64,000 nucleotides of DNA from a bacterium (lineage in GTDB: Bacteria > Patescibacteriota > Minisyncoccia > Phycocordibacterales > UBA5272). Of this stretch, positions 1 through 64,000 are shown piece by piece. Position numbers and translations under genes: made by a program. The stretch spans positions 64,910 through 128,909 of the forward strand of contig JAIXVU010000001.1 in NCBI GenBank assembly GCA_027482685.1, written 5' to 3'. The notes below the pieces were generated by a model that was not told the origin of the DNA, did not search any database, and saw only the letters and a program-made list of their open reading frames with translations. How positions within the stretch are numbered: position 1 is the stretch's first letter; the number at the start of each line of letters is the position of its first letter.

Positions 1-427
1 CCAGAATCCTCAAGTCTACAATGGTGCAGGACATAATGGTGTTGACTTTGGTGTTCCAAGCGGAACTCCATTATATTCAGCAGCTGCAGGTACTGTCCTT
101 GGCACTGGAGATACTGATCTTGCCTGTAGCGGTGTGTCATACGGTAAGTGGGTTTTAATTAAGCATCCAAATGGACTAACCACGCTTTACGCACATCTAT
201 CTGTTATACAGGTGTCTACTGGTCAAGCTGTAACATCCGGGCAAAAAATAGGACTCTCTGGAAATACAGGTTATAGTACTGGACCGCATTTACATTTTAC
301 AGTATTTGCATCTGATGCAGTACGTATCTCGGGGCCAACAGAGTATAAGAGTAGAGTATGCGGTACGTATATGATATTGCCACTTTCTCCGCGATCGGGC
401 TACCTCAACCCACTTACGTACTTTTAG
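1..427 (+). CDS. M23 family metallopeptidase (LytM-like), C-terminal part; 5' end truncated by the window edge
   Basis: The frame is open from position 2. The translation HNGVDFGVPSGTPLYSAAAGTV...GNTGYSTGPHLHF matches the M23 HxxxD / HxH zinc-binding motifs. A TAG stop lies at 428-430. Confidence 0.7.
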   Translation, partial: QNPQVYNGAGHNGVDFGVPSGTPLYSAAAGTVLGTGDTDLACSGVSYGKWVLIKHPNGLTTLYAHLSVIQVSTGQAVTSGQKIGLSGNTGYSTGPHLHFTVFASDAVRISGPTEYKSRVCGTYMILPLSPRSGYLNPLTYF

Positions 428-885
428 TTTTTATGCTGGCTTTTTTTAGTTCTTTACACTAGAATACATCCACGTATGATAGTTATCTCCATCTCCGGTT
501 TCTTAGGATTACTACTTCTTGTTTTGATAATTGGTGTGATACTAGGTTCTAGCTACATTTTATTTAAGTAAGCATAATACTAAGAATAGCCTTTATTCTA
601 GGATATATAGTCGTAAAAGATATATTGTGCGACATTAACATTATACTAAACCCCTATCAAATATAGCTTTGTAAGAGCTAAGCTGATTCATCTACGTTTT
701 TTCTCAAACTCTGTTATATTATTCTTTAATAGAGTTATTAATAACTCCCCTTACGTACCCGCTTTACTTGTATATCTACCTACTATTGTTTATTCATGAT
801 ACGTCATAGTAATAGTTAGCTTGCTAACTATTACATACTTTGCTATACTTGTGGATAACTAGATCTTGCTAGTTGTAGATATCCT

Positions 886-1419
886 ATGCCATCTGTTACA
901 CCTAAAAAAGTAAAACCCCTTAGAGCGCAACCTTCACAGCTCATAGATACAGATGTCGTATCTTGCTCGTCTGATAATTCCAGGGATTTCTCACAGAGCT
1001 TCATGTATAACTTACATCAGATTTTCTTTCTCCTTGAGAAACATCTTGAGTCTACCCTTCTTCGAGATAAGAATATTTCTTTTTCTCAGTTCATGATTCT
1101 TGTAGGGTTTGATTGCCGAAAGGAGAAAAGCATTTCTCAAAAAATGATAGCTGAAAAGTTATATCTTACAGAAGCAACTGTAAGTCGCCATATAAATACT
1201 CTTGTTAAACTCGGCCATCTTGTCCAAACTATTGATAAAGAAAATCGTCGCAAGAAAACGATCGATATAACCCTGTCAGGAAAAAAGGCTTTTGAGAAAG
1301 CTAGAAACAGCATCGATAAAGAACTTAATGTAATTTTTGCTTCTATTTTAGTATCTGACCGAGCATCCATCCTTAAAAATTTTACAAACGTACGTAAACA
1401 ACTTCTTACCAAGAAGTGA
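886..1419 (+). CDS. MarR-family transcriptional regulator; the likely true start is internal, at about 1003 (MYNLHQ...)
   Basis: A winged-HTH-like segment SISQKMIAEKLYLTEATVSRHINTLVKLGHLV is present, the size is about 140 aa from the internal Met, and the gene sits directly upstream of an efflux operon. Confidence 0.6.
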   Translation: MPSVTPKKVKPLRAQPSQLIDTDVVSCSSDNSRDFSQSFMYNLHQIFFLLEKHLESTLLRDKNISFSQFMILVGFDCRKEKSISQKMIAEKLYLTEATVSRHINTLVKLGHLVQTIDKENRRKKTIDITLSGKKAFEKARNSIDKELNVIFASILVSDRASILKNFTNVRKQLLTKK

Positions 1420-1440
1420 TTATTATAAACACATCTATAT

Positions 1441-3072
1441 ATGAACAAACATCTGTCTAGAATCCTAACCTATATCAAACTCATATCACAGCAACTCAAA
1501 GAATGGTTCATGGAGCTAACAATACGTAACAAAGTCCTAGTCATAGTTACCCTTCTTGTCGCTATCTTTATAGTTAGCAATCTCTTTGGTGGTAAAACAA
1601 TCACAGAAGAGGTTGTAAATGCTCCACGTGCGGTTACTCTTGTTACACTTAATGATCTTGCAAACGGTGAGGCGGGTCTTCCTCTTTTAGGAACAGTAAC
1701 ATCAGTGAGTGAGGCAACTATTAGATCAGAATCTTCTGGTAAGCTAACTCGCGTATACAGAAAGTTAGGTGATTTTGTATCTGCTGGACAAGTAATTGCA
1801 GAGTTTGAGAATAGTGCTGAACGAGCTTCGGTTCTTCAAGCGGAAGGTGCGTATGACGCTGCAAAAGCAGCACGTGATATTGCACGTATAAACAGCGGAA
1901 CAACAAATACTTCACTAACTGATACTAAGCAGAGCGCTCTTAATGCTATCTCTAACGCGTATGTAACTATGGATGATAGTATTCGTGTAAAGACCGATGC
2001 CGCATATAAAAATCCTCGTAATGACGACCTGCGGTTCATTGTTTCTGTTCCAGATTCTGCTCTTGTGCTCTCTCTTGAAACAAAAAGAAAGTTGATAGAA
2101 AAAACTCTTCTTGCTCGTGAAGCTCGTAACAAAACCCTAACAACAAGTAGCGATCTTCAATCAGAACTACAACAAGTCCAGAACGAAGTACAAACAGTGA
2201 AGCTTTATCTTGATGATTTAGCTACTGCATATGCCAAAGCAATACCAGATAACACATTCACTCAAGTAGCTCTTGATGGTAATAAAGTAACAGTTGGAGG
2301 AGTACGGTCAGTAATTTCAGGAACAATTAACTCTTTAGTTGGTGCTAAAACCGCTCTCTCTAATAGCTCCGCTGCACAAGAAATTGCCGGTAAGACTAGT
2401 GGTCAAGGAGATACAGGAGTTACAACGGCAGATGCTGGTGTAAAACAAGCACTCGGCGTGTACCAAGGAGCTCTTTCTAGATTAGAAAAGACAGTTATTC
2501 GTAGTCCAATTAGCGGTACCCTTAACTCTCTTTCAATCGAAACAGGAGATTTTATACAAAGTTTTACTGAGATAGGTGTTGTGTCTAATAACGGATCACT
2601 TGAGGTTGTAACCTACGTAACAGAGGATAATAAAAACCGCGCAATTGTAGGAACCCCAGTAGTTATTGATGGTAATGTTAAAGGTGTTATTACACGTGTT
2701 GCAGGAGCGCTTGATCCTCGTACTAAAAAAATTGAGGTTCGTATAGGTATTACAGATAAACAGACAAAACTTATCAATGGTCAATCTGTTCGTATAGAAG
2801 TAACAACTCCAGTCAGTAAAAATACTACTTCAAAAACTCAAGTGAAAAAAGATACCCCAGCTAATGTCCCTCTCTCAGCACTCAAGATAACACCAAAAGG
2901 CAATTTAGTATTTACCGTAGATGCTTCAAGTACTCTTGTTGCAATTCCTGTAACTATTGGAGCATTACTTGGAGATGAGATTCAGATTCTTGATGGACTG
3001 GATGCAAATGTTCAAATTGTAAAAGATGCTCGTGGGTTAAAGGAAGGTCAATCAGTAACAATAAGCGAGTAA
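1441..3072 (+). CDS. Efflux RND periplasmic adaptor subunit (membrane fusion protein, HlyD family)
   Basis: It has an N-terminal TM helix, long coiled-coil segments, a lipoyl/beta-barrel-like motif (VIRSPISGTLNSLSIETGDFI), and lies directly upstream of an RND permease. Confidence 0.7.
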   Translation: MNKHLSRILTYIKLISQQLKEWFMELTIRNKVLVIVTLLVAIFIVSNLFGGKTITEEVVNAPRAVTLVTLNDLANGEAGLPLLGTVTSVSEATIRSESSGKLTRVYRKLGDFVSAGQVIAEFENSAERASVLQAEGAYDAAKAARDIARINSGTTNTSLTDTKQSALNAISNAYVTMDDSIRVKTDAAYKNPRNDDLRFIVSVPDSALVLSLETKRKLIEKTLLAREARNKTLTTSSDLQSELQQVQNEVQTVKLYLDDLATAYAKAIPDNTFTQVALDGNKVTVGGVRSVISGTINSLVGAKTALSNSSAAQEIAGKTSGQGDTGVTTADAGVKQALGVYQGALSRLEKTVIRSPISGTLNSLSIETGDFIQSFTEIGVVSNNGSLEVVTYVTEDNKNRAIVGTPVVIDGNVKGVITRVAGALDPRTKKIEVRIGITDKQTKLINGQSVRIEVTTPVSKNTTSKTQVKKDTPANVPLSALKITPKGNLVFTVDASSTLVAIPVTIGALLGDEIQILDGLDANVQIVKDARGLKEGQSVTISE

Positions 3073-3102
3073 TAATTAGCAACACCTTAACTTTCTACAT
3101 CT

Positions 3103-6100
3103 ATGCACTCACTCTGGATATTTTTTCTAAAAAAACGAGCTTTTACCTATATGGTAATGTTCGCTCTTGTTACTGTTGGGTTATACTCGCTTGTCGCAAT
3201 TCCTAAAGAATCATCACCCGAAGTCATCATTCCTGTTGGGGTTGTATCAACTGTTCTCCGTGGAGCATCCGCTGAAGATACAGAAAAGCTCATCACTAAT
3301 AAGATTGAAGAAGAAGTTGGCAACATTGAAAATATAGATACAGTAACCTCGTCATCTCGTGAAGGTGTGTCTGTTGTTACAGCACAGTTTAACGCGTCTG
3401 CTGATATAGATAAATCTATTCAAGATCTGAAAGACGCTGTAGATAGAGCAAAGCCTGATTTACCATCTGATGCTCTTGAGCCAGTTGTGACTAAGATAAA
3501 CTTCTCTGACCAGCCTATAGTTATTGTGTCTATCTCACAAGATGTATCCCCTGCTACTCTTACTGCTCTTGGAGATGAGCTTGAAAGTGAGATGAAGAAA
3601 ATAAAAGGAGTATCTAAAGTAGAAGTTGCCGGCACAAGGAAACGCGAAGTACAAGTTGTTATTCGAAAGGATCAACTTGCAAAGTATGGTCTCTCGATAT
3701 CGCAAGTCATAGGTGCTGTATCGTCGGCTAATGCATCATTACCTATTGGTCGTATTACTGTAGCTGATGTTGACTATCCGATTACGTTTGCTGGAGATAT
3801 TACAGAAGGCTCTCAAGTGTCTGATATTACTATCACCTCAAATAATGGTGTGCCTATTTATCTTCGTGATGTTGCTTTTGTGTCTGATGGTTTGCAATCT
3901 CCTACAACATTCTCTCGTGTATCTGTTAACGGAGCTCCAGCTGAACAAGCACTCACGCTTAATATTTACAAAAAATCAGGTGGAGATGTTACAAAGATTG
4001 CGTCTGATGTTCGTGCAAAACTTGATGAGCTTAAAAAAACTACACTCGCTTCATCTCAAGTTGTAATTTCTTTTGATAGAGGCTCACTTGTTGAGAAGGA
4101 TCTCAAAGACCTTACTCGTGTGGGGTTAGAAACGGTTGCTCTTGTGATGCTAGTACTATTTCTAACTATCGGGTGGCGTGAGTCTATTGTAGCTGGACTT
4201 TCTATTCCCCTCTCGTTTGTTATTGCGTTTATTGGACTATACGCCTCAGGGAATACGATTAACTTTGTGTCACTCTTTTCGTTGATTCTTGCTATTGGTA
4301 TTTTGGTGGATTCGGGTATTGTGGTAGCCGAAGGGATACATACACGTATGAAAAAATTCGGCAACTCAGAGACTGCTGCACTAGCAACCATAAAAGAATA
4401 TGCATGGCCTCTCATTGCTGGAACAATGACTACTGTTGCTGTGTTTGCACCACTTTTCTTTATTTCAGGGACAACAGGTAAGTTTATTGCATCTATTCCC
4501 TTTACCATTATATTCGTATTGATTGCCTCAATCTTCGTAGCCCTTGGTATGGTTCCCCTTCTTGCTATTTTACTTACAAAGCCTCACAGTGAAGGTCGTC
4601 TTGAAAAGATGCAAGAACATCTCTCAGTATCTGCTCGTGCATGGTATAAGAAATTATTAGGTATTATTTTTGCGAGTCGGAAGCTTCAAAATAGGTTCTT
4701 TCTTGCTCTTGGTGTTGGTTTTGTTATTTCACTGTTGCTTCCTGTGCTTGGGCTAGTAAAAGTACAGTTCTTCCCACAGGATAACCAAGACTTCGTATAC
4801 ATCACTCTTGAAAAGCCACAAGGTACACCACTTTCTGTTACCGATCTTGGTATTCGTCAGGTGGAAGAGAGTCTCTATACAAGTTCGCTTGTAGATTCTT
4901 TCGTAACGACAGTTGGTGCTGGATCTGCATTTGCTGATAACGGAGGCGGAGTAAATACTAAGATTGCAAACATCACTGTTATTCTAAAGAAAGATAGAGA
5001 GCTAACATCTACTGAAGCCATAGAAGTATTCCGTAAAGACTTTTCTCTTATTACATCCGCTGATGTTCGTGTCTCACAAGGTAATAATGGCCCACCATCT
5101 GGTGCTCCTGTCGTTATAAAATTCTTAGGAGATGACTTAGATGCACTGTCCCTCACAGCTGATAACGCAGAGAGAATACTAAAAACAGTTGATGGCACTC
5201 TTGATGTACAGACCTCTCTTCGCGATGATGGTACACAGTTTGAAATTAAGATAGACAGAGCAAAAGCAGCCCAAGTAGGCCTAACTGCAGCATCTGTTGC
5301 TCAGACACTTCGCGCTTCGGTCTCAGGCGTTACCGCAACAACTATCAAGAAACAATCAGATGATATCGATGTCGTTGTAAAGTCTGACCTTAACGGTAAC
5401 TTTATCAACCCAGAAGATACCATTAAAACAACAATAGATAGTATCACTGAACTCCCTATCACAACACCAACGGGTACTATATTACTAGGCTCTCTTGTAG
5501 ATGTTTCTGTTGTTCCTTCACGCGCTGTTATTAATCATGAAGATATGAAGCGTCTCGCAAGTGTCTCCAGCCAGCTCAAGCCTGACGCAACAGCTGTTGA
5601 AGTAGTATCCGCATTTAAAAAACGAGAGAAAGAACTCAATCTCCCAGAAGGTGTATCCATAAATTATGGTGGAGAAAATGAAGAAGTAAATAATTCATTC
5701 CGTGACATGTTCCTCGCTCTCATTGCCGGTATGGTCGGTATGCTTGCAATACTTGTTCTTGAGTTCAATTCATTCCGATTTGCACTGTATCTACTTTTCA
5801 CCGTACCGTTATCGCTTATTGGAGTGTTGGGAGGACTCGCAATCACAGGTAAAACACTATCGTTCTCATCCATGCTTGGATTTATCGCACTCGCCGGAGT
5901 TATCATTAACCATGCTATTATCTTGCTTGATTCTATCTTACATAGACTAGAAGCAGAAAAGATAGCAAAGAGCGGGCTTAAACTATATGACATTGTTATC
6001 GACTCTGCATCTATTCGTCTACGTCCTATCATCCTCACTACCGTTACCACTGTTGTGGGAATGATACCACTAGCAGGAGCATCAGCTCTTTGGGGACCAC

Positions 6101-6210
6101 TTGCGTTTGCCATTATGTTCGGACTGACATTTGCAATGATACTAACACTTATTCTTGTTCCCCTCCTCTTCTATAGATATCCAGGGAAGAAGTATGAAGA
6201 TATGAAGTAG
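3103..6210 (+). CDS. RND efflux transporter permease (AcrB/AcrD/AcrF family)
   Basis: The 1035-aa protein has two 12-TM-like hydrophobic blocks separated by large periplasmic loops, the typical AcrB architecture and size. Confidence 0.85.
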   Translation: MHSLWIFFLKKRAFTYMVMFALVTVGLYSLVAIPKESSPEVIIPVGVVSTVLRGASAEDTEKLITNKIEEEVGNIENIDTVTSSSREGVSVVTAQFNASADIDKSIQDLKDAVDRAKPDLPSDALEPVVTKINFSDQPIVIVSISQDVSPATLTALGDELESEMKKIKGVSKVEVAGTRKREVQVVIRKDQLAKYGLSISQVIGAVSSANASLPIGRITVADVDYPITFAGDITEGSQVSDITITSNNGVPIYLRDVAFVSDGLQSPTTFSRVSVNGAPAEQALTLNIYKKSGGDVTKIASDVRAKLDELKKTTLASSQVVISFDRGSLVEKDLKDLTRVGLETVALVMLVLFLTIGWRESIVAGLSIPLSFVIAFIGLYASGNTINFVSLFSLILAIGILVDSGIVVAEGIHTRMKKFGNSETAALATIKEYAWPLIAGTMTTVAVFAPLFFISGTTGKFIASIPFTIIFVLIASIFVALGMVPLLAILLTKPHSEGRLEKMQEHLSVSARAWYKKLLGIIFASRKLQNRFFLALGVGFVISLLLPVLGLVKVQFFPQDNQDFVYITLEKPQGTPLSVTDLGIRQVEESLYTSSLVDSFVTTVGAGSAFADNGGGVNTKIANITVILKKDRELTSTEAIEVFRKDFSLITSADVRVSQGNNGPPSGAPVVIKFLGDDLDALSLTADNAERILKTVDGTLDVQTSLRDDGTQFEIKIDRAKAAQVGLTAASVAQTLRASVSGVTATTIKKQSDDIDVVVKSDLNGNFINPEDTIKTTIDSITELPITTPTGTILLGSLVDVSVVPSRAVINHEDMKRLASVSSQLKPDATAVEVVSAFKKREKELNLPEGVSINYGGENEEVNNSFRDMFLALIAGMVGMLAILVLEFNSFRFALYLLFTVPLSLIGVLGGLAITGKTLSFSSMLGFIALAGVIINHAIILLDSILHRLEAEKIAKSGLKLYDIVIDSASIRLRPIILTTVTTVVGMIPLAGASALWGPLAFAIMFGLTFAMILTLILVPLLFYRYPGKKYEDMK

Positions 6211-6295
6211 GGTACATTTGTGTTCTTGATAAGAAGGTATTAGGTGATTCGATACGTCGCAAACTCATTGTAAAAGTTTTGTTGTCTTTCTTTGT

Positions 6296-6387
6296 AACCC
6301 CACTATTTCAAAGCACGACAATTTCTTGCTAGAAATTGTCTCTGTTCCGCGCCGTCGCGCTACACAAGGCTTTGAAATAGTGGGGTT
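6296..6387. repeat. Nested inverted-repeat element: 19-bp arms AACCCCACTATTTCAAAGC (6296-6314) and GCTTTGAAATAGTGGGGTT (6369-6387) enclose an inner 9-bp-stem palindrome GACAATTTC-TTGCTA-GAAATTGTC
   Basis: Both arms are exact reverse complements when read directly from the sequence. The element lies at the junction between the AT-rich backbone and the GC-rich cassette. Confidence 0.6.
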
Positions 6388-6404
6388 GGGTGTGGTGGAA
6401 TACA

Positions 6405-6456
6405 ATACAAAAAAGCCCCTCACTCACGTCGTCACGACATTAGTATTGAGGGGCTT
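6405..6456 (-). terminator. Intrinsic terminator for the GC-rich minus-strand gene
   Basis: An inverted repeat AAGCCCCTCA (6413-6422) / TGAGGGGCTT (6447-6456) is followed on the minus strand by a U-tract (plus-strand AAAAAA at 6408-6414), about 40 nt after the stop at 6497. Confidence 0.55.
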
Positions 6457-6496
6457 GGTCATCCATGGGCCTTCACAGGCGGTGGATGACGAGAGT

Positions 6497-7675
6497 TCAC
6501 TTCTGCTTCACATCCACGACTGCATTGGCGCGGTTCGGGATGTAGGCGCAACGTTCGTCCGGTTTCAGCTTCACTCCACCGCAGGTTGTTTGCGGAACGT
6601 TCTTGACGACTTTCGGAGTGAAGGACTGAATGAATGGCGCCTTGGGGGCCTCGATCCTGGGTGCAGGGTCGATGGCGACCGGTGGGGTGAACACCGCTGG
6701 CGGGCGCGGAGTACGGAAGACCTGTGTCTCCGTATATCCACATGGGAGCTTCTGAATGTTGTTTCCGAAGCTCTGGACACCGCCTTGATTGCTCACACCC
6801 AGGGCTCCATTCTGACCGTTTGCGGCAATACCGCTGCCGGCTGAACTGCCAACAATGAAGTTTGTGATCACGGCCTGATAGCCGCTCACACGACGTTGCA
6901 TTGTTACAAGATCCCCATCAATCCCGACAACTTCCCAGTTGTGGAAGACGTGAGAGGATCCGGGCACGGGCACGATCTTGGAGACTGTGCCATTTGACCT
7001 GGTCTTGGTGACCAATCCAAGGAAGGTGGCATGAGTTGCCACGACTTCACGGTCTACCTCGACTGTGAAGTCTCCTCCACAGCTCGTGATGATGCTCATC
7101 CCGAGCTGGCTCGCAGACATGATCTGCGGAGGGAGGCCTACCACTGCCGACTGCACTGGCGCGCGCACTGCTTGGTACACAGTGCCGCCGATCGTAGTGG
7201 TGGTCGTGTTGCCCGCAGCGCCGTTCGCTGAAGCTTGACCGAAACCGCCAGCACCCCCAGTTGCACGAACGTTGTTCGTGATCTGGTTGATGTTCTCGTT
7301 CGCGCTTGTGATGCGCGACTGGAGCTCTGTCCGTTGCTGATTGCGTTGTTCCGCAGTCAGTGTCTGATTCGACTCGAGCGAGGTCATCTGGGTCTGGAGG
7401 CTGTTGAGCTCCGCCCGAGCCGCTGCTAGAGCAGCTTGCTGTTGTGCAGCCGTTGCAGCTGCAGCAGTGTTCAATTCCGACGGAGCCGGTTGCGGGGTTG
7501 CGGGTGTTGTCGGCGGATGGTTGGTCTTCGGGCAGACGGGGTCTGCACTGTGAGCCGAACCAGGTCCGTTCGCACGATCCCAGTCAACGCACTCTTGCTG
7601 AGTCCACGCGAAGGCGGGGCTCGCAAAGAGCATGGCCATGACTGCCGCCGCGATGGCGCTGATGATCTTTTCCAT
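6497..7675 (-). CDS. Secreted Pro/Thr/Ala/Gln-rich coiled-coil protein of foreign (high-GC) composition; function unknown
   Basis: There is a signal peptide MEKIISAIAAAVMAMLFASPAFA, a Shine-Dalgarno GGAGAG (plus-strand CTCTCC, 7682-7687) 6 nt upstream of the ATG, and its own promoter and terminator. The gene is about 58-60% GC against a backbone of about 35%. The overlapping antisense ORFs are artefacts of the high GC content. Confidence 0.6.
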   Translation of the reverse strand: MEKIISAIAAAVMAMLFASPAFAWTQQECVDWDRANGPGSAHSADPVCPKTNHPPTTPATPQPAPSELNTAAAATAAQQQAALAAARAELNSLQTQMTSLESNQTLTAEQRNQQRTELQSRITSANENINQITNNVRATGGAGGFGQASANGAAGNTTTTTIGGTVYQAVRAPVQSAVVGLPPQIMSASQLGMSIITSCGGDFTVEVDREVVATHATFLGLVTKTRSNGTVSKIVPVPGSSHVFHNWEVVGIDGDLVTMQRRVSGYQAVITNFIVGSSAGSGIAANGQNGALGVSNQGGVQSFGNNIQKLPCGYTETQVFRTPRPPAVFTPPVAIDPAPRIEAPKAPFIQSFTPKVVKNVPQTTCGGVKLKPDERCAYIPNRANAVVDVKQK

Positions 7676-7767
7676 TTCGTTCTCTCCGTGGTTGCACGCG
7701 GTCTTTTTTAAATAACCAACGTGCAGGTTGAAATATGAACCTTAAACTTCAAGGTACAGCTGATAAG

Positions 7768-7796
7768 ATTATAGCAGATAAAAGTGCTTTTGTCAA
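7768..7796 (-). promoter_or_regulatory. Consensus sigma70 promoter (TTGACA-N17-TATAAT) reading leftward into the GC-rich gene
   Basis: On the minus strand, TTGACA lies at 7796-7791, followed by a 17-nt spacer and TATAAT at 7773-7768. This is about 85 nt upstream of the start codon at 7675. Confidence 0.55.
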
Positions 7797-7878
7797 TAGT
7801 TATCTTGACAAAATTGAGTATGCTATTTTATATATAAAAATTGCAAAAAAGTATTGTAAAATATAGCTATTAATGAAT

Positions 7879-9156
7879 CTAGCAATGAGTTCCTGCTACG
7901 TAGCCAGTAGTCCAACAGAGTTGGAGACTGTAGCCACCGGATGGTCTATCTATATTAAGCACGTCTCCTGTTATGTAGAGATTCTTTATAATTCGTGACT
8001 CCATAGTTCTAAAATCTACTTCTTTGAGTGCTACTCCGCCGGAAGAGACAACCGCTTTATCTTTTCCAAGTAGTTCTTTTACGTGAAGTGGTACTGCTTT
8101 CAAGAGTTTTACTATCGTTACCCTATCCTCACTACGTACACTGTGGCAAAATGTCTGCCCGTCAATCCCGGACAGTTCTAATATTGTAGCAATAAGTGTA
8201 CTTGGGATTAATTGGCTTAGGATGTTTTTTATTTTTTTATTGCTCTCATTTACTAAAAGAGTCTGAAGACGTTGTTTAAGAGCATTTGTATCGAGCTGTG
8301 GGAAGAGATCAAGCATAACAGTAACATCACCATACTTACATAACTCCCCTACGTCTTTGCTCATGTTAAGGACTGTTGGTCCGCTTATTCCGAAATGTGT
8401 GAAAAGGACTTTACCTTTGTAACTTTCCTGTTTGACGAGAGTTTCGTTATGGCTTTGATAGGTAGTGAGTTTGATATCTGTGAGTGTTAGCCCACTTACT
8501 TTCTTTACCCATGAGTCATGAAGGGCAATAGGTACAAGTGCCGCATCATCAACTGATATTGTATGTCCGAGCTTCTTTAACCAATTGAACCCTTCCCCTG
8601 TTGACCCAGTTTCTGGACGTGATGTTCCTCCAGTTGCGAGAATACACGATGTCGCATCAAATGTATTACCACTTTTGGTGCGTATAGTTATGAGCTCTCC
8701 TCCTTTTTTAATAGATATGCTATCCACTATGGTGCTTTTACGGACAGTTACGTTGTGTTCTTTCATATAAATATCTAGTACATCGTAGACTGATTGTGCA
8801 GAGTCCGATATTGGGAACAGTCTCCCCTCGTTCTCCTCTTTCATTTTCATACCACGGGATTCAAAAAAATCAATTGTACTCTGTACATTAAACTGTGAAA
8901 AAGCAGAGAAAAGAAATTGATCGTTCCCTTTATATTTTGCGAGCATGGTGCGATTATCAGGTTTGTTATTTGTGACATTACATCTGCCTCCTCCTGTGAT
9001 GAGTAGCTTTTTACCAAGAGACGAATTTTTCTCAAGCAGAAGCACACGCTTACCACGAGATGCAGCTGTACCTGCTGCCATCATACCGCTTGCTCCTCCG
9101 CCAATAACTATAACGTCCCAGACTGAGTTAGTATTTATTTTGTTTGTACCATTCAT
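7879..9156 (-). CDS. HI0933/BaiN-like NAD(P)/FAD-dependent oxidoreductase (aminoacetone oxidase family flavoprotein)
   Basis: The N-terminal Rossmann motif VIVIGGGASGMMAAGTAA and the hallmark LLITGGGRCNVTN are present, and the size is about 425 aa. Confidence 0.75.
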   Translation of the reverse strand: MNGTNKINTNSVWDVIVIGGGASGMMAAGTAASRGKRVLLLEKNSSLGKKLLITGGGRCNVTNNKPDNRTMLAKYKGNDQFLFSAFSQFNVQSTIDFFESRGMKMKEENEGRLFPISDSAQSVYDVLDIYMKEHNVTVRKSTIVDSISIKKGGELITIRTKSGNTFDATSCILATGGTSRPETGSTGEGFNWLKKLGHTISVDDAALVPIALHDSWVKKVSGLTLTDIKLTTYQSHNETLVKQESYKGKVLFTHFGISGPTVLNMSKDVGELCKYGDVTVMLDLFPQLDTNALKQRLQTLLVNESNKKIKNILSQLIPSTLIATILELSGIDGQTFCHSVRSEDRVTIVKLLKAVPLHVKELLGKDKAVVSSGGVALKEVDFRTMESRIIKNLYITGDVLNIDRPSGGYSLQLCWTTGYVAGTHC

Positions 9157-9898
9157 AAAGAGTTATTGCTACCGCATTTGATGCGTTTAAGGATTCTGCG
9201 CGTTTACTTATCGGAATAGAGAGACGAAAATCACACAACTCCTCTGTCATCTTTTGCAAACCTCTACCTTCATTGCCAATAACAATTACTGTATCAGTAT
9301 CAAATTTTGTGGTGTGGAGATTGGTCTCACCAGTCCCTGTTAGTCCATAAATCCAGAAGCTGTCTTTCTTAAGTTTCTCAAGTGTTGTATTAACATTACC
9401 AATTTTTATAATTGGAATAGAGAAGTTCATACCGGATGCACTTTTGATTACACTTCCAGTGAGAGCAACTTGCCCATGGGTTGGCATGAGAATAGCGGAA
9501 GCACCGAATGACACTGCGCTACGAATAATAGCTCCAACATTGTGAGGATCCTCTAATTCATCAAGTACTACGAGGAGTCTAGGAGATGCTGATTTTTTAC
9601 CTAGAATTTTTTCTAGTGAGGTGTAGAGCGTATCAGGAATAAGTGTCGCGCATATCCCTTGATGTACAGTGTCTTTACCGACCATACTCTCTATCTCATG
9701 TATTGTACTTAGTGTGTAAGGTTGGTTATAGGTCTGTAACAGGCTCATTGTGTCAGGATTATCAAGCTCACGTTTAGTGATATAGAGAACATCAATGATT
9801 TGACGAGCTTCACGACGTTGTGCAAGAAGGGCTTCTTTGAGTGGATTTTTACCGTAGAGATATGTATGAGATGACATAGATACTTGCCAGTATAGCAA
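9128..9898 (-). CDS. SpoU/TrmH-family RNA 2'-O-methyltransferase (RlmB-like)
   Basis: A SPOUT C-terminal domain (LVVLDELEDPHNVGAIIRSA...GNEGRGL) follows an N-terminal substrate-binding domain. Confidence 0.75.
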   Translation of the reverse strand: MLYWQVSMSSHTYLYGKNPLKEALLAQRREARQIIDVLYITKRELDNPDTMSLLQTYNQPYTLSTIHEIESMVGKDTVHQGICATLIPDTLYTSLEKILGKKSASPRLLVVLDELEDPHNVGAIIRSAVSFGASAILMPTHGQVALTGSVIKSASGMNFSIPIIKIGNVNTTLEKLKKDSFWIYGLTGTGETNLHTTKFDTDTVIVIGNEGRGLQKMTEELCDFRLSIPISKRAESLNASNAVAITLYEWYKQNKY

Positions 9899-9942
9899 AT
9901 ATATGATGTTTTGAGAAGGTATCTATCTATGGAGTTGGTATC

Positions 9943-9981
9943 TAAGAAACACGCGACGCCGTAGGCGTCGCGTGTTTCTTA
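9943..9981. terminator. GC-rich perfect hairpin (15-18 bp stem, 3-nt loop) acting as a putative bidirectional terminator
   Basis: GAAACACGCGACGCC-GTA-GGCGTCGCGTGTTTC was read directly. It lies downstream of the 10016..10582 gene and upstream of the methyltransferase gene. Confidence 0.5.
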
Positions 9982-10015
9982 TAAACTAGATATCTCACTT
10001 CTCGTGTAACAAATC

Positions 10016-10582
10016 TTAGTATGCTGTAAAGTTAACTGTAGATGGAGGGACGAAGTCCTTTTCACTAACAGTAGCGACTTCACAGTCATAATCCCCTATT
10101 TGTTCTGGGTTCCATATGTTACCTTTTACACTAGTATCTCCAGTTGGTTGACCTTCCGCATTATTTTTAAATTTAAAGCCCATCGTTGGCATAACCGATG
10201 TCCATGTGTAGGTAAATCCACCTGTAACAATGAAGTTTACTATTACTGATTTTCCTTCTGCTTGAGTTGCTATTTCACCTTTTACATTATCACCACGTAT
10301 GTATACGATACCCTTAGTTGATGTGGTGCCTGAGTTTTCGTTAATAGTACATTTATATGCTCCGCCTTGCTTAATAAACTGAGCAAACGACATCTTTTTC
10401 TCAGCAGGCACTGCTTGGGATGTTGTTGATGATAACGTAGTAGTGCTTGTATTTATACTAGGATTGGTAGTCACTTGCTCTACTTCTTCGTTAGTATTGT
10501 TAGAATTTGTATAATAATATCCGCCGAACGCAATTATTCCAATAATGATAATTCCTACGATTGATTTTCCTAGTGTTGTCAT
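10016..10582 (-). CDS. Hypothetical secreted/membrane-anchored protein
   Basis: An N-terminal TM helix (IVGIIIIGIIAFGGYYY) is followed by a Thr/Ser-rich linker and a beta-rich C-terminal domain. No recognisable family. Confidence 0.5.
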   Translation of the reverse strand: MTTLGKSIVGIIIIGIIAFGGYYYTNSNNTNEEVEQVTTNPSINTSTTTLSSTTSQAVPAEKKMSFAQFIKQGGAYKCTINENSGTTSTKGIVYIRGDNVKGEIATQAEGKSVIVNFIVTGGFTYTWTSVMPTMGFKFKNNAEGQPTGDTSVKGNIWNPEQIGDYDCEVATVSEKDFVPPSTVNFTAY

Positions 10583-10770
10583 ACGTATAAGTATACTCTT
10601 TTTAGAAAAAATTATGCAATACCCGTGTGCACGTCTGTATGACCGAGAGATTCTAACTCCGTATCATCTGGTGGTACAAGAGTTGTCATTCCCATGTACA
10701 CAATAAGAATTGCAGTTGCAATAAACGCTAGAATTTTAAGTACACGAAAGATCATAGAATTATAATAAAA

Positions 10771-11079
10771 TTATTTTTTAATAAGCACCTCGACGCTAGT
10801 TGTTGCAATATCTCCGCGTATATTCATAAATCTTATACCAGACGGTGTGATACATACTTCACGTCCTTCATATACCAATTGATATCCCTTTTGTTTACAG
10901 CTATCAAAGTTAGTAACAGTATTTTGTATCGGCAAGCTGACATCTTGAAGTGCGTTACCGCTTGCATAAAGTATCAAAAGCCCACCTATGAGTAGACCTG
11001 CAACGAGACTGTATCCAATAGTTCTAAAAAAATTATTCATAGTGTTACTAGAAATTATTTCAGCATATAAATAGCACAC
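10771..11079 (-). CDS. Hypothetical small membrane protein
   Basis: A single TM helix (LVAGLLIGGLLILYA) is present, and the ORF is in tandem with its neighbours. Confidence 0.4.
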   Translation of the reverse strand: MCYLYAEIISSNTMNNFFRTIGYSLVAGLLIGGLLILYASGNALQDVSLPIQNTVTNFDSCKQKGYQLVYEGREVCITPSGIRFMNIRGDIATTSVEVLIKK

Positions 11080-11513
11080 TTGGTAAATAATTCACTTTCT
11101 TGAAAAGAAATAACATCTGCATATTTTTTGCTGAATACTTCACAATATGCGTTTACTTCGCCATTTTCTTCAACTAGTGCATTATTGCGCAAAGCATCTA
11201 ACCAATCTGATAAACACTCCCTATACACAACACCATTTGGTTCATAAAAAGGACAACGTTTATCAATAACATCTGTTGCATAGGTTACGAACGTAGCATC
11301 TGTTATACCATCGTACAGAGAATTGCCTTTTGTTGTCGTTGCATTTGGGATTGTAGCGGGTGGATTCTTTTTTACTTCCTTTTTGGTTACTGTTGGTGGT
11401 TGTGGGGACTTCTCAGTAGTAAAGTTAATAGTATAAAGTTGCAACCCAAGGATCGCAATCAAAAGAAGTGCGATAAAAGAAAGCAATACCTTAACTGATC
11501 TTTGTGTTCTCAT
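11055..11513 (-). CDS. Hypothetical membrane-anchored protein
   Basis: An N-terminal TM helix (LLSFIALLLIAILGL) and a Cys-containing extracytoplasmic domain are present. The ORF overlaps its neighbour by 25 nt, consistent with an operon. Confidence 0.45.
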   Translation of the reverse strand: MRTQRSVKVLLSFIALLLIAILGLQLYTINFTTEKSPQPPTVTKKEVKKNPPATIPNATTTKGNSLYDGITDATFVTYATDVIDKRCPFYEPNGVVYRECLSDWLDALRNNALVEENGEVNAYCEVFSKKYADVISFQESELFTKCAIYMLK

Positions 11514-11560
11514 AAGCTAATACTATTAGTATACAACTAATAACATTCATCTCTACTATG

Positions 11561-12286
11561 CTACTTTCCTTCAAAGGATACTTCCTTGAAATACCCTTGC
11601 AAAAAAAGTCCTTTTGCAATGTCTGCAGGTTTATTCCTATAGAGTACTAGATAGGTGGCTGGTAGCTCTTCTGCGACTTTTAGAACTCTATGGATATAAC
11701 TTACTGAGGTATCTTTCTCTGCATACATCATATGATGAGTATGTGCTACTGTATAGGCGAGGTCGTTTTCTACATCATCGTACTCCCTTGCATAAAGTCT
11801 AGTAATACTGTGATCGGTTGTAGCTAAAGTAAATGTTTCATCATCAAGGTATGGTGTAATAGTTGTGATGTTAGACTTTTGAAATATAGAAAGTAATGTA
11901 AGAAACTCTTTGTCAGAAAGAGTGTTCTCTAGTATGAAGAAGATTCGTATGTTGTAATCATAGAGCTTTTGAAATAGATGCGACATAACAATTTCATGAT
12001 ATCTAAATATCATTTCACTATCATCATCACTTTCATCTAGCGCGTGAAGGTAGAGCTCATTTATTCCAACTAGTACATCTTGTTTAAGGACAGCCTTATC
12101 AATATGAGTAGTTGCAAAGTACTCATCTATCTCGTCAGTGTGTGATGTTAGATATGTTTCTATTACCTGATCTTTTTCTTCATCTGTAATTTCTAGTAGG
12201 TTCAGTTTTGCTATTTGATCTTTGTATGTATAGAAGTGATTGATACACACAAGGAAGATATTAGGATTTGTATGATCTGATTGCAT
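11561..12286 (-). CDS. Hypothetical acidic cytoplasmic protein
   Basis: A 241-aa ORF with good coding appearance and no recognisable motif. Confidence 0.45.
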   Translation of the reverse strand: MQSDHTNPNIFLVCINHFYTYKDQIAKLNLLEITDEEKDQVIETYLTSHTDEIDEYFATTHIDKAVLKQDVLVGINELYLHALDESDDDSEMIFRYHEIVMSHLFQKLYDYNIRIFFILENTLSDKEFLTLLSIFQKSNITTITPYLDDETFTLATTDHSITRLYAREYDDVENDLAYTVAHTHHMMYAEKDTSVSYIHRVLKVAEELPATYLVLYRNKPADIAKGLFLQGYFKEVSFEGK

Positions 12287-12331
12287 GTGTACGTAGTATA
12301 CTATGCACTATTTTGTTAGATAGGTTTTGTT

Positions 12332-13258
12332 CTACTTTTCTTTATAGAGGTCTTGGTTGAATCCTCCTACCCCCACGTGCTCCATCTGACCATCATCATA
12401 GATAATGTGTTCGTATGGCATACAGTGGATACACCCCCCTGCCTTTGTATCATCATTATATGTTCCTTTTGGACAGGCAAATGTTTGTTCACCTTCACGC
12501 TTAGCTTGTACCCGCATTTCTTTTACTTGTAATGCGACATCAAATACAGCATTAAATGCTTCGTCTTTATTTGGTAGTGTAACTTCTACCATCTTGTCAC
12601 TCTCTAGATACCAGTAACTTGCTTTTGTTACAGTTCGACCTTGAAGAGCATTACAGAGAAGGAGATAGATCGGAAGCTGTAGCGATCCATCCCTCTCCTC
12701 ATGCTTTCCGGTTTTGAAATCTACAATATGGAGTGAGTCAGTATCTGGCAGATATTCTATCCAGTCAACAAGGCCGTTGAGAATGATGTTGTGATCTTCG
12801 CTTAGATAAAAGTTCGGTGCCATCGTCTCACGCTTGAGCTTGATGCATTTGTTCGGTAAGAATCGTGGATTCTTGATAACATTGTTGATCATCTCTTTGC
12901 CACGCATTTTGAATTGTTCTTCTTCATCTAATGATGAGAAGCCACCGATAGGACCAGAGACTTTGAGCCACGCTTCTTCAAAGCGTGCACGCAAGTCTCT
13001 GTCCATACGCTCGTGTGATGGGTAGTTAGCAAGATCTTCCAAGACTTCATGGGCCGCAATACCAAGCGACATATGTGGAGATATGATAGATATTTTCCTC
13101 CCGTTTTTATTTTTATAGACATTGTGCAGGTAGTAGAGTCGCGGACATTTGAGAAAGTCTCCCATAGATGAATGCGACACCCACACAGCTGAGTACTTAT
13201 CAGGCATAGTAAGTAGAGTATAGCAAAAACCTCTACATACTATGAACAATAGCCACAT
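12332..13258 (-). CDS. PD-(D/E)XK nuclease with a C-terminal Cys cluster (Cas4 / AddB-nuclease-domain-like); the likely start is internal (MPDKYS...)
   Basis: The RecB-family motif IVDFKTGKHEE and the Cys set FACPKG...GGCIHC (an Fe-S ligand pattern as in AddB/Cas4) are present. The same DFKTGK motif occurs in the neighbouring helicase-nuclease. Confidence 0.7.
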   Translation of the reverse strand: MWLLFIVCRGFCYTLLTMPDKYSAVWVSHSSMGDFLKCPRLYYLHNVYKNKNGRKISIISPHMSLGIAAHEVLEDLANYPSHERMDRDLRARFEEAWLKVSGPIGGFSSLDEEEQFKMRGKEMINNVIKNPRFLPNKCIKLKRETMAPNFYLSEDHNIILNGLVDWIEYLPDTDSLHIVDFKTGKHEERDGSLQLPIYLLLCNALQGRTVTKASYWYLESDKMVEVTLPNKDEAFNAVFDVALQVKEMRVQAKREGEQTFACPKGTYNDDTKAGGCIHCMPYEHIIYDDGQMEHVGVGGFNQDLYKEK

Positions 13259-13340
13259 AACCTTGACAAAATGCGATTATATATACTGTTTTCGTCTTTC
13301 AAGACAAGACGTTCATTAACAAATGCTCAAGGAGAGCAAT

Positions 13341-13955
13341 ATGCAAAAGCAGATCAAGGAAGTTTCCATCTGGGGCGGTCTGATCATCGAGTGCCTCAAG
13401 AAGATGAAAGCTGTTGCCCTTCAAGGCAATGTCATCGCCAAGCAGGAGCTGAACGGTGTCATCGTTCTCGTCGAAGGCAACTCCGACGTGGACCTGCTGT
13501 TCCGCGACCAACAACGTGCGCAGTCGGGTTACATCGACGGCCTCGTTGGCCCTCATTCGAAAGCAGAACTTTCTGCCGACGACATCGCCAACGATCAGCG
13601 TATCCGTGAAGCCAACGAAGCACGTTGGGCGAAGGAAAGCGCTGAACGGAAAGTGATCCAAGACCAGAAGGAACGTGAATTCTTCGCCGAAATCAGTACC
13701 TGCCCTACGATGGATCGCGACGAAGCCAAGTGGCAAGAAGGCATCAAGGCGCAGAAAGGCGACGGCTACGGCCTCGCGGTCTACACCTACGCCGAGTACT
13801 TGGCACGTCTGATGCAGAAGAAAATGGCCGAGGGCTACAAGCTCGAAGCTGTCGCCGACGAGTGCTCCAACAAGGCCGACATCCCGTGTGGCATCTCGGG
13901 ATTTATGTACGGCTGTGCTGTGTCCTCTCTGGCGAACTGCTGGAAGCACGGCTAA
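13341..13955 (+). CDS. Hypothetical protein of foreign (GC-rich) composition, inserted between the AddA-like gene and its nuclease partner
   Basis: The Shine-Dalgarno AAGGAGAG lies 5 nt before the ATG at 13341, a TTGACA box sits at 13262-13267, and there is a strong terminator at 14091-14123. GC is about 57%. The antisense 252-aa ORF is rejected. Confidence 0.6.
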   Translation: MQKQIKEVSIWGGLIIECLKKMKAVALQGNVIAKQELNGVIVLVEGNSDVDLLFRDQQRAQSGYIDGLVGPHSKAELSADDIANDQRIREANEARWAKESAERKVIQDQKEREFFAEISTCPTMDRDEAKWQEGIKAQKGDGYGLAVYTYAEYLARLMQKKMAEGYKLEAVADECSNKADIPCGISGFMYGCAVSSLANCWKHG

Positions 13956-14090
13956 GAACTCCGTGTCTGGCACAACAAGAAGTACCAACTCAAGGACGAA
14001 GGTGACAAGGCAAACGCCTCTGGCGGTGTCCTGAACCCTGCGCTCCTTTCTTATCAATTGATTTCTTAAGAAATCTCGTCACTGACGAAT

Positions 14091-14123
14091 ACCGCTCGCA
14101 ATATCTTGCGAGCGGTTCTTTTA
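14091..14123 (+). terminator. Intrinsic terminator (CCGCTCGCAA-TATC-TTGCGAGCGG followed by TTCTTTT)
   Basis: Read directly from the sequence, 135 nt downstream of the stop at 13955. Confidence 0.6.
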
Positions 14124-14278
14124 TGTCCTACTACTCACACAACTTTTCTATGAGAATTGCCTTGCACAGTGCGACGGCGCGAGCAGAGCAAAAAGCTAGC
14201 AAGCTTTTATGCGTGCAATTCGATGGAAAAGTTAAAAAAGAATTTCACGAAATGTTCATTGTATCGAATCACTTAAAT

Positions 14279-14593
14279 CTATTTCGAAATATCCAAAACA
14301 TCTTGCACGTTCCAGTTATTTTTCTTTAGTTCATTTATCGCATCTATGATCTCTTGCTGATTGCTACCATATACCTTAAACGTCTGCTTGCTACTATTTA
14401 CTACTACAACCATTTCAAAAGTTTCGTTATTTAGTTTTTTTAACTTCACGCTTTTCCCACGCGCCTTTACGTTAGCTTCTATAACACCAGGAGAAACGTA
14501 GGCCTGTATTTTTTTAAGAATCTTAAGGATATCTTTCGCACCTTCTATTGTCGTTGTGTGCGTTCCTCGTTCGTTGATGTGCATCTTTTCCAT
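14279..14593 (-). CDS. Hypothetical small protein (104 aa), likely co-transcribed with the helicase-nuclease
   Basis: It starts 6 nt after the upstream gene's stop, and its composition is like that of the backbone genome. Confidence 0.45.
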   Translation of the reverse strand: MEKMHINERGTHTTTIEGAKDILKILKKIQAYVSPGVIEANVKARGKSVKLKKLNNETFEMVVVVNSSKQTFKVYGSNQQEIIDAINELKKNNWNVQDVLDISK

Positions 14594-14598
14594 AATAC

Positions 14599-17500
14599 TT
14601 ATATTCTACCCTCTATCAAATCATCTTCAAACTGTAACAACCCCTTATAACTTTCGCCATAGGCACTGAGATCAGGCACGATATCAAGGGTTACTATTTT
14701 TTTGTATACGGCTTGTACTAGTTTCTTAGTACGTTCTATTTCTGCTTCGTCAGCATCAAGTACTAGTTCTGTGAACTTCTTCTCTTCTACGAACCAAAGT
14801 GAGAGTTTACCAACGGGGTAGTCTCTGTAATGAATAGAATTCTCAAGGAGAAGTTTGTATACAATGAGCTGTTGGCGATACTTATGAAGCTTGATTTTGT
14901 CACTATCAGTTTTTCCTTCATCCCACCGAGTAAATGCTTTACCGGTTTTAAAATCTACAACATGGTATCGCTTATCTCGTAGTTGTAGTAAATCAAGTTT
15001 TCCGATGATATGAGCTTCCCCTATCATCACACCTTCATCACGCATATCTACCTCTATCTTGTCGTCTTGTGTGAACATACCATCAGTCATCTGATAGAGA
15101 CTTGCTAGCACTTCTTCTCCACGAGAGGATTGCTTGGTGACTTCATACGACGGCAATCTACCACGCGAGAGCTCTTTCTTAAAAATTATCATGAGATGTT
15201 CCATAGATGGATGCTTGCCATCGTTATACTTTGGATACATAACTAACTCTTCAAGTGCTTTGTGTATTGCGGATCCATACACACCGGACGGGTTCATCGG
15301 TTGAGGAAATCGTAAAAGATTCTGCTCAATGAAGTATAACGGCCCTCCGTCTTTGATATTAGTGAAGTTATTAAGGTGAGTAACTGGCATCTTGTAATTC
15401 TGTACGAGACGCTTAAGAAGAGCCCACTCATTCTCCTTAAATGGTGTTTTATAAAGCGAAAGCGCACTCTCATGAGCCTCAACCGGCATATCAGATGTTG
15501 CAAGTAACTCACCAGCTGGCAGATATCTCACAGGAGTATCATGGCTCGTTAGATGAAGTGTATGCTTAGCGCGAGTTATCGCAACATAGAGCAATCGGAT
15601 GAAGTCGTCCTCAGTATCTCCAGCTGGTTGCATGAGTGGTACAAGAGGTGATGGGAGTGGGGCGATGTTGGTCTTTGGAGCTCGTGTCCATGAGCTATCG
15701 TGGACTGATATCAGATACACCACCTCAAATTCTAAACCCTTTGACGCATGTGCAGTCATCAGTTGTACGGAGTTCTCATGCTTCATAAATGGTGACTCAC
15801 TAACAAGAGCAATCTCATGATCTATATGCATCTGAACGAATGGTTCTACATCAGTCACATAAAGCGTCTCCCCTTCTTTCCAGACACGAAGAGATTCGAT
15901 AAATGTCTTAAGTGATGCAAGGAATGCGACGTACGTCGTCGGACTCTTCTGTATAAGTTCTCTAGAAAAATAATAATTCTTGAAACCGCTTCCTTCCATG
16001 AATTTTTCTAAAATATGTTCAAGTGGTGTGGATTCACTTTCAATTGTTAACTGAGCAAAGAGTTTGCCGAGAGTTTGTAGTTTAGTATCTGTTGTTGTTA
16101 TGAGCATCTCAGTCCATGTCATATGTGACTCTTTAGCAGTAACAGCAAGAGTAAACAATGTCTCACGGTCAATCTCGAAGCATGTATGCGATAGAAGATG
16201 TGGCAAAATGTGATCCTTGGTACTTTCATTACGAAGAACTGATGAGATGTATGATGAGAACTCTATGAGAATCTTCACATGAGGCTCATCAAACACATTT
16301 GCCTTCTTTATATACTCATACGGAATGTCTGCTCTATCTAAGTATGGGAGTATCGCACGTAGCTCTTTATGTCCACGACTAAGTATCGCTATCTCCTGTG
16401 CTGGAATACCGGCATCTAGTTGTGCGCGGATACTACGAGCAATATGTGTGTATTCTTCTACATCAGAGGATGATTGTAGTATGTGTATACCCCCACCTTT
16501 TAATGAACTATTTTTTGCGGTTAGAATTTTTTGGATATCATCATATTTGTTTTCTAGCCTTCCTTTACCTTGTGTGATGAGTGTACGAGCAAGATCAAGG
16601 ATAGGCTGTGTTGAGCGATAGTTTTTATCAAGCACTATGGTTGTTACGTCTTTGTAGAGAGCATCTCGGAAGCGCATTATATGTGAAATCTCCGCACCTT
16701 GGAACTTGTATATCGCCTGATCATCATCTCCTACTACACAGACATTTGGTCGCCCTTCGTGTACTCTGTTACTGCTAATGTGACGCACTAGTAACATCTG
16801 AGCCTCATTGGTATCTTGGAACTCATCTATCATAATGTACTGATATTGTTCTTCAAGACTATTACGAAGTATCTCGTTATCGGCAAGTGCATGTACCACC
16901 TCAATTATCATATCGTCGTAGTCATAGAGTGCACGTTTATACATCTCCTCGCTGTATTTTGTATAGAGCTCTGCAACCGCGAATATCTTTTCTTTGTTAT
17001 GACCATCTTTGAGTATCCATACACTATCTACTTTTACCATAAACTTGTCTCTCCAGTCAGCAAGCGGCTCAGTCTTTTCTAACACTTCAGATGCTTCTAT
17101 CGCAGAAGTAAGCGTTGAAGCTAGGTAGAGTGATGTAGTACCTGCGAGATATTGTAATGAGTTGGCAATTTCGGTTAATACGTGTAGGTTTTTTATTGAT
17201 AATCTTTCTGGCCAAGTGGTAAGAATAGTATTTATGCTCTCATATTCCTCAGGAAGTTTACGTATAACTGCAAGGTATTCTTCTGCTGTATATCCGTAAC
17301 TTTTGATATGTTTTATTCTATCCTTTACATGACTTAGATATGAGTAGCCCATCTCTGGGTGAAAGCTCGCGAGCGGATGTCCGTGTGGAAGCGTGGCAAA
17401 AATCGACTGGAGTATCTCTGCGCGTGCTACGTCATTTGCCTGTGAGAAGTGTGATGCTTTCCAAAAATATTCTGGGAATCTCGCTATAATATGATTACAA

Positions 17501-17796
17501 AATCCATGAAAGGTAAATATTGAAACTCTATACGCATCCGCTCCAATTAACCCATGCAATCGTTCTCGCATATTAGTAGCGCCATTATCTGTAAAAGTAA
17601 GACATAGAATATTCTTAGGCGACACGTCACGAGAGCGTAAGATATTACCAACGCGGAGTGATAACAGCTCTGTTTTACCACTTCCTGGACCTGCTATTAC
17701 CATCACAGGACCATCTATTGTCTCAACAGCTAATCGTTGTTCGTTGTTAAGTGTGGCGAGACGTGCATCAAATGATTGTGGTTTACTTTTTTCCAT
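14599..17796 (-). CDS. UvrD/PcrA-like superfamily-1 helicase fused to a C-terminal PD-(D/E)XK nuclease (AddA-like helicase-nuclease)
   Basis: Walker A is AGPGSGKTELL, helicase motifs run through the protein, and the C-terminal nuclease motif is HVVDFKTGKA. The length is 1065 aa. Confidence 0.8.
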   Translation of the reverse strand: MEKSKPQSFDARLATLNNEQRLAVETIDGPVMVIAGPGSGKTELLSLRVGNILRSRDVSPKNILCLTFTDNGATNMRERLHGLIGADAYRVSIFTFHGFCNHIIARFPEYFWKASHFSQANDVARAEILQSIFATLPHGHPLASFHPEMGYSYLSHVKDRIKHIKSYGYTAEEYLAVIRKLPEEYESINTILTTWPERLSIKNLHVLTEIANSLQYLAGTTSLYLASTLTSAIEASEVLEKTEPLADWRDKFMVKVDSVWILKDGHNKEKIFAVAELYTKYSEEMYKRALYDYDDMIIEVVHALADNEILRNSLEEQYQYIMIDEFQDTNEAQMLLVRHISSNRVHEGRPNVCVVGDDDQAIYKFQGAEISHIMRFRDALYKDVTTIVLDKNYRSTQPILDLARTLITQGKGRLENKYDDIQKILTAKNSSLKGGGIHILQSSSDVEEYTHIARSIRAQLDAGIPAQEIAILSRGHKELRAILPYLDRADIPYEYIKKANVFDEPHVKILIEFSSYISSVLRNESTKDHILPHLLSHTCFEIDRETLFTLAVTAKESHMTWTEMLITTTDTKLQTLGKLFAQLTIESESTPLEHILEKFMEGSGFKNYYFSRELIQKSPTTYVAFLASLKTFIESLRVWKEGETLYVTDVEPFVQMHIDHEIALVSESPFMKHENSVQLMTAHASKGLEFEVVYLISVHDSSWTRAPKTNIAPLPSPLVPLMQPAGDTEDDFIRLLYVAITRAKHTLHLTSHDTPVRYLPAGELLATSDMPVEAHESALSLYKTPFKENEWALLKRLVQNYKMPVTHLNNFTNIKDGGPLYFIEQNLLRFPQPMNPSGVYGSAIHKALEELVMYPKYNDGKHPSMEHLMIIFKKELSRGRLPSYEVTKQSSRGEEVLASLYQMTDGMFTQDDKIEVDMRDEGVMIGEAHIIGKLDLLQLRDKRYHVVDFKTGKAFTRWDEGKTDSDKIKLHKYRQQLIVYKLLLENSIHYRDYPVGKLSLWFVEEKKFTELVLDADEAEIERTKKLVQAVYKKIVTLDIVPDLSAYGESYKGLLQFEDDLIEGRI

Positions 17797-18385
17797 GAAT
17801 AGAAGCGAGATTTTCTAGTTCTTCAATGCCTGTCATTAGACGAGAAATTAAAAGATGATCATCACCTAACTTTTTACGGACGATACTGTGAACTTCTTTG
17901 TGATACCATATAGTGCTATCTAGCCCAGACGCAAATGTTTTTAGAAAAACATCATTATCATGGACTGCGCCATGGATAATACTCTCTGTATTGTGAATTT
18001 TATCTGCGAGTGATACTAACGCACTTTCGGTTGTTCCACCTTCTAGTTTTTTTAGATACACTTGTTTACGTGTAAGCCACGGAAGCTGTTCATTTTTGGT
18101 CTTATTAGCATCAAGAGGTTCTGTTACGTTATAAACAATATCCGCAACACGCTTGCCGCAATCTTGTACGAGATTATCATACGTGTAATTAGGCACATCT
18201 TCTAGTGCGTCGTGCATGAGCCCTGCGATGATAACATCTTCATCAGTTGTCACTTCACGTAGCAACATTGCAACAGCAACCAGATGACTGATGTATGGAG
18301 TATTGTGGCTGTCTTTTCGTGATTGGGTGTGATGGAGACGAGATGCAAGTTTGATTGCTTGATTAATTCGTGGAGTAAAATGCAT
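17783..18385 (-). CDS. HD-domain protein resembling the RelA/SpoT (p)ppGpp hydrolase domain (small alarmone hydrolase-like)
   Basis: HLVAVAMLL...IIAGLMHDALEDV matches the SpoT hydrolase HD motif. It overlaps the start of the AddA-like gene by 14 nt. Confidence 0.55.
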   Translation of the reverse strand: MHFTPRINQAIKLASRLHHTQSRKDSHNTPYISHLVAVAMLLREVTTDEDVIIAGLMHDALEDVPNYTYDNLVQDCGKRVADIVYNVTEPLDANKTKNEQLPWLTRKQVYLKKLEGGTTESALVSLADKIHNTESIIHGAVHDNDVFLKTFASGLDSTIWYHKEVHSIVRKKLGDDHLLISRLMTGIEELENLASIHGKK

Positions 18386-18596
18386 ATAGTCTTAGTATAC
18401 CAAATATACAGGTAAGATGTCAGAGTGGGATAGTATACTTTTAATAAACGTCTCCACTATTGATAAAAATGGTAAGTTATAGTAGTATAGAAATGGATTT
18501 TGTAAAGATTGACTTTTCTAAGCGATGTTTTGTTACAACGCCTTATGAGGCAAAGGAGATGACGCATGCAAGATACTTCACTACCCCCCCTACATC

Positions 18597-19040
18597 ATGT
18601 CATGGGGCAAGTTCCAAAGCACGGGTGATCAAGTAGAAGCTCTTGTTTCTCGAAAGCAAGAGAACAGTCTGTGGGCAAGTTTAGACGGCATAACAAAGGT
18701 GCTTCTTGTACTCTATGTTGCCTTGCTGACGGTTCTCTTTGCTGGTATAAGTATGTACATGCTCTACCTCCTGAGCATCTCAAGAGTTTTCGGGGTTAGT
18801 GCGCTTCAAGTCACATCGCTCGTTGCTGTACCTCTTGTTGTGATAGGTCTCTGGCGTATCATCAGGAATAATAAGAGAGTTCTTCACCCAAAGGTGATCG
18901 GACTTGTCTCCGTCGTTTGCCTGTTCAATACATACATCTTGTATGTCAATAACTGGGTACCGATGTGGGCATATCTTGTACTATGTGCAATCTGCATTGC
19001 ATGTATGCTAGTGGCTGCTTACTTCAACAAACGGGCATAA
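18597..19040 (+). CDS. Hypothetical polytopic small membrane protein
   Basis: Three or four hydrophobic helices are present. GC is higher than the backbone, and a GC-rich terminator follows. Confidence 0.45.
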   Translation: MSWGKFQSTGDQVEALVSRKQENSLWASLDGITKVLLVLYVALLTVLFAGISMYMLYLLSISRVFGVSALQVTSLVAVPLVVIGLWRIIRNNKRVLHPKVIGLVSVVCLFNTYILYVNNWVPMWAYLVLCAICIACMLVAAYFNKRA

Positions 19041-19078
19041 CAATATATGCCACCACTGGTTAAGGAGATGACCATAGA

Positions 19079-19110
19079 CCCCCTACAGCGTAATGCTGAG
19101 GGGGTTTCTT
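19079..19110 (+). terminator. Intrinsic terminator (CCCCCTACAGC...GCTGAGGGGG followed by TTTCTT)
   Basis: Read directly. There is one bulged base in the stem. Confidence 0.45.
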
Positions 19111-19265
19111 ATTGATATCTAAAATTTGCAAAGCCATGGCCCTGTACAAGCGTATTTGGTACAAATAATATAGAACTTGACAGAATAAATATAGTAAGTA
19201 TAATATATATCGGATTGTGTCAAGTTCTATGTTTTTCAACCAACGATCACGAAAGGATCCTAACC

Positions 19266-19784
19266 ATGCGCTCACCGACTCAATGGCTGGCCGACCTCAT
19301 CGAGCCCCTCCTCCGTCGCATTGGCAGCTCAAGTCCGCTAAATGCAATCGCGACAAGCGAAAACTTCAAAGGCGTCGACAAAAAAACCAAAAGTCTTGAG
19401 AAGGGCTTCGCCACTTTTGTGAATGGCTTCGAAATCTGGTCTTTTGTCCTCGGATGGATCATCCTGTTAGTGGGGGTCGTCGCTTTTGTGATGAACATCA
19501 CCGGCGTCGTCCCTATCTATGCGGTAGGACTCTCAGGACTTTTCCTGATGATCCTTGGTTCGCTTCCTGTGATGACAGTGAACTTCTGCCGGTTCATGTT
19601 TGCGGGAATGAAATGGCACTTACTGTCTTTTATTCCAGCAGCTTGTATGTTCGCTTATGCGTTGCAGTTCATCCAGACTAAGGGAATTGCTGATATCAAT
19701 GCTGTGCAGAGCATTGTCATGTTCAACGCCTTCCTCGGTGCGCTGTGGACACTGAGATGGTTCTATAACTTCATCAGAAAGTGA
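19266..19784 (+). CDS. Hypothetical polytopic membrane protein (start chosen at the internal Met, MRSPTQ...)
   Basis: AAAGGATCC lies 5 nt upstream of the ATG at 19266. Four hydrophobic helices are present, GC is about 52%, and a GC-rich terminator follows. Confidence 0.5.
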   Translation: MRSPTQWLADLIEPLLRRIGSSSPLNAIATSENFKGVDKKTKSLEKGFATFVNGFEIWSFVLGWIILLVGVVAFVMNITGVVPIYAVGLSGLFLMILGSLPVMTVNFCRFMFAGMKWHLLSFIPAACMFAYALQFIQTKGIADINAVQSIVMFNAFLGALWTLRWFYNFIRK

Positions 19785-19793
19785 TGAAGACAA

Positions 19794-19824
19794 GGCCCGA
19801 GCGCGTACGCGCTCGGGCCTTTCG
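19794..19824 (+). terminator. Intrinsic terminator (GGCCCGAGCGCG-TA-CGCGCTCGGGCC followed by TTTCG)
   Basis: A perfect 12-bp stem was read directly. Confidence 0.5.
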
Positions 19825-19977
19825 CAAGACACACTACTTTGTCTTTACCTTCTTTGGTTTCTTTAACTCTTTTTTGTGATATTTTTCTTCTTTTGCCATA
19901 TGATACTAGTATACGACCTTCTTACATAAATTATGTGTTAGACCTGTGTACAATGCTAATTAAAGTTAAACTTCTAA

Positions 19978-20355
19978 TTATTTATGACAGAGTTTAGATA
20001 ATGTACGACCAGTAGCAATAGCCTCTGCCTCAGTCTTGAAATATATTTTATTTTTAGTGGATATTTTACTTGACCCACTACACCACGTAAATGTATATGT
20101 CTTGCCTTTACTGCTAGCAAATGGAAGATTTGCATCGGGTATACTCCCAGATGCTTCCTGTGGGACTCTCTCTCCTTCTCTATAGCTAACATCGGATGCT
20201 GAGACAGTAATGGTAAGGATATATAGTGTTGTTCCCGTAAGAATAAGACTTGTCGAAGAAACCCCTATTACGTCTAGAATAGATAGCCTGCTATTGATTT
20301 TCTTTGCATAATCTTGTATACTATGTAGCACATTAGGTAGATTAAATCGGTTCAT
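19978..20355 (-). CDS. Hypothetical membrane-anchored protein
   Basis: An internal TM helix (LILTGTTLYILTITV) and a small Cys-containing C-terminal domain are present. It is divergent from rpmA. Confidence 0.4.
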   Translation of the reverse strand: MNRFNLPNVLHSIQDYAKKINSRLSILDVIGVSSTSLILTGTTLYILTITVSASDVSYREGERVPQEASGSIPDANLPFASSKGKTYTFTWCSGSSKISTKNKIYFKTEAEAIATGRTLSKLCHK

Positions 20356-20376
20356 CCGAGTATTATAATATAAGCT

Positions 20377-20649
20377 ATGGCAACAAGAAAAGCCGCAGGT
20401 TCGGCAAAAAACCTAACAGATAGTAAGCCAAAGTACTTAGGTACCAAGCTTTATGCTGGCGAGATAGCATCAGCTGGGGCTATTATCGTGCGTCAGCGCG
20501 GAACTAAGATCCTCCCTGGAAAGAATGTTGGACTTGGAAAAGATCATACACTCTTTGCTCTCAAAGAAGGTAAAGTAAACTTTTCAGAAAAGAAGATGAA
20601 ACATCTGGACGGAAGTATGAAGCGCAAGAAAATTGCAAACGTTGAGTAA
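20377..20649 (+). CDS. rpmA: 50S ribosomal protein L27
   Basis: [12 protein letters not shown]...[25 protein letters not shown] is a typical L27 sequence, and the size is 90 aa. Confidence 0.85.
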
Positions 20650-20659
20650 GAGATTATAG

Positions 20660-20708
20660 ATAGAGATGCAAAGAGCGCGACCGAAGGTCGCGCTCTTTGC
20701 ATCTCTAT
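20660..20708. terminator. Perfect 23-bp-stem hairpin (loop GAA) serving as a bidirectional terminator between rpmA (+) and rplI (-)
   Basis: ATAGAGATGCAAAGAGCGCGACC-GAA-GGTCGCGCTCTTTGCATCTCTAT was read directly, flanked by convergent gene ends at 20649 and 20731. Confidence 0.6.
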
Positions 20709-20730
20709 ATCCAATCAACAATATCAGAAA

Positions 20731-21171
20731 TTATTTCACACTAATTGTAAACGGCTCTCTTTTGCCTGATTGTTTGAGATACACCGTGTGGTTGCCTAGT
20801 GCTTTGATAGGCTTATCAATTTCTAATTGTTTCGGATCAACTGACAAAGATGTAACACTAAAAATTGCATCCACAACATCTTCACTTTTTATTTGAGCAA
20901 AAAGCTGCCCTTTCTCATCATGTTTCTTGCCTGTTACGATAACCTCTTTCCTTCGTAGTTCATCTAGTAATTTAGCAAACACACTCGTTGCTAGTTCTTT
21001 TTTGTGAAGGATCGATTCTTCTTTTTGTTTCCACTTAGCAAGCTCACTAGGGGTTGCTAGGATTGCTTTTTTCTTTGCTAGTAATACATTGATAGCATAT
21101 CCGTCTGCAACCTCCTTCACCTCGCCTCGTTTACCAACTTTTGCAATATCAAGTAATAGAATGACTTTCAT
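20731..21171 (-). CDS. rplI: 50S ribosomal protein L9
   Basis: MKVILLLDIAKVGKRGEVKEVADGYAINVLL matches the L9 N-terminal consensus, and the size is 146 aa. Confidence 0.85.
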   Translation of the reverse strand: MKVILLLDIAKVGKRGEVKEVADGYAINVLLAKKKAILATPSELAKWKQKEESILHKKELATSVFAKLLDELRRKEVIVTGKKHDEKGQLFAQIKSEDVVDAIFSVTSLSVDPKQLEIDKPIKALGNHTVYLKQSGKREPFTISVK

Positions 21172-21180
21172 TCCCTTATA

Positions 21181-22410
21181 CTACTTGATTTGTTTAACAA
21201 CTTCAATAGCTTTTTTCATTTGAATATCTATGAGAGTACCGTCTTTGTTTTTAGGTGATGAAGTTCCGAAACTAACTGGAAAATCTGGCACAATACCGTG
21301 CTCTGAGATAGATACTCCGTTTGGTGTATACCATTTCGCGATAGTTACCTTAAGCGATGAACCGTCTGGTAAATTGATAAGTTCTTGTACAGAACCTTTC
21401 CCAAACGATTTCTCTCCAACGACTTTTGCAATACCGTGGTCACGTAATGCTCCTGCTAATATCTCAGAAGCTGATGCGGAACCATTATCTACAAGAACAA
21501 CCACTTGTATATCGCGAGGAAGACCTGTTATTGCTGTACTTCTGTGATTCACTACTTTTGCATCCTTGCCTTGCTTTTCACTTACAACAACAGTTCCTTC
21601 AGGTAAGAAGTAGCTAGCCATGTTAACAGCAGCTTCTAGATAACCTCCTGGGTTACCTCGAACATCTATGATGAGCTTTTTACTTCCTGATTGTATAAAT
21701 GAAGTTAGTGCGTCACGGAAAGCATCAGGCGCCTCTGCTGAGAAGTTATAGAGATGAATAATGAATACCCCTTCTTTTGTCTCTGTATCTATTGTTGGGA
21801 TCTTAATCTCCTTTCGAATTATTGTAATATCTGTCGTAACTTTTGTTCCTGGGTGGATAACAGTAATTTTAACCGATGTGTCTATTTCACCACGAATAAG
21901 GTTAACGGCTTTATCAGATGATTCCCCTACTACACTTTTACCATCAACAGCAGTTATGATATCTCCTGCCTTTATACCAGCTTTCATTGCTGGTGAATCC
22001 TTAAGTGGAGCAATAACAACAATATTGCCATCCTTCATACCAACAGTCATACCAACTCCACCAAAAGAGCCCTTTACATTCTGTGCGAAACTCTTAGCTT
22101 CAACTGGTGGGAAAAATACAGTATAAGGATCCTTGTAGCTATTTACATAGCCTTGTATCATACCATATTCTAGTTCCTTTGCAGTTGGTGCGGTTGACGA
22201 TGCCTTCCAGAAAATAAACTTCTCATCGATTGTTGCTTTTACTTGACTTAAAAGTGGGCTTTCTATTTTTCCATTTGCTGCGTAGTTGCTATCGTTTGTT
22301 ATTTGCGCCCCAACAAGTACCCCAACCCCAAAAAGTGTTGAGATAATAATAATCCCGCCTAATAACCTAATTGCTCGTTTGTGTAATAGTGTATGTAATG
22401 ATGCTTTCAT
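21181..22410 (-). CDS. S41-family carboxyl-terminal processing peptidase (CtpA-like)
   Basis: A PDZ segment and the S41 catalytic region IDVRGNPGGYL...KSFGKGSVQ are present. There is an N-terminal TM/signal sequence. Confidence 0.8.
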   Translation of the reverse strand: MKASLHTLLHKRAIRLLGGIIIISTLFGVGVLVGAQITNDSNYAANGKIESPLLSQVKATIDEKFIFWKASSTAPTAKELEYGMIQGYVNSYKDPYTVFFPPVEAKSFAQNVKGSFGGVGMTVGMKDGNIVVIAPLKDSPAMKAGIKAGDIITAVDGKSVVGESSDKAVNLIRGEIDTSVKITVIHPGTKVTTDITIIRKEIKIPTIDTETKEGVFIIHLYNFSAEAPDAFRDALTSFIQSGSKKLIIDVRGNPGGYLEAAVNMASYFLPEGTVVVSEKQGKDAKVVNHRSTAITGLPRDIQVVVLVDNGSASASEILAGALRDHGIAKVVGEKSFGKGSVQELINLPDGSSLKVTIAKWYTPNGVSISEHGIVPDFPVSFGTSSPKNKDGTLIDIQMKKAIEVVKQIK

Positions 22411-22456
22411 ACATAAGAGTATATACTAATGGTGTGATAGAATAAAAGGATAACTA

Positions 22457-23872
22457 ATGGTTCCGTGGTGTATGTCAAAAACAATAATTCTCTACAATAC
22501 AGCATCAAAGAAAGAAGAAGTTTTCACGCCGATAGAAACAGATAAAGTAGCAATATACTCCTGTGGGCCTACGGTGTATCATTATCCTCATTTAGGAAAC
22601 CTTCGTGCTGTAGTTTTTGCAGATACTCTTAGGAGAATGTTCATGTTTGCTGGTTACTCTGTTACTCATATTATTAATATCACAGATGTCGGACATCTTA
22701 CATCAGATAGTGATGATGGTGATGATAAGATGGAAAAAGGCGCAGCTCGTGAAGGTAAAAGTGTCTGGGATATTGCAAAGTTCTATACTGATGATTATTT
22801 CAACTCATTAAAGTTACTTAATATTCCGCTAGATGCGTATACATTTCCTCGCGCAACAGACACTATTCCTGAGCAGATAGCACTCATTCAATCTCTCGTT
22901 GATAAGGGATATACGTATACGATTACCGATGGTATATATTTTGATACATCTAAGTTCCCATCATATGCGGATTTTGCTCATCTTGATATCAAAGGCCTTC
23001 AGTCAGGTGCTCGAGTAACAGAAAATGCAAAAAAGAAAAATATTACAGATTTCGCATTATGGAAATTTTCTCCAAAAGATGAACAACGGCAGATGGAGTG
23101 GGATTCTCCGTGGGGTAAAGGTTTCCCTGGGTGGCATATAGAGTGTTCTGCAATGTCCAAGAAAATTCTCGGGCCTCATTTTGATATCCATACTGGTGGA
23201 ATAGATCACATCCCTGTGCATCATACCAATGAGATAGCACAAAGTGTTTGTGCGAATGATGAAAAATATGTAAATTACTGGATGCATGTAAATTTTCTAA
23301 ATGATGCAAGCGGTAAAATGTCAAAATCTAATGGCGATTTCCTGCGTCTTCAGACATTACTTGAGATGAATATTGATCCACTTGTGTATCGTTACTATCT
23401 TCTTATGACTCACTATCGTGCAGAGATAGCCTTTTCTTTCGAATCGCTTCATGCCGCAGAGACTGCATACAATAAACTAATCGCGTATCTGCATGAACAT
23501 AGAGATAGTGAAGGTGTGGTAATTGAAAGCTATAAAAATGCTTTTGAAGATGCTATGTATAACGATCTGGGTACCCCTACTGCTATAGCGCTTATATGGA
23601 AACTTATAAAAGATACCACATGCAATGATGCTGACAAAGTTAGTACTATTTTTGATTTTGATAGTACTCTTGGGCTAGGACTTAAAGAGCAATCAGAAAA
23701 AAAAGATGAGATTGTAATAATCCCTGACGAAATTCAAAAGCTTCTTAATGAAAGAAAGACTGCGAAAGAAAATAAGGACTATAATCACTCTGATCAATTA
23801 CGTACAGAAATAGAAAAGCGTGGCTACATAATCACAGATACTCAAGGAGAACAAAAAGTCACTAAAATATAA
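22457..23872 (+). CDS. cysS: Cysteine--tRNA ligase (the likely start is the internal MSKTIILYN at about 22472)
   Basis: The class I motifs CGPTVYHYPHLGN (HIGH-like) and KMSKSNGD (KMSKS) are present, with a zinc-binding Cys context. The size is 471 aa. Confidence 0.9.
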   Translation: MVPWCMSKTIILYNTASKKEEVFTPIETDKVAIYSCGPTVYHYPHLGNLRAVVFADTLRRMFMFAGYSVTHIINITDVGHLTSDSDDGDDKMEKGAAREGKSVWDIAKFYTDDYFNSLKLLNIPLDAYTFPRATDTIPEQIALIQSLVDKGYTYTITDGIYFDTSKFPSYADFAHLDIKGLQSGARVTENAKKKNITDFALWKFSPKDEQRQMEWDSPWGKGFPGWHIECSAMSKKILGPHFDIHTGGIDHIPVHHTNEIAQSVCANDEKYVNYWMHVNFLNDASGKMSKSNGDFLRLQTLLEMNIDPLVYRYYLLMTHYRAEIAFSFESLHAAETAYNKLIAYLHEHRDSEGVVIESYKNAFEDAMYNDLGTPTAIALIWKLIKDTTCNDADKVSTIFDFDSTLGLGLKEQSEKKDEIVIIPDEIQKLLNERKTAKENKDYNHSDQLRTEIEKRGYIITDTQGEQKVTKI

Positions 23873-23876
23873 AAAA

Positions 23877-23899
23877 AGCTGTCTCACAAAGAGACAGCT
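23877..23899. terminator. Hairpin AGCTGTCTC-ACAAA-GAGACAGCT with the U-tract on the minus-strand side
   Basis: The plus strand has AAAAAAA immediately 5' of the hairpin, so it terminates the minus-strand small gene 23922..24167 and is possibly bidirectional. Confidence 0.45.
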
Positions 23900-23921
23900 T
23901 GCTGAAAAAAGAACAGCGGTG

Positions 23922-24167
23922 TTACCAGCCAACTTCGAATGTGTGGTAAGCTTTCTTGTTTCCAGGCAGACGCCTATACTGGTGAAAAGCATCCCATGGA
24001 CCGAATCGAAGAACTTCAATCCAGTCAAAATAAACCTTGATTGGGACACCCTCTGCGTTTACAACAAACACTGGGAGTACTACAAACTTTCTTGTCCAGT
24101 TCCTGGAATCAGGTGCGTCCACGACAGTATCTGATTTGTTAGGCAGTGTGACACAAATTGAGCACAT
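23922..24167 (-). CDS. Hypothetical small protein (81 aa)
   Basis: AAGGA lies 6 nt upstream of the ATG (minus strand), a terminator with U-tract follows, and GC is higher than in the surroundings. The overlapping plus-strand ORF is judged spurious. Confidence 0.4.
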   Translation of the reverse strand: MCSICVTLPNKSDTVVDAPDSRNWTRKFVVLPVFVVNAEGVPIKVYFDWIEVLRFGPWDAFHQYRRLPGNKKAYHTFEVGW

Positions 24168-24331
24168 AGATTGTCCTTATAAAAAGGTTGTTTATCGGAG
24201 AACATTCCCAAAAATATTATAAAGTAAATAACTATTTTGTCAAATATTACTTTTGCGTTTTCCAAACGCATATTATCCCCACTATCCACCTGAAACCACA
24301 TCCTTTTGATTGGCACAAGTAACACCCCCTC

Positions 24332-25819
24332 GTGTACAATACTTATATGATTCCCCTCGATCAACTTTCCGCACAGTCTAAGAGCCCTTCTAGAAAAAAG
24401 AGTGGTTACGATAAGTATGATAAACGTGGGGAAAAAGCCGATGACCCCCTTCGTGGTCCGCGTATTCCTCCACAGGATTTAGAATCTGAGAAAGCTTTGC
24501 TCGGATCCTTACTCCTTTCATCTGATGCTCTTTTTGAAATATCAGATATTGTTACTTCAGAGAGTTTCTACGCTGCAAAGCATCAGATTATTTTCGAAGC
24601 AATTGATATTTTAGTTAATAAAAAAGAGCCAGTAGATGTGCTCACAGTATCAGCGTTACTTCGTGAACGTAAAGAGTTTGATCAGATAGGAGGTGCGCCC
24701 TATCTTGGTGAATTACTCGGCCTTGTTGGCTCTGCTGCGAATGTTAAGTATTATGCACACATTGTTCGTAAGAAAGAGCTTCTCCGTCGTCTCATTGAGG
24801 CCAGTACTCATATTTCAGAGATTTCGTATGATGAATCTGAACCACTTGAGACCATATTAGAAGATGCAGAACGTCGGGTGTATGAAATAACGACAAAAGG
24901 TAGTTCTTCACAACGTCTTATCGCCTTCCAAGAAATGATAGAAGAAACGTGGGAACGTATCGAAAAATTATCAGAAAATACAGGCGAACTTCGTGGTGTC
25001 CCAAGTGGATTCAAAGCACTTGATAATAAATTATCAGGATTCCAAAAGTCTGACCTTATTATTCTTGCAGCCCGACCATCGGTTGGTAAGACTTCTCTTG
25101 CACTAGACTTTGCACGTCACGCGGCGGTTAAACATAACATCCCTGTTGCAATTTTTTCTCTTGAAATGAGTAAGGAACAGCTAGTTGACCGTATGTTATC
25201 TGCCCAGTCGCAAGTAGACAGCTGGAAACTACGTACAGGCCTCAATAAACATGCCTTAGATGAGGAATTTGCAAGATTAAATCAAGGTATGCATGAGCTT
25301 ATGAAAGCTCCTATCTATGTTGATGACAAAGCAGCAAACTCAATACTTAATATGCGAAGTGTACTACGTAGATTAAGTACTGATAAACCTATAGGTCTTA
25401 TAATTGTGGATTACTTACAGCTCATGAGTACTGCAAAAAATTACGATAACATGGTTAACCAAGTAACCGAAATTTCTCGTTCACTTAAAGCATTGGCAAA
25501 AGAGTTTAATGCTCCTGTTATTGCCCTCTCTCAATTATCTCGTGCAGTTGAAGCGCGTGGTGGCAAACCCAGACTCTCTGATCTTCGTGATTCTGGGTCT
25601 ATCGAACAAGATGCCGATATAGTAATGTTCATTCACCGTGAGAAGGATGAAGCAGGTGATAAAAAAAACATGGTAGAAATTTTGATAGAGAAGCATCGTA
25701 ATGGACCAACGGGGATGGTAGAACTCTACTTTGATGACAAGAAGACATCATTTGTGTCAGTTGAAAAAAGCGAGTTCGGGGATTTTGTACTGCCTTCAAT
25801 GAATATCCCCGATTTCTAA
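24332..25819 (+). CDS. dnaB: Replicative DNA helicase DnaB
   Basis: The DnaB N-terminal domain (DLESEKALLGSLLL), Walker A ARPSVGKTSLAL and the RecA-like C-terminal domain are present. The size is 495 aa. Confidence 0.85.
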   Translation: MYNTYMIPLDQLSAQSKSPSRKKSGYDKYDKRGEKADDPLRGPRIPPQDLESEKALLGSLLLSSDALFEISDIVTSESFYAAKHQIIFEAIDILVNKKEPVDVLTVSALLRERKEFDQIGGAPYLGELLGLVGSAANVKYYAHIVRKKELLRRLIEASTHISEISYDESEPLETILEDAERRVYEITTKGSSSQRLIAFQEMIEETWERIEKLSENTGELRGVPSGFKALDNKLSGFQKSDLIILAARPSVGKTSLALDFARHAAVKHNIPVAIFSLEMSKEQLVDRMLSAQSQVDSWKLRTGLNKHALDEEFARLNQGMHELMKAPIYVDDKAANSILNMRSVLRRLSTDKPIGLIIVDYLQLMSTAKNYDNMVNQVTEISRSLKALAKEFNAPVIALSQLSRAVEARGGKPRLSDLRDSGSIEQDADIVMFIHREKDEAGDKKNMVEILIEKHRNGPTGMVELYFDDKKTSFVSVEKSEFGDFVLPSMNIPDF

Positions 25820-25860
25820 CTCGTGTCTAACCATATGCATTCTCTGGTATACTATGCTTC

Positions 25861-26490
25861 ATGAATTCCATAGACAGGCTGACAGAACTTTTCATGCGCT
25901 TCCCCGGTATTGGACCAAAACAAGCTAGACGTTTTGTATATTTTCTCTTACGTGAGCATTCTCATTATAAGGAGCAACTCATAAAAGCACTTGAAGAGCT
26001 TAAGTTCACAGGCAAGCAATGTGAACTGTGCTTTAGATTTTTTGGTGATAAGTATGCTCAAGCTGAGGATATTACTATGTGTGATATTTGTAGATCAGAT
26101 GCACGCGATACCACAATTCTCATGATTGTTGAGAAAGAGCTCGATATGGATGCAATCGAAAAGACTGGGTCATATAACGGACTTTATTTTATTCTAGGTG
26201 GACTTGTCCCTCCACTTACAGAGAAACCATCTGAGCTTATCCGCATCAGAGAACTTACTTCACGAATTCATGCATCAATCAAAGATAGTGAGCTTAAGGA
26301 AATTATTTTTGCACTTCCTGTGACTGATTTTGGTGATGTAACAACAGAGTATATTGAAAAAACAATCAAACAAATAGTTGGCATAGAAAATATTACCCTC
26401 ACTAAGCTTGCACGCGGATTATCATCTGGTCTTGAACTTGAGTATGTAGACAAGAACACGTTTGATAGCGCTCTCTTACGGAGAAATTAA
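25861..26490 (+). CDS. recR: Recombination protein RecR
   Basis: The HhH motif FPGIGPKQARR, the C4 zinc finger CELCFRF...CDIC and a Toprim domain are present. The size is 209 aa. Confidence 0.85.
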   Translation: MNSIDRLTELFMRFPGIGPKQARRFVYFLLREHSHYKEQLIKALEELKFTGKQCELCFRFFGDKYAQAEDITMCDICRSDARDTTILMIVEKELDMDAIEKTGSYNGLYFILGGLVPPLTEKPSELIRIRELTSRIHASIKDSELKEIIFALPVTDFGDVTTEYIEKTIKQIVGIENITLTKLARGLSSGLELEYVDKNTFDSALLRRN

Positions 26491-26611
26491 TTTTTATATT
26501 GTTAAAATTTTACAGTTGATAGCAGTATTGACTACTCATATAAATCGGAGTAGTCTTACTGAAGAAACATACAAGATGTCTACTCTTTTTTACTTAGAGA
26601 AGGAGACTCAT

Positions 26612-26794
26612 ATGGTATCCAAGATCTTTACTTTCGGGGTGCTTGCATGCTCACTTGTCTTGGTTGCAGTCTACATCATCAGACATCCCTTGTTTGCTGA
26701 TGTGGCACGTTTCATACTCCTACTTGCCGTATTTGGGGTGCTTCTTTTGATATTGCGTGCTCGCAACACACACAAGAATACACCTCTACGATGA
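26612..26794 (+). CDS. Hypothetical small two-helix membrane protein (60 aa)
   Basis: A strong Shine-Dalgarno GAAGGAGA lies 6 nt before the ATG at 26612. The longer annotated ORF from 26462 is probably an upstream extension. Confidence 0.4.
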   Translation: MVSKIFTFGVLACSLVLVAVYIIRHPLFADVARFILLLAVFGVLLLILRARNTHKNTPLR

Positions 26795-26883
26795 GAGCAG
26801 GTAACTCTTTTTATAGCTTCAAAGTTGTCACTCTGCTAAGGTGACAAAATCCCGTTAAGTGGTTTGCTTAACGGGGTTCTTGT

Positions 26884-27201
26884 TTATGCGATAGAATCAA
26901 TTTTGAGACTCATATACGGCTGGCGGTGGCCGTTACGCTTGTGGTATCGTGACTTCTGACGGTAACGTACAATCATAACTTTATCAAGCTTACCTGATTC
27001 CGTAATTGTTGCTCCAACTTTACTTCCTGTGATGTATGGAGCACCAAGAGTGGTAACTTTTCCGTCATCTTTAAGAACGACAGATTCAATAGTGATCTTG
27101 TCTCCTATTTTATAATCTCCAAGTATTTTCTCTACAGCAATTTCATCGCCTACTGCGACTTTATACTGCTTTCCCCCTGTTTGAATAACTGCAAATGACA
27201 T
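26884..27201 (-). CDS. rplU: 50S ribosomal protein L21
   Basis: MSFAVIQTGGKQYKVAVGDEIAVEKI is the canonical L21 N-terminus. Confidence 0.85.
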   Translation of the reverse strand: MSFAVIQTGGKQYKVAVGDEIAVEKILGDYKIGDKITIESVVLKDDGKVTTLGAPYITGSKVGATITESGKLDKVMIVRYRQKSRYHKRNGHRQPYMSLKIDSIA

Positions 27202-27366
27202 AGTTGAATAATTATACAGTATTTTGGTAGTTTCTGCAAGTTAACAAAAGGAGAGGTATTACGTGATTTACGATAGTATTTGACTTCTTTTTGAAAGATC
27301 GTAGCATTATCAATAGTTGCCGTTCTTTACAGCTGTGTATCCTTATCTAGCCAAAGGGAGGTAAAT

Positions 27367-27609
27367 ATGGAGGTTCTCCGTGATTTACTCAAGGAATCTG
27401 TTGGATTCTTAGCCTATTTGATGAATGAAGTTCTTGGTGTTAACAGTGCGTCTTTCATCTTCGCTGTAGTCTTAGTACTAGTTGTTTTTTGTGCGGTACT
27501 AGCTCTGGCGTGGCTCCTCACACGTCTTCGTGGGACAGGCATGAGCGGGGGCACTACTTTTGGAGATGAGGAAATTTTCATCTCGAAGAATCCACAGAAA
27601 TCACTCTAA
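27367..27609 (+). CDS. Hypothetical small membrane protein (80 aa)
   Basis: The Shine-Dalgarno AAGGGAGGT precedes the ATG, one TM helix is present, and the terminator hairpin AAAAAACTGCTTCA...TGAAGCAGTTTTTCG follows at about 27627-27665. Confidence 0.45.
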   Translation: MEVLRDLLKESVGFLAYLMNEVLGVNSASFIFAVVLVLVVFCAVLALAWLLTRLRGTGMSGGTTFGDEEIFISKNPQKSL

Positions 27610-27679
27610 AGCAGGTCAATAAGTAAAAAACTGCTTCACTTATTACAAATGAAGCAGTTTTTCGTTATTATATTTTCAC

Positions 27680-28765
27680 CTAATCCTCATTAATCGAAGG
27701 TTTATCAAGAAGTGGTGGGTCAATACCGACAACATCACCAGTTATCCGCGTAACGTCCTTATCCACTTTTTTAAGTTCTTTGCTTGCATTGTTGTAATGA
27801 TTGGTTGCGGTACTGAGTGTATTACCTAGTTTGTTATGGTACTCCTCATAAGCTTTTAAGTGTTTACCAAGTTCCCCCACTCGTTTTACTATATCTTTTG
27901 CAGATTCTTCAATTTGCATCGCCTTCAAACCCTGTAGAACAGTTTGTAGATAGGCAAGAAATGACGTTGGTGAAACAATTATCACTTTGTATTTTGATGC
28001 TGCGCGCTGTATCAGATTTTCTGTTTCTTCTGTTACAGTTCCGATTTTGTTAATGATTAAATCATAGTAAATTGCTTCATGAGGAATAAACATAAACGCA
28101 AAGTCCATAGTGTTTTGTTCAGGCTGAATATATTTTGCTGTTTCAACGATACGATTCTTTAAATCATTAACAAATATCTTCTCGAACTTTTCCTTTTCTG
28201 CACGGTCAGATGTTTCTGATATTCTATTGTAGTTCTCAAGTGAAAATTTTGAATCAATTGGTATAACTTTATCTTTAACAAAAACAACTGCGTCAACAAT
28301 CGTTCCATCAGGAAATCCATACTGCATCTGATAAGAATTTGACGGCATTACGTTTTTTAATAAAGTCTCTAGGTAGTACTCGCCGAGCACTCCACGTTGC
28401 TTTGGATTCTTGAGAATATCTTGGAGATTTTGTAGTTGTTCTGCCATTGAAAATACCTGCTTACTCCCTTCTTTTACTTCAGTTAGTTCACGAACTATTT
28501 CATTCATGATACGACTTGCCTCTGATGTTTGGCGACTGGATTCTAGCTTTTGGCGATCTAGTACTTCATGCAGGTTGAATGCCGAACGTTCTAGTTTATC
28601 TTCTACCGTCCCACGTAATCTCTCTAGTTGATCTTGGAGAATAAGGAATGTTTGATCATCTTTTTCGTCAACTACTGGTTTCTTAACAATAAGCACAATA
28701 AGTAGTAAGATTATTACGATACCGATAATGACGAGGACAATTTCTACAGGTGACATAATAGGCAA
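27680..28765 (-). CDS. rmuC: DNA recombination protein RmuC
   Basis: An N-terminal TM helix, a long coiled-coil and the RmuC C-terminal nuclease-like domain are present. The size is 361 aa. Confidence 0.7.
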   Translation of the reverse strand: MPIMSPVEIVLVIIGIVIILLLIVLIVKKPVVDEKDDQTFLILQDQLERLRGTVEDKLERSAFNLHEVLDRQKLESSRQTSEASRIMNEIVRELTEVKEGSKQVFSMAEQLQNLQDILKNPKQRGVLGEYYLETLLKNVMPSNSYQMQYGFPDGTIVDAVVFVKDKVIPIDSKFSLENYNRISETSDRAEKEKFEKIFVNDLKNRIVETAKYIQPEQNTMDFAFMFIPHEAIYYDLIINKIGTVTEETENLIQRAASKYKVIIVSPTSFLAYLQTVLQGLKAMQIEESAKDIVKRVGELGKHLKAYEEYHNKLGNTLSTATNHYNNASKELKKVDKDVTRITGDVVGIDPPLLDKPSINED

Positions 28766-28830
28766 AGTATACCATGTACGACATGAGGCAATTACTCACA
28801 TTTATTTTCTAATGCTATACTAGTATAACT

Positions 28831-29277
28831 ATGCAAGAAACAATAAAAGCAGCAATCAAGCCAGCAATGATAGCAAAGGATACCGTTCGCCTCGGTACCC
28901 TTCGCCTCATTTTAGCGGCATTTACTAATGAACTCGTTACTCAAGGTCGCCCACCAACAGATCCACTATCAGATGAGGACTGCATGAAAGTTATCAAAAG
29001 ACTTTCAAAACAACGTAAAGACTCTATCGATCAGTTCGTAGCTGGTGGCCGCCCAGAACTAGCAGAAGATGAAAAAGCAGAACTTGCAATCATTGAAGAG
29101 TTCCTCCCTGCAGCAATGTCAGAAGCAGACATCGAAGCGAAGGTGAAAGCTAAGCTAGCAGAATCTCCACTTGATTCAACTAAGAAAGGTCAGTTCATCG
29201 GTCAGATGATGAAAGAGCTCGGCGATACTGCAGATGGTGCGACAGTGAAAGCTGTTATTGATAGATTAACCGCGTAA
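28831..29277 (+). CDS. GatB/YqeY domain-containing protein
   Basis: MQETIKAAIKPAMIAKDTVRLGTLRLILAA is the canonical YqeY N-terminus. The size is 148 aa. Confidence 0.7.
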   Translation: MQETIKAAIKPAMIAKDTVRLGTLRLILAAFTNELVTQGRPPTDPLSDEDCMKVIKRLSKQRKDSIDQFVAGGRPELAEDEKAELAIIEEFLPAAMSEADIEAKVKAKLAESPLDSTKKGQFIGQMMKELGDTADGATVKAVIDRLTA

Positions 29278-29351
29278 TTTCTTGGTATTGATCCGCCGCA
29301 ATAATTAGATTATAGTAAGAATGGATATCCTAAATTAAACAAGGAGAAATT

Positions 29352-29696
29352 ATGCCACCGAAAGATCCAAGCAAACCACTGACTCCGACTCAACAAGCAA
29401 TTAAGCGACTGAAAGATAAAGTACCAGCTGCAAAAGTCGCTATTGATGAGTATGATGCCAGAAGAGCGCTTGAAGCAAGCCAAGTCGGAGCAGATAAGAT
29501 CAAAGTAAATCAAAGTCCGAAACCCGTGCTTCGCGCGCAACCACATCCTAACGCTAGAGGTAGTTCGATGCGAACTCCGGTTGATGCTATTGAGATTGTC
29601 CCCGATGGCGAAGAGCTAGTACCAGATAAAAAAAATGGCGGCTGGATTATGAAAAAATTCGCCGATGAGAGTTCCAATGATGAAAACGGCGCCTAG
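29352..29696 (+). CDS. Hypothetical protein
   Basis: A strong Shine-Dalgarno AAGGAGA precedes the ATG. The terminator AAAACGGCGCCTAGCGCCGTTTTTTC overlaps the stop codon. Confidence 0.45.
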   Translation: MPPKDPSKPLTPTQQAIKRLKDKVPAAKVAIDEYDARRALEASQVGADKIKVNQSPKPVLRAQPHPNARGSSMRTPVDAIEIVPDGEELVPDKKNGGWIMKKFADESSNDENGA

Positions 29697-29718
29697 CGCC
29701 GTTTTTTCTTTTAGTTAT

Positions 29719-30525
29719 TTACTGGTCACACATTACACGATATGGGAAACGTAGTGGTTGTCTGGTCTGTACGTTTATTGTACCTGACTCAAAGACTAGT
29801 GAACACGGAACATTATTAGGTAGTTGAGCGCCGATAGTTGCTGTGAAGCGTGTCCACCCAGCAATAGTCCAATCAGCAGTTGCAACAGCTTCCCCTATTA
29901 CACCTGAACGGCTTTTGTTATCTATGATAATTAACTTGAACTTCCCACCTTTATCATACATAACATTGCGCGCTTCCCCAGTGAACGTCATGCCTTTTTT
30001 GATGGTAATGCCTTCATAGAGTGAGAGATTACGAACATAAAGACGGCGGACTTCTTCTATTGTTGGTTCGCGTTTCTCTGGTGGTGTAGCAGTTGCTACA
30101 ACTGCTGCGGCTCTTGATGTTGTTCCTTGTACAATAATATAAGGCGAGCCAAAGCCATACGGGTTACTACCACTTGTACCTTGTCGCGCGTTTATGTCGT
30201 AGTATCCCGATGCGATATTAGTACGACCAGTGTCAATGTTATAGTACCCGCTCTCTATATTCGTTGATGTTGCAGTATAGGCTGGCGGTTTTTGTCGAGC
30301 GAGGTTAAGGCTTCCTGGTGCAGGCAACCAGTCAAAATCTAAGATACTGCCTTTTTTAGTCGAGGTAGCAGAAGTGGTGTTGTTTGATTGAAATATTTTT
30401 CCGACAGTGTTACTAAACGATATCTCTGGATAGATAGTAGAGATAAGGAACCAGATGAACGACACAATAGCAAGCGCAACACCGAGACGGAAGAGATACT
30501 TTAGTAATAATTGTATTGTATCCAT
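29719..30525 (-). CDS. Hypothetical membrane-anchored extracytoplasmic protein
   Basis: An N-terminal TM helix (LGVALAIVSFIWFLIS) and a Gly/Tyr-rich region are present. It is tandem with the nuclease gene. Confidence 0.45.
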   Translation of the reverse strand: MDTIQLLLKYLFRLGVALAIVSFIWFLISTIYPEISFSNTVGKIFQSNNTTSATSTKKGSILDFDWLPAPGSLNLARQKPPAYTATSTNIESGYYNIDTGRTNIASGYYDINARQGTSGSNPYGFGSPYIIVQGTTSRAAAVVATATPPEKREPTIEEVRRLYVRNLSLYEGITIKKGMTFTGEARNVMYDKGGKFKLIIIDNKSRSGVIGEAVATADWTIAGWTRFTATIGAQLPNNVPCSLVFESGTINVQTRQPLRFPYRVMCDQ

Positions 30526-30543
30526 GTTACGAGATAGTGTACC

Positions 30544-31104
30544 TTATCTTTGAGCAATACAGGCATCATCATTCCACAGTCCGCGCGTAGATGCTTGTGC
30601 GATGTTCTGTAAACTTTTGAACTCTTGTTGATACTTGTGAGGTTTGAGATATGTATATTCATACGCGTATCCATCAGCTATCATTTTGCGGTTAGCCATC
30701 TGTCCATCTTGTAGATACACATATGCAAGGATATTATTATAGGTATCTCGAGGTTCTTGGCTTAGATCGTACTCAAGGTGTACATCTTTGCCATCTACAA
30801 TATCCGCTAAGCGCTCTGTGGCGACTTTGGTAAAACAGTCTGGTGTGTTAATACCAAGTAACCTTATACGTTCATTTACTCCGTCTATTCCTACCGTGAT
30901 AGTGTCAGCATCAATGACACTACTTACTCTGTATAGAAGTGTTTGTGTAGAATCTTGCTCCTTCGAACCGTCCTTTGATACAACATACGTATCAGAAAGA
31001 AATGTCCATCCATAGAACTGATACGCAAACGCGACAGCGAGAATCACAACTCCCGCCATTGCAAGCTTAGTAACTGTAGGATTATCGGTGCCATGAGCAG
31101 ACAT
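30544..31104 (-). CDS. Thermonuclease (staphylococcal-nuclease SNase-like), membrane-anchored
   Basis: The SNase fold motifs IRLLGINTPDC...AYVYL...MIADGYAY are present after an N-terminal TM anchor. Confidence 0.7.
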   Translation of the reverse strand: MSAHGTDNPTVTKLAMAGVVILAVAFAYQFYGWTFLSDTYVVSKDGSKEQDSTQTLLYRVSSVIDADTITVGIDGVNERIRLLGINTPDCFTKVATERLADIVDGKDVHLEYDLSQEPRDTYNNILAYVYLQDGQMANRKMIADGYAYEYTYLKPHKYQQEFKSLQNIAQASTRGLWNDDACIAQR

Positions 31105-31116
31105 GATATCAAAAGT

Positions 31117-31740
31117 TTAACACACGTTAGGGGTGAGGACTTTACCTGCAAGGCTGTATGTTGCTATACACAGGAAGATGAGGCCGATATAGCCTATTTC
31201 TAGCCCTTGGTACGGCAAGACGTTTAACATAGTAGAAAAGCCCAAGAAGCCTAGCATGACACTAAGAAGGGCAGTTCCGCACGCTGCACAGCCTATTCCA
31301 AAGAATGCTGCAACAAGCCCTAGTCCGCTATAGAGACCGCTACGCACGATAACTTCTCCGCGGATCTTTACATACGTATATGCAAGTGAGAGATTAATGC
31401 CACCGATTAGTGAACCAAGGAACGCTAGCAAGAATGCTCCAAGGGTAAATGTATTAGATATATCAAAAAGCGTAGTTATAAAAAGTGATAGCTTCGTATG
31501 AAGAGCGAGTGTGGTAAAACCAAAGACCGCATGTGCATCTTTGCCATTTTGTGTGATAAGAAGCAAGAGGAAAAAGATAACCGTAGAGATAAGAAGTACA
31601 AGAAGGCTATCCTTTCTTTGCAAAACAACCTGAAGGGCATTACTTAATCGCTTCATACTAATAAAGGGTAGTGTAACAGAATGTGTGCAAGTGTGCTCGG
31701 GGAAATCTGTAGTACAGAAAATGACGTCATATGACGTCAT
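31117..31740 (-). CDS. Hypothetical polytopic membrane protein; the annotated start lies inside the palindrome, and the true start is probably the internal MKRLSN...
   Basis: Five hydrophobic helices are present. A membrane-embedded CAAC pair hints at a thiol-disulfide function, but this is weak. Confidence 0.4.
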   Translation of the reverse strand: MTSYDVIFCTTDFPEHTCTHSVTLPFISMKRLSNALQVVLQRKDSLLVLLISTVIFFLLLLITQNGKDAHAVFGFTTLALHTKLSLFITTLFDISNTFTLGAFLLAFLGSLIGGINLSLAYTYVKIRGEVIVRSGLYSGLGLVAAFFGIGCAACGTALLSVMLGFLGFSTMLNVLPYQGLEIGYIGLIFLCIATYSLAGKVLTPNVC

Positions 31741-31762
31741 TTTCTGTACTACAGATTTCCCC
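31699..31762. repeat. 64-bp perfect palindrome (32-bp arms, no spacer) whose centre is two tandem self-complementary ATGACGTCAT units
   Basis: GGGGAAATCTGTAGTACAGAAAATGACGTCAT|ATGACGTCATTTTCTGTACTACAGATTTCCCC was verified base by base. Confidence 0.85.
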
Positions 31763-31764
31763 TC

Positions 31765-32055
31765 TTACCGTATCTCCCCTCCTACACGTTTCTTGGTTAA
31801 GTAGTCTTCTAACTCTATTATTTCATTTTCTACTGCATCCATCCATTCTTTTTCTGTACCATGAGCTGCGTGTAGCTTCGCCTTGAAGTTAATATAGAGA
31901 GGATAGATAAGGCCTGGGTCATCTCGCAGGATTTTATAAAAATCAAACTGTTCCTCTTCTGTAAGCATCATAAGTCCAGTTGTAAAAGCCCTCATTTCTT
32001 CAAATGATAGCTCTGACTCTTCTATAATTGCTTGGAGGTCTTTTCGTAGTGCCAT
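31765..32055 (-). CDS. Hypothetical acidic protein (96 aa)
   Basis: The ORF has good coding appearance, and its stop abuts the palindrome. Confidence 0.45.
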   Translation of the reverse strand: MALRKDLQAIIEESELSFEEMRAFTTGLMMLTEEEQFDFYKILRDDPGLIYPLYINFKAKLHAAHGTEKEWMDAVENEIIELEDYLTKKRVGGEIR

Positions 32056-32165
32056 GTAAAGTTAAGTATACAACCCTGTATAGCCTTTATAATCAAAGGT
32101 TATTCACAGCCTTACTCTCGCATATGTAGAAATGTATGTCAAGGAATAGGAATATCGTGTATTTA

Positions 32166-32453
32166 TTAGTGGATAGTTACTTTTACCTCTGCACGCATTG
32201 CAGCTATATCTAGTAGCCCGCAAGCATCTGCAATATCGTTAGGTAATTTTGCTTCTTCACGTGCTACTACAGCATTTCTTAACCAAGCAACGGAGTGCTC
32301 AGGTAGTTTTGTATTTTCAACATTACTAAGACCTCCTTCTGTATGAATTTCTTTTGGTACAGATATGTTGTGTGGCTGAGATTCCATAGAGATATAATAG
32401 TGATGTTTTAAAACAAAGTGAGTAATGGATACGAGTATACCCCCACAACTCAC
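32166..32453 (-). CDS. Hypothetical protein (start probably the internal MESQPH...)
   Basis: ORF only; the overlapping alternative ORF 32326..32631 was judged less likely. Confidence 0.3.
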   Translation of the reverse strand: MSCGGILVSITHFVLKHHYYISMESQPHNISVPKEIHTEGGLSNVENTKLPEHSVAWLRNAVVAREEAKLPNDIADACGLLDIAAMRAEVKVTIH

Positions 32454-32648
32454 TATCGCGCAAGTAAAATTTTTGTGGTAGAATTGTGGACAAGTTATTA
32501 AGGTAGTTTCTAGTTAAAAGTTTCAAGTTTTTAGTGAAAATACATACGCTATTTAGATAGCTTATAGTATCCACTTCTTTAATTCTTGAAAAGAATTCTC
32601 CGTATTTGTACCAACTAGAAACTAACAACAAATAACTAGCAACTAATT

Positions 32649-32720
32649 TTGGGTATCGTCTAACGGTAGGACATCAGCTAGCGGAGTTTACGGAGCGATA
32701 AAATAATGCGGTCCTGAGTA
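32649..32720 (+). pseudogene. Degenerate tRNA-Gln-like copy: the 5' half (acceptor/D-arm/anticodon-stem) plus a 32-nt insertion at the anticodon loop, with no T-arm or 3' acceptor
   Basis: TTGGGTATCGTCTAACGGTAGGACATCAG matches 27 of 29 positions of the real tRNA-Gln downstream. GGTCCTGAGTA resumes after the insertion. Confidence 0.45.
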
Positions 32721-32820
32721 CGAAGGACAATAAAGATTTGAAACGTACTTGTATGAATTAAAGTATTTTTGTAATTATGTATTTCACTCATAACTAATTA
32801 CTAAAAACTACTAACTATCT

Positions 32821-32862
32821 TTGGGTATCGTCTAATGGTAGGACATCAGCAAAGCGTAACAA
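32821..32862 (+). pseudogene. Second degenerate tRNA-Gln-like 5'-half copy with a 34-nt insertion at the same position
   Basis: TTGGGTATCGTCTAATGGTAGGACATCAG, then an insertion, then GGTACTGAGCAGG. The insertion is related to the one in copy 1 (both end in ..AATAA(T/A)GC). Confidence 0.45.
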
Positions 32863-32937
32863 CGTGAAGCGGTGGAATAAAGCGGTACTGAGCAGGACCA
32901 GAACAAATCTAAACTGCTCACAGAAGTTAAAAAATAT

Positions 32938-33008
32938 TGGGGTATCGTCTAATGGTAGGACATCAGGTTTTGGTCCTGAGTATCGAGGTTCGAGTCCTTG
33001 TACCCCAG
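32938..33008 (+). tRNA. tRNA-Gln (anticodon TTG)
   Basis: A manual cloverleaf gives acceptor TGGGGTA/TACCCCA, D-arm GTCT..GGAC, anticodon stem TCAGG/CCTGA with loop TTTTGGT, T-arm CGAGG-TTCGAGT-CCTTG and discriminator G. CC follows but is not counted. Confidence 0.8.
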
Positions 33009-33029
33009 CCAACTCGTGCGGAGTTCTGA

Positions 33030-33048
33030 CGCTCGGAGAGCGTCGAAA
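33030..33048 (+). repeat. Left copy of the exact 19-bp direct repeat CGCTCGGAGAGCGTCGAAA (contains the hairpin GACGCTC-GGA-GAGCGTC); putative island boundary
   Basis: It is identical to 48283..48301 and lies 22 nt 3' of tRNA-Gln. Confidence 0.6.
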
Positions 33049-33213
33049 CGTATGAGAGCTCTATACAGTTAATGCATAGCTACTGAGTGTAGCCAGCCAA
33101 ATCTAAAAAGTACCCCAAAAGGGTACTTTTTAGATTTTCCCATTATTACACTTCTTGCACTAAACTAATGACATTAGAGTTAAATTCAATGTTAAAACCT
33201 TCTGCGAGTTTGC

Positions 33214-33600
33214 ATGCAAAATTATGATAGAATAAATAATATGTCAGTAAAAAAAATACCTACAAAAAAGAAAAAAGTGGTAAATGTCTTATTTATTGTT
33301 TCAAAAAGTGGAAGTAATCCTCCACGAATAGACTTTTATGATAAAGGTAAATCTGTTCCAAAAGACAAAATTAAAGTAGTATTCAGAAACTCAAATACTG
33401 GACGTTTTGTTACTGAAAAGTATTCTCACACTCCCCCTATAGATAAAGACCACCCGAGAACTCATCATGTAAATAGAGACTCAAGATCTGGTGCGTTTAT
33501 AACAACAAAATCAGAATCAAGACATCCTTCAACCACCATTACTGAACGCATCTCAAAGGACTCTCCTATACATTTTAGAAAAGATAGCTCTAAAAAATAA
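33214..33600 (+). CDS. Hypothetical basic protein (128 aa), translationally coupled to the RusA-like gene
   Basis: The ORF's stop overlaps the ATG of the next gene (TAATGG). Confidence 0.4.
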   Translation: MQNYDRINNMSVKKIPTKKKKVVNVLFIVSKSGSNPPRIDFYDKGKSVPKDKIKVVFRNSNTGRFVTEKYSHTPPIDKDHPRTHHVNRDSRSGAFITTKSESRHPSTTITERISKDSPIHFRKDSSKK

Positions 33601-34088
33601 TGGAAAATTCATATCAATTTATTATTGATGGTATCATTCCTGCTACACAGCAGGCTTTTAAGAAAGTCACTGGGTTTGACCACTATGTTCGCAAGAATGA
33701 ATCAGCAGCAGTGGCTACATTCAAAAGTGTGGTCACTGAGCAAATTACAAGGGAAAGACCTCCTGCGACTTTCCCAACAACTAACTCTGTTTATGTTGCA
33801 ATTATTCAATTTTTTACATCCAACAGAGATAACTATCAAACTCGTGATGTAGACAACATGGCTAAAACCGTTTTAGATGCATTACAACAGAGTAATCTTT
33901 ACACAAACGATAGCCAAGTAAGAACACTTCTTGTAAGTAAGAGAGTGGACCTTGTGAGAGTTCCTCAAGATTTAGGGTACGTATATATAAAAGTATTAGA
34001 AGACGGAGAAGACATTGATGTTATTGATGACGCACTTGAACAAGCTCTTCAACTTTATGACAGTCTTAAGGCTGGAGAGGTAGAATAA
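33600..34088 (+). CDS. RusA-family Holliday-junction resolvase-like endodeoxyribonuclease
   Basis: RDVDNMAKTVLDAL matches the RusA catalytic D-x-D-N-x-x-K-x-x-x-D-A-L signature. The gene sits in a phage-like context. Confidence 0.6.
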   Translation: MENSYQFIIDGIIPATQQAFKKVTGFDHYVRKNESAAVATFKSVVTEQITRERPPATFPTTNSVYVAIIQFFTSNRDNYQTRDVDNMAKTVLDALQQSNLYTNDSQVRTLLVSKRVDLVRVPQDLGYVYIKVLEDGEDIDVIDDALEQALQLYDSLKAGEVE

Positions 34089-34558
34089 AAAATAATCACC
34101 CTCCTTCCTAGGGTGATTATTTTGTTATTGTCTAACGAGTACTAATTACTTAGTGTCGCCGTGACCTGTTTTCGGGATGCGTTCTACCGTAGTTGTATTC
34201 GGTCTTCGCTGTGCTTCTTTAACTGGAATAAAATGTCCAGTCTTAGAATCTCTCCCGAGAGGAAATGTCTTAGCCATATAGGTTATTAACATATTCGGTT
34301 GATAAATGGTCACTTAATATGTTAGGCTGGGATTACAACATCTTAACTTTACATGCTTAAGCACTGTGAATAAACGACCGGATTTCTGGAAGGAATCCTA
34401 ATCACATAACCTAAGGAACATTGTTTTAGAACAAATGTTCCTATATCTCTACCGTATCAAACTATTTTAATATTGTATAGTGTTATTTTAAACAATTAGA
34501 CAACTTTTTTTATAACTGTCTATATTAATCAAATTGTTGTAGTATTAGGTCATTTAAA

Positions 34559-35758
34559 ATGACAGATTTTACAATAAAAATTAAACGAGGTGGCATAAAA
34601 ATCGACAAACGAGTCTTTCTTTCTCTGTTAGACCTTTCCCCTATAAAAGACTACACAGATTATATTAAAGCTGTAGAGTCAAATGAGATTACTGTAAGTG
34701 ATTTAAAAATACTTGCTCAACGAGCAGATGTTCCATACCCATTATTTTTTGCACCAAAAGAAAAAGTTGACGCTCAACTTAAAGATACCCGAAAAAATCT
34801 ATTTGAAAAACTACCAACCAAGTCTGAAATGCAACTTGCTCTTCGCGGAGAAGCTAGTGTCGCTGATATAGAAATAATAGTGAAAGACATAGGAAGAAAA
34901 CAGGAGTTCTTAAAAAGAAGAGTACTCCCAGCAAGTGGTGACAACCCTTATATAGGATCAATTTCTAAGTTAATTAAGAAAGGTTTACCAAAAAAAGAAA
35001 TAGCTGAGCAAGTTAGATCTTATTTTGGAATCAATCTAGTAGAAATGCGGAAATTATCTAAAGATGATGTTCTTAGTTACATATGTAAAAAAGCTGAAGA
35101 AAAAGAAATCTTCATATCCATGAGTTCTTACAACTACATGCCTCAAAATCTGGATTCAAACCTTGGATTAAGTGGATTGTGTGTTAAAGATAAAAAAGTT
35201 CCTTACATTTTTGTAAACACTAGAGATGGCGATGATAAACCAAAGATATTAGAAACTTCAGGTAGACAAATACTTACAGTCATATCCATGCTTGTGTGCA
35301 TAGGAATAAATAAATTTCTATTAAGCACAAAAACAGGTAAATCCTCAAATACTGACTATAAAAGAATATACTCTATTGCTTCAGAAATTCTAATTCCTAC
35401 CAGCGAACTTAATGTAATAAAAATAAATAGTCTTTCTGATCTAACTAGTTGGGCACGTGTACTTAAAGTAACTCCAAGTATGCTTTTAATCTGTCTTGTA
35501 AATGCAGGTAAAATATCGAGAAAATTAGCTAACTCTTATCTTGAAAACCTGAGAGACGCTATAAAAGAAGTCCAACCAAAACGTAGGCAAGCTTTACCAA
35601 TTAATGGGTACAAAAAATACAACGGTGAAAGATTTTCAAAAGAAATAATTAGTGCATATAAAAATAACAAGATAACCGAAGGAGAAACAAAAAATCTATT
35701 ATTTAGAAAAGGAAAAATGGATAATAATTTATTCCAAGAGTATCTCTCAAAATACTAA
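34559..35758 (+). CDS. Hypothetical 399-aa protein, the upstream partner of the PIN gene. It has a possible HTH-like segment (LTSWARVLKVTPSML) and no recognised family
   Basis: The ORF is separated from the PIN gene by only 2 nt. Confidence 0.5.
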   Translation: MTDFTIKIKRGGIKIDKRVFLSLLDLSPIKDYTDYIKAVESNEITVSDLKILAQRADVPYPLFFAPKEKVDAQLKDTRKNLFEKLPTKSEMQLALRGEASVADIEIIVKDIGRKQEFLKRRVLPASGDNPYIGSISKLIKKGLPKKEIAEQVRSYFGINLVEMRKLSKDDVLSYICKKAEEKEIFISMSSYNYMPQNLDSNLGLSGLCVKDKKVPYIFVNTRDGDDKPKILETSGRQILTVISMLVCIGINKFLLSTKTGKSSNTDYKRIYSIASEILIPTSELNVIKINSLSDLTSWARVLKVTPSMLLICLVNAGKISRKLANSYLENLRDAIKEVQPKRRQALPINGYKKYNGERFSKEIISAYKNNKITEGETKNLLFRKGKMDNNLFQEYLSKY

Positions 35759-35760
35759 TT

Positions 35761-36159
35761 ATGAAATACTTATTAGACACAAACTCTCTATCAAAAAATA
35801 TCATTAACAAAGCCTCAAAAAGAAGTGATGTGTTTATCATTCGAGATGTTTTAGATGAGTACGTTTATTCACCAGAAGAAGAAACAAAATTTAAAAGTAC
35901 AGGTATTGATGTGATAGATCTTGAACAAAAACATTTTGAAAAATTAATAGAGGTCATGAAAAAACATGGTGATAATTTTTCTTTAATAAGGCTCTACACA
36001 GGAAAAGGCACAGCTGATGTTTTAATGTTGGCTTATATACTGGCTGAAACTGAAGTACAAGACACTCTTTTCCCTGAAGAATATACAATAGTCACCCAAG
36101 ACGGAGAACTTATCTCTGTATCAAAAGAATACGGAATAAATTGTATAAATCAATTTTAA
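35761..36159 (+). CDS. PIN-domain protein (VapC-like putative ribonuclease)
   Basis: The N-terminus MKYLLDTNSL carries the PIN first acidic residue, further D/E positions (DVLDEY, TQDGE) follow, and the size is 132 aa. Confidence 0.6.
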   Translation: MKYLLDTNSLSKNIINKASKRSDVFIIRDVLDEYVYSPEEETKFKSTGIDVIDLEQKHFEKLIEVMKKHGDNFSLIRLYTGKGTADVLMLAYILAETEVQDTLFPEEYTIVTQDGELISVSKEYGINCINQF

Positions 36160-36170
36160 TAACCTTAATT

Positions 36171-38492
36171 TTATACTTTTGCGTACAGTTTCTCTTGGAA
36201 TTTGAAGAAAATTGAACGAATCAAATCAATATCACCAAGTACATCTTTTGCATCCTCAAGTGACTGATATTTGTTTGTGAGCAATATAGGTAATTTCTCT
36301 TGGTCTAATTCTTCTACACCTGTTTCGATATACTTACTTAATACGAACTCAATAAACTCTTTTTGTTTATCATTAAGAGATTCAAAAATAGTTTCCTGAG
36401 ATGTTTCCACTCTTATATCTCTTGGTATTGGTTTAATATCACTATTAAATACATATTCCAACACATCAAAAAGATCACTATTCTCAGCATCAATCAATTT
36501 CTGTAATGTAGTTAATTCGTCTTTTCCATATCCTGCTTCGTCTAGTTTTTCTAGTAAACTTTTTCTAGTTATTGGATTACTCCAAATTTCTCGTAATTCT
36601 TCTTCACTTGTAAAGAATTTAGGTAATGTCCCAAACAAGTTTTGTAAAAACTCTTCCACAGAAATAGGTTTACCGTCTGCACCCCAAAATGAAGTTGCAA
36701 TCATGTGCTGTATTTCACGCTCTTTCCCATCTCGTAACTTAATCTTAAGTTTCTTATTCGGTTCAGTTGGTGGTTCTGGTGGAAAAGGTGGTTCACCCTC
36801 TACTCCTTTTGGTGGTTTAGGTTCCGTAGGTTCGTCATCTACTGGACTGATTGGTTCACCATCCCACTCAGGATCTGCAAAATGATGATAGGCATCTACA
36901 AAGTCATAAATAGTGAAGAACTCCTTACCGTCAAATAAACGTGTACCACGCCCCACAATTTGCTTAAACTCAATCATAGAGTTCACTGGTCGCATTAGAA
37001 CAATATTACGAATATTTCTAGCATCTACTCCAGTTGAAAGTTTCTGTGAAGTGGTGAGTATGGTCGGTATAGTTTTTTCGTTATCTTGGAACTCTCTCAA
37101 GAACTGTTCTCCTATTTCTCCGTCGTTAGCAGTAACACGCACACAATAATTTGGATCAGTGCTTTTCTTGTACTGATTAATCAAATCTCGAACAGCAGCC
37201 GCATGATCTTGAGTAGCACAGAAAACAATAGCTTTTTCATTTTGATCAGCTTCATCCATAAATACTTTCACACGCTTTTCCTCTCTCGCTTTAATTTCGA
37301 TTATCTTATTAAAATCAGGTTCGGTATAAAGTTTTCCTTCCTCGATTTCCCCTTCGATGATTTGGTCATCACTTGTATAAATATAATCGTCTAATGTTGT
37401 CTTAATACGCTTAACCTTAAAAGGAGTAAGGAAACCATCATTTATGCCTTCTTTTAGAGAATAAATATATACTGGCTCACCAAAGTATTTATACGTATCT
37501 ACATTGTCCTTACGTTTTGGTGTGGCTGTTAAACCTAATTGCACAGCAGGAGAAAAATATTCCAAGATTCCTCTCCAGTTTCCTTCGTCGTTTGCACCAC
37601 CACGATGACATTCGTCTATAATAATAAAATCAAAGTAATCAGGTGAGTATTCTCCGAAGTATGGGGCAGGATTACCATCTACATCTTTACCACTCATAAA
37701 GGTTTGAAAGATAGTAAAGAATATAGAGCCATTAGTAGGTACACTTCCTTTTTTACTTATCTCTTTTGGATTGATACGTACAAGAGAGTCTTCTGGAAAT
37801 GAAGAGAATGAGTTATATGCTTGGTCAGCTAGTATGTTTCTATCTGCTAAAAATAGAATACGAGGACGACGAGAACCATCACGCTTTAAGTTCCATCTTG
37901 TCTGAAAAAGTTTCCATGCAATCTGAAAAGCAATAGCTGTTTTACCTGTACCAGTGGCTAATGTTAGTAAGATACGATCCTTATTATTTGCAACAGATTC
38001 AAGAACATTTTTTACTGCTATTTCTTGATAGTAACGTAATTGCCAAGATCCACTCTTATCTTCAAATGGAACAGAACTAAACTTTTCCCTCCATTCATTT
38101 TGAACTGCAAAAGTTTTATTCCAAAGTTCGTCAGGAGAAAGATACTCAGAAACTAAACCCTCAATACCTGTTTTCATACAGATACTGTATATTTCTTTTC
38201 CATTTGTGGAATAGGTTGTTTCTATGTTTAATTTCTCTGCGTACTGCTTGGCTTGTGCAACACCTTCACCAACCCCTATGTTTGCACTCTTTGCCTCAAC
38301 CACAGCCAATTTTATGCCTTTGTAGACCAATACATAATCAGCAGTAAGTAACTTTCCTCTTATACCTCCAGTTTGAATTTTACCAGCAGTAATATTGTAT
38401 TCACGGAGTATTTTAGATCCTTCAATAACACCCCAACCACAATCTTTTAGCTTTGGATCAATTAGCTCTGCCCTTGTTTCAGATTCGTTCAT
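36171..38492 (-). CDS. hsdR: Type I restriction enzyme R subunit (HsdR), compact form
   Basis: The N-terminal HsdR nuclease domain (AVVEAKS), the SF2 motifs LATGTGKT and IIIDECHRG, and a position at the end of the hsdM-hsdS operon all fit HsdR. Confidence 0.8.
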   Translation of the reverse strand: MNESETRAELIDPKLKDCGWGVIEGSKILREYNITAGKIQTGGIRGKLLTADYVLVYKGIKLAVVEAKSANIGVGEGVAQAKQYAEKLNIETTYSTNGKEIYSICMKTGIEGLVSEYLSPDELWNKTFAVQNEWREKFSSVPFEDKSGSWQLRYYQEIAVKNVLESVANNKDRILLTLATGTGKTAIAFQIAWKLFQTRWNLKRDGSRRPRILFLADRNILADQAYNSFSSFPEDSLVRINPKEISKKGSVPTNGSIFFTIFQTFMSGKDVDGNPAPYFGEYSPDYFDFIIIDECHRGGANDEGNWRGILEYFSPAVQLGLTATPKRKDNVDTYKYFGEPVYIYSLKEGINDGFLTPFKVKRIKTTLDDYIYTSDDQIIEGEIEEGKLYTEPDFNKIIEIKAREEKRVKVFMDEADQNEKAIVFCATQDHAAAVRDLINQYKKSTDPNYCVRVTANDGEIGEQFLREFQDNEKTIPTILTTSQKLSTGVDARNIRNIVLMRPVNSMIEFKQIVGRGTRLFDGKEFFTIYDFVDAYHHFADPEWDGEPISPVDDEPTEPKPPKGVEGEPPFPPEPPTEPNKKLKIKLRDGKEREIQHMIATSFWGADGKPISVEEFLQNLFGTLPKFFTSEEELREIWSNPITRKSLLEKLDEAGYGKDELTTLQKLIDAENSDLFDVLEYVFNSDIKPIPRDIRVETSQETIFESLNDKQKEFIEFVLSKYIETGVEELDQEKLPILLTNKYQSLEDAKDVLGDIDLIRSIFFKFQEKLYAKV

Positions 38493-38513
38493 AATCTTGA
38501 CATTATAGCACTT

Positions 38514-39680
38514 TTATAGTTCGCCGTTAAATGCTTTTTGAAGAATACTTTTCTTAAGCTCTTCTAAGTCATTTAATTTTTGTTCGTAGATTGATTCAAG
38601 TCTTTTTGTTTCATTTGAAAGTGATTCGAGTTTTTTAACAATAAGTTCTTGCTCCTTTATTGATTTTGGAAAGCTTATTCTAATAAGTTTTAAATTTTTA
38701 AGAATAATTCTTCTTATTGCAACTCCTGTTTTCATCCCCACGGCCTCTTGTAAAAATTCAGGATTTTTCAAAACATATTTCAAAAAAGACGAATCAATGA
38801 TTTTTCTTTTAGGTCTTATGATTGCCAACGAAGACAACACTACAAAATCTTTTTCAAAATCAACAAGGGACACTTTTCCCACAGTCCCATCTTTTGAAAA
38901 AAGAAGATCCCCTTGATTTGGTTTACATCCATTTTTAAGTAAGGATTCATAATCTTTTTTATTTATAAACTTACACCTTTCAAAATTAATTATATCGTTA
39001 TCAATATCTCTTACTGTTATATACGGATATTCATCTTCATTAGATGAATCTGGGGAAAAATGACTTCCGTCCGTAATTTGTTCACAAACATCCATAAGCT
39101 CAACATTTTCCCAATCGCCTCCTTTATTTGTAAACACACTCTGTAAATAACTCTCAAAAAGCTCCTTAGCATTTTTTAGATTTTGTTCAGCATTATCTTT
39201 TACTTTAGATATGTTAGTAAAAGATTCCTCTAAAATAGATACAATGCGTTGTTGTTCTTTAAGTGGAGGAAGTACGATTGGATATTCTTTAATCATCGGC
39301 ACAGTTAATTGTGGTATTGATGACCCACTATGGGTAAAATCAATACCACTAATTACAAACTTAAGAAAAGTTAAACTAACAACATCTGTTTTAGGTATTA
39401 TAACTATGAGTCGCACCACTGGATAAAAAGGTTCCTGTCTTATTTCAGAGTAACCAATTGTACCTCTTGCTGAAATAGTTATGCTTGGTTTTGTTACTCT
39501 TGCGACATTTGTGTAACCATATAATCCCTTATTTTTCTCACCATTTGAAAAGATGGGGATATTATAAAAATCTGTTTTAACTTTAAATGTGTTATTTTTG
39601 TCTACATCACCACCAGCAAAAAGCTCTTCACAAACATCTCCTAACTTTTTTATTTCCCAGTTAGTTTTCATAATCGCCAT
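38514..39680 (-). CDS. hsdS: Type I restriction-modification specificity subunit (HsdS)
   Basis: Two target-recognition-domain halves are separated by the conserved coiled-coil repeats (LKEQQRIVSILE...; KEQELIVKKLESL). Confidence 0.75.
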   Translation of the reverse strand: MAIMKTNWEIKKLGDVCEELFAGGDVDKNNTFKVKTDFYNIPIFSNGEKNKGLYGYTNVARVTKPSITISARGTIGYSEIRQEPFYPVVRLIVIIPKTDVVSLTFLKFVISGIDFTHSGSSIPQLTVPMIKEYPIVLPPLKEQQRIVSILEESFTNISKVKDNAEQNLKNAKELFESYLQSVFTNKGGDWENVELMDVCEQITDGSHFSPDSSNEDEYPYITVRDIDNDIINFERCKFINKKDYESLLKNGCKPNQGDLLFSKDGTVGKVSLVDFEKDFVVLSSLAIIRPKRKIIDSSFLKYVLKNPEFLQEAVGMKTGVAIRRIILKNLKLIRISFPKSIKEQELIVKKLESLSNETKRLESIYEQKLNDLEELKKSILQKAFNGEL

Positions 39681-41106
39681 AGTTACTCTTTATATACTTT
39701 CTCTGCTTCACATATTCAATTAAAAGATTGTAAAACATCTCCTCTTCCTTGTCCTCAGCAACTTTAATAGAGTCACGACCGCTCTCGTCTTTAGTAATTA
39801 AGTACTTCCCCCAGTAAACATTAGAAGTTGTATTATCTGGTACCTTAATACCAAAAGACTTCAGCATGGTTACTGAGTATCTCCCGTAGGGCATTCTTTG
39901 GTCCATTTTTATAGTAGCGTTTTTTATAATTTCTAGCTTCCTTAAGAAAACATCAGTATTTGAAAAACTGTGTATAGTAACCTTTACCGCTATATCGAAT
40001 ATCTTTTGAAAACTATCCGCAAAATGGTCTTCATGATAACTACCTTTTTTTAACTCAAGTAGCTGAAATCTCGTTGCTTTTAGTAATGACCTCAAATTCA
40101 TAATTTCACTATTTATTGCTCTTGAAAAGATATGCCAGAGAAAAAGCTTAATGTACCCACTATTCCCAATAGAAGAACTTAAATTTGGTTCTTCATTCTT
40201 AATACTCATAGCAATTTGCTCAACTGTAGCGAGAATTGCTTTTTTATTATCAAAATAAAATGGACTAACAGTAAAAAACTTGTCCATGTACCCAGAGAAA
40301 TCTGTCTCTGCTCCATACTTATGGTGAAAAAAGTTTTTTAGGTTTGTGTAATCTGCAACAATAACTATTAAATCAAAACCAAATTTATTTTCATGCTCCT
40401 TTTCAAAGTAGGCGGATAATATATTTAATATCCTAAATACGTGCTCAGGGTCTATTCTGTCTAAGTCATCTAAAACAAGAATACTTTTTTTGGTATCTTT
40501 TTGAAGAGTGATTTTTTCTTTCAAGAGATGACTTAGAAAATCTGTTTCAGAAATGTTTTTTGCTTTAATCTGCTCAACATATTTTTCTACTAATGCTTTT
40601 TCTCCGCCTTTATATTCATGCTTAAATTCTTGAAATTCTTTATCTAATTCGAGTAAGTCCTTTAGTGGTCTACCGAGTTTAGTAAGAGAGGATGAAATTG
40701 GGTCTGGAATTGCATCTCCATAGTTTTCTGCAATAGAAAGAGTTGACTGTAAGACAGAATTTACAGTAAATCTATTTCTTGCCCAAGAATAAAAAAGAAG
40801 TGCTGATTCTTTTATTCCATCAACTTTATTACCTTGTAAAATATCCTTATTCTTTTTTAGTAACTCCACAAGAATGTCATATTTTATAAGCTCTAAAATA
40901 TCCTCATTACTGTTAATCTGATAGTTAATAGGATATAAATGAAACACATCATACTTATCTTTTCTGGATTCAAAGAATTCATTTAAGAAAAAAGTCTTTC
41001 CAATGCCGAAAGGTCCAGAGAAAAAAACTCTTGAATTATTTTCCATAACTAAAAAATCTTCAAAAACTTTTTCTACTGTATCAATTGGTATTTTAATATC
41101 TGCCAT
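39661..41106 (-). CDS. KAP-family P-loop NTPase embedded in the Type I R-M operon
   Basis: Walker A is SGPFGIGKT. The KAP-type Walker B is ILVLDDLDRIDPEHVF. The gene overlaps hsdS by 20 nt and starts 6 nt after hsdM. Confidence 0.65.
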   Translation of the reverse strand: MADIKIPIDTVEKVFEDFLVMENNSRVFFSGPFGIGKTFFLNEFFESRKDKYDVFHLYPINYQINSNEDILELIKYDILVELLKKNKDILQGNKVDGIKESALLFYSWARNRFTVNSVLQSTLSIAENYGDAIPDPISSSLTKLGRPLKDLLELDKEFQEFKHEYKGGEKALVEKYVEQIKAKNISETDFLSHLLKEKITLQKDTKKSILVLDDLDRIDPEHVFRILNILSAYFEKEHENKFGFDLIVIVADYTNLKNFFHHKYGAETDFSGYMDKFFTVSPFYFDNKKAILATVEQIAMSIKNEEPNLSSSIGNSGYIKLFLWHIFSRAINSEIMNLRSLLKATRFQLLELKKGSYHEDHFADSFQKIFDIAVKVTIHSFSNTDVFLRKLEIIKNATIKMDQRMPYGRYSVTMLKSFGIKVPDNTTSNVYWGKYLITKDESGRDSIKVAEDKEEEMFYNLLIEYVKQRKYIKSNYGDYEN

Positions 41107-41111
41107 AGAAA

Positions 41112-42578
41112 CTAAATAATCTTTTTAATTAAATTAAGGATATCTTCACTCTCTTTATCTAAAGCTTTCATTTCTTTCAAAATATCTTCAGGTGTTCGTA
41201 GTACTGTTTCCTCTTTTTTATTTGGGTTCTTAGCACTCAAATCAAAAGTTTTTTGGTCTATATCTTTCACGTTTACACTCCATGAGTTTTCACTCTCAGC
41301 TTTTGTTTTTTGAAGCTTAATAAAATCTTCTAAATCTTTTTCACTAAGTGAGTTTGTTTTACCTAAATTTCTATCTAAGTTAAGGTGGTAGAACCAAACC
41401 TTCTTTGTGGATGATCCTTTTTCAAAAAATAACACAACTGTTTTTACTCCTGCTCCAGTAAAAGTTCCAGCAGGTAAATCAAGTACAGTATGCAGGTTGC
41501 AATTTTCTAACAATAACTTTCTTAAGCTAACAGTTGCATTATCTGTATTACTTAGGAATGTATTTTTAATAACGACGCCACCTTTACCTCCAGCTTTTAA
41601 TATCTTGATAAAATGCTGTAAGAAAAGAGATGCTGTTTCTCCTGTTTTAATTGGAAAATTTTGTTGTACTTCTGCTCGTTCTTTTCCGCCAAATGGAGGG
41701 TTTGCTAATACGATATTATAACGGTCTTTCTCTTGTATGTCTGCAAGATTTTCAGCAAGGGTATTGGTATGGATAATATTCGGAGCTTCTATACCATGTA
41801 AAATCATATTCATCGTACCGATGATATAAGCAAGAGATTTCTTTTCCTTTCCATAGAAAGTTTTCTTTTGTAAAATTTCTACATCTTTTGTTGTGAGGTT
41901 TTTACTCTTCTTTAAATAATCAAAAGCTTCACATAAAAACCCAGCACTACCTACTGCACCATCATAAATAGTGTCACCAATTTTTGGAGCAACTACTTTA
42001 ACAATAGTAGTAATGAGTGGTCGTGGAGTATAGTACTCACCACCATTACGCCCAGCGTTCCCCATGTTCTGTATTTTAGATTCATACAAATGACTCATCT
42101 CATGCTTTTCAGCGTGGGTACGGAAACGAAGTTCGTCTATACGATTAATAACTTCACGTAAGTTGTAACCACTATGAATTCTATTTTTTAATTCAGAAAA
42201 AATCTCACCAATCTTATATTCAATAGTATCTGGACTTTCAGCACTTGTTTTAAATTTCTTAAGATAAGGGAAGAGCTTATGATCAACAAAATCTTTCAGA
42301 TCATCTCCTGTTAATTCTTTATGATGATCAAGTTTCCCTGTCTTATCCTTTGGGGTAGCCCACGTAGTCCAACTATATTCAGGAGATATAATATTAGTAT
42401 ATTTTTTTCCTGCAAGTTCAGCCGCTGTTTTCTTGTCTTTCTCTAAATCGTCTAGATACTTCAAAAACAAGACCCATGAGGTTTGTTCAACATAATCAAG
42501 CTCACTTCCGCATCCTGCATCTTTGTGTAAGATGTCGTCTATATTCTTAAAAGTTTGTTCAAACATAAATTTACTCAT
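41112..42578 (-). CDS. hsdM: Type I restriction-modification N6-adenine methyltransferase subunit (HsdM)
   Basis: The HsdM N-terminal domain, AdoMet motif I (DGAVGSAGFL) and the catalytic VLANPPFGG are present. Confidence 0.85.
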   Translation of the reverse strand: MSKFMFEQTFKNIDDILHKDAGCGSELDYVEQTSWVLFLKYLDDLEKDKKTAAELAGKKYTNIISPEYSWTTWATPKDKTGKLDHHKELTGDDLKDFVDHKLFPYLKKFKTSAESPDTIEYKIGEIFSELKNRIHSGYNLREVINRIDELRFRTHAEKHEMSHLYESKIQNMGNAGRNGGEYYTPRPLITTIVKVVAPKIGDTIYDGAVGSAGFLCEAFDYLKKSKNLTTKDVEILQKKTFYGKEKKSLAYIIGTMNMILHGIEAPNIIHTNTLAENLADIQEKDRYNIVLANPPFGGKERAEVQQNFPIKTGETASLFLQHFIKILKAGGKGGVVIKNTFLSNTDNATVSLRKLLLENCNLHTVLDLPAGTFTGAGVKTVVLFFEKGSSTKKVWFYHLNLDRNLGKTNSLSEKDLEDFIKLQKTKAESENSWSVNVKDIDQKTFDLSAKNPNKKEETVLRTPEDILKEMKALDKESEDILNLIKKII

Positions 42579-42591
42579 AATTATATCACTT

Positions 42592-44004
42592 TTAACTAGC
42601 TCGGACTAACTCAATTTCGCTTATATAAATCTTTTTATCTGATAGCAAAATTTTGCTTTTCAAACACCCTAACAACTCTCGTTTCTCTATATCCTTTCCA
42701 TCTCTCAAAATATACTTCGCATAATTTCGTATATCTACATCACCTACACTAGTACTATCCTTAACCCCTAAAACACCTATCTGAAAGCGTTTGAATCTAT
42801 TAACCTCATCTTTTATCTTCTCTTTCATTCCTATCTCGTCTAGGTCAATTTTATCGAACACCTCTTCTAACTGTTTAATAAGATCATCTTCATTAAGGTA
42901 TCCACTTTTACAATGTCTATCCCTCACCTTATTACACCCATAATAGACATATCTATGAATATTCCCATTCTTCTGTTTCTTTAACTTTTCATCGGCACAT
43001 ACTCCTGAACCACATAAACCACAGGTCATAAGTTTAGTGAAAGCAAATTCTTTACTTCCGAATTCTGTTTTTGTAATCTGTCGTGTTATCTGTACTTGGA
43101 CAAGATCAAAGAGTTCTTTTGTGATTAATGGCTCATGTGATCCTTTATACCAGTTACCACTCTTTTTAGGATATTCAAATTCTCCGTAATAGAAAGTATT
43201 TCTTAAGAGGATATGTATCGTACTTAACGTAAGCCCTTTATTACTACTTACCGATCTAAAATTAAGATCAAACTTTAACCAATGATACACTTTTCTACCA
43301 CTCCATTTTTCGTAAGCAACTTTCTCAAACATTTGTTTCATTATATGACCTCTCTCTGGATCAATATATGTCTGACATTTTCTATCTATTCTTTTTTCTT
43401 TAAGATAACCAGTAGGAGCAGGTGCTGGCCATAAACCCATTTCTACTCTTGTCTTTAAACCTCTCTTAACATTAATACTTTTATTATCATTTTCTAACTT
43501 CGCTTGAGAACAAAGAATCATTAATAAAAACTTTTCATTTGGGGAATTAGAAAATGTTTGTCCATAAGTTCTAATTTGAAGAAGTAACTTTTGATCCATT
43601 AAATCAACAAGCGACCCTAGGTCGCCTGCATTTCTACTTAATCTATCTGGTGCCCATGTCAGCACTCCGTTATATCTACCAATTCGTATATCTTCTAAAA
43701 TTTCTTTAAACACTGGTCGCTGTCCTGATTCTTTCGCTGAATGAGATTCTCGTCTAATATCAATAATTTCTAAACCTTCTCTTTCTGCTAACGAAAGCAT
43801 TTCTTTAATTTGTGAATCAATAGAAAGAATTTGTCTTTCTTCTGATTCAGTACTTTTTCTACTATATAAAACATATTTGATTTTTGTTGTTGGAATAACA
43901 GCCATATTACCTATTAGTCCAAATGGTGCTTGTTGTTGCATATATATATTAATGACAGAACCATAATCCCTGCATAGTCTATGCAGAACTAAAAAAGGCG
44001 ACAT
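42592..44004 (-). CDS. Large serine recombinase (resolvase/invertase catalytic domain + recombinase domain + zinc ribbon); the likely start is the internal MAVIPTT...
   Basis: The catalytic Ser context is YVLYSRKSTESEE. The Cys-rich ribbon CGLCGSG...C is present. The size is about 440-470 aa. Confidence 0.8.
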   Translation of the reverse strand: MSPFLVLHRLCRDYGSVINIYMQQQAPFGLIGNMAVIPTTKIKYVLYSRKSTESEERQILSIDSQIKEMLSLAEREGLEIIDIRRESHSAKESGQRPVFKEILEDIRIGRYNGVLTWAPDRLSRNAGDLGSLVDLMDQKLLLQIRTYGQTFSNSPNEKFLLMILCSQAKLENDNKSINVKRGLKTRVEMGLWPAPAPTGYLKEKRIDRKCQTYIDPERGHIMKQMFEKVAYEKWSGRKVYHWLKFDLNFRSVSSNKGLTLSTIHILLRNTFYYGEFEYPKKSGNWYKGSHEPLITKELFDLVQVQITRQITKTEFGSKEFAFTKLMTCGLCGSGVCADEKLKKQKNGNIHRYVYYGCNKVRDRHCKSGYLNEDDLIKQLEEVFDKIDLDEIGMKEKIKDEVNRFKRFQIGVLGVKDSTSVGDVDIRNYAKYILRDGKDIEKRELLGCLKSKILLSDKKIYISEIELVRAS

Positions 44005-44209
44005 TGTGAGAGATTTATTTGTCTACAAAAATGCCTTAGCAAAAGACCTTTTATGCGATATAATCAATAGATTAATACAAGAGTATTAAGAGAAAAAATT
44101 TGCAGTAGCCTAACCCTTTAAGTAATTAAAGGTATGGTGAAAAAGTCCTATCAGATCAAAAACCCCATCATGTGGGCTTTGCTCTGATAGGCCATATCTG
44201 GAAACGGAT

Positions 44210-45040
44210 ATGAAGGTCGCAAGACCTTACTCACGTGGTGGGATTTTTGCTTCCCAACGAGAGATTACTAAGTCCTATCAGACATATATGAACCAATCAG
44301 CATCTCCTTTTGGAGATAATTTTAGATATTTAGTAGAAGAACGAATCAAAAACTTTTGGGGATATGGTAACTTTAAAAGTGATATATGGTTTGTCGGAAT
44401 GGAAGAAGGTCACAGTGGAGATATTGAAAGTTTAGTTAAAAGATTAGAAGCTACGAAAGACAAAGAGACTCTGGATATCTATGATGACATGAAGCATGAT
44501 GTTGCTCATATGAAGTGGTTTGAAGAAGGAGCGAAAACTCAAGCAACGTATCGTCGACTAATTTATATATTACTCTATCTTAAAAACAAGGTAGAGCCGA
44601 CATTAGAGGAGATAAGACAATTTCAAATAAAAGAATTTGGTAGAAAAACATCAAATCATACAGCTCTTGAATTAATGCCACTTCCTGCAAAATCTATTAA
44701 TGCAAAAGATTGGGTATATAAGGAAGCGAATATAGAAGGATTGAATACTCGAAAAGAATATTTAGCAACATATAGACCAAGACGTATAGCACGACTTCGT
44801 GAATTAATTTCTATACATAAACCAAAGATTGTTATTTTCTACTCAAGGGTATATTTACCAGAATGGAGAGAAACGATACCTGTACCTTTAGAAGAAATTA
44901 AGGATACTAAACTTCATATAGCAAAAGACCACAACACGTTATATGTTGTAGTCCCTCACTCAACCTCTTACGGCATATCACTTAGTGATTGGAAGAAGAT
45001 TGCAGAAACATTAGTTAGTCACCATAGTCATCATCATTAA
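44210..45040 (+). CDS. Hypothetical protein (the likely start is internal). It has weak uracil-DNA-glycosylase-superfamily-like motifs (VGMEEGHSG; VVPHSTSYG), which are speculative
   Basis: ORF only; the motif resemblance is by eye. Confidence 0.35.
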   Translation: MKVARPYSRGGIFASQREITKSYQTYMNQSASPFGDNFRYLVEERIKNFWGYGNFKSDIWFVGMEEGHSGDIESLVKRLEATKDKETLDIYDDMKHDVAHMKWFEEGAKTQATYRRLIYILLYLKNKVEPTLEEIRQFQIKEFGRKTSNHTALELMPLPAKSINAKDWVYKEANIEGLNTRKEYLATYRPRRIARLRELISIHKPKIVIFYSRVYLPEWRETIPVPLEEIKDTKLHIAKDHNTLYVVVPHSTSYGISLSDWKKIAETLVSHHSHHH

Positions 45041-45422
45041 TATCGCCAACTACATTTGACGGCATATTTAATGGATCAACGGTATCAATAGTAATTGAAG
45101 TAATTGGTACAAACGGTTTCTTCCAAAAATCTTTTGGTCGTGGTCGCATGTACTCTTTTTTTTGGTTATCAAGATAATACTGGATAGCTCTCAAACTTCC
45201 ATTATTGATATGAGAGATAAGTTTACTCTCTGCAAGATCTATAATAGAGTCAGTCCCACACAAAAGAGCAAGATCTACACTTTCTTGAAACTCTGGATCA
45301 TCTTTACACCAACGATAGATTGTATTCCTCGCTAATCCTACTTTCTCGCAGGCGAGAGAAATATTGGGAACGGTGTTAAGTTGTTCAAGAAAAGCTTTTA
45401 CCTTTTTATCCTTTTTCGCCAT
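45015..45422 (-). CDS. HTH-domain protein, possibly a terminase-small-subunit-like or regulatory protein
   Basis: The N-terminal HTH is NISLACEKVGLARNTIYRWCKDD. The gene overlaps the ParB-MTase gene by 17 nt. Confidence 0.45.
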   Translation of the reverse strand: MAKKDKKVKAFLEQLNTVPNISLACEKVGLARNTIYRWCKDDPEFQESVDLALLCGTDSIIDLAESKLISHINNGSLRAIQYYLDNQKKEYMRPRPKDFWKKPFVPITSITIDTVDPLNMPSNVVGDINDDDYGD

Positions 45423-46692
45423 TTCGGATAACCTTTGCCTTTTTGCCTGTTAATGCTTCGTAACGTCGTATTGTTAAGTCACAAAATATTGGTTCAATCT
45501 CTACAGCATATACTCTACGCTTAAGATTTAGACCAGCCATAATTGTACTTCCTGAACCAGAGAAACTATCGAGAATGATGTCTGTCATTTTTGTACAACG
45601 GCGGATTGCCTTTTCGTATACTTCAGGTGGCTTCATTGTACTGTGTTCGTATTCGTTGCCAGAGAGACGCTTTTCCATCCATACAGTTAGATAATCGTGT
45701 GCTTGTTGTAACAAATCGTTACCTGTTGTCGTGTCGTTATTCATGACTTCATTTAGATCATTCACACCCTTTACGATATATGGCTTACCACGAGTGCCGT
45801 AGGTACAAGGTTCGTAACACTTGTTGAAAGCGACAGATGGGACGGGGTTCTGGGAATTTTTAAGCCATAAACATACTCGACGATTAATAATGCCAAATTC
45901 ACGATACAAAGTTTGTATGAGCCATATATACGCTTGATCGGACCAATAAAATATATGAGCATTTTCCTTGGTTACAGAAAGTGCAGCGACCATGCTCTTT
46001 CTTAAGAAGTCTGAGTATTCCTTGTCTGTCTTGTTGTCATCGACGGTACCACCGTAATTCTGCTTGCCACCAATTCCACTGTTATAGTTTACAGATATAT
46101 TGTAAATTGGATCTGAGATTATCATAGAAGCACGTTCGTCACCAAAGAGCTTTTGAAGTGTCTCTGGAAGAGTGGAATCTCCACATATCAATCGGCAGTC
46201 CCCAAGTTCTATGATATCGCCAACTTGGGTTGTTGCTTTCTTAAGCTTAATCTTCTCAAGTTCGACCTCTGGAGAAAACTTTCCTTGATCGAGTGTTCTG
46301 TTCCAAATATCGTCGAGTTGTTGTTGGTCAAAGCCGATATCAAGAAGTAGATCAAAATCTAATCGTTGGAGCTTGTCGATATCAAACTCACCAGTATTTT
46401 TGCTGAGTCGGACATTCAATTCCTTTTCTTTTTCAAGATCTGAAATATTTACGAAGACAACTGGAACTTCTACCATCTTGAGTTCCTTTGCTACTTCAAG
46501 ACGGAAGTCTCCTCCGATAACGGTATTCTCTCGACCTTTAGCACTGTTACAGATTATCGGATCCACGAATCCGAATCGCTTGATACTCTCTTTAAGCTGA
46601 TTTGCTTGTTCCGTTGTATGTTTGCGAGGATTGTACTCAGATGGATTAAGATTGGTAATCGGGAGATAAACGACTTTAATGTTGTTAGTCAT
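45406..46692 (-). CDS. ParB-like nuclease domain fused to a beta-class N6-adenine/N4-cytosine DNA methyltransferase
   Basis: The N-terminal ParB/Srx motif (PSEYNPRK; VIGGDFRL), MTase motif IV (SDPIYNI) and motif I (DSFSGSGST) are present. Confidence 0.75.
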   Translation of the reverse strand: MTNNIKVVYLPITNLNPSEYNPRKHTTEQANQLKESIKRFGFVDPIICNSAKGRENTVIGGDFRLEVAKELKMVEVPVVFVNISDLEKEKELNVRLSKNTGEFDIDKLQRLDFDLLLDIGFDQQQLDDIWNRTLDQGKFSPEVELEKIKLKKATTQVGDIIELGDCRLICGDSTLPETLQKLFGDERASMIISDPIYNISVNYNSGIGGKQNYGGTVDDNKTDKEYSDFLRKSMVAALSVTKENAHIFYWSDQAYIWLIQTLYREFGIINRRVCLWLKNSQNPVPSVAFNKCYEPCTYGTRGKPYIVKGVNDLNEVMNNDTTTGNDLLQQAHDYLTVWMEKRLSGNEYEHSTMKPPEVYEKAIRRCTKMTDIILDSFSGSGSTIMAGLNLKRRVYAVEIEPIFCDLTIRRYEALTGKKAKVIRNGEKG

Positions 46693-46696
46693 AAAA

Positions 46697-47113
46697 TTAT
46701 TTGTTTAGATCTACTCCACCTAGCTGTAAGAACATTTTTATGTGTCCAATTTTACCATCGCCAGTTGCTTGCTCATAAAGTGAATTAATGACTTCAGGAA
46801 TTCTATCCTTAATCCATCCAGAGATGTTCTTTTGAACAAAGAACGCAAACTTTGGGTGATGCTTCCAGTCTGTTAAGGTGTCTTCGCAAACTCCGACTGA
46901 TGAAGCAAATTCTTTCTGAGTTTTCATCTCGCGAAAATCTCGTGGAGTTGAGTACCACTCAGTGAATTTTAGGAATTCAGGCACATTGTAAATATCTGAG
47001 ATAACTATCGAAATATCGGAGTAAATCGGATTTGTTTCTGTAACCTTTGCACTGTCTGTATGAATTTCTTTCATATGTTTATTAGAATTAACTTTGAATA
47101 AACAAAAGCTCAC
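46697..47113 (-). CDS. Hypothetical protein with a possible HTH (KEFASSVGVCEDTLTDW)
   Basis: ORF only, in tandem with the methyltransferase gene. Confidence 0.4.
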   Translation of the reverse strand: MSFCLFKVNSNKHMKEIHTDSAKVTETNPIYSDISIVISDIYNVPEFLKFTEWYSTPRDFREMKTQKEFASSVGVCEDTLTDWKHHPKFAFFVQKNISGWIKDRIPEVINSLYEQATGDGKIGHIKMFLQLGGVDLNK

Positions 47114-47279
47114 GCACCTTGGGTAAGGTTGCGCGAGCTTTTAGTTAAAAAATCACTCGAGATATTGCTTTTGTATACTCATTATATCACACTAATTTTT
47201 CATGCAAGTTTCTTATTTTCAAAGGGTTTTTTAGAATTTTCGCATTAAAAATTCTGTTTGAGAATAGTTTTAAAAAGAT

Positions 47280-47903
47280 CTATACCTGTTCCTTTTCTTG
47301 TTCGTATCTTCGTCTTCTTTCGTCGAGAGTTTCTTCTTCAAATTCCCAATAAACTGGACCTTGTGCAGGATAAGCAACACCTAACGCCATTTGAGCTGCT
47401 TTAGATAGACTCATTGTTACATCATTAAATAGAACATTGGAACCTTCTGTTAAAGTACACGTAACTTCTGGATTTCTTGTGAAAGTAAATACACTGCCAA
47501 CAGGTAATTCATAAGCTTCAAAATCGTATCTCTTTGTGTACCGTCTTGCTTTGATAAGCGCTTTCTTGTCCTCCTCATATTCAACGATATCTCCTTGTGG
47601 AGTAACTTCTCTAACTTCAGCTAATTTAAGTGCAGCAACAACTCGTTCAGGTGTTTCAGTAAAGAACTCTCTGTTCTCAGCAACTCTTGTTCTTCCAAAA
47701 GCTTCATGTAATTTTCTTTCAACGAAATCCATATCATTTACTTCCGAAGCATAGAAAACTTCAAAAGGAAGAGGTACACCTGAAGCTCTAGAAAGCTCCT
47801 TTACTCTTCTATCGAGGTCATTAGTCTTTCCAATCTTTATGTACCCAGGCATTGCCACGTTAGTTAAAATATAGATGATATTCATATTCAGTAATACTAC
47901 CAT
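47280..47903 (-). CDS. GIY-YIG nuclease-family protein (T5orf172/DUF4357-like)
   Basis: NIIYILTN...GYIKIGKTNDLDRRVKEL is the GIY-YIG core. The likely start is at MNIIYIL. Confidence 0.6.
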   Translation of the reverse strand: MVVLLNMNIIYILTNVAMPGYIKIGKTNDLDRRVKELSRASGVPLPFEVFYASEVNDMDFVERKLHEAFGRTRVAENREFFTETPERVVAALKLAEVREVTPQGDIVEYEEDKKALIKARRYTKRYDFEAYELPVGSVFTFTRNPEVTCTLTEGSNVLFNDVTMSLSKAAQMALGVAYPAQGPVYWEFEEETLDERRRRYEQEKEQV

Positions 47904-48282
47904 AAAAACCCTTCCATATAGTTATACTTATATCTATATGGAACAATATATACATACAAGAAAAGAAGAAGATGAATTAGACTATTTAGCAGAGATATAC
48001 GTGTCAGTATATTTAGAAAATGAAAAAAGTAGATCTTTAGCGAAATTGAATTCTAACGTAGCTAAAAAGCAAGAATCTAATAGTTACCTTACCCAAAATA
48101 GTGACACTAAGCCGTAAATTAATTTTATGTAAAAAGTGTCACTTTTGTCACTTTTTATGAACAACAAAGATAAAAGAAATCCAAATAACTGGACTAAAGA
48201 AGAAACAGATAACATTGTTAATGCCTTCAAATGGCTTATTGAACAAGACAAAATACAGAACCCAAATCTATATAAAAATAAG

Positions 48283-48301
48283 CGCTCGGAGAGCGTCGAA
48301 A
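48283..48301 (+). repeat. Right copy of the 19-bp direct repeat CGCTCGGAGAGCGTCGAAA
   Basis: Identical to 33030..33048. Confidence 0.6.
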
Positions 48302-48388
48302 AGTTAAGTTAATAATTAACAAAAAAGCATTACAGGTCTTGACCGTACTTTTTCTGAGCACGTGCCTCTCAGCTGGTATACTTAAATA

Positions 48389-49033
48389 ATGAAACTAACA
48401 TTTGCATACGAAAGAAGTCGTGATATTTGGTGTATCTTGAATTATGGAAAGACTTCCATGAATTCTCCGACACCAACAAAAGTCTACAAAAATTTGATAC
48501 AACAATACGGAAACAACCCATCAGAAAGTGACATAAGTAATTTTGTCGTATCATACATGCCCCTAAATCAGATTAATACTGATGAAATGATAACTGTACT
48601 ACAAAGACAATGGGATACCATTTCATCTGAGTACCAGAATCGTGCAGAAGAAATATTTGGAATCACGTTACCAGATGATGTGACAGCATACATAACAATT
48701 AACGATCGCCGTCCGTACAGTATCCAAGATAATATGTTTTATGTCACTACTGCATATCCTAATGCGACAAATAAAGCCGCAATGCATGAACTCTGGCATT
48801 TCTATACGTAGTATAAATACGGCATGGAATGGGAACAAAAATTAGGTGCTGAAAAATATAATGAACTAAAAGAAGCATTAACAGTTCTCTTGAATGTGGA
48901 GTGTAGAGATTTACTTCCTAGTGGGATTATAGATAGAGGTTATCCTCAGCATCAAGAACTCCGACAAAGGATTCTCGAACTATGGTCTAAAGATAGGAAT
49001 ATGGATAATTTGTGGCAAGTTCTTATGGCATAG
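48389..49033 (+). pseudogene. HExxH putative metallopeptidase-like gene interrupted by a single in-frame TAG at 48809-48811 (either a pseudogene or a readthrough candidate)
   Basis: ORF 48389..48811 ends ...MHELWHFYT*, and ORF 48824..49033 continues in the same frame (the offset is divisible by 3). The 12 nt between them are also in frame (YKYG). Confidence 0.5.
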
Positions 49034-49094
49034 CCGTTCGAATCAAGCTCCAATATCAGAAAAGTTATAACGATCAACACAATCTGGTACACTA

Positions 49095-50531
49095 GTGGTT
49101 ATGAAAAAGAATTCCTCTCCATGGTTACACCAACTCAATAGAACACGAGAGCCCGTAGTGATAGACAAGAATATCTCCACAGATATCACTATTGTTGGTG
49201 GAGGTATCGCAGGCGTTACTACTGCATACACTCTACTTCGAGATACAAAATATGACGTTGTGCTAATTGATAGCAATCTCATCGGTCACGGTGCAACTGG
49301 ACATAACGCTGGGCAACTTACTACCTATTTCGAAAGACCGTTGTCTGATATTGCGTCACAGTTCGGCGTAGAACTAACCTGTGAAGCTCAAAAAAATGTA
49401 GAATCTGCGTGGCTAGAATTAGATACTATTCAGCGAGAGGTAGGACTAAAAACCCCAATATACAAATTCACTGGTTATGCAGGCATGACGAAGCTCTCTC
49501 ATGTGTTGTTACGTCTTGCTGATAACATGATACGGTATGATGGAGGAATTCCTATAGAAAAAATGCTAATCGCGGATGATTTTGAATTTTTAGATCAGAT
49601 ACCTACTGTTTTTTCTCACCTCTATGAGATAACCAGCAAGCAAAATATACAAAAGATGTTAGAAACAGACAATGACGACTATGTTGCCCTACTTGTCTAT
49701 CCAAAAGGAGCAACTAACAGCGCTAAGATATGTGAAGAGCTGATTGAATATATGCTCACAACATACAAAGACAGATTCCATGTGTATGAAAGAACTCCAG
49801 CTAATACTATTATTCTAGAAAAAGAACATACTCTTATTGAGATTAATTTGAAGAAAGATGAGATGTTGGTTAATGACGCTACTCCAGACTTTACAATGCT
49901 AGCAAAGAAAATCATTTTATGTACGAATGGGTTTGAAGGTTTTAAGATTATCAATAACTTCGGTAAAGACATAGATGGTAAATTCCATCATCAGCTGCAT
50001 GGCCGTGTTAACTTCATGTCTGCATACTTAGACACTCTAGAAAAAGACCCTGTTGCTATAAGTTACTTTCCAAAGAACTCATCAATTGATGCACCTAAGG
50101 ACACTATAACTGGAGAGCAGTATTTCTATATCACCAGGAGACCTCACATGCACGATGGAGTTGAGATGGGGCTCATATCTACCGGTGGACCAGAAAGAAT
50201 TCTGCGAGATGATGAGAAGTACGACAGGAATAATCTGTGTGAAGTATGGGCCGAGCATGATATCGACACCTTTCTAAAAAAGAATTATAAAAAGTATCCT
50301 GGTGAAAAAGTACAATATCAATTTTGCTGGCATGGCCTTCTTGGGTATACCACTACTGGACTACGTCTCATTGGTGAAGAACCTTTAAATAGAACATTAC
50401 TCTATAACCTAGGGTGTAATGGTATAGGAATAATGCCTTCCATTTATGGCGCAAAAAGAATATCGCAAATACTACTAGGAATACCACAACCTCCGAGTAT
50501 CTTCGATCCAAAAATGAATACAGAGGAATAA
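49095..50531 (+). CDS. FAD-dependent oxidoreductase (DAO/glycine-oxidase-like family)
   Basis: The N-terminal dinucleotide-binding motif is ITIVGGGIAGVTTAYTL. The size is 478 aa. Confidence 0.65.
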   Translation: MVMKKNSSPWLHQLNRTREPVVIDKNISTDITIVGGGIAGVTTAYTLLRDTKYDVVLIDSNLIGHGATGHNAGQLTTYFERPLSDIASQFGVELTCEAQKNVESAWLELDTIQREVGLKTPIYKFTGYAGMTKLSHVLLRLADNMIRYDGGIPIEKMLIADDFEFLDQIPTVFSHLYEITSKQNIQKMLETDNDDYVALLVYPKGATNSAKICEELIEYMLTTYKDRFHVYERTPANTIILEKEHTLIEINLKKDEMLVNDATPDFTMLAKKIILCTNGFEGFKIINNFGKDIDGKFHHQLHGRVNFMSAYLDTLEKDPVAISYFPKNSSIDAPKDTITGEQYFYITRRPHMHDGVEMGLISTGGPERILRDDEKYDRNNLCEVWAEHDIDTFLKKNYKKYPGEKVQYQFCWHGLLGYTTTGLRLIGEEPLNRTLLYNLGCNGIGIMPSIYGAKRISQILLGIPQPPSIFDPKMNTEE

Positions 50532-50651
50532 TTCTTTTTATAATAATGCCTATTTCTATACCTTCATTGCAATGATTGTTATGTAGATATTATGCGACAA
50601 AGCAACCTCGTGAGAGGTGCTTTGTAACATACGTATAGAACTTATAATATT

Positions 50652-50891
50652 CTATATTGTCGAGATCTTTGGATTGTATGAGTCTTCCATTGTTGCCTTT
50701 GTTGAAAGGACAACAACACTATACAAAGCAGATAGTCCAACAATACCATAGACAAGTCTAGTGAGCATCGTCGCTTCACCAAAGATGTAACTTACAATAT
50801 CAGTACTGAAGATACTGATAATCCCCCAGTTAATACCACCAACTACAAGTAAAGCAAAAGCTACCCAATCAAACATATTAAGATTTTTCAT
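50652..50891 (-). CDS. DUF378-family small membrane protein
   Basis: MKNLNMFDWVAFALLVVGGINWGIISIF is the DUF378 signature. Two TM helices are present. Confidence 0.55.
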   Translation of the reverse strand: MKNLNMFDWVAFALLVVGGINWGIISIFSTDIVSYIFGEATMLTRLVYGIVGLSALYSVVVLSTKATMEDSYNPKISTI

Positions 50892-51114
50892 GTATGTTTT
50901 TTTAGTTTATTTTTAATAGATATCAAACCAGATACAAGAGTCATTTTATATTAACCACAAAAACTTTTTTGTTTCGTTCTATACACTACCTCAAATGCAG
51001 GTTATGTCGACCGATATTGTATCGATTTGTTAAAGAGATCTAATAAGCTATAACCCTATAAGTAACTATATACCTTTCACAGAAAATAGATAGTACAAGT
51101 AGCATACTAAAATT

Positions 51115-52074
51115 TTGAAGATCAGCTTTAAGAAGTCACATTGTGATGTCTGGTCTTTGCTATACTTACTCTACATGGACACATCTAAGAACAACTCTCA
51201 TATAACACAGACACTTGTTATCTGTATTATTTTTGCATGTGGTGGATATCTCTATTATCAGACACATAGTGTATGCAACTTCCCGATACAATATTCAGTT
51301 GGTGAAGTAGATAGCCGTTTCAAAATTTCTCGCACAGAAGTACTTGAAGTTATAGATACTGCAACTAAAATCTGGGAGACACCAACTGGCAGTAATCTTT
51401 TCGAATATAATCCAGAGGGTAAGCTTAAGATAACTATGATCTACGACGAGAGACAAGAAGCAACAGAAAAAAGAAAAACACTCGAAGAGAATACAGAGAT
51501 ACTCAAAAATCAAGCAAAAAGTGTTCAAGATAGATATAAAAAGTTAGAAGCTGATTTTGATAACGAGCAAGCAGAGTACGAAGCTCTTCTTGTGGAGTAT
51601 AAACGTAATGAAGCGACCTATAATCAAACAGTGCAGTATTGGAATACACGCGGTGGTGCACCAGAAGCAATTTATGAAAGTCTACAACAACAAAAACAAT
51701 CACTTTCAAATACCTATGAAGCTGTTGAGTCAAAGCGTCAATCTGTTAATGCTAAAGTAAATGAGATTAATGCTTTTATGTCAGAATATAATAATATAGC
51801 AGAAAAAGTAAATACAACAATTGATGTAATAAATGAAGACGCGGGTCGAGAGTTTCAAGAAGGAACGTATACACCAAAGACTAAAATAATAACAATCTAT
51901 GAGTTCAGTGATAGGACTAAACTCTTGCGTGTCCTTGCCCATGAACTAGGTCACGCTCTTTCTCTTGATCATAACCCGAACCCAGAGTCCATTATGTACG
52001 AGTTAAATAAAAGCAATACTCTAACCGCATCGAAAGAAGACATAGACTCCCTAAAAGCACTATGCAAACTATAG
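51115..52074 (+). CDS. Matrixin-like zinc metalloprotease with a central coiled-coil (the likely start is the internal MDTSKN...)
   Basis: HELGHALSLDHNPNPESIMY has the form HExxHxxxxxH...M (zincin/metzincin-like). A TM/signal sequence is present at the N-terminus. Confidence 0.6.
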   Translation: MKISFKKSHCDVWSLLYLLYMDTSKNNSHITQTLVICIIFACGGYLYYQTHSVCNFPIQYSVGEVDSRFKISRTEVLEVIDTATKIWETPTGSNLFEYNPEGKLKITMIYDERQEATEKRKTLEENTEILKNQAKSVQDRYKKLEADFDNEQAEYEALLVEYKRNEATYNQTVQYWNTRGGAPEAIYESLQQQKQSLSNTYEAVESKRQSVNAKVNEINAFMSEYNNIAEKVNTTIDVINEDAGREFQEGTYTPKTKIITIYEFSDRTKLLRVLAHELGHALSLDHNPNPESIMYELNKSNTLTASKEDIDSLKALCKL

Positions 52075-53151
52075 TCGCACCGTCTCTTGTAAAACTGGTT
52101 CTTCTACACGCACAATGGTAAATGTAAGCCGTCCAACAATACGCTTGCTATCAGCTTTTATTGTTACCCGCCATAGACCTTCTGCGACATTATTTTTGTA
52201 TGAATACGCTCTATACCCTCCCACTCTCCCTCCTTCACTTATATATGGTATAACTGTGTTTGATACCCATTTTTTCTTATCCTCATCGTAATATTCCCAA
52301 ACCTGAGTAAGTGGAGCGGTGACCTTAGTTGGAGCTTTGACAGTAGCCAGGAAATATACACCTGTGTCATCGCTACTCATATGATACACAGGCCGAGACC
52401 AAAAACGCGGGATGAAATGTTTCTTGGCAACCTCACGCTCAACTATAAAGTCTGCCCCATCGCGTACAACAGAGTGGTATACCCCAGAACTTCCAAGTGA
52501 GAGCGGTACAGCAGGTAGGACATTCAAAAAGTAGAGCATACCTACAAACATAGGTATACCTATTGCAAGAGCATATCCCCTACCGGCTTCATGAGTTGCA
52601 ACTTCTGATCTATTCTTAAGAATGGATATGTATATAAGTCCTATTACTACACTAAGTATCATGCTACCTAAAAATACGAGATCATTTTGAATACTAAGTA
52701 ATATTGGTAATGTGAAAATAATATAAAATAAAAGTGCAACGAAAAGTACAGCAATATCTAATGTAAAACGATATTTATGAGACCCTATCATTTCATTTGA
52801 AATACTACAGATGAGCAATATGACAAGAAATGGCCATGACACTGAAAATGCTGCTCCGCGTATAGCATAGACAAACACAAATGAAAGCGCGGACCCTGAG
52901 AGATATGCAATACAAAATGTAAGCGTGGAGTATACCCTCTGTTCAAGAGCACTTGCTGTGTTACGTGAAGCAACCCATTCACGCACCACGATAAGTACAG
53001 CAATTGACGATATGTATGCAAGCCCAATATAGCGAGTGAGAGCATCGCCAATATCAGGAAGCAGTATCATGTCGATAGTGAACCCTATAACAAAAAGTAT
53101 CGTCGTAGCATGCTTAGTATATGTTGAAAGTGAAAAGAGCTTACGATACAT
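52069..53151 (-). CDS. Hypothetical polytopic membrane protein with a C-terminal soluble beta-rich domain
   Basis: Seven or eight hydrophobic helices are followed by a domain of about 120 aa. Confidence 0.5.
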   Translation of the reverse strand: MYRKLFSLSTYTKHATTILFVIGFTIDMILLPDIGDALTRYIGLAYISSIAVLIVVREWVASRNTASALEQRVYSTLTFCIAYLSGSALSFVFVYAIRGAAFSVSWPFLVILLICSISNEMIGSHKYRFTLDIAVLFVALLFYIIFTLPILLSIQNDLVFLGSMILSVVIGLIYISILKNRSEVATHEAGRGYALAIGIPMFVGMLYFLNVLPAVPLSLGSSGVYHSVVRDGADFIVEREVAKKHFIPRFWSRPVYHMSSDDTGVYFLATVKAPTKVTAPLTQVWEYYDEDKKKWVSNTVIPYISEGGRVGGYRAYSYKNNVAEGLWRVTIKADSKRIVGRLTFTIVRVEEPVLQETVRL

Positions 53152-53160
53152 ACACGTTAA

Positions 53161-54168
53161 TTACTCTATAGTACCTACATATATTGCAATTACTGCGGTC
53201 CATCCATGTACATGTGATATATCAATAAGGTAGCGCTTAGCGAGAAGAAGCTCAATATGCTTTGATGTAAAAAACAAAGGATATTCTTTTGTCAGCCCCT
53301 CAATGAATACTTGCTCTTTTGATGTAGTATGAATACCTGTGGCTTTAATAAGCAACCCTTGGCGGATAATCTCAAGAATATCATCATACAATGCTTGAGC
53401 ATCAATACCTCTGTGTTCAATATCAGCAAGAATTGTGACAAGCGATGAAGTGTCTTTTTTGCATAATGCTGTTATGACTTCAAAAAGCTTCGCCTTGTGT
53501 GAAGTTCCTAAGAAATTCTCAACTAGCTCAGGATCGATTTTCTTTTCTGAAATGCGAAGAACTTGTTCTAGTACCCCAAGAGCATCACGATATGATCCAT
53601 TACCACGACGTGCAATTAAGGTAGCCGATGATTCATCAAGCGTGTATCCTTCTTGCTTTGCAACGTAGATGAGTTGATTACGAAGGACCTCTACTGTTGG
53701 CTGGTTGAATACAATTTTTTGACATCGAGAAACAATAGTCTCTGGAAGTTTATCAGGATCAGTAGTAGCAAGAATAAAAATGACATGTGCAGGCGGTTCT
53801 TCAAGAGTTTTAAGAAAAGCATTTGCTGCTTCTTTTGTGAGCATGTGCGCTTCATCAATGATATATACTTTGTAACGGCTAGAGAAAGGTTGGGTACGCA
53901 CAGCTTCGCGTAAATCACGAATGTTATCAATTAGACGATTACTTGCCGCATCAATTTCAATGATATCTTCATCATTTGAGCCAACACTTTTAGCGAAAAT
54001 TCTTGCAACAGAGGTCTTCCCTGTTCCACGACCACCACAGAAAAGGTATGCATGAGCTATTTTATCCTGCTCAATGCTTTTCTTAAGTAACGATACGAGA
54101 GCATCCTGCCCAACAACACTATCAAAACTCTGCGGACGGTATTTACGATACAGGGCGAGATGATTCAT
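53161..54168 (-). CDS. dnaX: DNA polymerase III clamp-loader subunit (gamma/tau-like, short form)
   Basis: The N-terminus LYRKYRPQSFDSVVGQ, Walker A GGRGTGKTS, and the IDEAH and SRC motifs of AAA+ clamp loaders are present. Confidence 0.7.
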   Translation of the reverse strand: MNHLALYRKYRPQSFDSVVGQDALVSLLKKSIEQDKIAHAYLFCGGRGTGKTSVARIFAKSVGSNDEDIIEIDAASNRLIDNIRDLREAVRTQPFSSRYKVYIIDEAHMLTKEAANAFLKTLEEPPAHVIFILATTDPDKLPETIVSRCQKIVFNQPTVEVLRNQLIYVAKQEGYTLDESSATLIARRGNGSYRDALGVLEQVLRISEKKIDPELVENFLGTSHKAKLFEVITALCKKDTSSLVTILADIEHRGIDAQALYDDILEIIRQGLLIKATGIHTTSKEQVFIEGLTKEYPLFFTSKHIELLLAKRYLIDISHVHGWTAVIAIYVGTIE

Positions 54169-54227
54169 GGGAAAAGTATATCATGTTTACTTTTGTTGGT
54201 GTTGGAAACGGAAACAATCGTAGTGTT

Positions 54228-54257
54228 GTTGACATATACTACTACAGTATGTATAAT
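54228..54257 (+). promoter_or_regulatory. Sigma70-like promoter TTGACA-N18-TATAAT
   Basis: TTGACA lies at 54228-54233 and TATAAT at 54252-54257, about 30 nt upstream of an RBS-bearing small ORF. Confidence 0.45.
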
Positions 54258-54284
54258 GCAATTCCACTTTTGAAGGAGTTTGCA

Positions 54285-54566
54285 ATGATTCACAAAGACG
54301 GAAATCTTGGCATCTCTTTTGAAAGCCAAGAACTTGTTGTTCATGAGTTCGTTCCAGATGTGCCATGGTGGCCAGAACATGGTTCGTGGCGTGAAGTTGC
54401 TCGGTGTACGGAAGTGAAACAATGGGATGAATGTAGTTATTCCAAGCTACTCACTGACCAGTACCTTCAAGATATGATTACGTGGCACTTTATTGACCAG
54501 GTAACTCCTACCCTCACCGGGCAGGAGTTTTTTTATACTTACTCTATATTTGACGTTAACCATTGA
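54285..54566 (+). CDS. Hypothetical small protein (94 aa)
   Basis: The Shine-Dalgarno GAAGGAG lies 7 nt upstream of the ATG at 54285. The longer annotated ORF from 54183 is probably an extension. Confidence 0.4.
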   Translation: MIHKDGNLGISFESQELVVHEFVPDVPWWPEHGSWREVARCTEVKQWDECSYSKLLTDQYLQDMITWHFIDQVTPTLTGQEFFYTYSIFDVNH

Positions 54567-55645
54567 GAAACTTTTTCTTCTACTTCTTTTGCGTTAGTAC
54601 ATTCCATGAGTTCCATACGAAGTTCTTTTGCACCATCAAAACCATTAACATATGCTTTGTAGTGTTTCTTCATAATAGCGAAGCTCTTGATGTCTCCTAA
54701 CTTCTCTTCGTATAATTTTGTATGCTCCACAAGTATCTCTAGTCTTTCCTTCACACTCTTACCTTTGTTATACGCCTCTTCATCAAAGAACCATGGAGTA
54801 CCAAATACTCCACGTCCGATCATTACACCGTTGCAACCTGTCTCGTTAGCAAGCTTTTTACCTTGTGTTACAGAAGTAACATCGCCATTACCTAGAAGTA
54901 TCGTCCCCCCATCTTGTACTTCTCCTGTCATTTGACGAACAAGCGCTACAACTTCGGGCATAAGCTCCCAGTGAGCTGGGACTTTTGACATTTCTTTTCT
55001 CGTACGTAGATGAACAGTAAGAGCTGGGATATTACATTCAAGAATCTTAGGTAGCCATTCCATGAATTCTACTTTGTTGTATCCGATACGGGTCTTAACT
55101 GATACGGGAATATCGCCTGCTCCTTCTTGAGCGGCTCGGATTACCTTTTGTGCCTGTCGCCAGTCTTTGATGTGCGCTGCTCCTGCTCCTTGTTTTTCTA
55201 TACTCTTATCTGGGCATCCCATGTTAATATCTATTCCATCAAAACCAAGTTCACGACATAATGCCGCAGCCTTCTTCATATTCTCAGGAGTAGAGGTAAA
55301 TAATTGCGCAATGATTGGTCTCTCTTTATCAGTAAAAACAAGATCACGCTTAAGAATTTCACGACCGGCACTTGTTAGTCCATCAGCTGATACAAACTCT
55401 GTCCATATAACATCTGGTCCACCACCTTGTTCTCCCATGCGACTATGACGAGCTATCATATCACGGAATACACAGTCTGTAACATCCGCCATAGGAGCAA
55501 GAACGGTAAGCGTCTCACCTTTTGTTAATTTTTCATCTATTAACCTTTGCCAAAAACCACGAACTGGGTTCATGGGAACTTTTTTAATTGTTGTAGGCCT
55601 AACGAGATCTAGTAGATGTCGAATTAGTACGTGTAGAACTTGCAT
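54539..55645 (-). CDS. dus: tRNA-dihydrouridine synthase (DusB-like); the likely start is internal (MNPVRGF...)
   Basis: The TIM-barrel FMN motifs DINMGCP and VHLRTRKEM, and the catalytic Cys context, are present. Confidence 0.8.
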   Translation of the reverse strand: MQVLHVLIRHLLDLVRPTTIKKVPMNPVRGFWQRLIDEKLTKGETLTVLAPMADVTDCVFRDMIARHSRMGEQGGGPDVIWTEFVSADGLTSAGREILKRDLVFTDKERPIIAQLFTSTPENMKKAAALCRELGFDGIDINMGCPDKSIEKQGAGAAHIKDWRQAQKVIRAAQEGAGDIPVSVKTRIGYNKVEFMEWLPKILECNIPALTVHLRTRKEMSKVPAHWELMPEVVALVRQMTGEVQDGGTILLGNGDVTSVTQGKKLANETGCNGVMIGRGVFGTPWFFDEEAYNKGKSVKERLEILVEHTKLYEEKLGDIKSFAIMKKHYKAYVNGFDGAKELRMELMECTNAKEVEEKVSQWLTSNIE

Positions 55646-56438
55646 ATGATGTAGTATCGTCCCCGATTATAGCTTTCTCTGTACCATTTGTAAAACGATA
55701 AAATACTTTGTTTCCAAAACGTGCGTCTAAATATAGTAGTTTTTCTTTTTGAAGTTTACTCTTAAGCGGTTCAGTATCTATAGCACTTACTATTGTTGAC
55801 CAGACAAGCGAAGCATCTGATGATGACGCGACTCTAATCTCAGATTTTGTTTGTTTTGAACGTAGGTATGCATCTCCACGTTCATCAATATAAATCTCAG
55901 TAATAGGAAAAAGCGCTGAACTGATCTTAGTGTGTAAAGTAAAGAGTGCTTGTAGCACTTCAGGTGAAGGTAGAGTTGAAGTACTTGTAATGAGAATTGG
56001 AAGAGTGCTAATATCGTATATTTCCTTGTAAACTACTCCATTAGCACTGATAGCTTGAACATCGTTCTTACGAAATAATGGCGTGTATGGAGTTACGGTT
56101 ATCCGGAGTGTCTGAGGGGTAGGCGGGTAGATGGTTATTGTATCCGTGTTTGGAAGGACTTCACGAATAAGATTTTTTATATCAGTTCTATGATAGGTGA
56201 AAATACTATTCCCAGGGAGAAAGAAAAGAATCTTACGTGTAGAAAGTTCTTGTAAGGTTAAGATAAGATTTTCTTTATAGATATCATCTACTCCTACTAA
56301 GTCATATGTTTTGATAGAGAAAATCGTTGTAAAAAAATAACAAAAAAGAAATGCTATACCTAGAAGTATAATAATAATCCGCGGGAGTAACCTCTTCCAA
56401 AGTAATGCAGAGCGTTTTTTCATCAAATAGATATACAA
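55599..56438 (-). CDS. Membrane-anchored protein with FtsQ/DivIB-like POTRA architecture (tentative)
   Basis: An N-terminal TM helix is followed by a YDLVGVDDIY... beta-rich domain. It sits between dus and serS. Confidence 0.35.
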   Translation of the reverse strand: MYIYLMKKRSALLWKRLLPRIIIILLGIAFLFCYFFTTIFSIKTYDLVGVDDIYKENLILTLQELSTRKILFFLPGNSIFTYHRTDIKNLIREVLPNTDTITIYPPTPQTLRITVTPYTPLFRKNDVQAISANGVVYKEIYDISTLPILITSTSTLPSPEVLQALFTLHTKISSALFPITEIYIDERGDAYLRSKQTKSEIRVASSSDASLVWSTIVSAIDTEPLKSKLQKEKLLYLDARFGNKVFYRFTNGTEKAIIGDDTTSYASSTRTNSTSTRSR

Positions 56439-57710
56439 TTAACTACGAAATGGGGATCCAAGCACTGTTTTACCGTTCATGAATGGTACAAGCACATCTG
56501 GAACACGTATTGTGCCATCAGCCTGCTGATAATTTTCAATAATCGCTGTTAGAAGACGCGGAGTTGCTGCAGCAGTGTTATTAAGGGAATGAGTATATTG
56601 GAGCTTGTCATTATCCTTATATCGAATATTAAGCCGTCGTGTTTGATAATCGTGGAAATAGCTCGCTGAGTGTGTTTCGCGATACTTATTTTGTGATGGC
56701 ATCCATGCCTCTATATCATATTTTTTTACTTGACCCTGTCCAAGATCTCCACCACAATTAATAACAGTGTGATATGGAATGCCTAGCTCTTCCATCATCT
56801 CTTCTGCATGAGCGCGAATCTCTTCATGGAACTTTACTGATGTCTCGTGACTTGCTTCGCAGAGTATAACTTGCTCACACTTATAGAATTCATGTACACG
56901 AACCAGGCCTTTTACATCCTTGCCGTGACTACCTGCTTCTTTTCGAAAACACGGACTCCAAACAATGTATTTTTTTGGAAGAGATGCCTTATCTAACACC
57001 TCATCACTGTGATAGAACATTGTCGCAACCTCTCCAGTGCCTGCCATGTAGTCGTTACCATCTTTATACAAATCATCTTCTCCTTGTGGTAGATATCCAG
57101 TGCCTAGGAGGGCTTCACGTTTAACCAATGATGGGACAAGCATAGGTTCAAAACCCTTTGCCTGCCATCTCTGCATGACGTAGCTCCATATCGCCATCTC
57201 AAGCATTGCTCCATCATTCTTGAGAAAATACCCTCTGAATCCAGCAGTTTTTGTACCACGTTCAAAGTCCACCATAGCATGAGCTTCCATCAGCTCTATG
57301 TGATCAAGTGGAGTAAATGACTTTCCTTCAATATCACCCCAACGCTTGACTTCAACATTATCAGCATCACTTGCTCCTTCAGGGACAGACATATCTGGAA
57401 TGTTAGGCACTGCAAGCATGAGTATACGCCATGACTTCATCACTTCTTCTAATTCTTCTTCTTTTGCTTTTAAGCTCTCTTTTACATTTCGCATCTCATC
57501 GATTAGAGTTGTACGCTCTAATGCCTGTGCTTTTGTGATAGCGTCACTTGCAGCGTTTTGCTTTGCACGGAGATCTTCTACAACTTTTAGGAGTTCTAAC
57601 CGTTTAGAGTCAGCTGCGATGAGATCGTCAACATTGAAAGACATGTGCTTTTTCGTTGCTGCAAGTTTGATGAGGTCACTATTCTCACGAATGAATTTAA
57701 TATCTAACAT
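56439..57710 (-). CDS. serS: Serine--tRNA ligase
   Basis: An N-terminal coiled-coil arm and class II aaRS motifs are present, together with the SerRS-typical sequences (FRKEAGS...; GQGQVKKYDIEAW). The size is 423 aa. Confidence 0.9.
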   Translation of the reverse strand: MLDIKFIRENSDLIKLAATKKHMSFNVDDLIAADSKRLELLKVVEDLRAKQNAASDAITKAQALERTTLIDEMRNVKESLKAKEEELEEVMKSWRILMLAVPNIPDMSVPEGASDADNVEVKRWGDIEGKSFTPLDHIELMEAHAMVDFERGTKTAGFRGYFLKNDGAMLEMAIWSYVMQRWQAKGFEPMLVPSLVKREALLGTGYLPQGEDDLYKDGNDYMAGTGEVATMFYHSDEVLDKASLPKKYIVWSPCFRKEAGSHGKDVKGLVRVHEFYKCEQVILCEASHETSVKFHEEIRAHAEEMMEELGIPYHTVINCGGDLGQGQVKKYDIEAWMPSQNKYRETHSASYFHDYQTRRLNIRYKDNDKLQYTHSLNNTAAATPRLLTAIIENYQQADGTIRVPDVLVPFMNGKTVLGSPFRS

Positions 57711-57778
57711 AATGTGTATAAGTGTAGCATGTTTATAATACCTTATAAAAGTGCACTAGGCACGGTATACTAGGTGAT

Positions 57779-58447
57779 ATGATTATTGACGAAAAAGACG
57801 AAACAATGTATAAAAACATGTCATATGTTACCCCGCATGTATACCGTCATGATACAAGTTACAAACGAATACCTAAAACACTAAGAGAAAAAACTGCTAA
57901 ATGTATTGTGCACTTGCTTGCACTTTTTTTTAATATTGTATTTAAATTTCGATATGGACATCGCGCAATTGTCTTAGAAACAATTGCAGCAGTCCCAGGA
58001 ATGGTTGGGGCGCTCTTCCAACACCTAAAATCACTTCGTCGTATCCAAAAAGATCACGGACGTATACGAGCATTGCTTGATGAGGCTGAAAATGAGCGCG
58101 TACACCTTCTTGTTTATAACCAGATAGCTAAACCAACGACTTTCGAGCGACTACTTATTATCGGAGCACAAATGTTTTTCTTTATATTTTATTTTTGTTT
58201 GTATGCTGTCTCATCGAAAACAGCACACTGCGTCGTTGGATATCTAGAAGAAGAAGCAATTCACAGCTATACAAGATATCATGAACTTGTTGTTATGGGT
58301 ATGCATAAAAATGTACCAGCTACAGAGCTTGCAAAGATGTATTGGAATCTCCCAGATGATGCGCGGTTAACGGACATAATAGATGCAACGATTAAAGATG
58401 AGACACTTCATCGTGATGTAAATCACAAGTTTGCTGATGTACTCTAG
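57779..58447 (+). CDS. Alternative oxidase (AOX; di-iron ubiquinol oxidase)
   Basis: All four AOX di-iron motifs are present: LETIAAVPGMVGA, NERVHL, LEEEAIHSYT and DETLHRDVNH. Confidence 0.8.
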   Translation: MIIDEKDETMYKNMSYVTPHVYRHDTSYKRIPKTLREKTAKCIVHLLALFFNIVFKFRYGHRAIVLETIAAVPGMVGALFQHLKSLRRIQKDHGRIRALLDEAENERVHLLVYNQIAKPTTFERLLIIGAQMFFFIFYFCLYAVSSKTAHCVVGYLEEEAIHSYTRYHELVVMGMHKNVPATELAKMYWNLPDDARLTDIIDATIKDETLHRDVNHKFADVL

Positions 58448-58517
58448 TGTATGCAAATAATGCCCACATCCGATGGATGTGGGCATTTGAAAGATGGACT
58501 TTTCTACTGTGCTATTA

Positions 58518-59171
58518 CTACACACGCATAGTCCAGTTTGTGTTATAACGTTCGGGGTATCGTGGCGTAACCCCGCTATAGAATGCGCGGATATGTTCCA
58601 TGACACTTGCATGATCTTCTGTCGGAGTGATATATCCTCCGATACCTACGTAGCGACAACGGTAGTCGACATATCCGTAGGCAATCGGCACATGTGCCAT
58701 CCGTGCAATATGGTAGAAACCGCTCCTCCATACAGGGGTAAAAGATCTTGTTCCTTCTGGTGCAACCATGACCATCAATGGTCCATCATGTGTTGCAATA
58801 TAATCTGCCATACAGAGAACCTTATCCCCTCGTACATTGCGATTGACGGGAATCATTCCAAGTTTTGTCATGATCGCATGAAATGGGAACCGTGCCAACT
58901 GCTTCTTGCCCATCCAGCGCATTGGTAGACCCAGTTGCAGTCCAGCCAAAAGCATGATCACCACATCGATGTTGCTCGTATGCGGAGCGGCGATCACAAC
59001 GCACTTCTCGATAGATGATGGGAGAATGTTCCTAGCTTCCCATCCCATGATCGACAAGATACGATGAGCGATCCACCCAAGAATGGTGTTGACCCGAGAT
59101 GATTCAAAGATTGTTTTCATCGTACAAAAACCCTTATGATTGAACGTAGGACTTTGCCTACAAAAGAACAA
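58518..59171 (-). CDS. Lysophospholipid (1-acyl-sn-glycerol-3-phosphate) acyltransferase, PlsC family
   Basis: The HxxxxD motif (AAPHTSNIDVV) and the PEGTR motif (APEGTRS) are present. Confidence 0.7.
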   Translation of the reverse strand: MFFCRQSPTFNHKGFCTMKTIFESSRVNTILGWIAHRILSIMGWEARNILPSSIEKCVVIAAPHTSNIDVVIMLLAGLQLGLPMRWMGKKQLARFPFHAIMTKLGMIPVNRNVRGDKVLCMADYIATHDGPLMVMVAPEGTRSFTPVWRSGFYHIARMAHVPIAYGYVDYRCRYVGIGGYITPTEDHASVMEHIRAFYSGVTPRYPERYNTNWTMRV

Positions 59172-59235
59172 CGGAGTATAAGTATGCCTGATAATGAAGA
59201 TATTTACAACGTTTACAGAAAAAGAAGCATATTAG

Positions 59236-59922
59236 TTATGCGTCAGGTGCGTCTATATCTGCACTTATCATGTAGTGGTCTATGTGTCCTATACGATGAG
59301 ATGTTATCTTTGCGTGACTATAGCGCAAATCCTTCGTCACAAAGATTTTATCAAGTGACAAGAACATTCTACATGTAGGCCCTAGATGCTCTAAGATATC
59401 AACATGGTCTTCACAGATAGCATCATATGACTGCTTATCTCGTGTTGAGAGAAACTTCTTGTATAGTATCCAAAAGTTAGTATCCCCAAGAATAACCCCC
59501 TTCTTTCCTGGCAGGTCAGGTAGCAGGTTGCGTGTTTGCATATGTCTCACACGCGGAGAAAATGCGTACAAGTGTATAGGGAAAAAGGTAACACCATTGA
59601 TACGATAATCATGACTATGTGTATGCTCTATATCTTCTATAGGGAATCTACTTATAAAGAGTGATACTGACTCTCGCTCACCTGTATGGATAGAGAGACG
59701 ATACTTGTGATCTTCGAAGTGCTCCGCGATAAGATCACAATCTTCAGGAAGCACCTCTTGCAAGAACATTACATCAGCATTTGCATGCTTGAGAACAGGA
59801 ATCACTTCGTCAATATTATCCCTCTGAAATGCATAATGATCCCTCCCTGGGAAATGTTTGATCCAGATGAAGTTACCTATATTCCACGATACTACTTTCA
59901 TATCATCTAACGATAGCGTCAA
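59236..59922 (-). CDS. Endonuclease/exonuclease/phosphatase (EEP) family protein
   Basis: VVSWNIGNF...DVMFLQEV and the C-terminal SDHYMISADI are typical EEP motifs. Confidence 0.65.
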   Translation of the reverse strand: MTLSLDDMKVVSWNIGNFIWIKHFPGRDHYAFQRDNIDEVIPVLKHANADVMFLQEVLPEDCDLIAEHFEDHKYRLSIHTGERESVSLFISRFPIEDIEHTHSHDYRINGVTFFPIHLYAFSPRVRHMQTRNLLPDLPGKKGVILGDTNFWILYKKFLSTRDKQSYDAICEDHVDILEHLGPTCRMFLSLDKIFVTKDLRYSHAKITSHRIGHIDHYMISADIDAPDA

Positions 59923-60015
59923 AGGTATTTGCTGTCAATGGATATACTATATGTTGGAAATGAGTACAACTTATTAAAATAAAGACCATGTCGTATAACA
60001 TGATTTTTATTACTG

Positions 60016-60088
60016 TGGACCCTAGCGGATTCGAACCGCTCGCCTCTGGAGTGCAAAACCAGTGCTCTACCAAATGAGCTAAGGGCCC
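60016..60088 (-). tRNA. tRNA-Ala (anticodon TGC)
   Basis: The reverse complement folds to acceptor GGGCCCT/AGGGTCC with the G3:U70 Ala identity pair, D-arm GCTC/GAGC, anticodon loop TTTGCAC and T-loop TTCGAAT. CCA is not encoded. Confidence 0.8.
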
Positions 60089-60140
60089 GTATTTAATTGT
60101 GTGATGAGCTTATATTTCGTTTGACAATAATAGTGGTTTT

Positions 60141-60208
60141 GCAGAACCAGTGTCTATTTTTATTTTGCCAAATGAGCTAAGGGCCCATATTTAATCGTCT
60201 GATGAACT
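60141..60208 (-). repeat. Degenerate tandem copy of the tRNA-Ala 5' portion plus about 22 bp of its upstream flank, with a short insertion in the D-arm
   Basis: GCCAAATGAGCTAAGGGCCCATATTTAATCGTCTGATGAACT matches the region 60069..60110 with 5 mismatches in 42. GCAGAACCAGTG matches the anticodon region. Confidence 0.5.
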
Positions 60209-60286
60209 AAAACCTCTTTATTTAAGGTCTCAATATTCTACCAAAAAACCACCTTTTAGGCAAGGTAGTTTTTGTACAGAACTAGG

Positions 60287-62062
60287 TTAGCCTATTTGTT
60301 CGAGCTTCTTCTCTATCTCTTTTTCGGTAATATCGAGGCGTTTCTTGAATTTTTTTAGTATCATGAGCTCTTCTTTTGTAAGTTCACGCTTCTTCTCAGC
60401 TTTTACAAGGAGTGTATGGAACTCTTCAGTGTCTCGACGAAGTGCAAGTACATTAGTCTTAAGAGTTGTCTCCGCATCAAGCATGGTACGTCTCACTTTA
60501 CGTTTGAATCGTGAGAACTGTACAAACGAATACCAGAGTGTGGCAACTACAAGTGTAGACGCAACAATAATAACAAGTAGTACTGATAGCCAATTCATAA
60601 TAAATACACCGAACCTAAGAATAGGTATACTTTCAAATGTTACGACCTTGCTACTTGTGTAATCACTGACTGCACCTTGTGTTGTTATTGCGCGAACTTT
60701 CATCTCGTATGACCCAGATTTCATACGCGCGAGTAACGCAAGCGAATAGTTACCTTGTACATCTGCATTTGTAGTTTCTGTTATACTGTTGCTATCTTTA
60801 TCAATAAGAGTAACCTCAACTGTTGCAGATGGATATGTCACTCCGGTAATGAGTAATGTATTAGTTAACTCTATATTTTTTGTATAGCTTGTTATTGTTG
60901 GAGGATCAATACCTTCTATTGTATATGTTAGTTCTGTTGAAACTTTGTTACGTGCTTTATCATATGCATTTACAATAACGGTATGTTTACCTACCCCTTT
61001 CTTAGGAAGTGAATATAAGTTAGTTGGTACGTAAGGATATACTACCTCCTTGTCACCATTGATTACAAGACCGATACTTCCAATACCTGAGAGTGTATCT
61101 GTTGCTACAACTTGTATAATTGGTTTCGGATTATATGTCGTAGAACCGTCAGGAAATGTTGCTGTTATCTTTTCAGGATTAACTGTGTCTATTTGAAAAC
61201 GATAGTGCGATACAGGTCCCCAGCCAAGCTGATTCTTAAACTGCACATGCATAAACTGAACGCCGTCATCAGAAACTGTAAACGAACGATTAGAGACTGG
61301 AGGATCATATACTCTCGTTGGGATGTCTTTTTCTTCTTCGCCGTATGAGGTTCGAACTGCTGTAACATCAACTGGAAGATTCCAGTCAAACACTATATCG
61401 CGAGAGCGATACCATGCAGTACTATCTGGGTGGGTTGATGATTTAATAACCGGAACGGCGATATCTGTTTCTACAGCATCAGTACTGTTATTAATATCTG
61501 CAATACCATCTAGAATAAATGTTGCGTTTCCAAGAGTCCTTAGAACATTTGTCGCTTCTCCATCATTTGCTAGAACTTCACCCTTTGATAACGTAACAAT
61601 TCCTTGTCCTTTTTTCTTAACTCTAAAATGTAAACTAACAATCTTACCTTGCGAACCACTAAACCCTGGATTAAGGATTGCGCCTTCTAGGGTTGCTCTA
61701 CCGGACGTATTAGAAAAAGTTGGGTCTTCGGTCCATAGTGTAATGATGGAGCCAATTTTTTTAATAGAAGTAAGTTCAAGTGTCTCAGTAGAAAAAGTAA
61801 TACCAGCTGAAACTGCGTTTATCGGATCTTGGTTACTACTCACGTAGAGGTTAACAGAAAATGTCTCCCCTATCTTATACGATCCTGTCGATGGAGAAAT
61901 GATTAGATTAGCAGCATAGACAGATGTACTTGAATATACAGCAACAATACAAAATAAAATAAACAAGTTCTTACAGAAAAGTCTATGTATACTGCTATGA
62001 AAAAAACTTTTTTGTAAGAAATGTTTTAGTTCGAGTAAGAATGTGTGAACTACAGAATACAT
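60287..62062 (-). CDS. Secreted/membrane-anchored cohesin-domain protein with a C-terminal TM helix and coiled-coil tail
   Basis: A signal peptide, a cohesin-like module (NLIISPSTGSYKIGETFSVNLYVSS...), Ig-like repeats, and a C-terminal TM helix plus a KE-rich tail are present. Confidence 0.5.
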   Translation of the reverse strand: MYSVVHTFLLELKHFLQKSFFHSSIHRLFCKNLFILFCIVAVYSSTSVYAANLIISPSTGSYKIGETFSVNLYVSSNQDPINAVSAGITFSTETLELTSIKKIGSIITLWTEDPTFSNTSGRATLEGAILNPGFSGSQGKIVSLHFRVKKKGQGIVTLSKGEVLANDGEATNVLRTLGNATFILDGIADINNSTDAVETDIAVPVIKSSTHPDSTAWYRSRDIVFDWNLPVDVTAVRTSYGEEEKDIPTRVYDPPVSNRSFTVSDDGVQFMHVQFKNQLGWGPVSHYRFQIDTVNPEKITATFPDGSTTYNPKPIIQVVATDTLSGIGSIGLVINGDKEVVYPYVPTNLYSLPKKGVGKHTVIVNAYDKARNKVSTELTYTIEGIDPPTITSYTKNIELTNTLLITGVTYPSATVEVTLIDKDSNSITETTNADVQGNYSLALLARMKSGSYEMKVRAITTQGAVSDYTSSKVVTFESIPILRFGVFIMNWLSVLLVIIVASTLVVATLWYSFVQFSRFKRKVRRTMLDAETTLKTNVLALRRDTEEFHTLLVKAEKKRELTKEELMILKKFKKRLDITEKEIEKKLEQIG

Positions 62063-63023
62063 AAATAAAAGACAATAAAATAATTATACTTATACCTATC
62101 AGTATACGTGATGAACTTGTTTTTATAGGAAGGTTGTCAACAGGAAGTATCGTCCATGTTGTATACGTATTATTTTCGTAAAAGATTTTTATATGTGTAT
62201 ATGTTGTTCGAGATTGATTATCTAGAATATACAACATAGTATTAACCTCCTTCCATTCGGAATTCTTTACGCGAGTAATATCGTATTCTCCTGTTTCAGC
62301 AACTTCTATTTTTGATACCGGGCGAACTGATTGATCTTCGATGATTGATATATACCATTTATTATCACCAATATATGGATCACGACTTGTAACAACCTGA
62401 AGAGTGTTACTATCTCGATATGATAATTCGTTTTGTACACGAGAATACTCGATAGACTGAGTAGGAACTTCTATGTTACGTGTTTGAGTTGATATAGTAA
62501 GCGGTGTTCCTTTATCATTAAAAAGATACGCACGTGCTTCTGATATGCTAATTGGTGTCATTGTTGAGCCAGCGCGATTAATTGGAATTAAAGTAACGAT
62601 AAACAATAATCCTGGGCGCACTCCGTCATAATACGGACTTCGTACACCTTTGTACCCTCCGGGCATGACGCCTTCAAAAACAAGAGTACTTGTCGTACCG
62701 CTCGTGATTATATTTGAACGTTTTGGTTGAGAGAGCCACAGTGACACAACACTACTACGTGTAGTAATACTCTCAACCTTAAATAAGGTCGCGTCGTATG
62801 TAAACTTCCCTTCAATTGCACCAAGAGCACTATCCTCAGCGTCTAATGAAACAACTACATCAAAGGGCTCACTGTTAGATGCAGACATTTTCGGAACGTC
62901 TAAGATAATAGAAGCTGCACTCCCGCTACTAAAAAGCATAAAGACAAGTAGTAGAGCTATAAAAATAGTAAGTGTTGTTTTTTTCATACGAAATATGTAC
63001 TTAACCTGTCCAGCAGTATGCAA
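61995..63023 (-). CDS. Secreted cohesin-like domain protein with a C-terminal membrane anchor
   Basis: A signal peptide, a cohesin-like beta-sandwich segment (IILDVPKMSASNSEPFDVVVSL) and a C-terminal TM helix are present. It overlaps the next gene, consistent with an operon. Confidence 0.4.
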   Translation of the reverse strand: MHTAGQVKYIFRMKKTTLTIFIALLLVFMLFSSGSAASIILDVPKMSASNSEPFDVVVSLDAEDSALGAIEGKFTYDATLFKVESITTRSSVVSLWLSQPKRSNIITSGTTSTLVFEGVMPGGYKGVRSPYYDGVRPGLLFIVTLIPINRAGSTMTPISISEARAYLFNDKGTPLTISTQTRNIEVPTQSIEYSRVQNELSYRDSNTLQVVTSRDPYIGDNKWYISIIEDQSVRPVSKIEVAETGEYDITRVKNSEWKEVNTMLYILDNQSRTTYTHIKIFYENNTYTTWTILPVDNLPIKTSSSRILIGISIIILLSFIYVFCSSHILTRTKTFLTKKFFS

Positions 63024-63993
63024 GAATACTAAAATCTACTAGATCAATAGACTCATCACGACTTAAATCAACGTTTGGAGGAAACCCGTATCTCTTATAC
63101 CAAAATGCCATGATACTAAAATCAAAAAGATTAACAAAAGAGTCATTATTGATGTCACAATAATATGTACTTATCTTACGAATTCCTATATATACATTTT
63201 TATCACCAACACGAAACTTTTGCACAGAAGAACGAGGTGAGGATAGTGCCATATTTTCTGAACGTACATGAACAGTGTAATCACCAAGTGAAATATCTGT
63301 TGATTTAAGAGTATACGACCATTCACCAGACCCAGAAAGCTTAGTAGTGAAGTGAAGGACAGTATCTATATCTTCAGAAGATATAATGTAAAGTTGAAGA
63401 ACTTGATTAGGCGCCCCTTTCCCACTAAGAGTTATGTAATCTCCGAAACGAACTTCACTTTTATCAATAGCAAGTGTTGGTGCAATAAGGATGTTATCGA
63501 TAACCGTTGTTATTCCCGTAGTAACAACAACAGAAAAAGATTGTAGATCCGTACTTCCACTACCAGGAATTTCTGCACGAACAGAAAAGGTATACGTTCC
63601 TGTGTTTAGATCACGTAATGATGAGGAAAAAAATCCTTCGTTGTTAGTTAGAACCCTGTCTACAACGATACCATTCTTAAGAATAGATACTATGCTATTA
63701 GGGTATGAAGTTCCTCTTAGGAGGACGACTTCAGATCCCGCCTCAATTGTTATGGGAACACCGCTTAGAGGATTAGTTGGTTTGTCATAGAGCGGATACG
63801 ACGGGGCAAGCGTGAGAAGAACCTGAGCAGATACAGTTACACTAGTTTCGAGAGACTCTGGGAGAGCGTGAGTAATCAGAGATTGGCTTACAAGAAGTGA
63901 AAACAGGAGAAAATATGTACGTAGTGAGAAACTACTCATCTGAGCGAGACTTTCTTTGCATTCTACGAAGTCTTTCAATGATAGCTTTATCAT
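63001..63993 (-). CDS. Secreted Ig-like repeat protein with a C-terminal dockerin domain
   Basis: Duplicated Ca-binding dockerin segments DINNDSFVNLFDFSIMA and DLSRDESIDLVDFSILA are present, with an N-terminal signal peptide (the start is possibly internal). Confidence 0.5.
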   Translation of the reverse strand: MIKLSLKDFVECKESLAQMSSFSLRTYFLLFSLLVSQSLITHALPESLETSVTVSAQVLLTLAPSYPLYDKPTNPLSGVPITIEAGSEVVLLRGTSYPNSIVSILKNGIVVDRVLTNNEGFFSSSLRDLNTGTYTFSVRAEIPGSGSTDLQSFSVVVTTGITTVIDNILIAPTLAIDKSEVRFGDYITLSGKGAPNQVLQLYIISSEDIDTVLHFTTKLSGSGEWSYTLKSTDISLGDYTVHVRSENMALSSPRSSVQKFRVGDKNVYIGIRKISTYYCDINNDSFVNLFDFSIMAFWYKRYGFPPNVDLSRDESIDLVDFSILAYCWTG

Positions 63994-64000
63994 GTCTCTT

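Follow-up and report, generated by a model that had tools for sequence, protein, structure and literature searches.

Two units, W1 and W2, lie immediately upstream of a tRNA-Gln(UUG) gene, the functional gene from which they derive, and may belong to a conserved and so far undescribed family of leader RNA modules that derive from tRNA-Gln and occur in Saccharibacteria-like (CPR) bacteria. We put the probability of this reading at about 0.45, a figure that covers jointly the conserved family, its co-transcription as a leader and a switch or pairing with the tRNA. The window is the whole stretch of DNA that was analysed, 64,000 nucleotides in length, and other loci carry L numbers. At the level of sequence, comparison of these loci demonstrates the architecture, strand, conservation and complementarity of the units, and selection upon them; from the same data we infer a switch that may have a regulatory effect on tRNA-Gln. 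In bacteria the leader of a tRNA is usually viewed as a short, disposable sequence, and a partial tRNA copy as junk or as the scar of an integration. If the units regulate or proof-read the maturation of tRNA-Gln they would represent a new way to control a tRNA and would give access to the control of translation in CPR bacteria, on which experiments are difficult, and even with another function they would constitute an uncatalogued structured RNA family that current annotation pipelines miss or mislabel.

The units and their putative transcript in the window

An earlier note had described a bona fide tRNA-Gln following two degenerate copies on the same strand at 32649 and 32821, and its account of their structure holds. 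Both ARAGORN and Rfam confirm the tRNA, and the identity over the 29 nt that start at tRNA position 1 is exactly as had been claimed (Table 1). This similarity is significant: a 27-nt core, GGGTATCGTCTAAYGGTAGGACATCAG, occurs precisely three times (at 32651, 32823 and 32940), always on the + strand, with 0.00 occurrences expected from shuffles. The W1 copy comprises the 5' strand of the acceptor stem, the D-arm and the 5' strand of the anticodon stem, and ends with C instead of G31. The insertion lies, as described, at the anticodon loop: after ...ATCAG a C replaces the G and is followed by 31 nt (W1) or 33 nt (W2), after which the tRNA sequence resumes with GGTCCTGAG (W1) or GGTACTGAG (W2), equivalent to tRNA positions 36-44. 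Neither copy has a T-arm, and the 3' acceptor strand is likewise missing.

The earlier note had missed that the repeat unit also takes in about 30 nt of upstream leader (32620-32678 against 32792-32850, 85% identical), that a hairpin follows the resumed segment in both units and that W2 carries a 12-nt reverse complement of the tRNA anticodon arm (32893-32904 against 32967-32978, inverted repeat I11). The hairpin of W1 (GAGTACG...CGTACTT, 32716-32750) forms the X module, with the invariant loop AAGGACAATAAAGAT, and an alternative local hairpin, GTCCT/AGGAC, is available at 32711-32728. That of W2 (TGAGCAG...CTGCTCA, 32889-32920) forms the Y module, the loop of which begins with the anti-anticodon-arm sequence CAGGACCAGAAC (32893-32904).

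Table 1. Features of the tRNA-Gln locus in the window
Feature	Position	Strand	Basis or remark
Conserved putative promoter block, extended -10 element TGGTAGAAT at 32476-32484	32433..32497	+	Common to L138 and L139
G-poor leader with (A)ACTA(A) repeats, directly 5' of W1	32613..32648	+	Similar leaders at other loci
Unit W1, tRNA-Gln 5'-half copy	32649..32678	+	Identity 27/29
W1 insert, type A, TAGCGGAGTTTACGGAGCGATAAAATAATGC, replacing tRNA positions 32-35	32679..32709	+	Type A alignment
W1 resumed segment GGTCCTGAG (32710-32718), then X module	32710..32750	+	X module in 7 loci
Second AACTA leader copy, duplicated together with the unit	32792..32820	+	Repeat family D2
Unit W2, tRNA-Gln 5'-half copy	32821..32850	+	Identity 28/29
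W2 insert, type B, AAAGCGTAACAACGTGAAGCGGTGGAATAAAGC	32851..32883	+	Nearly identical to the L004 insert, related to L002a
W2 resumed segment GGTACTGAG (32884-32892), then Y module	32884..32920	+	Inverted repeat I11
tRNA-Gln(UUG)	32938-33011	+	ARAGORN; Rfam tRNA model, 59.9 bits; CCA encoded
Trailer of about 90 nt, then strong bidirectional terminator hairpin (33099-33137)	33012..33137	+	Predicted end of the transcription unit

Neither copy is a complete tRNA gene: ARAGORN calls only the gene at 32938-33011, the Rfam tRNA model does not match the copies even at E<=10 and neither TACCCAA nor a T-loop follows either of them. An intron-containing tRNA (of the group I or bulge-helix-bulge kind) was rejected since nothing of the 3' part follows position 44, the insert takes the place of positions 31-35 instead of lying at 37/38 and the Rfam scans returned no intron family. 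Small ORFs over the units (32815-33012 on the - strand and 32864-33055 on the + strand) were rejected as coding because they overlap the tRNA and because homologous units differ by 1-nt indels. A further match to the acceptor/D pattern, at 34121 in the window, is a chance one.

Transcription of leader, units and tRNA likely starts at the block at 32433..32497, a putative TGNTAGTAT promoter. The motif TGNTAG(T/A)AT also lies upstream of the cassette in L001, L002, L007, L140, L146 and L155, and L002, L007, L140, L146, L149 and L150 have a similar leader, of the AACTAAC type, in front of the first unit or of the tRNA itself. No sense-strand terminator was found between the units and tRNA-Gln in the window. 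The hairpin that follows the tRNA consists of a perfect inverted repeat of 17 bp (I3) and has a fold z-score of -6.4; the trailer in front of it is part of the downstream island, common to L128 and absent in the conspecific L130. Positions 1-73 of the tRNA are identical in L006, L007, L090, L128, L138-140, L146, L149 and L155, among which the 3' CCA is encoded in some copies only, and the anticodon arm is invariant. The gene probably serves as the housekeeping tRNA-Gln throughout a lineage of ultra-small bacteria that depend on a host.

Recurrence and conservation in related genomes

Comparison of the locus in related genomes, which the earlier note had proposed, uncovered the same architecture before the same tRNA-Gln in 15 distinct loci of CPR/Saccharibacteria-like assemblies, always on the tRNA strand (the window, L001, L002, L004, L006, L007, L090, L128-130, L138, which has a remnant only, L139, which is diverged, L140, L146, L149, L150 and L155). 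These loci are orthologous: the divergent neighbour genes, which encode a 96-aa protein, a 179-207-aa protein, an SNase-domain protein and a 230-290-aa protein, are syntenic at 25-63% identity, and up to 82%. About 110 other CPR tRNA-Gln loci lack the architecture, and an nhmmer profile of the non-tRNA part matched only units in 0.95 Mb of DNA that included those loci. A metagenome scan with TCGTCTRAYGGTAGGACATCAGH proved too permissive, 119 of its 120 loci being ordinary tRNA-Gln genes with other anticodon stems, and supplied negative controls only. Scans of the viral contigs of IMG/VR found no true unit and no copy of this tRNA (three matches were chance ones in coding DNA), and a phage-borne tRNA cassette was rejected on these scans; a phage collection matched the tRNA only, at 77-88% identity. 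Nor do the units belong to any RNA family described in Rfam 15, the covariance models of which matched only the tRNA itself, together with spurious hairpin matches, in 31500-34000 and in six other cassettes.

In the module plan of the family the D-arm and ACAUCAGC are kept, GUUUU (positions 31-35) is replaced by C and a 26-33-nt block rich in GCGG and A, and the tRNA sequence takes up again at GGUCCUGAG before a closing hairpin module, which is of type X, Y or Z. The units are mosaics, in which insert types A-D are combined with these 3' modules. Between one and at least four modules stand between promoter and tRNA-Gln, at a tandem spacing of 112-251 nt and with no element in between; their position there on the same strand suggests that they are transcribed as the 5' leader of the tRNA. 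Each module would have been born by duplication of the tRNA-Gln 5' half together with its leader. The earlier note had favoured decayed tandem duplications, and of this, tandem duplication of the 5' part of the tRNA and its leader stands as the origin while the decay does not: the same architecture persists in 15 loci whose syntenic proteins are 25-82% identical, and the non-tRNA segments are far more conserved than the adjoining loop and spacer nucleotides. Among the type A inserts (W1, L002b, L007, L128a, L128b, L140 and L146) pairwise identity averages 0.85. In the X module, compared over seven loci, a 28-nt block is 0.97 identical, the following 6-7 nt 0.30 and the 3' stem 0.88, the changes in this stem being C-to-U with G.U pairs kept; spacer identity is 0.43, against 0.97 for the X block. 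There is as a rule one X module per genome, so gene conversion cannot explain the conservation of this block, although it may contribute to the 100% identity of the tRNA-like parts. On these comparisons the non-tRNA parts of the units are under selection. A tRNA-derived regulatory RNA, which the earlier note had listed as an alternative, is the best fit given the recurrence in 15 loci and the conserved non-tRNA segments.

The opposing view, that the units are non-functional fragments of tandem-duplication pseudogenes whose conservation is only apparent, seems unlikely. Gene conversion by the live tRNA would then keep the homologous parts, and the cassette would spread by recombination or horizontal transfer with the island hotspot. 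The homology of both copies to the adjoining 5' half is that of a pseudogene, and the tRNA-homologous parts are indeed the most conserved. Acceptor strands are degenerate in the distal units (W1, W2, L128a, L146 and L150), the D-arms of L004a, L140 and L149a contain insertions of 46-63 nt and L138 retains only a remnant, an erosion which indicates that the modules are dispensable or fast-evolving. Recombinational replacement is indicated by L149 and L150, which have an identical flanking protein and identical upstream DNA but clearly different cassettes. What such a view leaves unexplained is that non-tRNA blocks without a conversion donor are nevertheless 0.85-0.97 identical beside patches of 0.30-0.43, which contradicts neutral evolution, that the same types of insert and 3' module occur across genomes with syntenic proteins about 50-65% identical and that stem changes keep pairing.

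The pattern of substitution also bears on the strand that is functional. Seven single transitions fall in predicted stems, and six of them leave a G.U pair on the sense strand where the antisense strand would have A x C; this ratio of 6:1 reaches only marginal significance (one-sided p about 0.06). The sense-strand G.U sites are in the X stem (L146 and L149a), the Y stem (L002a), the Z hairpin (L140 and L007) and the D-stem (L155). The best reading of these sequences is that the units act as sense-strand RNA. It is very unlikely that the antisense strand is the functional one, with each unit an intrinsic terminator (a GGTCC...GGACC hairpin and a T-rich tract) that halts transcription out of the 3'-end islands before it reaches the divergent host genes. 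Antisense terminator-like sites do occur in units of the window (one, at 32728-32711, with 0.5 expected), L149 (three, with 0.2 expected) and L150 (one, with 0.1 expected), and in L149 and L150 alike an ORF for a serine recombinase extends into the tRNA in antisense orientation. However, the stems are short (5-7 bp), the T tracts are impure and W2 is not called, and both substitutions in the hairpin (L140 and L007) are G.U in the sense and A x C in the antisense orientation. Strong bidirectional terminators already lie 3' of the tRNA (33099-33137, and in L140), and the conservation of the D-arm, of ACATCAGC and of the X loop would be left without explanation.

Complementarity to the anticodon arm and a possible switch

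The Y and Z modules contain (U)CAGGACCAAAAC, complementary to the tRNA at 11-13 of the 13 positions from 31 to 43, where X modules give a background of 9-10. W2 pairs at 12 of the 13, with one G.U at U34, in a duplex of -21.1 kcal/mol. In the AAAAC part, which matches the tRNA loop only, every variant (AGAAC, AGAGU and AAAAU) is a transition that keeps pairing. The duplex between unit and anticodon arm is predicted at -19 to -26 kcal/mol, as against -9 to -14 for the local fold, and in the predicted minimum-energy fold of unit plus tRNA the pairing of leader with anticodon arm is preferred by 2-12 kcal/mol. Of the 18 units scored, 16 retain a tRNA-like anticodon stem (UCAG/CUGA); L002b and L140, in which it is broken, nevertheless retain the local GGUCCU/AGGACC hairpin, and the two helices are therefore treated as alternatives and not as one fold. 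No consensus secondary structure was found for the insert, RNAalifold keeping only the invariant AGGAC/GUCCU helix. A small hairpin of 3-4 bp is possible at one and the same place in each of the insert types A-D; a longer, imperfect one is open to type A, and pairing with the D-loop region to types C and D, but no fold common to all of the types holds.

A switch can be proposed in which the modules, as sense-strand leader RNA co-transcribed with tRNA-Gln in a single putative transcription unit, alternate between two states. In the first, GGUCCU would pair with the downstream AGGACC to give the local hairpin. In the second, (U)CAGGACCAAAAC of a Y or Z module would be free to pair with G31-A43 of tRNA-Gln, either in the same precursor or, through a 7-bp loop-loop contact with UUUUGGU, in a free tRNA. 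This pairing might gate the folding and processing of the precursor, or report the abundance or modification state of tRNA-Gln. Carried further, the tRNA gene would possess its own riboregulator: the anti-anticodon arm of the tandem 5'-half leader modules would target tRNA-Gln by reversibly capturing the nascent anticodon arm, or by kissing the loop of the mature, possibly hypomodified, tRNA, and would thereby gate processing by RNase P or feed back on the supply of tRNA-Gln. We offer this last step only tentatively, as a rather doubtful proposition; if true, it would define a class of cis-acting regulator that has a tRNA, not an mRNA, as its target. The anti-anticodon arm is not universal, since the X-only cassettes of L006, L150 and L146 do without it (save for a leader ACCAAAA motif in L146), and X modules, which have no complementarity to the anticodon arm, probably have another binding partner. 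The complementarity itself could be a relic of an inverted duplication.

Pairing is dispensed with altogether if the units are functional RNA decoys or sponges for proteins, mimicking the D-arm, the top of the anticodon stem and G36G37 of tRNA-Gln, an explanation that we consider improbable. The target would be an enzyme that binds tRNA-Gln (a non-discriminating GluRS, or TrmD) or a CsrA-type GGA-binding regulator that recognises AAGGA/CAGGA loops. GluRS reads the augmented D-helix and CsrA binds GGA loops. No part of the units is more conserved than the D-arm and ACAUCAGC, the D-stem survives the change of G10-C25 to G.U in L155, the X modules show high conservation without complementarity to the tRNA and the tandemly repeated units almost all present AAGGA or CAGGA in a predicted hairpin loop. 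The GGA motif of the units derives from the anticodon-arm complement. Against the decoy explanation, L140 has CAGGG in place of CAGGA, several units have an interrupted D-arm, and no partner protein was identified and no neighbour gene co-varies with the presence of the cassette.

Leader pairing with tRNA-Gln, the reading that we prefer, recalls Stem I of the T-box riboswitch, in which a leader sequence is likewise complementary to the anticodon of one specific tRNA and alternative helices form; the units even include the Gln codons CAA/CAG within ACCAAAA/ACCAGAA. A T-box riboswitch as such was rejected, there being no match at E<=10 (31500-34000) or at E<=1 (six other cassettes) and no sense-strand terminator. 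Unlike T-boxes, the units have no T-box sequence, Stem I platform, terminator/antiterminator or Rfam T-box match, their complementarity extends over 12-13 nt and not 3-4, and they are derived from a tRNA and lie upstream of a tRNA gene, not of a gene for an aminoacyl-tRNA synthetase or for amino-acid metabolism. Inspection by eye and with Rfam led to no accepted box C/D, hammerhead or T-box-like motif.

The 3' flank of the tRNA and other known systems

The 3' flank of tRNA-Gln is a separate hotspot for defence islands with a large serine recombinase. Island junctions lie at the 3' end of the tRNA, the window and L130 diverging directly after CCCCAGC, and inverted fragments of the tRNA 3' end are found downstream in L130 and L140; the window has no second copy of this 3' end. 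The earlier note had also suggested footprints of repeated integration, and here the geometry is unfavourable: islands enter at the 3' end of the tRNA, whereas the units are 5' halves upstream of it and adjoin conserved chromosomal genes. No mobile genes were found between the units and the conserved upstream cluster. An att-site remnant was rejected likewise, the units being tandem 5' halves without an element between them. More broadly, it is distinctly improbable that the units are sites at the level of DNA, whether recombinase remnants, landing pads or operator arrays for a DNA-binding protein. The island hotspot and the inverted 3'-end fragments would suit such sites, as would the near-palindromes GGTCCTGA-N-TCAGGACC (near-perfect over 17 bp in L149b and L007, and 15 bp long in L155, GGTCCTG-T-CAGGACC) and the repeated AGCGG motifs, three AGYG(G) motifs occurring per insert at a spacing of 12-15 nt. 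Insertion downstream cannot, however, leave 5' halves upstream, and the substitutions break the symmetry of the DNA yet keep the pairing of the RNA.

Like the tRNA pseudogenes of integration sites, the units stem from an adjacent tRNA at a hotspot locus and have no T-arm or 3' acceptor strand. They differ from att-type remnants, which are 3' fragments flanking an element, in their tandem arrangement immediately upstream as 5' halves and in the conserved non-tRNA modules common to diverged genomes. Split 5'-half tRNA genes are known from Nanoarchaeum and Caldivirga, and the units similarly end the 5' half at the anticodon loop and continue into non-tRNA sequence; in contrast to split genes they have no matching 3'-half gene or bulge-helix-bulge junction, and the complete tRNA-Gln follows, so that joining would only remake the same tRNA.

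The proposed pairing in cis has a counterpart in archaea, where the intron of pre-tRNA-Trp contains a box C/D guide that is complementary to the anticodon arm of this same tRNA and acts in cis before maturation. In both cases the same precursor would hold an element antisense to the anticodon arm; that of the units lies in the 5' leader, is without a conserved box C/D and does not imply a role in modification. Fibrillarin-type RNPs are not known from bacteria. Regulatory RNA can be cut from a tRNA precursor, as is the 3'ETS-leuZ sponge, which binds sRNAs and not its own tRNA, and mascRNA is a tRNA-like ncRNA. The bacterial YrlA/Y RNA is also a tRNA-like ncRNA (PMC4201824); YrlA mimics the acceptor/T/D elbow. 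The units share with these a place in the leader or spacer of a tRNA transcript, or a construction on a tRNA-like fold, and have no relationship with any of the three by sequence or in Rfam. Unlike YrlA they lack a T-arm and acceptor stem, and unlike 3'ETS-leuZ their proposed partner is their own tRNA. Finally, CAGC...GCGGUAA(AA)UAC in the units resembles the sequence of the 530 loop of 16S rRNA, a likeness that we take to be probably due to chance.

The tRNA-Gln gene and its upstream copies

The window has about 38% G+C and the appearance of a bacterial chromosome. ARAGORN calls two tRNAs in it, one of which is a tRNA-Gln(UUG) (59.9 bits with the Rfam tRNA model). A 27-nt core of this gene, GGGTATCGTCTAAYGGTAGGACATCAG, occurs three times, none being expected from shuffled sequence. 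The earlier note had described two 5'-half copies carrying insertions ahead of the tRNA-Gln, here called W1 and W2, and this description proved accurate. Counted from tRNA position 1 the identity is 27/29 in W1 and 28/29 in W2, C replaces G after ...ATCAG in both, and a foreign stretch of 31 nt (W1) or 33 nt (W2) follows. The tRNA sequence is then resumed as GGTCCTGAG in W1 and GGTACTGAG in W2, corresponding to standard positions 36-44, with no T-arm or 3' acceptor strand downstream of the resumed segment. The ARAGORN check proposed in that note left both copies uncalled, the gene downstream of them being the only tRNA-Gln, and Rfam at E<=10 agrees. Three features had been missed: the repeat takes in approximately 30 nt of upstream leader (32620-32678 and 32792-32850 are 85% identical), a hairpin comes after the resumed segment in both copies (GAGTACG...CGTACTT in W1, TGAGCAG...CTGCTCA in W2), and the loop of the W2 hairpin starts with the reverse complement of the tRNA anticodon arm.

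Features at and around the tRNA-Gln locus (window positions)
Feature	Position	Strand	Remark
Palindrome	31699-31762
Extended -10 element	32476-32484		TGGTAGAAT; within block conserved with L138, L139
Repeat including leader	32620-32678; 32792-32850
W1; W2 starts	32649; 32821
27-nt core	32651; 32823; 32940	+
W1 local hairpin, antisense	32728-32711	-	terminator-like
Start of W2 hairpin loop	32893-32904		CAGGACCAGAAC; repeat I11
tRNA-Gln(UUG)	32938-33011	+
90-nt trailer	33012-33098
Island	33012-44200
Bidirectional terminator	33099-33137		strong; 3' of tRNA-Gln and trailer
HsdR	36171-38492		type I restriction-modification
HsdS	38514-39680		type I restriction-modification
HsdM	41112-42578		type I restriction-modification
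Large serine recombinase	42592-44004

Distribution and anatomy of the units

Related loci (numbered L001 to L155, with a and b for units within a locus) were sought with the pattern GGTAGGACATCAGC-N(20-50)-GGTNCTGAG over one genome per species. This gave five true matches (L001, L002, L004, L006 and L007, in MAGs labelled Candidatus Saccharibacteria, Nomurabacteria and Paceibacterota); two others, in coding DNA, were chance. The metagenome pattern was too loose, returning mostly ordinary tRNA-Gln genes of other CPR-like bacteria and one new locus, L090. Upstream of the units in the window lie divergent genes for hypothetical proteins of 96 and 207 aa, an SNase-domain protein and RmuC. This cluster is syntenic in L001, L002, L004, L007 and L090 (protein identity 25-63%), and homologues of the 96-aa protein were therefore used to collect more loci. 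The synteny is not universal, since no tRNA-Gln lies within 2.5-3 kb of the 96-aa gene in L131-137, L142-144 and L154.

The same tRNA-Gln was found at 15 distinct loci, positions 1-73 being identical in most, with a 3' CCA encoded only in some and a compensatory T-stem variant in L002 and L150. Each has units, or in L138 a remnant only, ahead of the tRNA-Gln on the same strand. The window, L002, L128-130 and L149 have two; L006, L007, L090, L140, L146, L150 and L155 have one, and L139 has a single diverged unit. In L001 there are at least two and in L004 at least three, the contig stopping within the array in both cases.

Every unit can be aligned, with six parts in fixed order: the acceptor 5' strand (degenerate in several units, chiefly promoter-distal ones), the D-arm, ACAUCAGC (invariant but for L139 and L155, AUAUCAGC), an insert of 26-33 nt, GGUCCU(GAG) and a 3' module. 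Inserts of types A, B and C/D have in common AGYG, a small variable hairpin, (A)GCGGUAAAAUA and GC. The X module has the stem GAGUACG/CGUACUU and a loop of AAGGACAAUAAAGAU plus 6-7 variable nt; Y has the stem UGAGCAG/CUGCUCA, its loop starting with GACCARAA and ending with AUCUAAA; Z is a near-palindrome, GGUCCU-N-AGGRYC, followed by AAAAC. Insert and module are shuffled, as A+X, A+Y, A+Z, B+Y, C+X, C+Y and D+X. Additional structured D-arm insertions of 46-63 nt occur in L004a, L140 and L149a, two of the three at one site. Taken more widely, hairpin-rich insertions of 17-63 nt break the D-arm in the first units of L004 and L149 and in L138, L139 and L140. Those of L140 and L149a, 46-47 nt long and both after GGTAGG, are unrelated in sequence, and L138 and L140 have in common a TCGAG(A/G)GGC...GCC(C/T)CGAAGA hairpin that differs by a compensatory change.

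The non-tRNA part was made into an nhmmer profile, which matched units only in 0.95 Mb that included about 110 other tRNA-Gln loci. No Rfam 15 family matches the units, no true unit was found among viral sequences in IMG/VR scans, and the literature searched held no description of them. In their defining features the units differ from tRNAs, from intron-bearing tRNAs, from att remnants and from every Rfam family. The proposal of decayed tandem duplications survives in part. The units originated by tandem duplication of the 5' part of the tRNA and its leader, along with the anticodon arm in inverted form (the reverse complement reaches CTGAT in L004). They are not neutral debris; they are a conserved modular family specific to one tRNA-Gln.

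Selection, strand and predicted pairing with the anticodon arm

Seven X modules were compared, from genomes in which the syntenic 96-aa protein is ~54-82% identical to that of the window. Mean pairwise identity is 0.97 in the 28-nt block GGUCCUGAGUACGAAGGACAAUAAAGAU, and equally 0.97 in its 19 non-tRNA nt alone, beside 0.30 in the 6-7 loop nt that follow and 0.43 in the spacer after the module; the 3' stem stands at 0.88 and type A inserts at 0.85. It could be argued that the units evolve neutrally as fragments, gene conversion keeping them alike and recombination dispersing them, and the identical flanks and different cassettes of L149 and L150 would fit this. There is usually one X module per genome, however, and therefore no donor for conversion, so the identity pattern indicates purifying selection. 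L149 and L150 share an identical 97-aa neighbour and nearly identical upstream DNA, and their cassettes differ in unit number, many substitutions and the tRNA T-stem (GAGG/CCTT versus GTGG/CCAT, compensatory). The divergence starts abruptly at the leader, which suggests that the whole cassette was replaced by recombination.

Among single substitutions in predicted stems, six keep G.U on the sense strand against one A x C (marginal, one-sided p ~0.06). The former lie in the X 3' stem (L146, L149a), the Y stem (L002a), the Z hairpin (L140, L007) and the D-stem (C25 to U, L155), and the latter in L002a. This speaks for an RNA of tRNA sense, rather than for the opposite strand or a palindrome in the DNA. 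It counts against two further explanations, that the units are antisense-strand terminators or DNA-level recombinase or operator sites, of which the former gains from the scanner calling such sites inside units. The W1 local hairpin followed by CGCATTATTT is one sequence that scores as terminator-like in antisense, as do counterparts in L149 and L150.

In most loci an extended -10 element, TGNTAG(T/A)AT, lies upstream of the cassette, followed by a G-poor leader of AACUA repeats, and in the window no sense-strand terminator separates W1 and W2 from the tRNA-Gln. Being conserved, tRNA-Gln-specific, on the same strand and between putative promoter and tRNA, the units are read as leader RNA modules. 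The L001 leader also carries five tandem copies of GGTATTA, and an anti-anticodon-like motif, GGAACCAAAA(A)TAC, occurs outside any unit in the leaders of L146 and L138.

Y and Z modules can form base pairs at 11-13 of the 13 positions of tRNA 31-43 (GUUUUGGUCCUGA), whereas the best window of X modules reaches 9-10 of 13, which is background. For the GGACC part of Y/Z the GGUCCU of the same unit is a second possible partner, in cis. The AAAAC part is complementary to the tRNA loop only, and the GUUUU opposite it is the exact stretch deleted from the unit. Every variant of AAAAC (AGAAC, AGAGU, AAAAU) differs by transitions that leave pairing with U or G intact. The duplex with an opened anticodon arm is predicted at -19 to -26 kcal/mol, compared with -9 to -14 when the module folds on itself, -4.2 for the tRNA anticodon hairpin and approximately -8 for a 7-bp loop-only contact. 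When a unit is folded in silico together with the tRNA precursor, the minimum-energy predictions favour pairing of leader and anticodon arm over the canonical cloverleaf by 2-12 kcal/mol, though co-transcriptional folding may differ; in several of these predictions the unit acceptor strand pairs with the tRNA 3' acceptor strand. Within the unit the tRNA-like UCAG/CUGA, local GGUCCU/AGGACC and outer X/Y helices overlap. L002b and L140 have lost the first and retained the local hairpin, while W2 has a weakened local hairpin and retains the other two, which suggests a multi-state RNA.

With modest confidence we propose that Y/Z modules would alternate between a hairpin formed within the module and a state paired with the anticodon arm or loop of tRNA-Gln, a toggle that could gate folding and processing of the precursor or sense tRNA-Gln. 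X modules are as well conserved and lack complementarity to the tRNA; they probably have another binding partner. A protein decoy or sponge, mimicking tRNA-Gln or offering GGA loops to a CsrA-type regulator, might also be envisaged. This and the neutral-fragment, terminator and DNA-site explanations are less likely alternatives, each at odds with some of the evidence. Nearest in proposed function are the specifier-anticodon pairing of T-boxes and the archaeal pre-tRNA-Trp intron guide, although the units lack the defining features of both. We rate the units as tRNA-derived or tRNA-binding structured RNA of putative function.

The island at the tRNA 3' end

A defence or mobile island abuts the tRNA 3' end, with RusA, type I restriction-modification, a KAP NTPase and a large serine recombinase; between 38 and 44 kb in the window it has low G+C and strong skew. 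The window and L130, an island-free conspecific of L128, part immediately past CCCCAGC. The trailer, present in L128 and missing in L130, contains the hairpin GACGCTC-GGA-GAGCGTC, ends with the tRNA-3'-end-like GTAGCCAGCCA and may be an arm of the island's attachment site. The same place holds an RT in L138, a Cap4 nuclease in L140, a helicase in L139 and a serine recombinase in L149 and L150. In the last two the large serine-recombinase ORF (L149 1-1285, L150 1-1483, plus strand, the tRNA being on the minus) runs antisense through ~60 nt of tRNA-Gln, its stop as called being TAG in the D-loop complement, which suggests overlap between the attachment site and the end of the recombinase gene. 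In L140 and L130 part of the tRNA-Gln 3' end recurs in inverted orientation (GGGGTACAAGGACTCGAA) 35-55 nt downstream of the gene, in L140 forming the ~45-nt arms of a large palindrome that encloses the terminator. At the metagenome loci L014, L023/L089 and L074 another CPR tRNA-Gln gene has part of its own 3' half repeated downstream in direct orientation; such duplications are of the classic att type, which the 5'-half units are not. Elsewhere in the window a perfect 64-nt palindrome (GGGGAAATCTGTAGTACAGAAAATGACGTCATATGACGTCATTTTCTGTACTACAGATTTCCCC), lying between two same-strand genes, gives spurious Rfam miRNA matches.

Follow-up and report, generated by a model that had tools for sequence, protein, structure and literature searches.

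An exact 19-bp direct repeat, one copy of which lies just behind a tRNA-Gln gene, flanks a run of mobile and defence genes in the 64-kb window (the whole stretch of DNA analysed here, 64,000 nucleotides), and the locus raises the question whether this repeat marks the ends of an integrated island or whether the ends lie elsewhere. The repeat, CGCTCGGAGAGCGTCGAAA, has exactly two copies in the window, both on the plus strand at 33030-33048 and 48283-48301 as originally predicted, with no further copy at up to two mismatches and a chance expectation of 0 in 100 shuffles. The left copy starts 18 nt past the encoded CCA of the tRNA, i.e. 22 nt past the discriminator base, and counted from the latter the predicted distance of 22 nt holds. 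The host is an uncultured CPR bacterium (Paceibacterota-type), and all four assemblies of this strain contain the integrated form.

Junctions of the element at tRNA-Gln

The integration target, tRNA-Gln(UUG), occupies 32938..33011 on the plus strand (ARAGORN; Rfam tRNA, 59.9 bits). The comparison with related genomes that the original prediction had suggested yielded an empty site in two of them (L123 and L124), and in L123 the tRNA-Gln(UUG) directly abuts the gene that, in the window, follows the island on its right. Positions 4486-4565 of L123 match window 32930-33009 and positions 4562-5222 match window 48370-49030 (blastn), and these left- and right-flank matches share exactly four nucleotides, CAGC, and nothing more. 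Past this tetranucleotide, L123 4566-5222 is collinear with the right flank of the window at 76% nucleotide identity; the flank itself (48374..49033, plus strand) consists of a 15-nt spacer followed by a split gene copy (140 + 69 aa) that measures 213-220 aa in relatives. The empty site reads tRNA-Gln, CAGC and then TGATATACTTGAATAATGAAACTC, and the right junction of the window (48368-48397) reads CTCAGC followed by TGGTATACTTAAATAATGAAACTA, a single CAGC in the empty site corresponding to one copy at each junction of the element. Because of this empty site and the overlap of its flank matches, we placed the junctions at CAGC and not at the 19-mers, with the left core copy (attL crossover region) at 33006..33009 and the right core copy (attR crossover region), where homology to relatives also stops, at 48370..48373, both on the plus strand.

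Positions 33010-48373 are thus very probably a single integrative element of 15,364 bp, inserted site-specifically at the last bases of tRNA-Gln(UUG) with the crossover within CAGC, and the predicted mobile, defence-loaded island of about 15 kb at this tRNA is borne out by the empty site. G+C content is 0.29-0.36 within the region vs. about 0.36-0.44 in the flanks. The final two bases of the tRNA CCA (33010-33011) are contributed by the element: the tRNA of the L123 empty site and a sequence-identical tRNA-Gln at an unoccupied control locus (L019) both finish with CAGC and then A or T and do not encode the CCA, and in the control CAGC is followed by AACCAC and a terminator, without the left-end sequence Z of the element. 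The insertion rebuilds the 3' end of the tRNA, with CCA now encoded.

Relatives of the element place its ends at the same points. The left end begins at CAGC followed by CAA in the window, L001, L002 and L012, which represent independent breakpoints, and the right end stops at CTCAGC in the window, L001, L011, L012, L030 and L039, where the flank differs in every case; different flanks for the same element are seen in L001, L002, L011, L030 and L039. Moreover, in three assemblies (L045, L046 and L012, the last being the same as L047) with a recombinase 98.7% identical to ours, the right-end sequence Y is joined directly to Z in an attP-like arrangement; in L001, Y and Z are separated by 1.9 kb of other genes. 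The joined contigs are short (5.9-7.2 kb) and could represent tandem-copy junctions instead of free circles, and six IMG/VR contigs do have two recombinase genes. The only sequence common to the empty site, attL, attR and joined Y-Z is CAGC.

That the 19-bp repeats themselves are the att core, with recombination inside the 19-mer and an element spanning 33030-48301, was suggested by a repeat that is exact, restricted to two copies, near a tRNA and placed around all mobile genes. However, L123 has no 19-mer, and the 20 nt separating the tRNA from the left copy and the 72 nt beyond the right one are missing there as well. In seven other loci homology breaks at CAGC and not at the 19-mer, the L012-type contigs hold both copies 111 bp apart on one molecule, and one relative (L052) has a single copy only. 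The L123 empty site refutes an att core at the 19-mer, to which we assign practically no probability; it puts the left junction 21 bp outside the left copy and the right junction 72 bp outside the right copy (91 bp when the copy itself is included), so that both copies are inside the element. The reservation in the original prediction that a large serine recombinase does not normally leave 19-bp repeats was well founded; only CAGC was duplicated.

The 19-bp repeat within two end modules

The left copy (33030..33048, plus strand) belongs to a left-end module, Z-19mer-W (33010..33142, plus strand), which is supported by homology, covariation and our model R1 (150 bits at this site). It comprises helices P1, P2 and P3, the conserved single-stranded CUAUACAGU, helix P4 (GCUAC-UGAGU-GUAGC) and a bidirectional terminator at 33099-33137, P3 being the 19-mer hairpin (CGCTC-GGA-GAGCG) to which a TCGAAA tail is attached. 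The module is 91-95% identical in L001, L002 and L012/L045 and has diverged homologues in L052, L053, L048 and L076, and the P3 hairpin is kept with different sequence as TGCTC-GAT-GAGCA (L048), TCCGA-GUUGCA-UCGGA (L053) and GUCAG-GAGA-CUGAC (L076). In an alignment of seven sequences of about four types, 38 pairs are 91.8% paired and 16 pairs show compensatory change; shuffles gave 6.0 +/- 1.7 such pairs and slid controls 0-5. For P3 alone, the covariation would look no different if a palindromic protein-binding site had changed symmetrically. Judged from sequence conservation and covariation, the left 19-mer forms one of the hairpins in an RNA-like module that follows the tRNA, and the insertion puts about 130 nt of conserved, structured and terminator-ended element sequence directly behind this gene.

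The right copy (48283..48301, plus strand) lies in a right-end module, X-19mer-Y (48095..48373, plus strand), in which X (48095-48156) is built as GTCAC-N5-GTCAC, Y covers 48302-48373, and a small ORF between X and the 19-mer (48157-48312) is found in this lineage only. The module was recognized by homology with L001, L011, L012, L030 and L039, which stops precisely at 48373, all right flanks being different. The right 19-mer is conserved in L011, L012, L030 and L039, has three changes and a weakened hairpin in L001, and matches at only 13/19 positions in L053; a second copy was not found in L052. The right copy is limited to this sub-lineage; it repeats the left one in the opposite arm and, once the ends are joined, lies 111 bp upstream of it.

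The original prediction had also considered a host repeat or terminator that brackets the island by chance, in line with the 5-bp stem hairpin of the 19-mer and with a T-run following the right copy on the minus strand, which a simple scan rates as terminator-like. Yet the 19-mer is absent from the host empty site and from the unoccupied L019 tRNA-Gln locus and travels with the element in other CPR genomes, and the T-run is absent in L011, L012 and L001, so that the terminator-like context is not conserved. A search of public collections returned non-chance matches exclusively in the two end modules of this element family, the other matches being in unrelated genomes or contigs of mostly high G+C. 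A host origin of the repeat is therefore very improbable.

A less remote, though still doubtful, alternative is that the 19-mers are paired binding sites of an element-encoded HTH regulator or excision-directionality factor, placed asymmetrically around attP like arm sites. Sequence identity continues past the hairpin into TCGAAA, at least five diverged elements keep both copies, the 13/19 match in L053 is at the same offsets (+22 and -90), and the right copy in L001 and L053 loses the hairpin yet keeps the sequence. On the other hand, the missing second copy in L052 means that paired sites are not a family-wide requirement, covariation places the left copy as a helix within a larger fold, and arm sites are not known from large serine recombinases.

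Recombinase, conserved core and exchangeable cargo

The large serine recombinase (42592..44004, minus strand; Pfam Resolvase, Recombinase and Zn_ribbon_recom) probably starts at 43905, which gives about 437 aa compared with about 440 aa in homologues. Its N-terminal catalytic domain (PF00239, E=3e-18, residues 45-190) contains the catalytic serine in KYVLYSRKSTESEERQ, a Y-x-R-x-S pattern, and is followed by PF07508 (E=1e-11) and a zinc ribbon (PF13408, E=2.5e-7); the protein matches PHROG 95 'integrase' at E=1e-56, and its nearest solved relatives are the SPbeta recombinase YokA and the TP901-1 integrase. As the sole recombinase of the element it most likely carried out the insertion, presumably by attP x attB recombination in which attP would be the joint of the Y and Z end modules and attB the end of tRNA-Gln, and the 4-bp core fits the short crossover expected of such an enzyme. 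The gene is 4.4 and 9.6 kb away from the two element ends, and compact relatives have it beside attP. Dyad symmetry of the reconstructed attP/attB is 8-9/20 matches at the junction, no better than at other centres.

Divergently from the recombinase gene lies a LOOT RNA (Rfam RF03000; 44107..44228, plus strand) that matches the model over its full length (positions 1-121) with 93.2 bits, compared with a gathering score of 46.4. LOOT was found in the same position and orientation at 10/10 non-viral recombinase loci scanned (L012, L045, L046, L048-L054) and at 5/20 IMG/VR loci. The adjoining core genes (44210..47113, mixed strands; Pfam and PHROG) are ORF276 (plus strand; also ORF251, with about 251 aa in relatives) and, on the minus strand, a TerS-like HTH protein (45015-45422), a fusion of ParB_N and N6_N4 methylase (45406-46692) and a second HTH protein (46697-47113). 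Window 42677-46705 has 88% nucleotide identity to L012/L045/L046, and the order methylase-HTH-recombinase recurs in L048 and L051-L054. ParB-methylase, TerS-like HTH, ORF251, LOOT RNA and recombinase are the conserved core of the element, and the cargo is exchangeable.

This cargo includes a Type I R-M operon (36171..42578, minus strand; Pfam; PADLOC REase_I, Specificity_I and MTase_I) which is complete, with hsdR (36171-38492), hsdS (38514-39680) and hsdM (41112-42578) all matched by both Pfam and PADLOC and an extra KAP-family NTPase (39661-41106) embedded between hsdM and hsdS, all four on the minus strand. HsdR is 96.8% identical in L002, while L001, L048 and L053 have other cargo beside the recombinase in place of the operon, and the L012/L045 type has a different, MerR-fused hsdM there. 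A variable zone (33214..36159, plus strand) carries ORF128 (33214-33600), RusA (33600-34088; Pfam), ORF399 (34559-35758; weak match to a PHROG 'transcriptional regulator' family) and ORF132 (35761-36159), and in L002 a different 4-kb segment stands in for exactly window 33139-36170. At the other end, a T5orf172/MUG113-domain nuclease-like protein (47280..47903, minus strand) corresponds to the PADLOC candidate system PDC-S57; a 3' remnant of a T5orf172 gene (33161..33216, minus strand) is 82% identical to L012 5816-5871, an intact T5orf172 gene being directly beside the W terminator in L012. In relatives, the same slots are filled by Gabija-like OLD + UvrD, CBASS-like CD-NTase + Cap15, MutH + Dcm, and Type III and IIG R-M systems. 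Among the functions proposed from open reading frames, Pfam supports the serine recombinase, RusA, the ParB-methylase fusion, the GIY-YIG-type nuclease (T5orf172/MUG113), the HTH proteins and the Type I R-M system with its NTPase, while the 'PIN module' (ORF132) is PIN-like by eye only, with HMM support absent even at E<=5. The proposed opposite orientation of cargo and backbone applies to the right flank and fails on the left, where flank genes are also on the minus strand.

Some of these genes could point to a decayed prophage or a phage satellite in place of a plain integrative defence island, which a helper phage would package via the two TerS-like HTH proteins and the ParB-methylase. Both of these small proteins have PHROG matches to terminase small subunits (E=7e-8 to 4e-5), RusA and ParB-methylases are typical of phages, conjugation genes are absent, and 68 relatives of the recombinase are on 'viral' contigs of IMG/VR. 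However, the TerS matches are limited to the HTH part, no element ORF matched capsid, portal, large terminase, tail, lysis, primase or replication genes (Pfam, PHROGs), and the one IMG/VR contig that we annotated (L057) likewise shows this core surrounded by nothing but defence genes (OLD nuclease, AAA_15/21, Type III R-M). We consider such a prophage or satellite unlikely. As a prophage, the element lacks virion structural, large terminase and lysis genes (Pfam, PHROGs); as a PICI-like satellite, it has an integrase and lacks primase and rep, its packaging matches being weak TerS-like HTH domains only. Virion, replication and conjugation genes were all absent from the element.

An element family in CPR bacteria and known systems

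The recombinase is one of a very large family in CPR bacteria whose members lie next to tRNA gene 3' ends and carry swappable defence cargo, often with LOOT beside the recombinase gene. The same geometry, with recombinases 74-78% identical, is seen at tRNA-Gln(UUG) (L053/L054), tRNA-Gln(CUG) (L052) and tRNA-Ser (L048), L053 having CAGC at both ends, and in IMG/VR 18/60 loci have a minus-strand tRNA 0.1-5.6 kb past the recombinase stop codon. A literature search found no published description of this CPR element family. We tentatively propose, as a possibility short of an even chance, that this very large and apparently undescribed family combines a tRNA-3'-end serine recombinase with two dedicated structured RNAs that sense or control the integrated vs. 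excised state, the duplication of the 19-mer being part of the switch. The pair would consist of the orphan LOOT beside the recombinase gene and a second, new RNA directly behind the target tRNA, and if this is true, the new RNA would be transcribed as a tRNA trailer only while the element is integrated. LOOT is known only from metagenomes, with organism and gene context not given, whereas here it adjoins a serine recombinase gene divergently in CPR elements, with a full-length match at 93 bits.

The element is well delimited and is another representative of an already known element type. With large-serine-recombinase elements and prophages (SPbeta SprA/YokA, TP901-1, phiC31, Bxb1, A118; SCCmec CcrAB) it shares the three-domain recombinase, a detectable sequence relative of YokA and the TP901-1 integrase, a very short attP/attB identity (4 bp here), and unidirectional integration with attL and attR as hybrid sites. 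Protein-coding genes are the usual targets of the classic serine integrases, whereas the present element sits at the very 3' end of a tRNA gene; it further differs from them in its lack of virion genes, a recombinase gene kilobases away from either end, two accompanying non-coding modules that are conserved and RNA-like, and att-site dyad symmetry that is not clear (8-9/20).

As in tRNA-targeting islands with tyrosine integrases (P4-like islands, PICIs, tycheposons), insertion is at a tRNA 3' end that is regenerated, the variable cargo includes defence genes, G+C is lower, and a relative has the empty site. In contrast to these islands, the recombinase is of the serine type, 4 bp are duplicated instead of a 15-50 bp tRNA segment, and the element supplies the CA of CCA. 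Among tycheposons, 27/937 also carry a large serine recombinase (bioRxiv 10.1101/2020.12.28.424599). Finally, the Type I R-M operon, the KAP NTPase and the T5orf172 protein (PDC-S57) as cargo resemble defence islands on integrated mobile elements, from which the present element is set apart by its CPR host.

Junctions of the element at tRNA-Gln

The original prediction described a 15-kb island at tRNA-Gln(UUG) (32938-33011) bounded by 19-bp direct repeats. The 19-mer CGCTCGGAGAGCGTCGAAA is indeed present in two exact plus-strand copies (33030-33048 and 48283-48301), with no near-copies in the window and none expected by chance. As island boundaries, these repeats had to be abandoned: both are missing from the empty site found in one relative, L123/L124, and the junctions lie at the motif CAGC. 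This site, defined by the proposed comparison with a relative without the insertion, was recovered by using the gene immediately right of the island as query; a search via the DAO gene farther downstream failed, relatives at ~80% amino acid identity having lost synteny, and an exact-sequence look-up of one left-flank protein found no record. In L123/L124, the right-flank gene (70% protein identity) is followed by the DAO gene in the same order as in the window, and tRNA-Gln(UUG) stands immediately before it (...GTCCCCCAGC/TGATATACTTGAATAATGAAACTC, slashes marking junctions), compared with CTCAGC/TGGTATACTTAAATAATGAAACTA at the right junction of the window. By blastn, L123 4486-4565 matches window positions 32930-33009 and L123 4562-5222 matches 48370-49030, and these two matches share exactly CAGC. 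The element thus occupies 15,364 bp (33010-48373) and has a duplicated core of 4 bp, and the empty site of L123 contains neither of its end blocks. The predicted attB joint at the tRNA end reads ...GAGTCCTTGTACCCCAGC/TGGTATACTTAAATAATG... and the predicted attP joint ...GAGCACGTGCCTCTCAGC/CAACTCGTGCGGAGTTCTGA.... The right-flank gene has 213-220 aa in all relatives and is split in the window (48389-49033) into ORFs of 140 and 69 aa, reflecting either a pseudogene or a sequencing error.

The sole recombinase of the element, probably encoded from 43905 to 42592, is a large serine recombinase, distantly related to the SPbeta recombinase YokA and the TP901-1 integrase. The early doubt that such an enzyme would leave a 19-bp repeat was justified, as the actual shared core of 4 bp is consistent with the enzyme class. 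Gene content and family-wide geometry suggest that this recombinase inserts the element at the end of tRNA-Gln. No dyad symmetry exceeding background was seen in attP and attB as reconstructed, and an apparent CCAGCTGG palindrome in the predicted attB of the window was discarded, being not conserved in other hosts.

Related loci show further states of this site. In L019, a sequence-identical tRNA-Gln is followed by CAGC/AACCAC and a terminator, Z is absent, and a tRNA-Gln-like RNA 40 nt beyond the tRNA bears a degenerate Z-W relic. At this locus, a second relative (L125/L126) has 39 nt of scar sequence similar to Z and a portion of the hairpin; judged by its sequence, the scar looks like the remnant of a lost element. 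It separates the right-flank gene from a degenerate tRNA-like 3' end (L125 7290-7345, likewise in L126) and reads CAGC/AAAGTTGAGCCAAGTTCTGGCGACCGGAGAGCTTTAACT/TGATATACTT; to its left stands the same sequence as at the left junction of L001, another related locus.

Two tandem tRNA-Gln-like copies not called by ARAGORN precede the real tRNA-Gln in the window (32645-32930); in each, the 5' half is intact, ~30 nt are inserted at the anticodon loop and the 3' half has decayed. Upstream of its own tRNA-Gln, the empty-site relative (L123 4389-4450) preserves part of this insert with 94% conservation, so the copies are no local accident. A conserved RNA-like gene, absent in the window, directly follows tRNA-Gln in three other loci (L019 3951-4105, L026 ~3150 onward, L030 262-380). 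In this gene, an insert of ~130 nt containing CGTAAGGACTCGAAT is enclosed by ends that imitate the acceptor stem of tRNA-Gln (TGGGGTACAG ... CTCCTTGTACCCCAGCCA), and in L019 the 3' end of the gene carries the relic of the left module of the element. The gene resembles a small tmRNA, and neither ARAGORN nor Rfam recognised it. Farther upstream in the window, a perfect 64-bp palindrome (31699-31762; 32-nt arms, no spacer) lies across the start codon of an ORF (31117-31740), and by arithmetic the end of a Logan contig from the same strain falls close to it.

End modules and joined ends

Scanning one genome per species for the 19-mer returned four CPR genomes and ten unrelated, mostly high-G+C genomes that were taken as chance hits, while two of 16 metagenome matches were true relatives (L030, L039) and no match was found in IMG/VR. 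In CPR matches, the 19-mer invariably belongs to a longer conserved block, either the left one, Z-19mer-W (33010-33140), with a bidirectional terminator at its end, or the right one, X-19mer-Y (48095-48373). Alignments demonstrated that left homology starts sharply at CAGC/CAACTCG in the window, L001, L002 and L012, and right homology stops sharply at ...CTCAGC/ in the window, L001, L011, L012, L030 and L039. The right flanks are all different (TGGTATAC, AAATCATC, CGATTTTT, TAAGCAAA, CAAGTTGA), and in L012 the Z block itself forms the right flank of the right-end module. No Rfam family matched either module.

The tRNA-proximal module, aligned from seven sequences of four diverged types, folds into four helices plus a terminator, with 91.8% of the cells in its 38 pairs being paired. 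Compensatory changes occur at 16 pairs, compared to 6.0 +/- 1.7 in shuffled alignments (0/500 reached the observed value) and 0-5 with slid partners. The left 19-mer is helix P3 of this fold, and the P3 hairpin is preserved with different sequences in three elements at other loci (L048, L053, L076). Given this preservation and the covariation of the module, the left copy is best read as belonging to a structured RNA behind the tRNA, or possibly to a DNA site with such structure; that it is transcribed as a trailer of the tRNA seems plausible. The right 19-mer is conserved in sequence across the sub-lineage of the window, has a weakened hairpin in L001, matches at merely 13/19 positions at the same offsets in L053, and was not found in L052. 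It is possibly a paired protein-binding site. The right-end module (19mer-Y) showed almost no sequence variation and no convincing structure. The suggestion that the 19-mer is a terminator found little backing: only the right copy of the window resembles one, on the minus strand, and this context is not conserved.

Three independent assemblies (L012, identical to L047; L045; L046) encode a recombinase 98.7% identical to that of the window and share 4 kb of its core genes (88% identity at the nucleotide level). Each of them has X-19mer-Y fused straight to Z-19mer-W with a T5orf172 gene after W, an order that is a circular permutation of that in the window. With crossover at Y/Z, an excised circle or a tandem-copy joint would have this appearance. 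Just past W, the window retains a 56-nt relic (33161-33216) of the T5orf172 gene that follows W in the joined form. A tRNA-Arg(UCU) lies beside the X block in the joined form (L012 5346-5419, L045 550-623, L046 243-316), and at this position the window instead carries genes for an HTH protein and a T5orf172 protein. Signs of tandem or nested copies were also seen in other loci: in L001 (1460-3680), a 1.9-kb stretch with three genes, including a G+C-rich one, separates the right-end from the left-end module, in L039 (1-140) the right end runs into the initial 13 nt of a left end of L053 type, and six IMG/VR 'viral' contigs contain two recombinase genes each (L059/L072, L065/L067, L075/L096, L094/L095, L099/L100, L120/L121).

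Recombinase family, LOOT RNA and cargo

The recombinase family has more than 8000 database matches, the best 120 clusters all being 70-98% identical. At every locus inspected, the 3' end of the recombinase gene faces, across variable cargo, the 3' end of a tRNA gene, e.g. tRNA-Gln(UUG) in L053/L054, tRNA-Gln(CUG) in L052 and L076, and tRNA-Ser in L048. L053 has CAGC at both element ends, and the gap between recombinase and tRNA shrinks to only ~120 nt in the compact L076. Among IMG/VR relatives, 18 of 60 loci possess a minus-strand tRNA (Asp, Ser, Gln, Glu, Trp, Asn or Arg) 0.1-5.6 kb beyond the recombinase stop codon.

Divergent from the recombinase gene and ~100-350 nt upstream of it, a full-length LOOT RNA (RF03000, 93 bits) was detected at 44107-44228 on the plus strand. 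It is also present in L012, L045, L046, L048-L056, L076, L080 and L081, and occupies the same position in 10/10 non-viral recombinase loci scanned and in 5/20 IMG/VR loci. LOOT mostly accompanies closer relatives of the recombinase (at least 55% identity), with several IMG/VR loci at 55-62% being devoid of it. LOOT is not known to have had an organism or gene context before.

Most of the gene content originally listed for the island was confirmed by Pfam: the large serine recombinase (3/3 diagnostic domains), RusA, a ParB_N-methylase fusion, a T5orf172/MUG113 protein, two HTH proteins and a Type I R-M operon with a KAP-family NTPase placed between hsdM and hsdS. The 'PIN' call lacked HMM support; ORF132, which carried this annotation, ORF128, ORF276 and ORF399 had no significant Pfam match. 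The gene of the KAP-family P-loop NTPase (39661-41106) overlaps hsdS by 20 nt and weakly matches the PADLOC candidate system PDC-S20, its placement being reminiscent of prrC and other accessory or abortive-infection genes that accompany Type I R-M. The island region has a G+C content of 0.29-0.36 compared to ~0.36-0.44 outside. Elsewhere in the window, 6001-8000 and 13001-14000 reach ~0.50-0.52 (genome ~0.38), and Rfam at gathering threshold identified no RNA in them.

The conserved core of the element consists of ParB-methylase, TerS-like HTH, ORF251, LOOT RNA and recombinase, and the cargo varies among relatives: Type I R-M in the window and L002, a different MerR-fused hsdM adjoining the recombinase in the L012/L045 type, and elsewhere MutH with Dcm, OLD with UvrD, CD-NTase with Cap15, Dcm pairs, Type III and IIG R-M, or a retron-like reverse transcriptase. 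Structural, replication and conjugation genes were absent from all annotated members, including the IMG/VR contig L057, and the element was filed as an integrative defence-cargo element. An origin as a satellite or degraded prophage is unlikely: L057, the sole IMG/VR contig annotated when testing for a true phage, had only defence genes. Next to the methylase-HTH-recombinase core, it encodes an OLD nuclease, AAA_15/21, an S24 peptidase and Type III R-M. L057 and other 'viral' IMG/VR contigs with this recombinase may be integrative islands, not proviruses.

Relation to known integrative elements

CPR bacteria have tiny genomes for which few mobile elements have been described, and here an integrative element of such a bacterium is delimited to the nucleotide, with empty site, attL, attR and an attP-like joint. 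Its recombinase family is widespread beside tRNA genes of several identities and travels with R-M, Gabija-like, CBASS-like and other defence cargo. Should the recombinase indeed recognise short sites at tRNA ends, its natural attP/attB pairs would serve directly for studying or engineering serine integrases. LOOT RNA gains a genomic and taxonomic context and a second candidate RNA is indicated. Annotators should be aware that an island need not end at the direct repeat that stands out most in its vicinity.

There is precedent for integrative elements with large serine recombinases, for islands that target tRNA genes and for mobile elements with defence cargo. Our literature search found neither a description of this CPR recombinase-element family nor a link between LOOT and a recombinase. 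Large serine recombinases and tRNA targets are combined in a minority of tycheposons (bioRxiv 10.1101/2020.12.28.424599). Less ordinary would be the apparent family-wide targeting of tRNA ends by a serine recombinase together with two associated RNA modules, a combination that merits a proper survey.

Follow-up and report, generated by a model that had tools for sequence, protein, structure and literature searches.

A mobile gene pair joining a putative ImmA/IrrE-type pseudo-protease to a PIN nuclease

COG2856-HTH proteins are often paired with PIN and RelE toxins (Makarova 2009, PMC2701414). One such arrangement, in which an HTH-DUF955 protein is encoded with DUF4411, has been proposed to be a three-component toxin-antitoxin (TA) system, and the PIN-associated DUF955 retains the HEXXH motif (Matelska 2017, PMC5499597). 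RmrA is the ImmA-type Zn-peptidase antitoxin of the RosmerTA anti-phage defence system; an rmrA deletion was not obtained by transformation, possibly due to toxicity (Millman 2022 preprint, bioRxiv 10.1101/2022.05.11.491447). The NetFlax analysis identified the ImmA domain as an antitoxin hub, with PIN-like toxins among its partners (PMC10440598). The IrrE-like fold of PrpR, which lacks HEXXH, serves to bind a ligand (PMC6765138). The COG2856/ImmA-type antitoxins (Rosmer and its relatives) form a large, promiscuous TA/defence hub, and their mechanism is still assumed to be proteolytic.

Here we compare with these systems a pair of genes, A and B, from a 64,000-nt stretch of DNA (the window). 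The first-pass annotation had proposed the pair as a candidate undescribed system. That proposal was not supported on comparison with the COG2856-HTH/PIN, HTH-DUF955 + DUF4411, RosmerTA, and NetFlax precedents.

The gene pair and its inheritance

The two genes and the signals around them were located as follows.

34559..35758, + strand: gene A, 399 aa; catalytically dead XRE-HTH + ImmA/IrrE (Peptidase_M78/COG2856) homologue, putative antitoxin/sensor
35761..36159, + strand: gene B, 132 aa; PIN (VapC-fold) nuclease, shortened DUF4411 relative, putative toxin/effector
35756..35763, + strand: A-B junction, TAA-tt-ATG, 2-nt gap
34497-34526 (within 34491..34538), + strand: candidate promoter, TAGACA-18 nt-TATATT, with a flanking imperfect inverted repeat, AACAATTAGA / TCAAATTGTT
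34089..34123, no strand assigned: bidirectional terminator-like hairpin with a 14-bp stem, between the RusA gene and the A-B unit

The two ORFs, their sizes, and the 2-nt gap are exactly as first annotated, and the description of two closely linked genes that form a unit, one of them encoding a PIN effector, was supported. The spacing at the junction suggests translational coupling. In related loci the stop codon of A and the start codon of B overlap by 4 nt (ATGA, GTGA, or TTGA; 14 loci) or are separated by a gap of +1 to +7 nt (10 others). The sigma-70 promoter and operator upstream of A match the consensus weakly. Promoter-like matches in the region numbered 8, compared to 13.4 in shuffled sequence, and thus showed no enrichment. 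As they were fewer than in the shuffles, we treat the upstream promoter/operator as a lead rather than a finding.

Scanned individually, A and B gave no meaningful match to Pfam, NCBIfam, or PADLOC (including its RmrA and RmrT models), and these empty single-sequence scans account for the earlier statement that A had no recognisable family. Since all three resources miss both genes, annotated genomes of Patescibacteria and Actinomycetota do not show the family. Homology searches recovered 129 homologues of A (~400 aa), several of which are labelled 'Zn-dependent peptidase ImmA (M78 family)' by JGI, and 43 homologues of B (~132 aa). Adjacent locus tags, among other clues, indicated that the same contigs carry homologues of both.

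A genome scan for A returned 42 loci, 39 of which include DNA downstream of A. A homologue of B directly follows A in 37 of these 39, and the remaining two (L032 and L034) contain disrupted remnants of B. The hosts belong to Patescibacteria (Paceibacterota, Saccharibacteria), Bacteroidota (Chitinophagales), and many Actinomycetota (e.g. Nocardioides, Cellulomonas, Aeromicrobium, and Tessaracoccus), giving a patchy distribution over three phyla. Co-occurrence in other genomes, the check suggested at first reading, therefore found the pair kept as a unit across all three. Separately, a role for A as a housekeeping enzyme was ruled out by this patchy, mobile-element-linked distribution together with the constant PIN partner.

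Pairwise identities of A and B were strongly correlated across 28 loci (r = 0.92), a value reached by none of 2000 Mantel permutations, and remained so inside each major branch (r 0.85-0.88). This correlated divergence indicates that the genes are co-inherited and that partners have not been swapped. Within 3 kb of the pair in the 42 loci, we found no third conserved gene that might encode, for example, a small repressor or antitoxin; the recurrent neighbours were limited to recombinases and a few genes of the elements. By tblastn, no homologue of A was present in 50,697 phage records, and a plasmid collection yielded only two, both distant and canonical.

The regulator-like protein A and the nuclease B

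Comparison of profiles established the ancestry of A. The A family aligned with the canonical XRE-HTH/M78 family over A residues 44-383 (hhalign, 99.8 %, E 5e-29), and because of this match we regard A as homologous over its full length to the XRE-HTH/ImmA partners of DUF4411. M78 homology (PF06114, COG2856) and fold are both present in gene A. Structurally, A resembles CapP, PrpR, and IrrE; the Foldseek comparison proposed in the first-pass annotation returned the same three from the PDB, and the A family profile had no match among PDB sequences. The ORF described as lacking a recognisable family is thus a full-length XRE-HTH/ImmA-IrrE (Peptidase_M78, COG2856) homologue. Its order and size, which had seemed unusual, are ordinary for this class: a regulator of ~390-400 aa is normal, and the regulator or antitoxin gene usually precedes the PIN gene and overlaps or almost overlaps it.

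Catalytically intact relatives were found at the edge of the scan. The three most distant of the 42 loci (L040-L042) encode HTH_3 + Peptidase_M78 proteins of ~390 aa with HEXXH, each followed by a DUF4411 gene (E 1e-36 to 1e-43). These regulators match PADLOC RmrA (E 1e-17 to 1e-22). The canonical HTH-M78 family comprised 2229 matches at E <= 1e-10. The A family is of moderate size, with 111 clusters (50 % identity) at E <= 1e-30 and 326 at E <= 1e-10; relaxing the threshold to E <= 1e-3 gives 1359, a number that takes in live relatives.

Three segments of A are of note in the comparison with these relatives.

34688..34753, + strand: A codons 44-65 (ITVSDLKILAQRADVPYPLFFA); last two helices, the sole still-alignable part of the ancestral XRE-type HTH
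35252..35266, + strand: E232-R236, within an insertion of ~9 residues directly before the former active-site helix; a gap in canonical relatives
35285..35299, + strand: former HEXXH site, S243-M244-L245-V246-C247; zinc-ligand/catalytic-Glu position in canonical ImmA/IrrE

Alignment with the L040-L042 relatives placed the canonical FTLVHELAHLW opposite LTVISMLVCIG of A, and hhalign agreed. We surveyed these columns in 232 members of the A clade. The set combines the 120 closest homologues with the 150 top-ranking representatives obtained when 1.84 billion cluster representatives were searched exhaustively by HMM. None had H, E, and H at the HEXXH columns. The catalytic Glu column contained Met (144 members) or Leu (86 members), the first-His column Ser, Ala, Leu, or Thr, and the second-His column Cys, Leu, or Ser. 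The replacement residues differ between the Patescibacteria/Bacteroidota and the Actinomycetota branches. In the 120 closest homologues, HEXXH was absent from the aligned site and turned up a single time over the full sequences, as an unrelated match at residue 361. The third metal ligand, E276 ('SEILIP', corresponding to the canonical E..LMP motif), was kept in 191 members.

Conservation elsewhere in A was high. Within the insertion, across the extended family, position 232 is Glu in 211 members (Asp in 9), 235 is Gly in 215, and 236 is Arg in 230 (Val in one other). Near-invariant positions of A include P59, R96, Q115, P195, S205, D211, P215, R236, E276, and P280. A near-invariant scaffold that lacks HEXXH implies purifying selection on a non-catalytic function, and we therefore describe A as a conserved pseudo-protease.

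The N-terminus has diverged as well. HTH_3 spans residues 12-65 in the canonical relatives; the hhalign alignment begins only at A residue 44, opposite canonical residue 47. Within the alignable part, P59, Y60, P61, L62, F64, and A65 are invariant (VPYPLFFA motif). Residues 1-43 do not align to the canonical family and are predicted to form a beta-hairpin (3-16) and helices, unlike the first three XRE helices. HTH models did not match A of the window, and of 32 family members one matched HTH_19 (E 0.08). The HTH of A is thus undetectable and the classical DNA-binding module has probably been lost, although a degenerate HTH may remain. With both zinc-binding His residues and the catalytic Glu gone and no HTH detectable, A cannot work by cleaving a repressor.

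Gene B adopts an alpha/beta/alpha PIN fold with structural resemblance to VapC, and the AF2 models of A and B are both confident. Its predicted active site maps to these codons.

35776..36102, + strand: B active-site span, holding four acidic codons
35776-35778, + strand: D6, invariant in 29 of 29 family members
35857-35859, + strand: E33, invariant in 29 of 29
36016-36018, + strand: D86, invariant in 29 of 29
36100-36102, + strand: D114, invariant in 29 of 29

E96 is likewise invariant among these 29, and D6, E33, D86, and D114 are also retained in the Actinomycetota branch. Against Pfam, 18 of the 29 matched PIN_4 (best E 8.8e-5) and 11 matched PIN, with B of the window itself matching neither. 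Remote homology of B to DUF4411 was supported by hhalign (96.2 %, E 2e-9). The Pfam model of DUF4411 (PF14367) did not match B of the window and matched one of the 29 family members (E 0.012). B is also ~35 residues shorter, at 132 aa compared to 167-170 aa. Its family profile produced only noise against PDB sequences. Judged by sequence and fold, B has an intact site for metal binding and is predicted to act as an endoribonuclease of the VapC-like PIN type; its toxicity is assumed by analogy with the PIN family.

Mobile setting and candidate functions

We consider it probable, if short of assured, that A-B is an autonomous mobile type II-like TA module of the COG2856(ImmA/IrrE)-PIN class, in which the pseudo-protease A neutralises the PIN effector B. 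The same class takes in the Rosmer (RmrTA) systems and the HTH-DUF955/DUF4411 operons. Neutralisation is proposed to occur by direct binding. A would be produced ahead of B from a shared, coupled transcript, and would bind B stoichiometrically, with its dead substrate cleft and/or the clade-specific insertion serving as the surface for binding or for sensing a trigger. Were A lost, titrated, or conformationally changed, B would be released, cut RNA, and bring the cell to arrest. Phage infection, element loss, or a stress ligand might be the trigger. The role could be abortive-infection defence or stabilisation of the carrier integrative element, and the data do not separate these.

A more specific proposal, which we advance tentatively, is that this clade is a mechanistically distinct offshoot of the ImmA/Rosmer-type systems. 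Here the dead cleft and the E232/G235/R236 insertion would hold the PIN toxin and/or trap a peptide or ligand derived from phage or stress, with release occurring by competitive binding instead of repressor proteolysis.

The surroundings of the pair bear on its role. The closest public match is a Candidatus Paceibacterota MAG, with 98 % protein identity and, starting at window position 33004, 96 % identity in DNA. The window places the pair in a low-GC block of roughly 15 kb beside tRNA-Gln, with these ends.

33030-33051 and 48283-48304: 22-nt direct repeat bounding the block that holds A-B, just after tRNA-Gln

No copy of the tRNA-Gln 3' end was found on the opposite side of the island. Within the block lie a RusA gene, A-B, a type I R-M operon interrupted by a KAP NTPase gene, a large serine recombinase, a LOOT RNA, a ParB-methylase, and a T5orf172 gene. 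The pair thus sits in a mobile, defence-type island, and its placement beside an R-M system was correctly recognised from the outset. The 98 %-identical element L047 shares with the window both the RusA-A-B block and the recombinase end, but where the window has the 6.4-kb type I R-M/KAP cassette, L047 has T5orf172, a DEAD helicase, and an MmeI-type enzyme. This different cassette beside B identifies the adjoining slot as a cargo hot spot. The A-B pair therefore rides on integrative elements, beside a slot where R-M cassettes are swapped.

In the 36 other loci, the commonest of the nearest flanking ORFs were serine recombinases (6) and tyrosine integrases (6), followed by methyltransferases, HsdS, ArdA, AbiH, DpnI, relaxase, and STAND/Schlafen-type proteins. 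Only a handful of 129 flanking ORFs gave defence matches, so enrichment beside defence genes is anecdotal. Among other contexts, L045 is prophage-like, L044 resembles a defence island, and L043 has no defence context.

Such a setting would also suit a regulatory/immunity module of the element itself, descended from ImmR/ImmA-integrase. In that case A-B would control excision, induction, or maintenance, and B would be a regulatory RNase for element transcripts. In its favour, A descends from proteases that act as anti-repressors in ICEs and phages (PMC5499597, PMC10440598), L004, L009, and L012 each have a large serine recombinase 63-108 nt away from the pair, and RusA-A-B with the recombinase forms the conserved frame around the swapped cargo in the window and L047, the former inside its repeat-bounded block beside tRNA-Gln. 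However, a dead protease with no detectable HTH leaves neither half of the ImmA/ImmR mechanism in place, and no conserved repressor gene lies nearby. Some copies of the pair are accompanied by tyrosine integrases or have flanks free of recombinases, and an intact PIN active site behind a partner gene is a hallmark of TA modules. We thus judge this explanation unlikely.

Less likely still is that A remains an enzyme, a protease or hydrolase with a non-canonical site (e.g. E276, C247, or E232/R236) that cleaves B or a host target to activate or inactivate it, as proposed for canonical COG2856-PIN three-component systems. The frequent retention of E276, the common Cys at the second-His position, and the new insertion with its conserved E232 and R236 are compatible with such a site. 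Yet both His ligands and the general-base Glu have been exchanged for non-ligand residues, and the replacements vary between members, so that no alternative site has become fixed. The PrpR fold, moreover, works without catalysis (PMC6765138). That A and B do nothing together, being chance neighbours or remnants in decay, as the failure of Pfam, NCBIfam, and PADLOC to recognise either protein directly might suggest, is effectively refuted by their adjacency over three phyla, co-divergence, conserved junctions, confident AF2 models, and dozens of invariant columns in both.

On the favoured TA reading, the A clade represents a natural knock-out of the protease site, spread over 111 clusters and three phyla. 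That the PIN partner, the coupling, and the scaffold were all kept once the protease site was gone argues that the scaffold can neutralise or regulate a toxin non-catalytically. The clade would accordingly offer a clean system for probing the non-catalytic surfaces of RmrA-like proteins. If the reading is correct, A is a pseudo-protease antitoxin/sensor, and within the limited searchable literature we found no description of an ImmA-type antitoxin clade lacking HEXXH.

Comparison with known systems

PrpR/RamB of M. tuberculosis is a metabolic regulator with a functional N-terminal HTH, a GAF-like domain, a 4Fe-4S cluster, and CoA binding. In four scans, neither a GAF domain nor a PrpR-type family was detected in A or its family members. 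PrpR/RamB also operates within a chromosomal regulon, whereas A-B is a mobile pair with a PIN gene. In CapP/CapH, ImmA/ImmR, and IrrE/DdrO, a catalytically active HEXXH protease cuts an XRE repressor that is a distinct protein. In contrast, A lacks the catalytic motif and is accompanied not by a repressor gene but by one for a nuclease.

With VapBC, the pair shares a downstream VapC-fold PIN protein of ~130 aa with an acidic tetrad and a tightly coupled upstream partner. That partner, however, has 399 aa, is ImmA-derived, and contains no recognisable DNA-binding domain, whereas VapB is an RHH, AbrB, Phd, or HTH protein of 70-90 aa. The early view that so large a partner is not a VapB was therefore sound. 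No small ORF was conserved beside the pair across the 42 loci.

RosmerTA likewise consists of two genes, pairing an antitoxin of ~360-400 aa (HTH + ImmA-type Zn-peptidase) with a variable toxin, and the canonical sister clade of A matches PADLOC RmrA. The window A itself had no PADLOC match at E <= 0.1, and its Actinomycetota branch was marginal to RmrA (E 2e-3). Neither B nor DUF4411 matched any PADLOC model at E up to 0.1, and hence neither matched RmrT. Since the RmrT models match neither, the analogy with Rosmer extends only to the antitoxin. A further difference is that A is without the peptidase motif, and the A-B clade is not known to have a phage-defence phenotype.

The closest resemblance is to the HTH-DUF955 + DUF4411 operons. 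Both genes are homologous, the regulator precedes the PIN gene with equally tight spacing, and the regulators, of ~390-400 aa, share a full-length architecture past A residue 44. Indeed, the nearest live relatives found, L040-L042, are exactly such operons. They differ in retaining the HEXXH motif lost clade-wide in A, in having an XRE HTH core where A has a beta-hairpin region without detectable similarity, and in encoding a longer PIN protein than B, which falls under the Pfam threshold. Their mechanism, in which the protease cleaves its own HTH or a repressor, cannot apply to A. The A-B pair is thus of a kind already described, a COG2856/ImmA-type partner with a PIN toxin; what appears to be new is the loss of HEXXH across an entire clade, apparently along with the HTH.

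Probable borders beside tRNA-Gln

A 22-nt direct repeat, CGCTCGGAGAGCGTCGAAA(C/A)GT, which holds a short palindrome, occurs in two copies at a spacing of 15,253 bp. The copies enclose a low-GC block that contains the A-B pair (the ImmA/IrrE-type pseudo-protease and PIN nuclease genes), the R-M operon and a large serine recombinase gene.

33030-33051: 22-nt repeat, first copy
42592-44004, minus strand: large serine recombinase gene
48283-48304: 22-nt repeat, second copy

These repeats are likely the att sites of a ~15-kb integrated element beside tRNA-Gln. Identity between the window and a related MAG contig (L001) begins at 33004. The 33-nt 5'-half of tRNA-Gln is itself present as three direct copies (91-100% identical) within 32645-33011.

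32645: tRNA-Gln 5'-half, first copy
32817: tRNA-Gln 5'-half, second copy
32934: tRNA-Gln 5'-half, third copy

Only the third copy extends into a complete tRNA-Gln(UUG) gene (32938-33011), and about 25 nt of upstream sequence are common to the first two. Recurrent integration or recombination events at the tRNA may have left the partial copies behind as scars, or they may be decayed tandem tRNA copies.

Small ORFs and a structured RNA

Two small ORFs have a 34-residue motif in common, RDS(K/R)(T/S)G.FI..K...R.P.TT..ERI.K, and align with 47% identity (pairwise E 2e-8). The plus-strand ORF also weakly matches PADLOC PDC-S38 (E 1.2e-4), and counterparts of both are among the gene calls of a near-identical element from another sample (L047).

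33214-33600, plus strand: small ORF with the motif
34146-34313, minus strand: small ORF with the motif
44107-44228, plus strand: LOOT RNA (Rfam RF03000)

The LOOT RNA match spans the full model length and reaches 93 bits (gathering threshold 46). It lies within the putative integrated element, with the serine recombinase gene on one side and ORF 44210-45040 on the other.

A possible element backbone

Region 45015-47903 (minus strand) holds a ParB-methylase fusion gene flanked by two HTH_Tnp_1_2/terminase-small-like genes and one T5orf172 gene.

45406-46692, minus strand: ParB_N + N6_N4 DNA methylase fusion

The ParB-methylase and HTH pair was found again near the A-B pair in four other loci (L002, L003, L008 and L045), and this recurrence suggests a phage-like element backbone common to Patescibacteria loci. 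L045, which lies in a 753-kb metagenomic contig, additionally carries a diversity-generating retroelement signature (bAvd and a split RVT_1 reverse transcriptase, 11395-12860) 2 kb downstream of its A-B pair and adjoining a large serine recombinase.

Exchange of defence cargo

The type I R-M operon is interrupted by a KAP-family NTPase gene (Pfam E 2e-13; PADLOC PDC-S20 E 9e-9), which is placed between hsdS and hsdM and shares 20 nt with the beginning of hsdS.

39661-41106, minus strand: KAP-family P-loop NTPase gene

The L047 element is 92-98% identical to that of the window, where 36231-42640 was compared with L047 3176-9064. Both the RusA-A-B flank (the RusA gene plus the A-B pair) and the recombinase-end flank are kept. 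In place of the type I R-M and KAP genes, L047 has T5orf172, a DEAD/ResIII helicase and an MmeI-type R-M enzyme. This replacement marks window 36231-42640 as a site where defence cargo is swapped.
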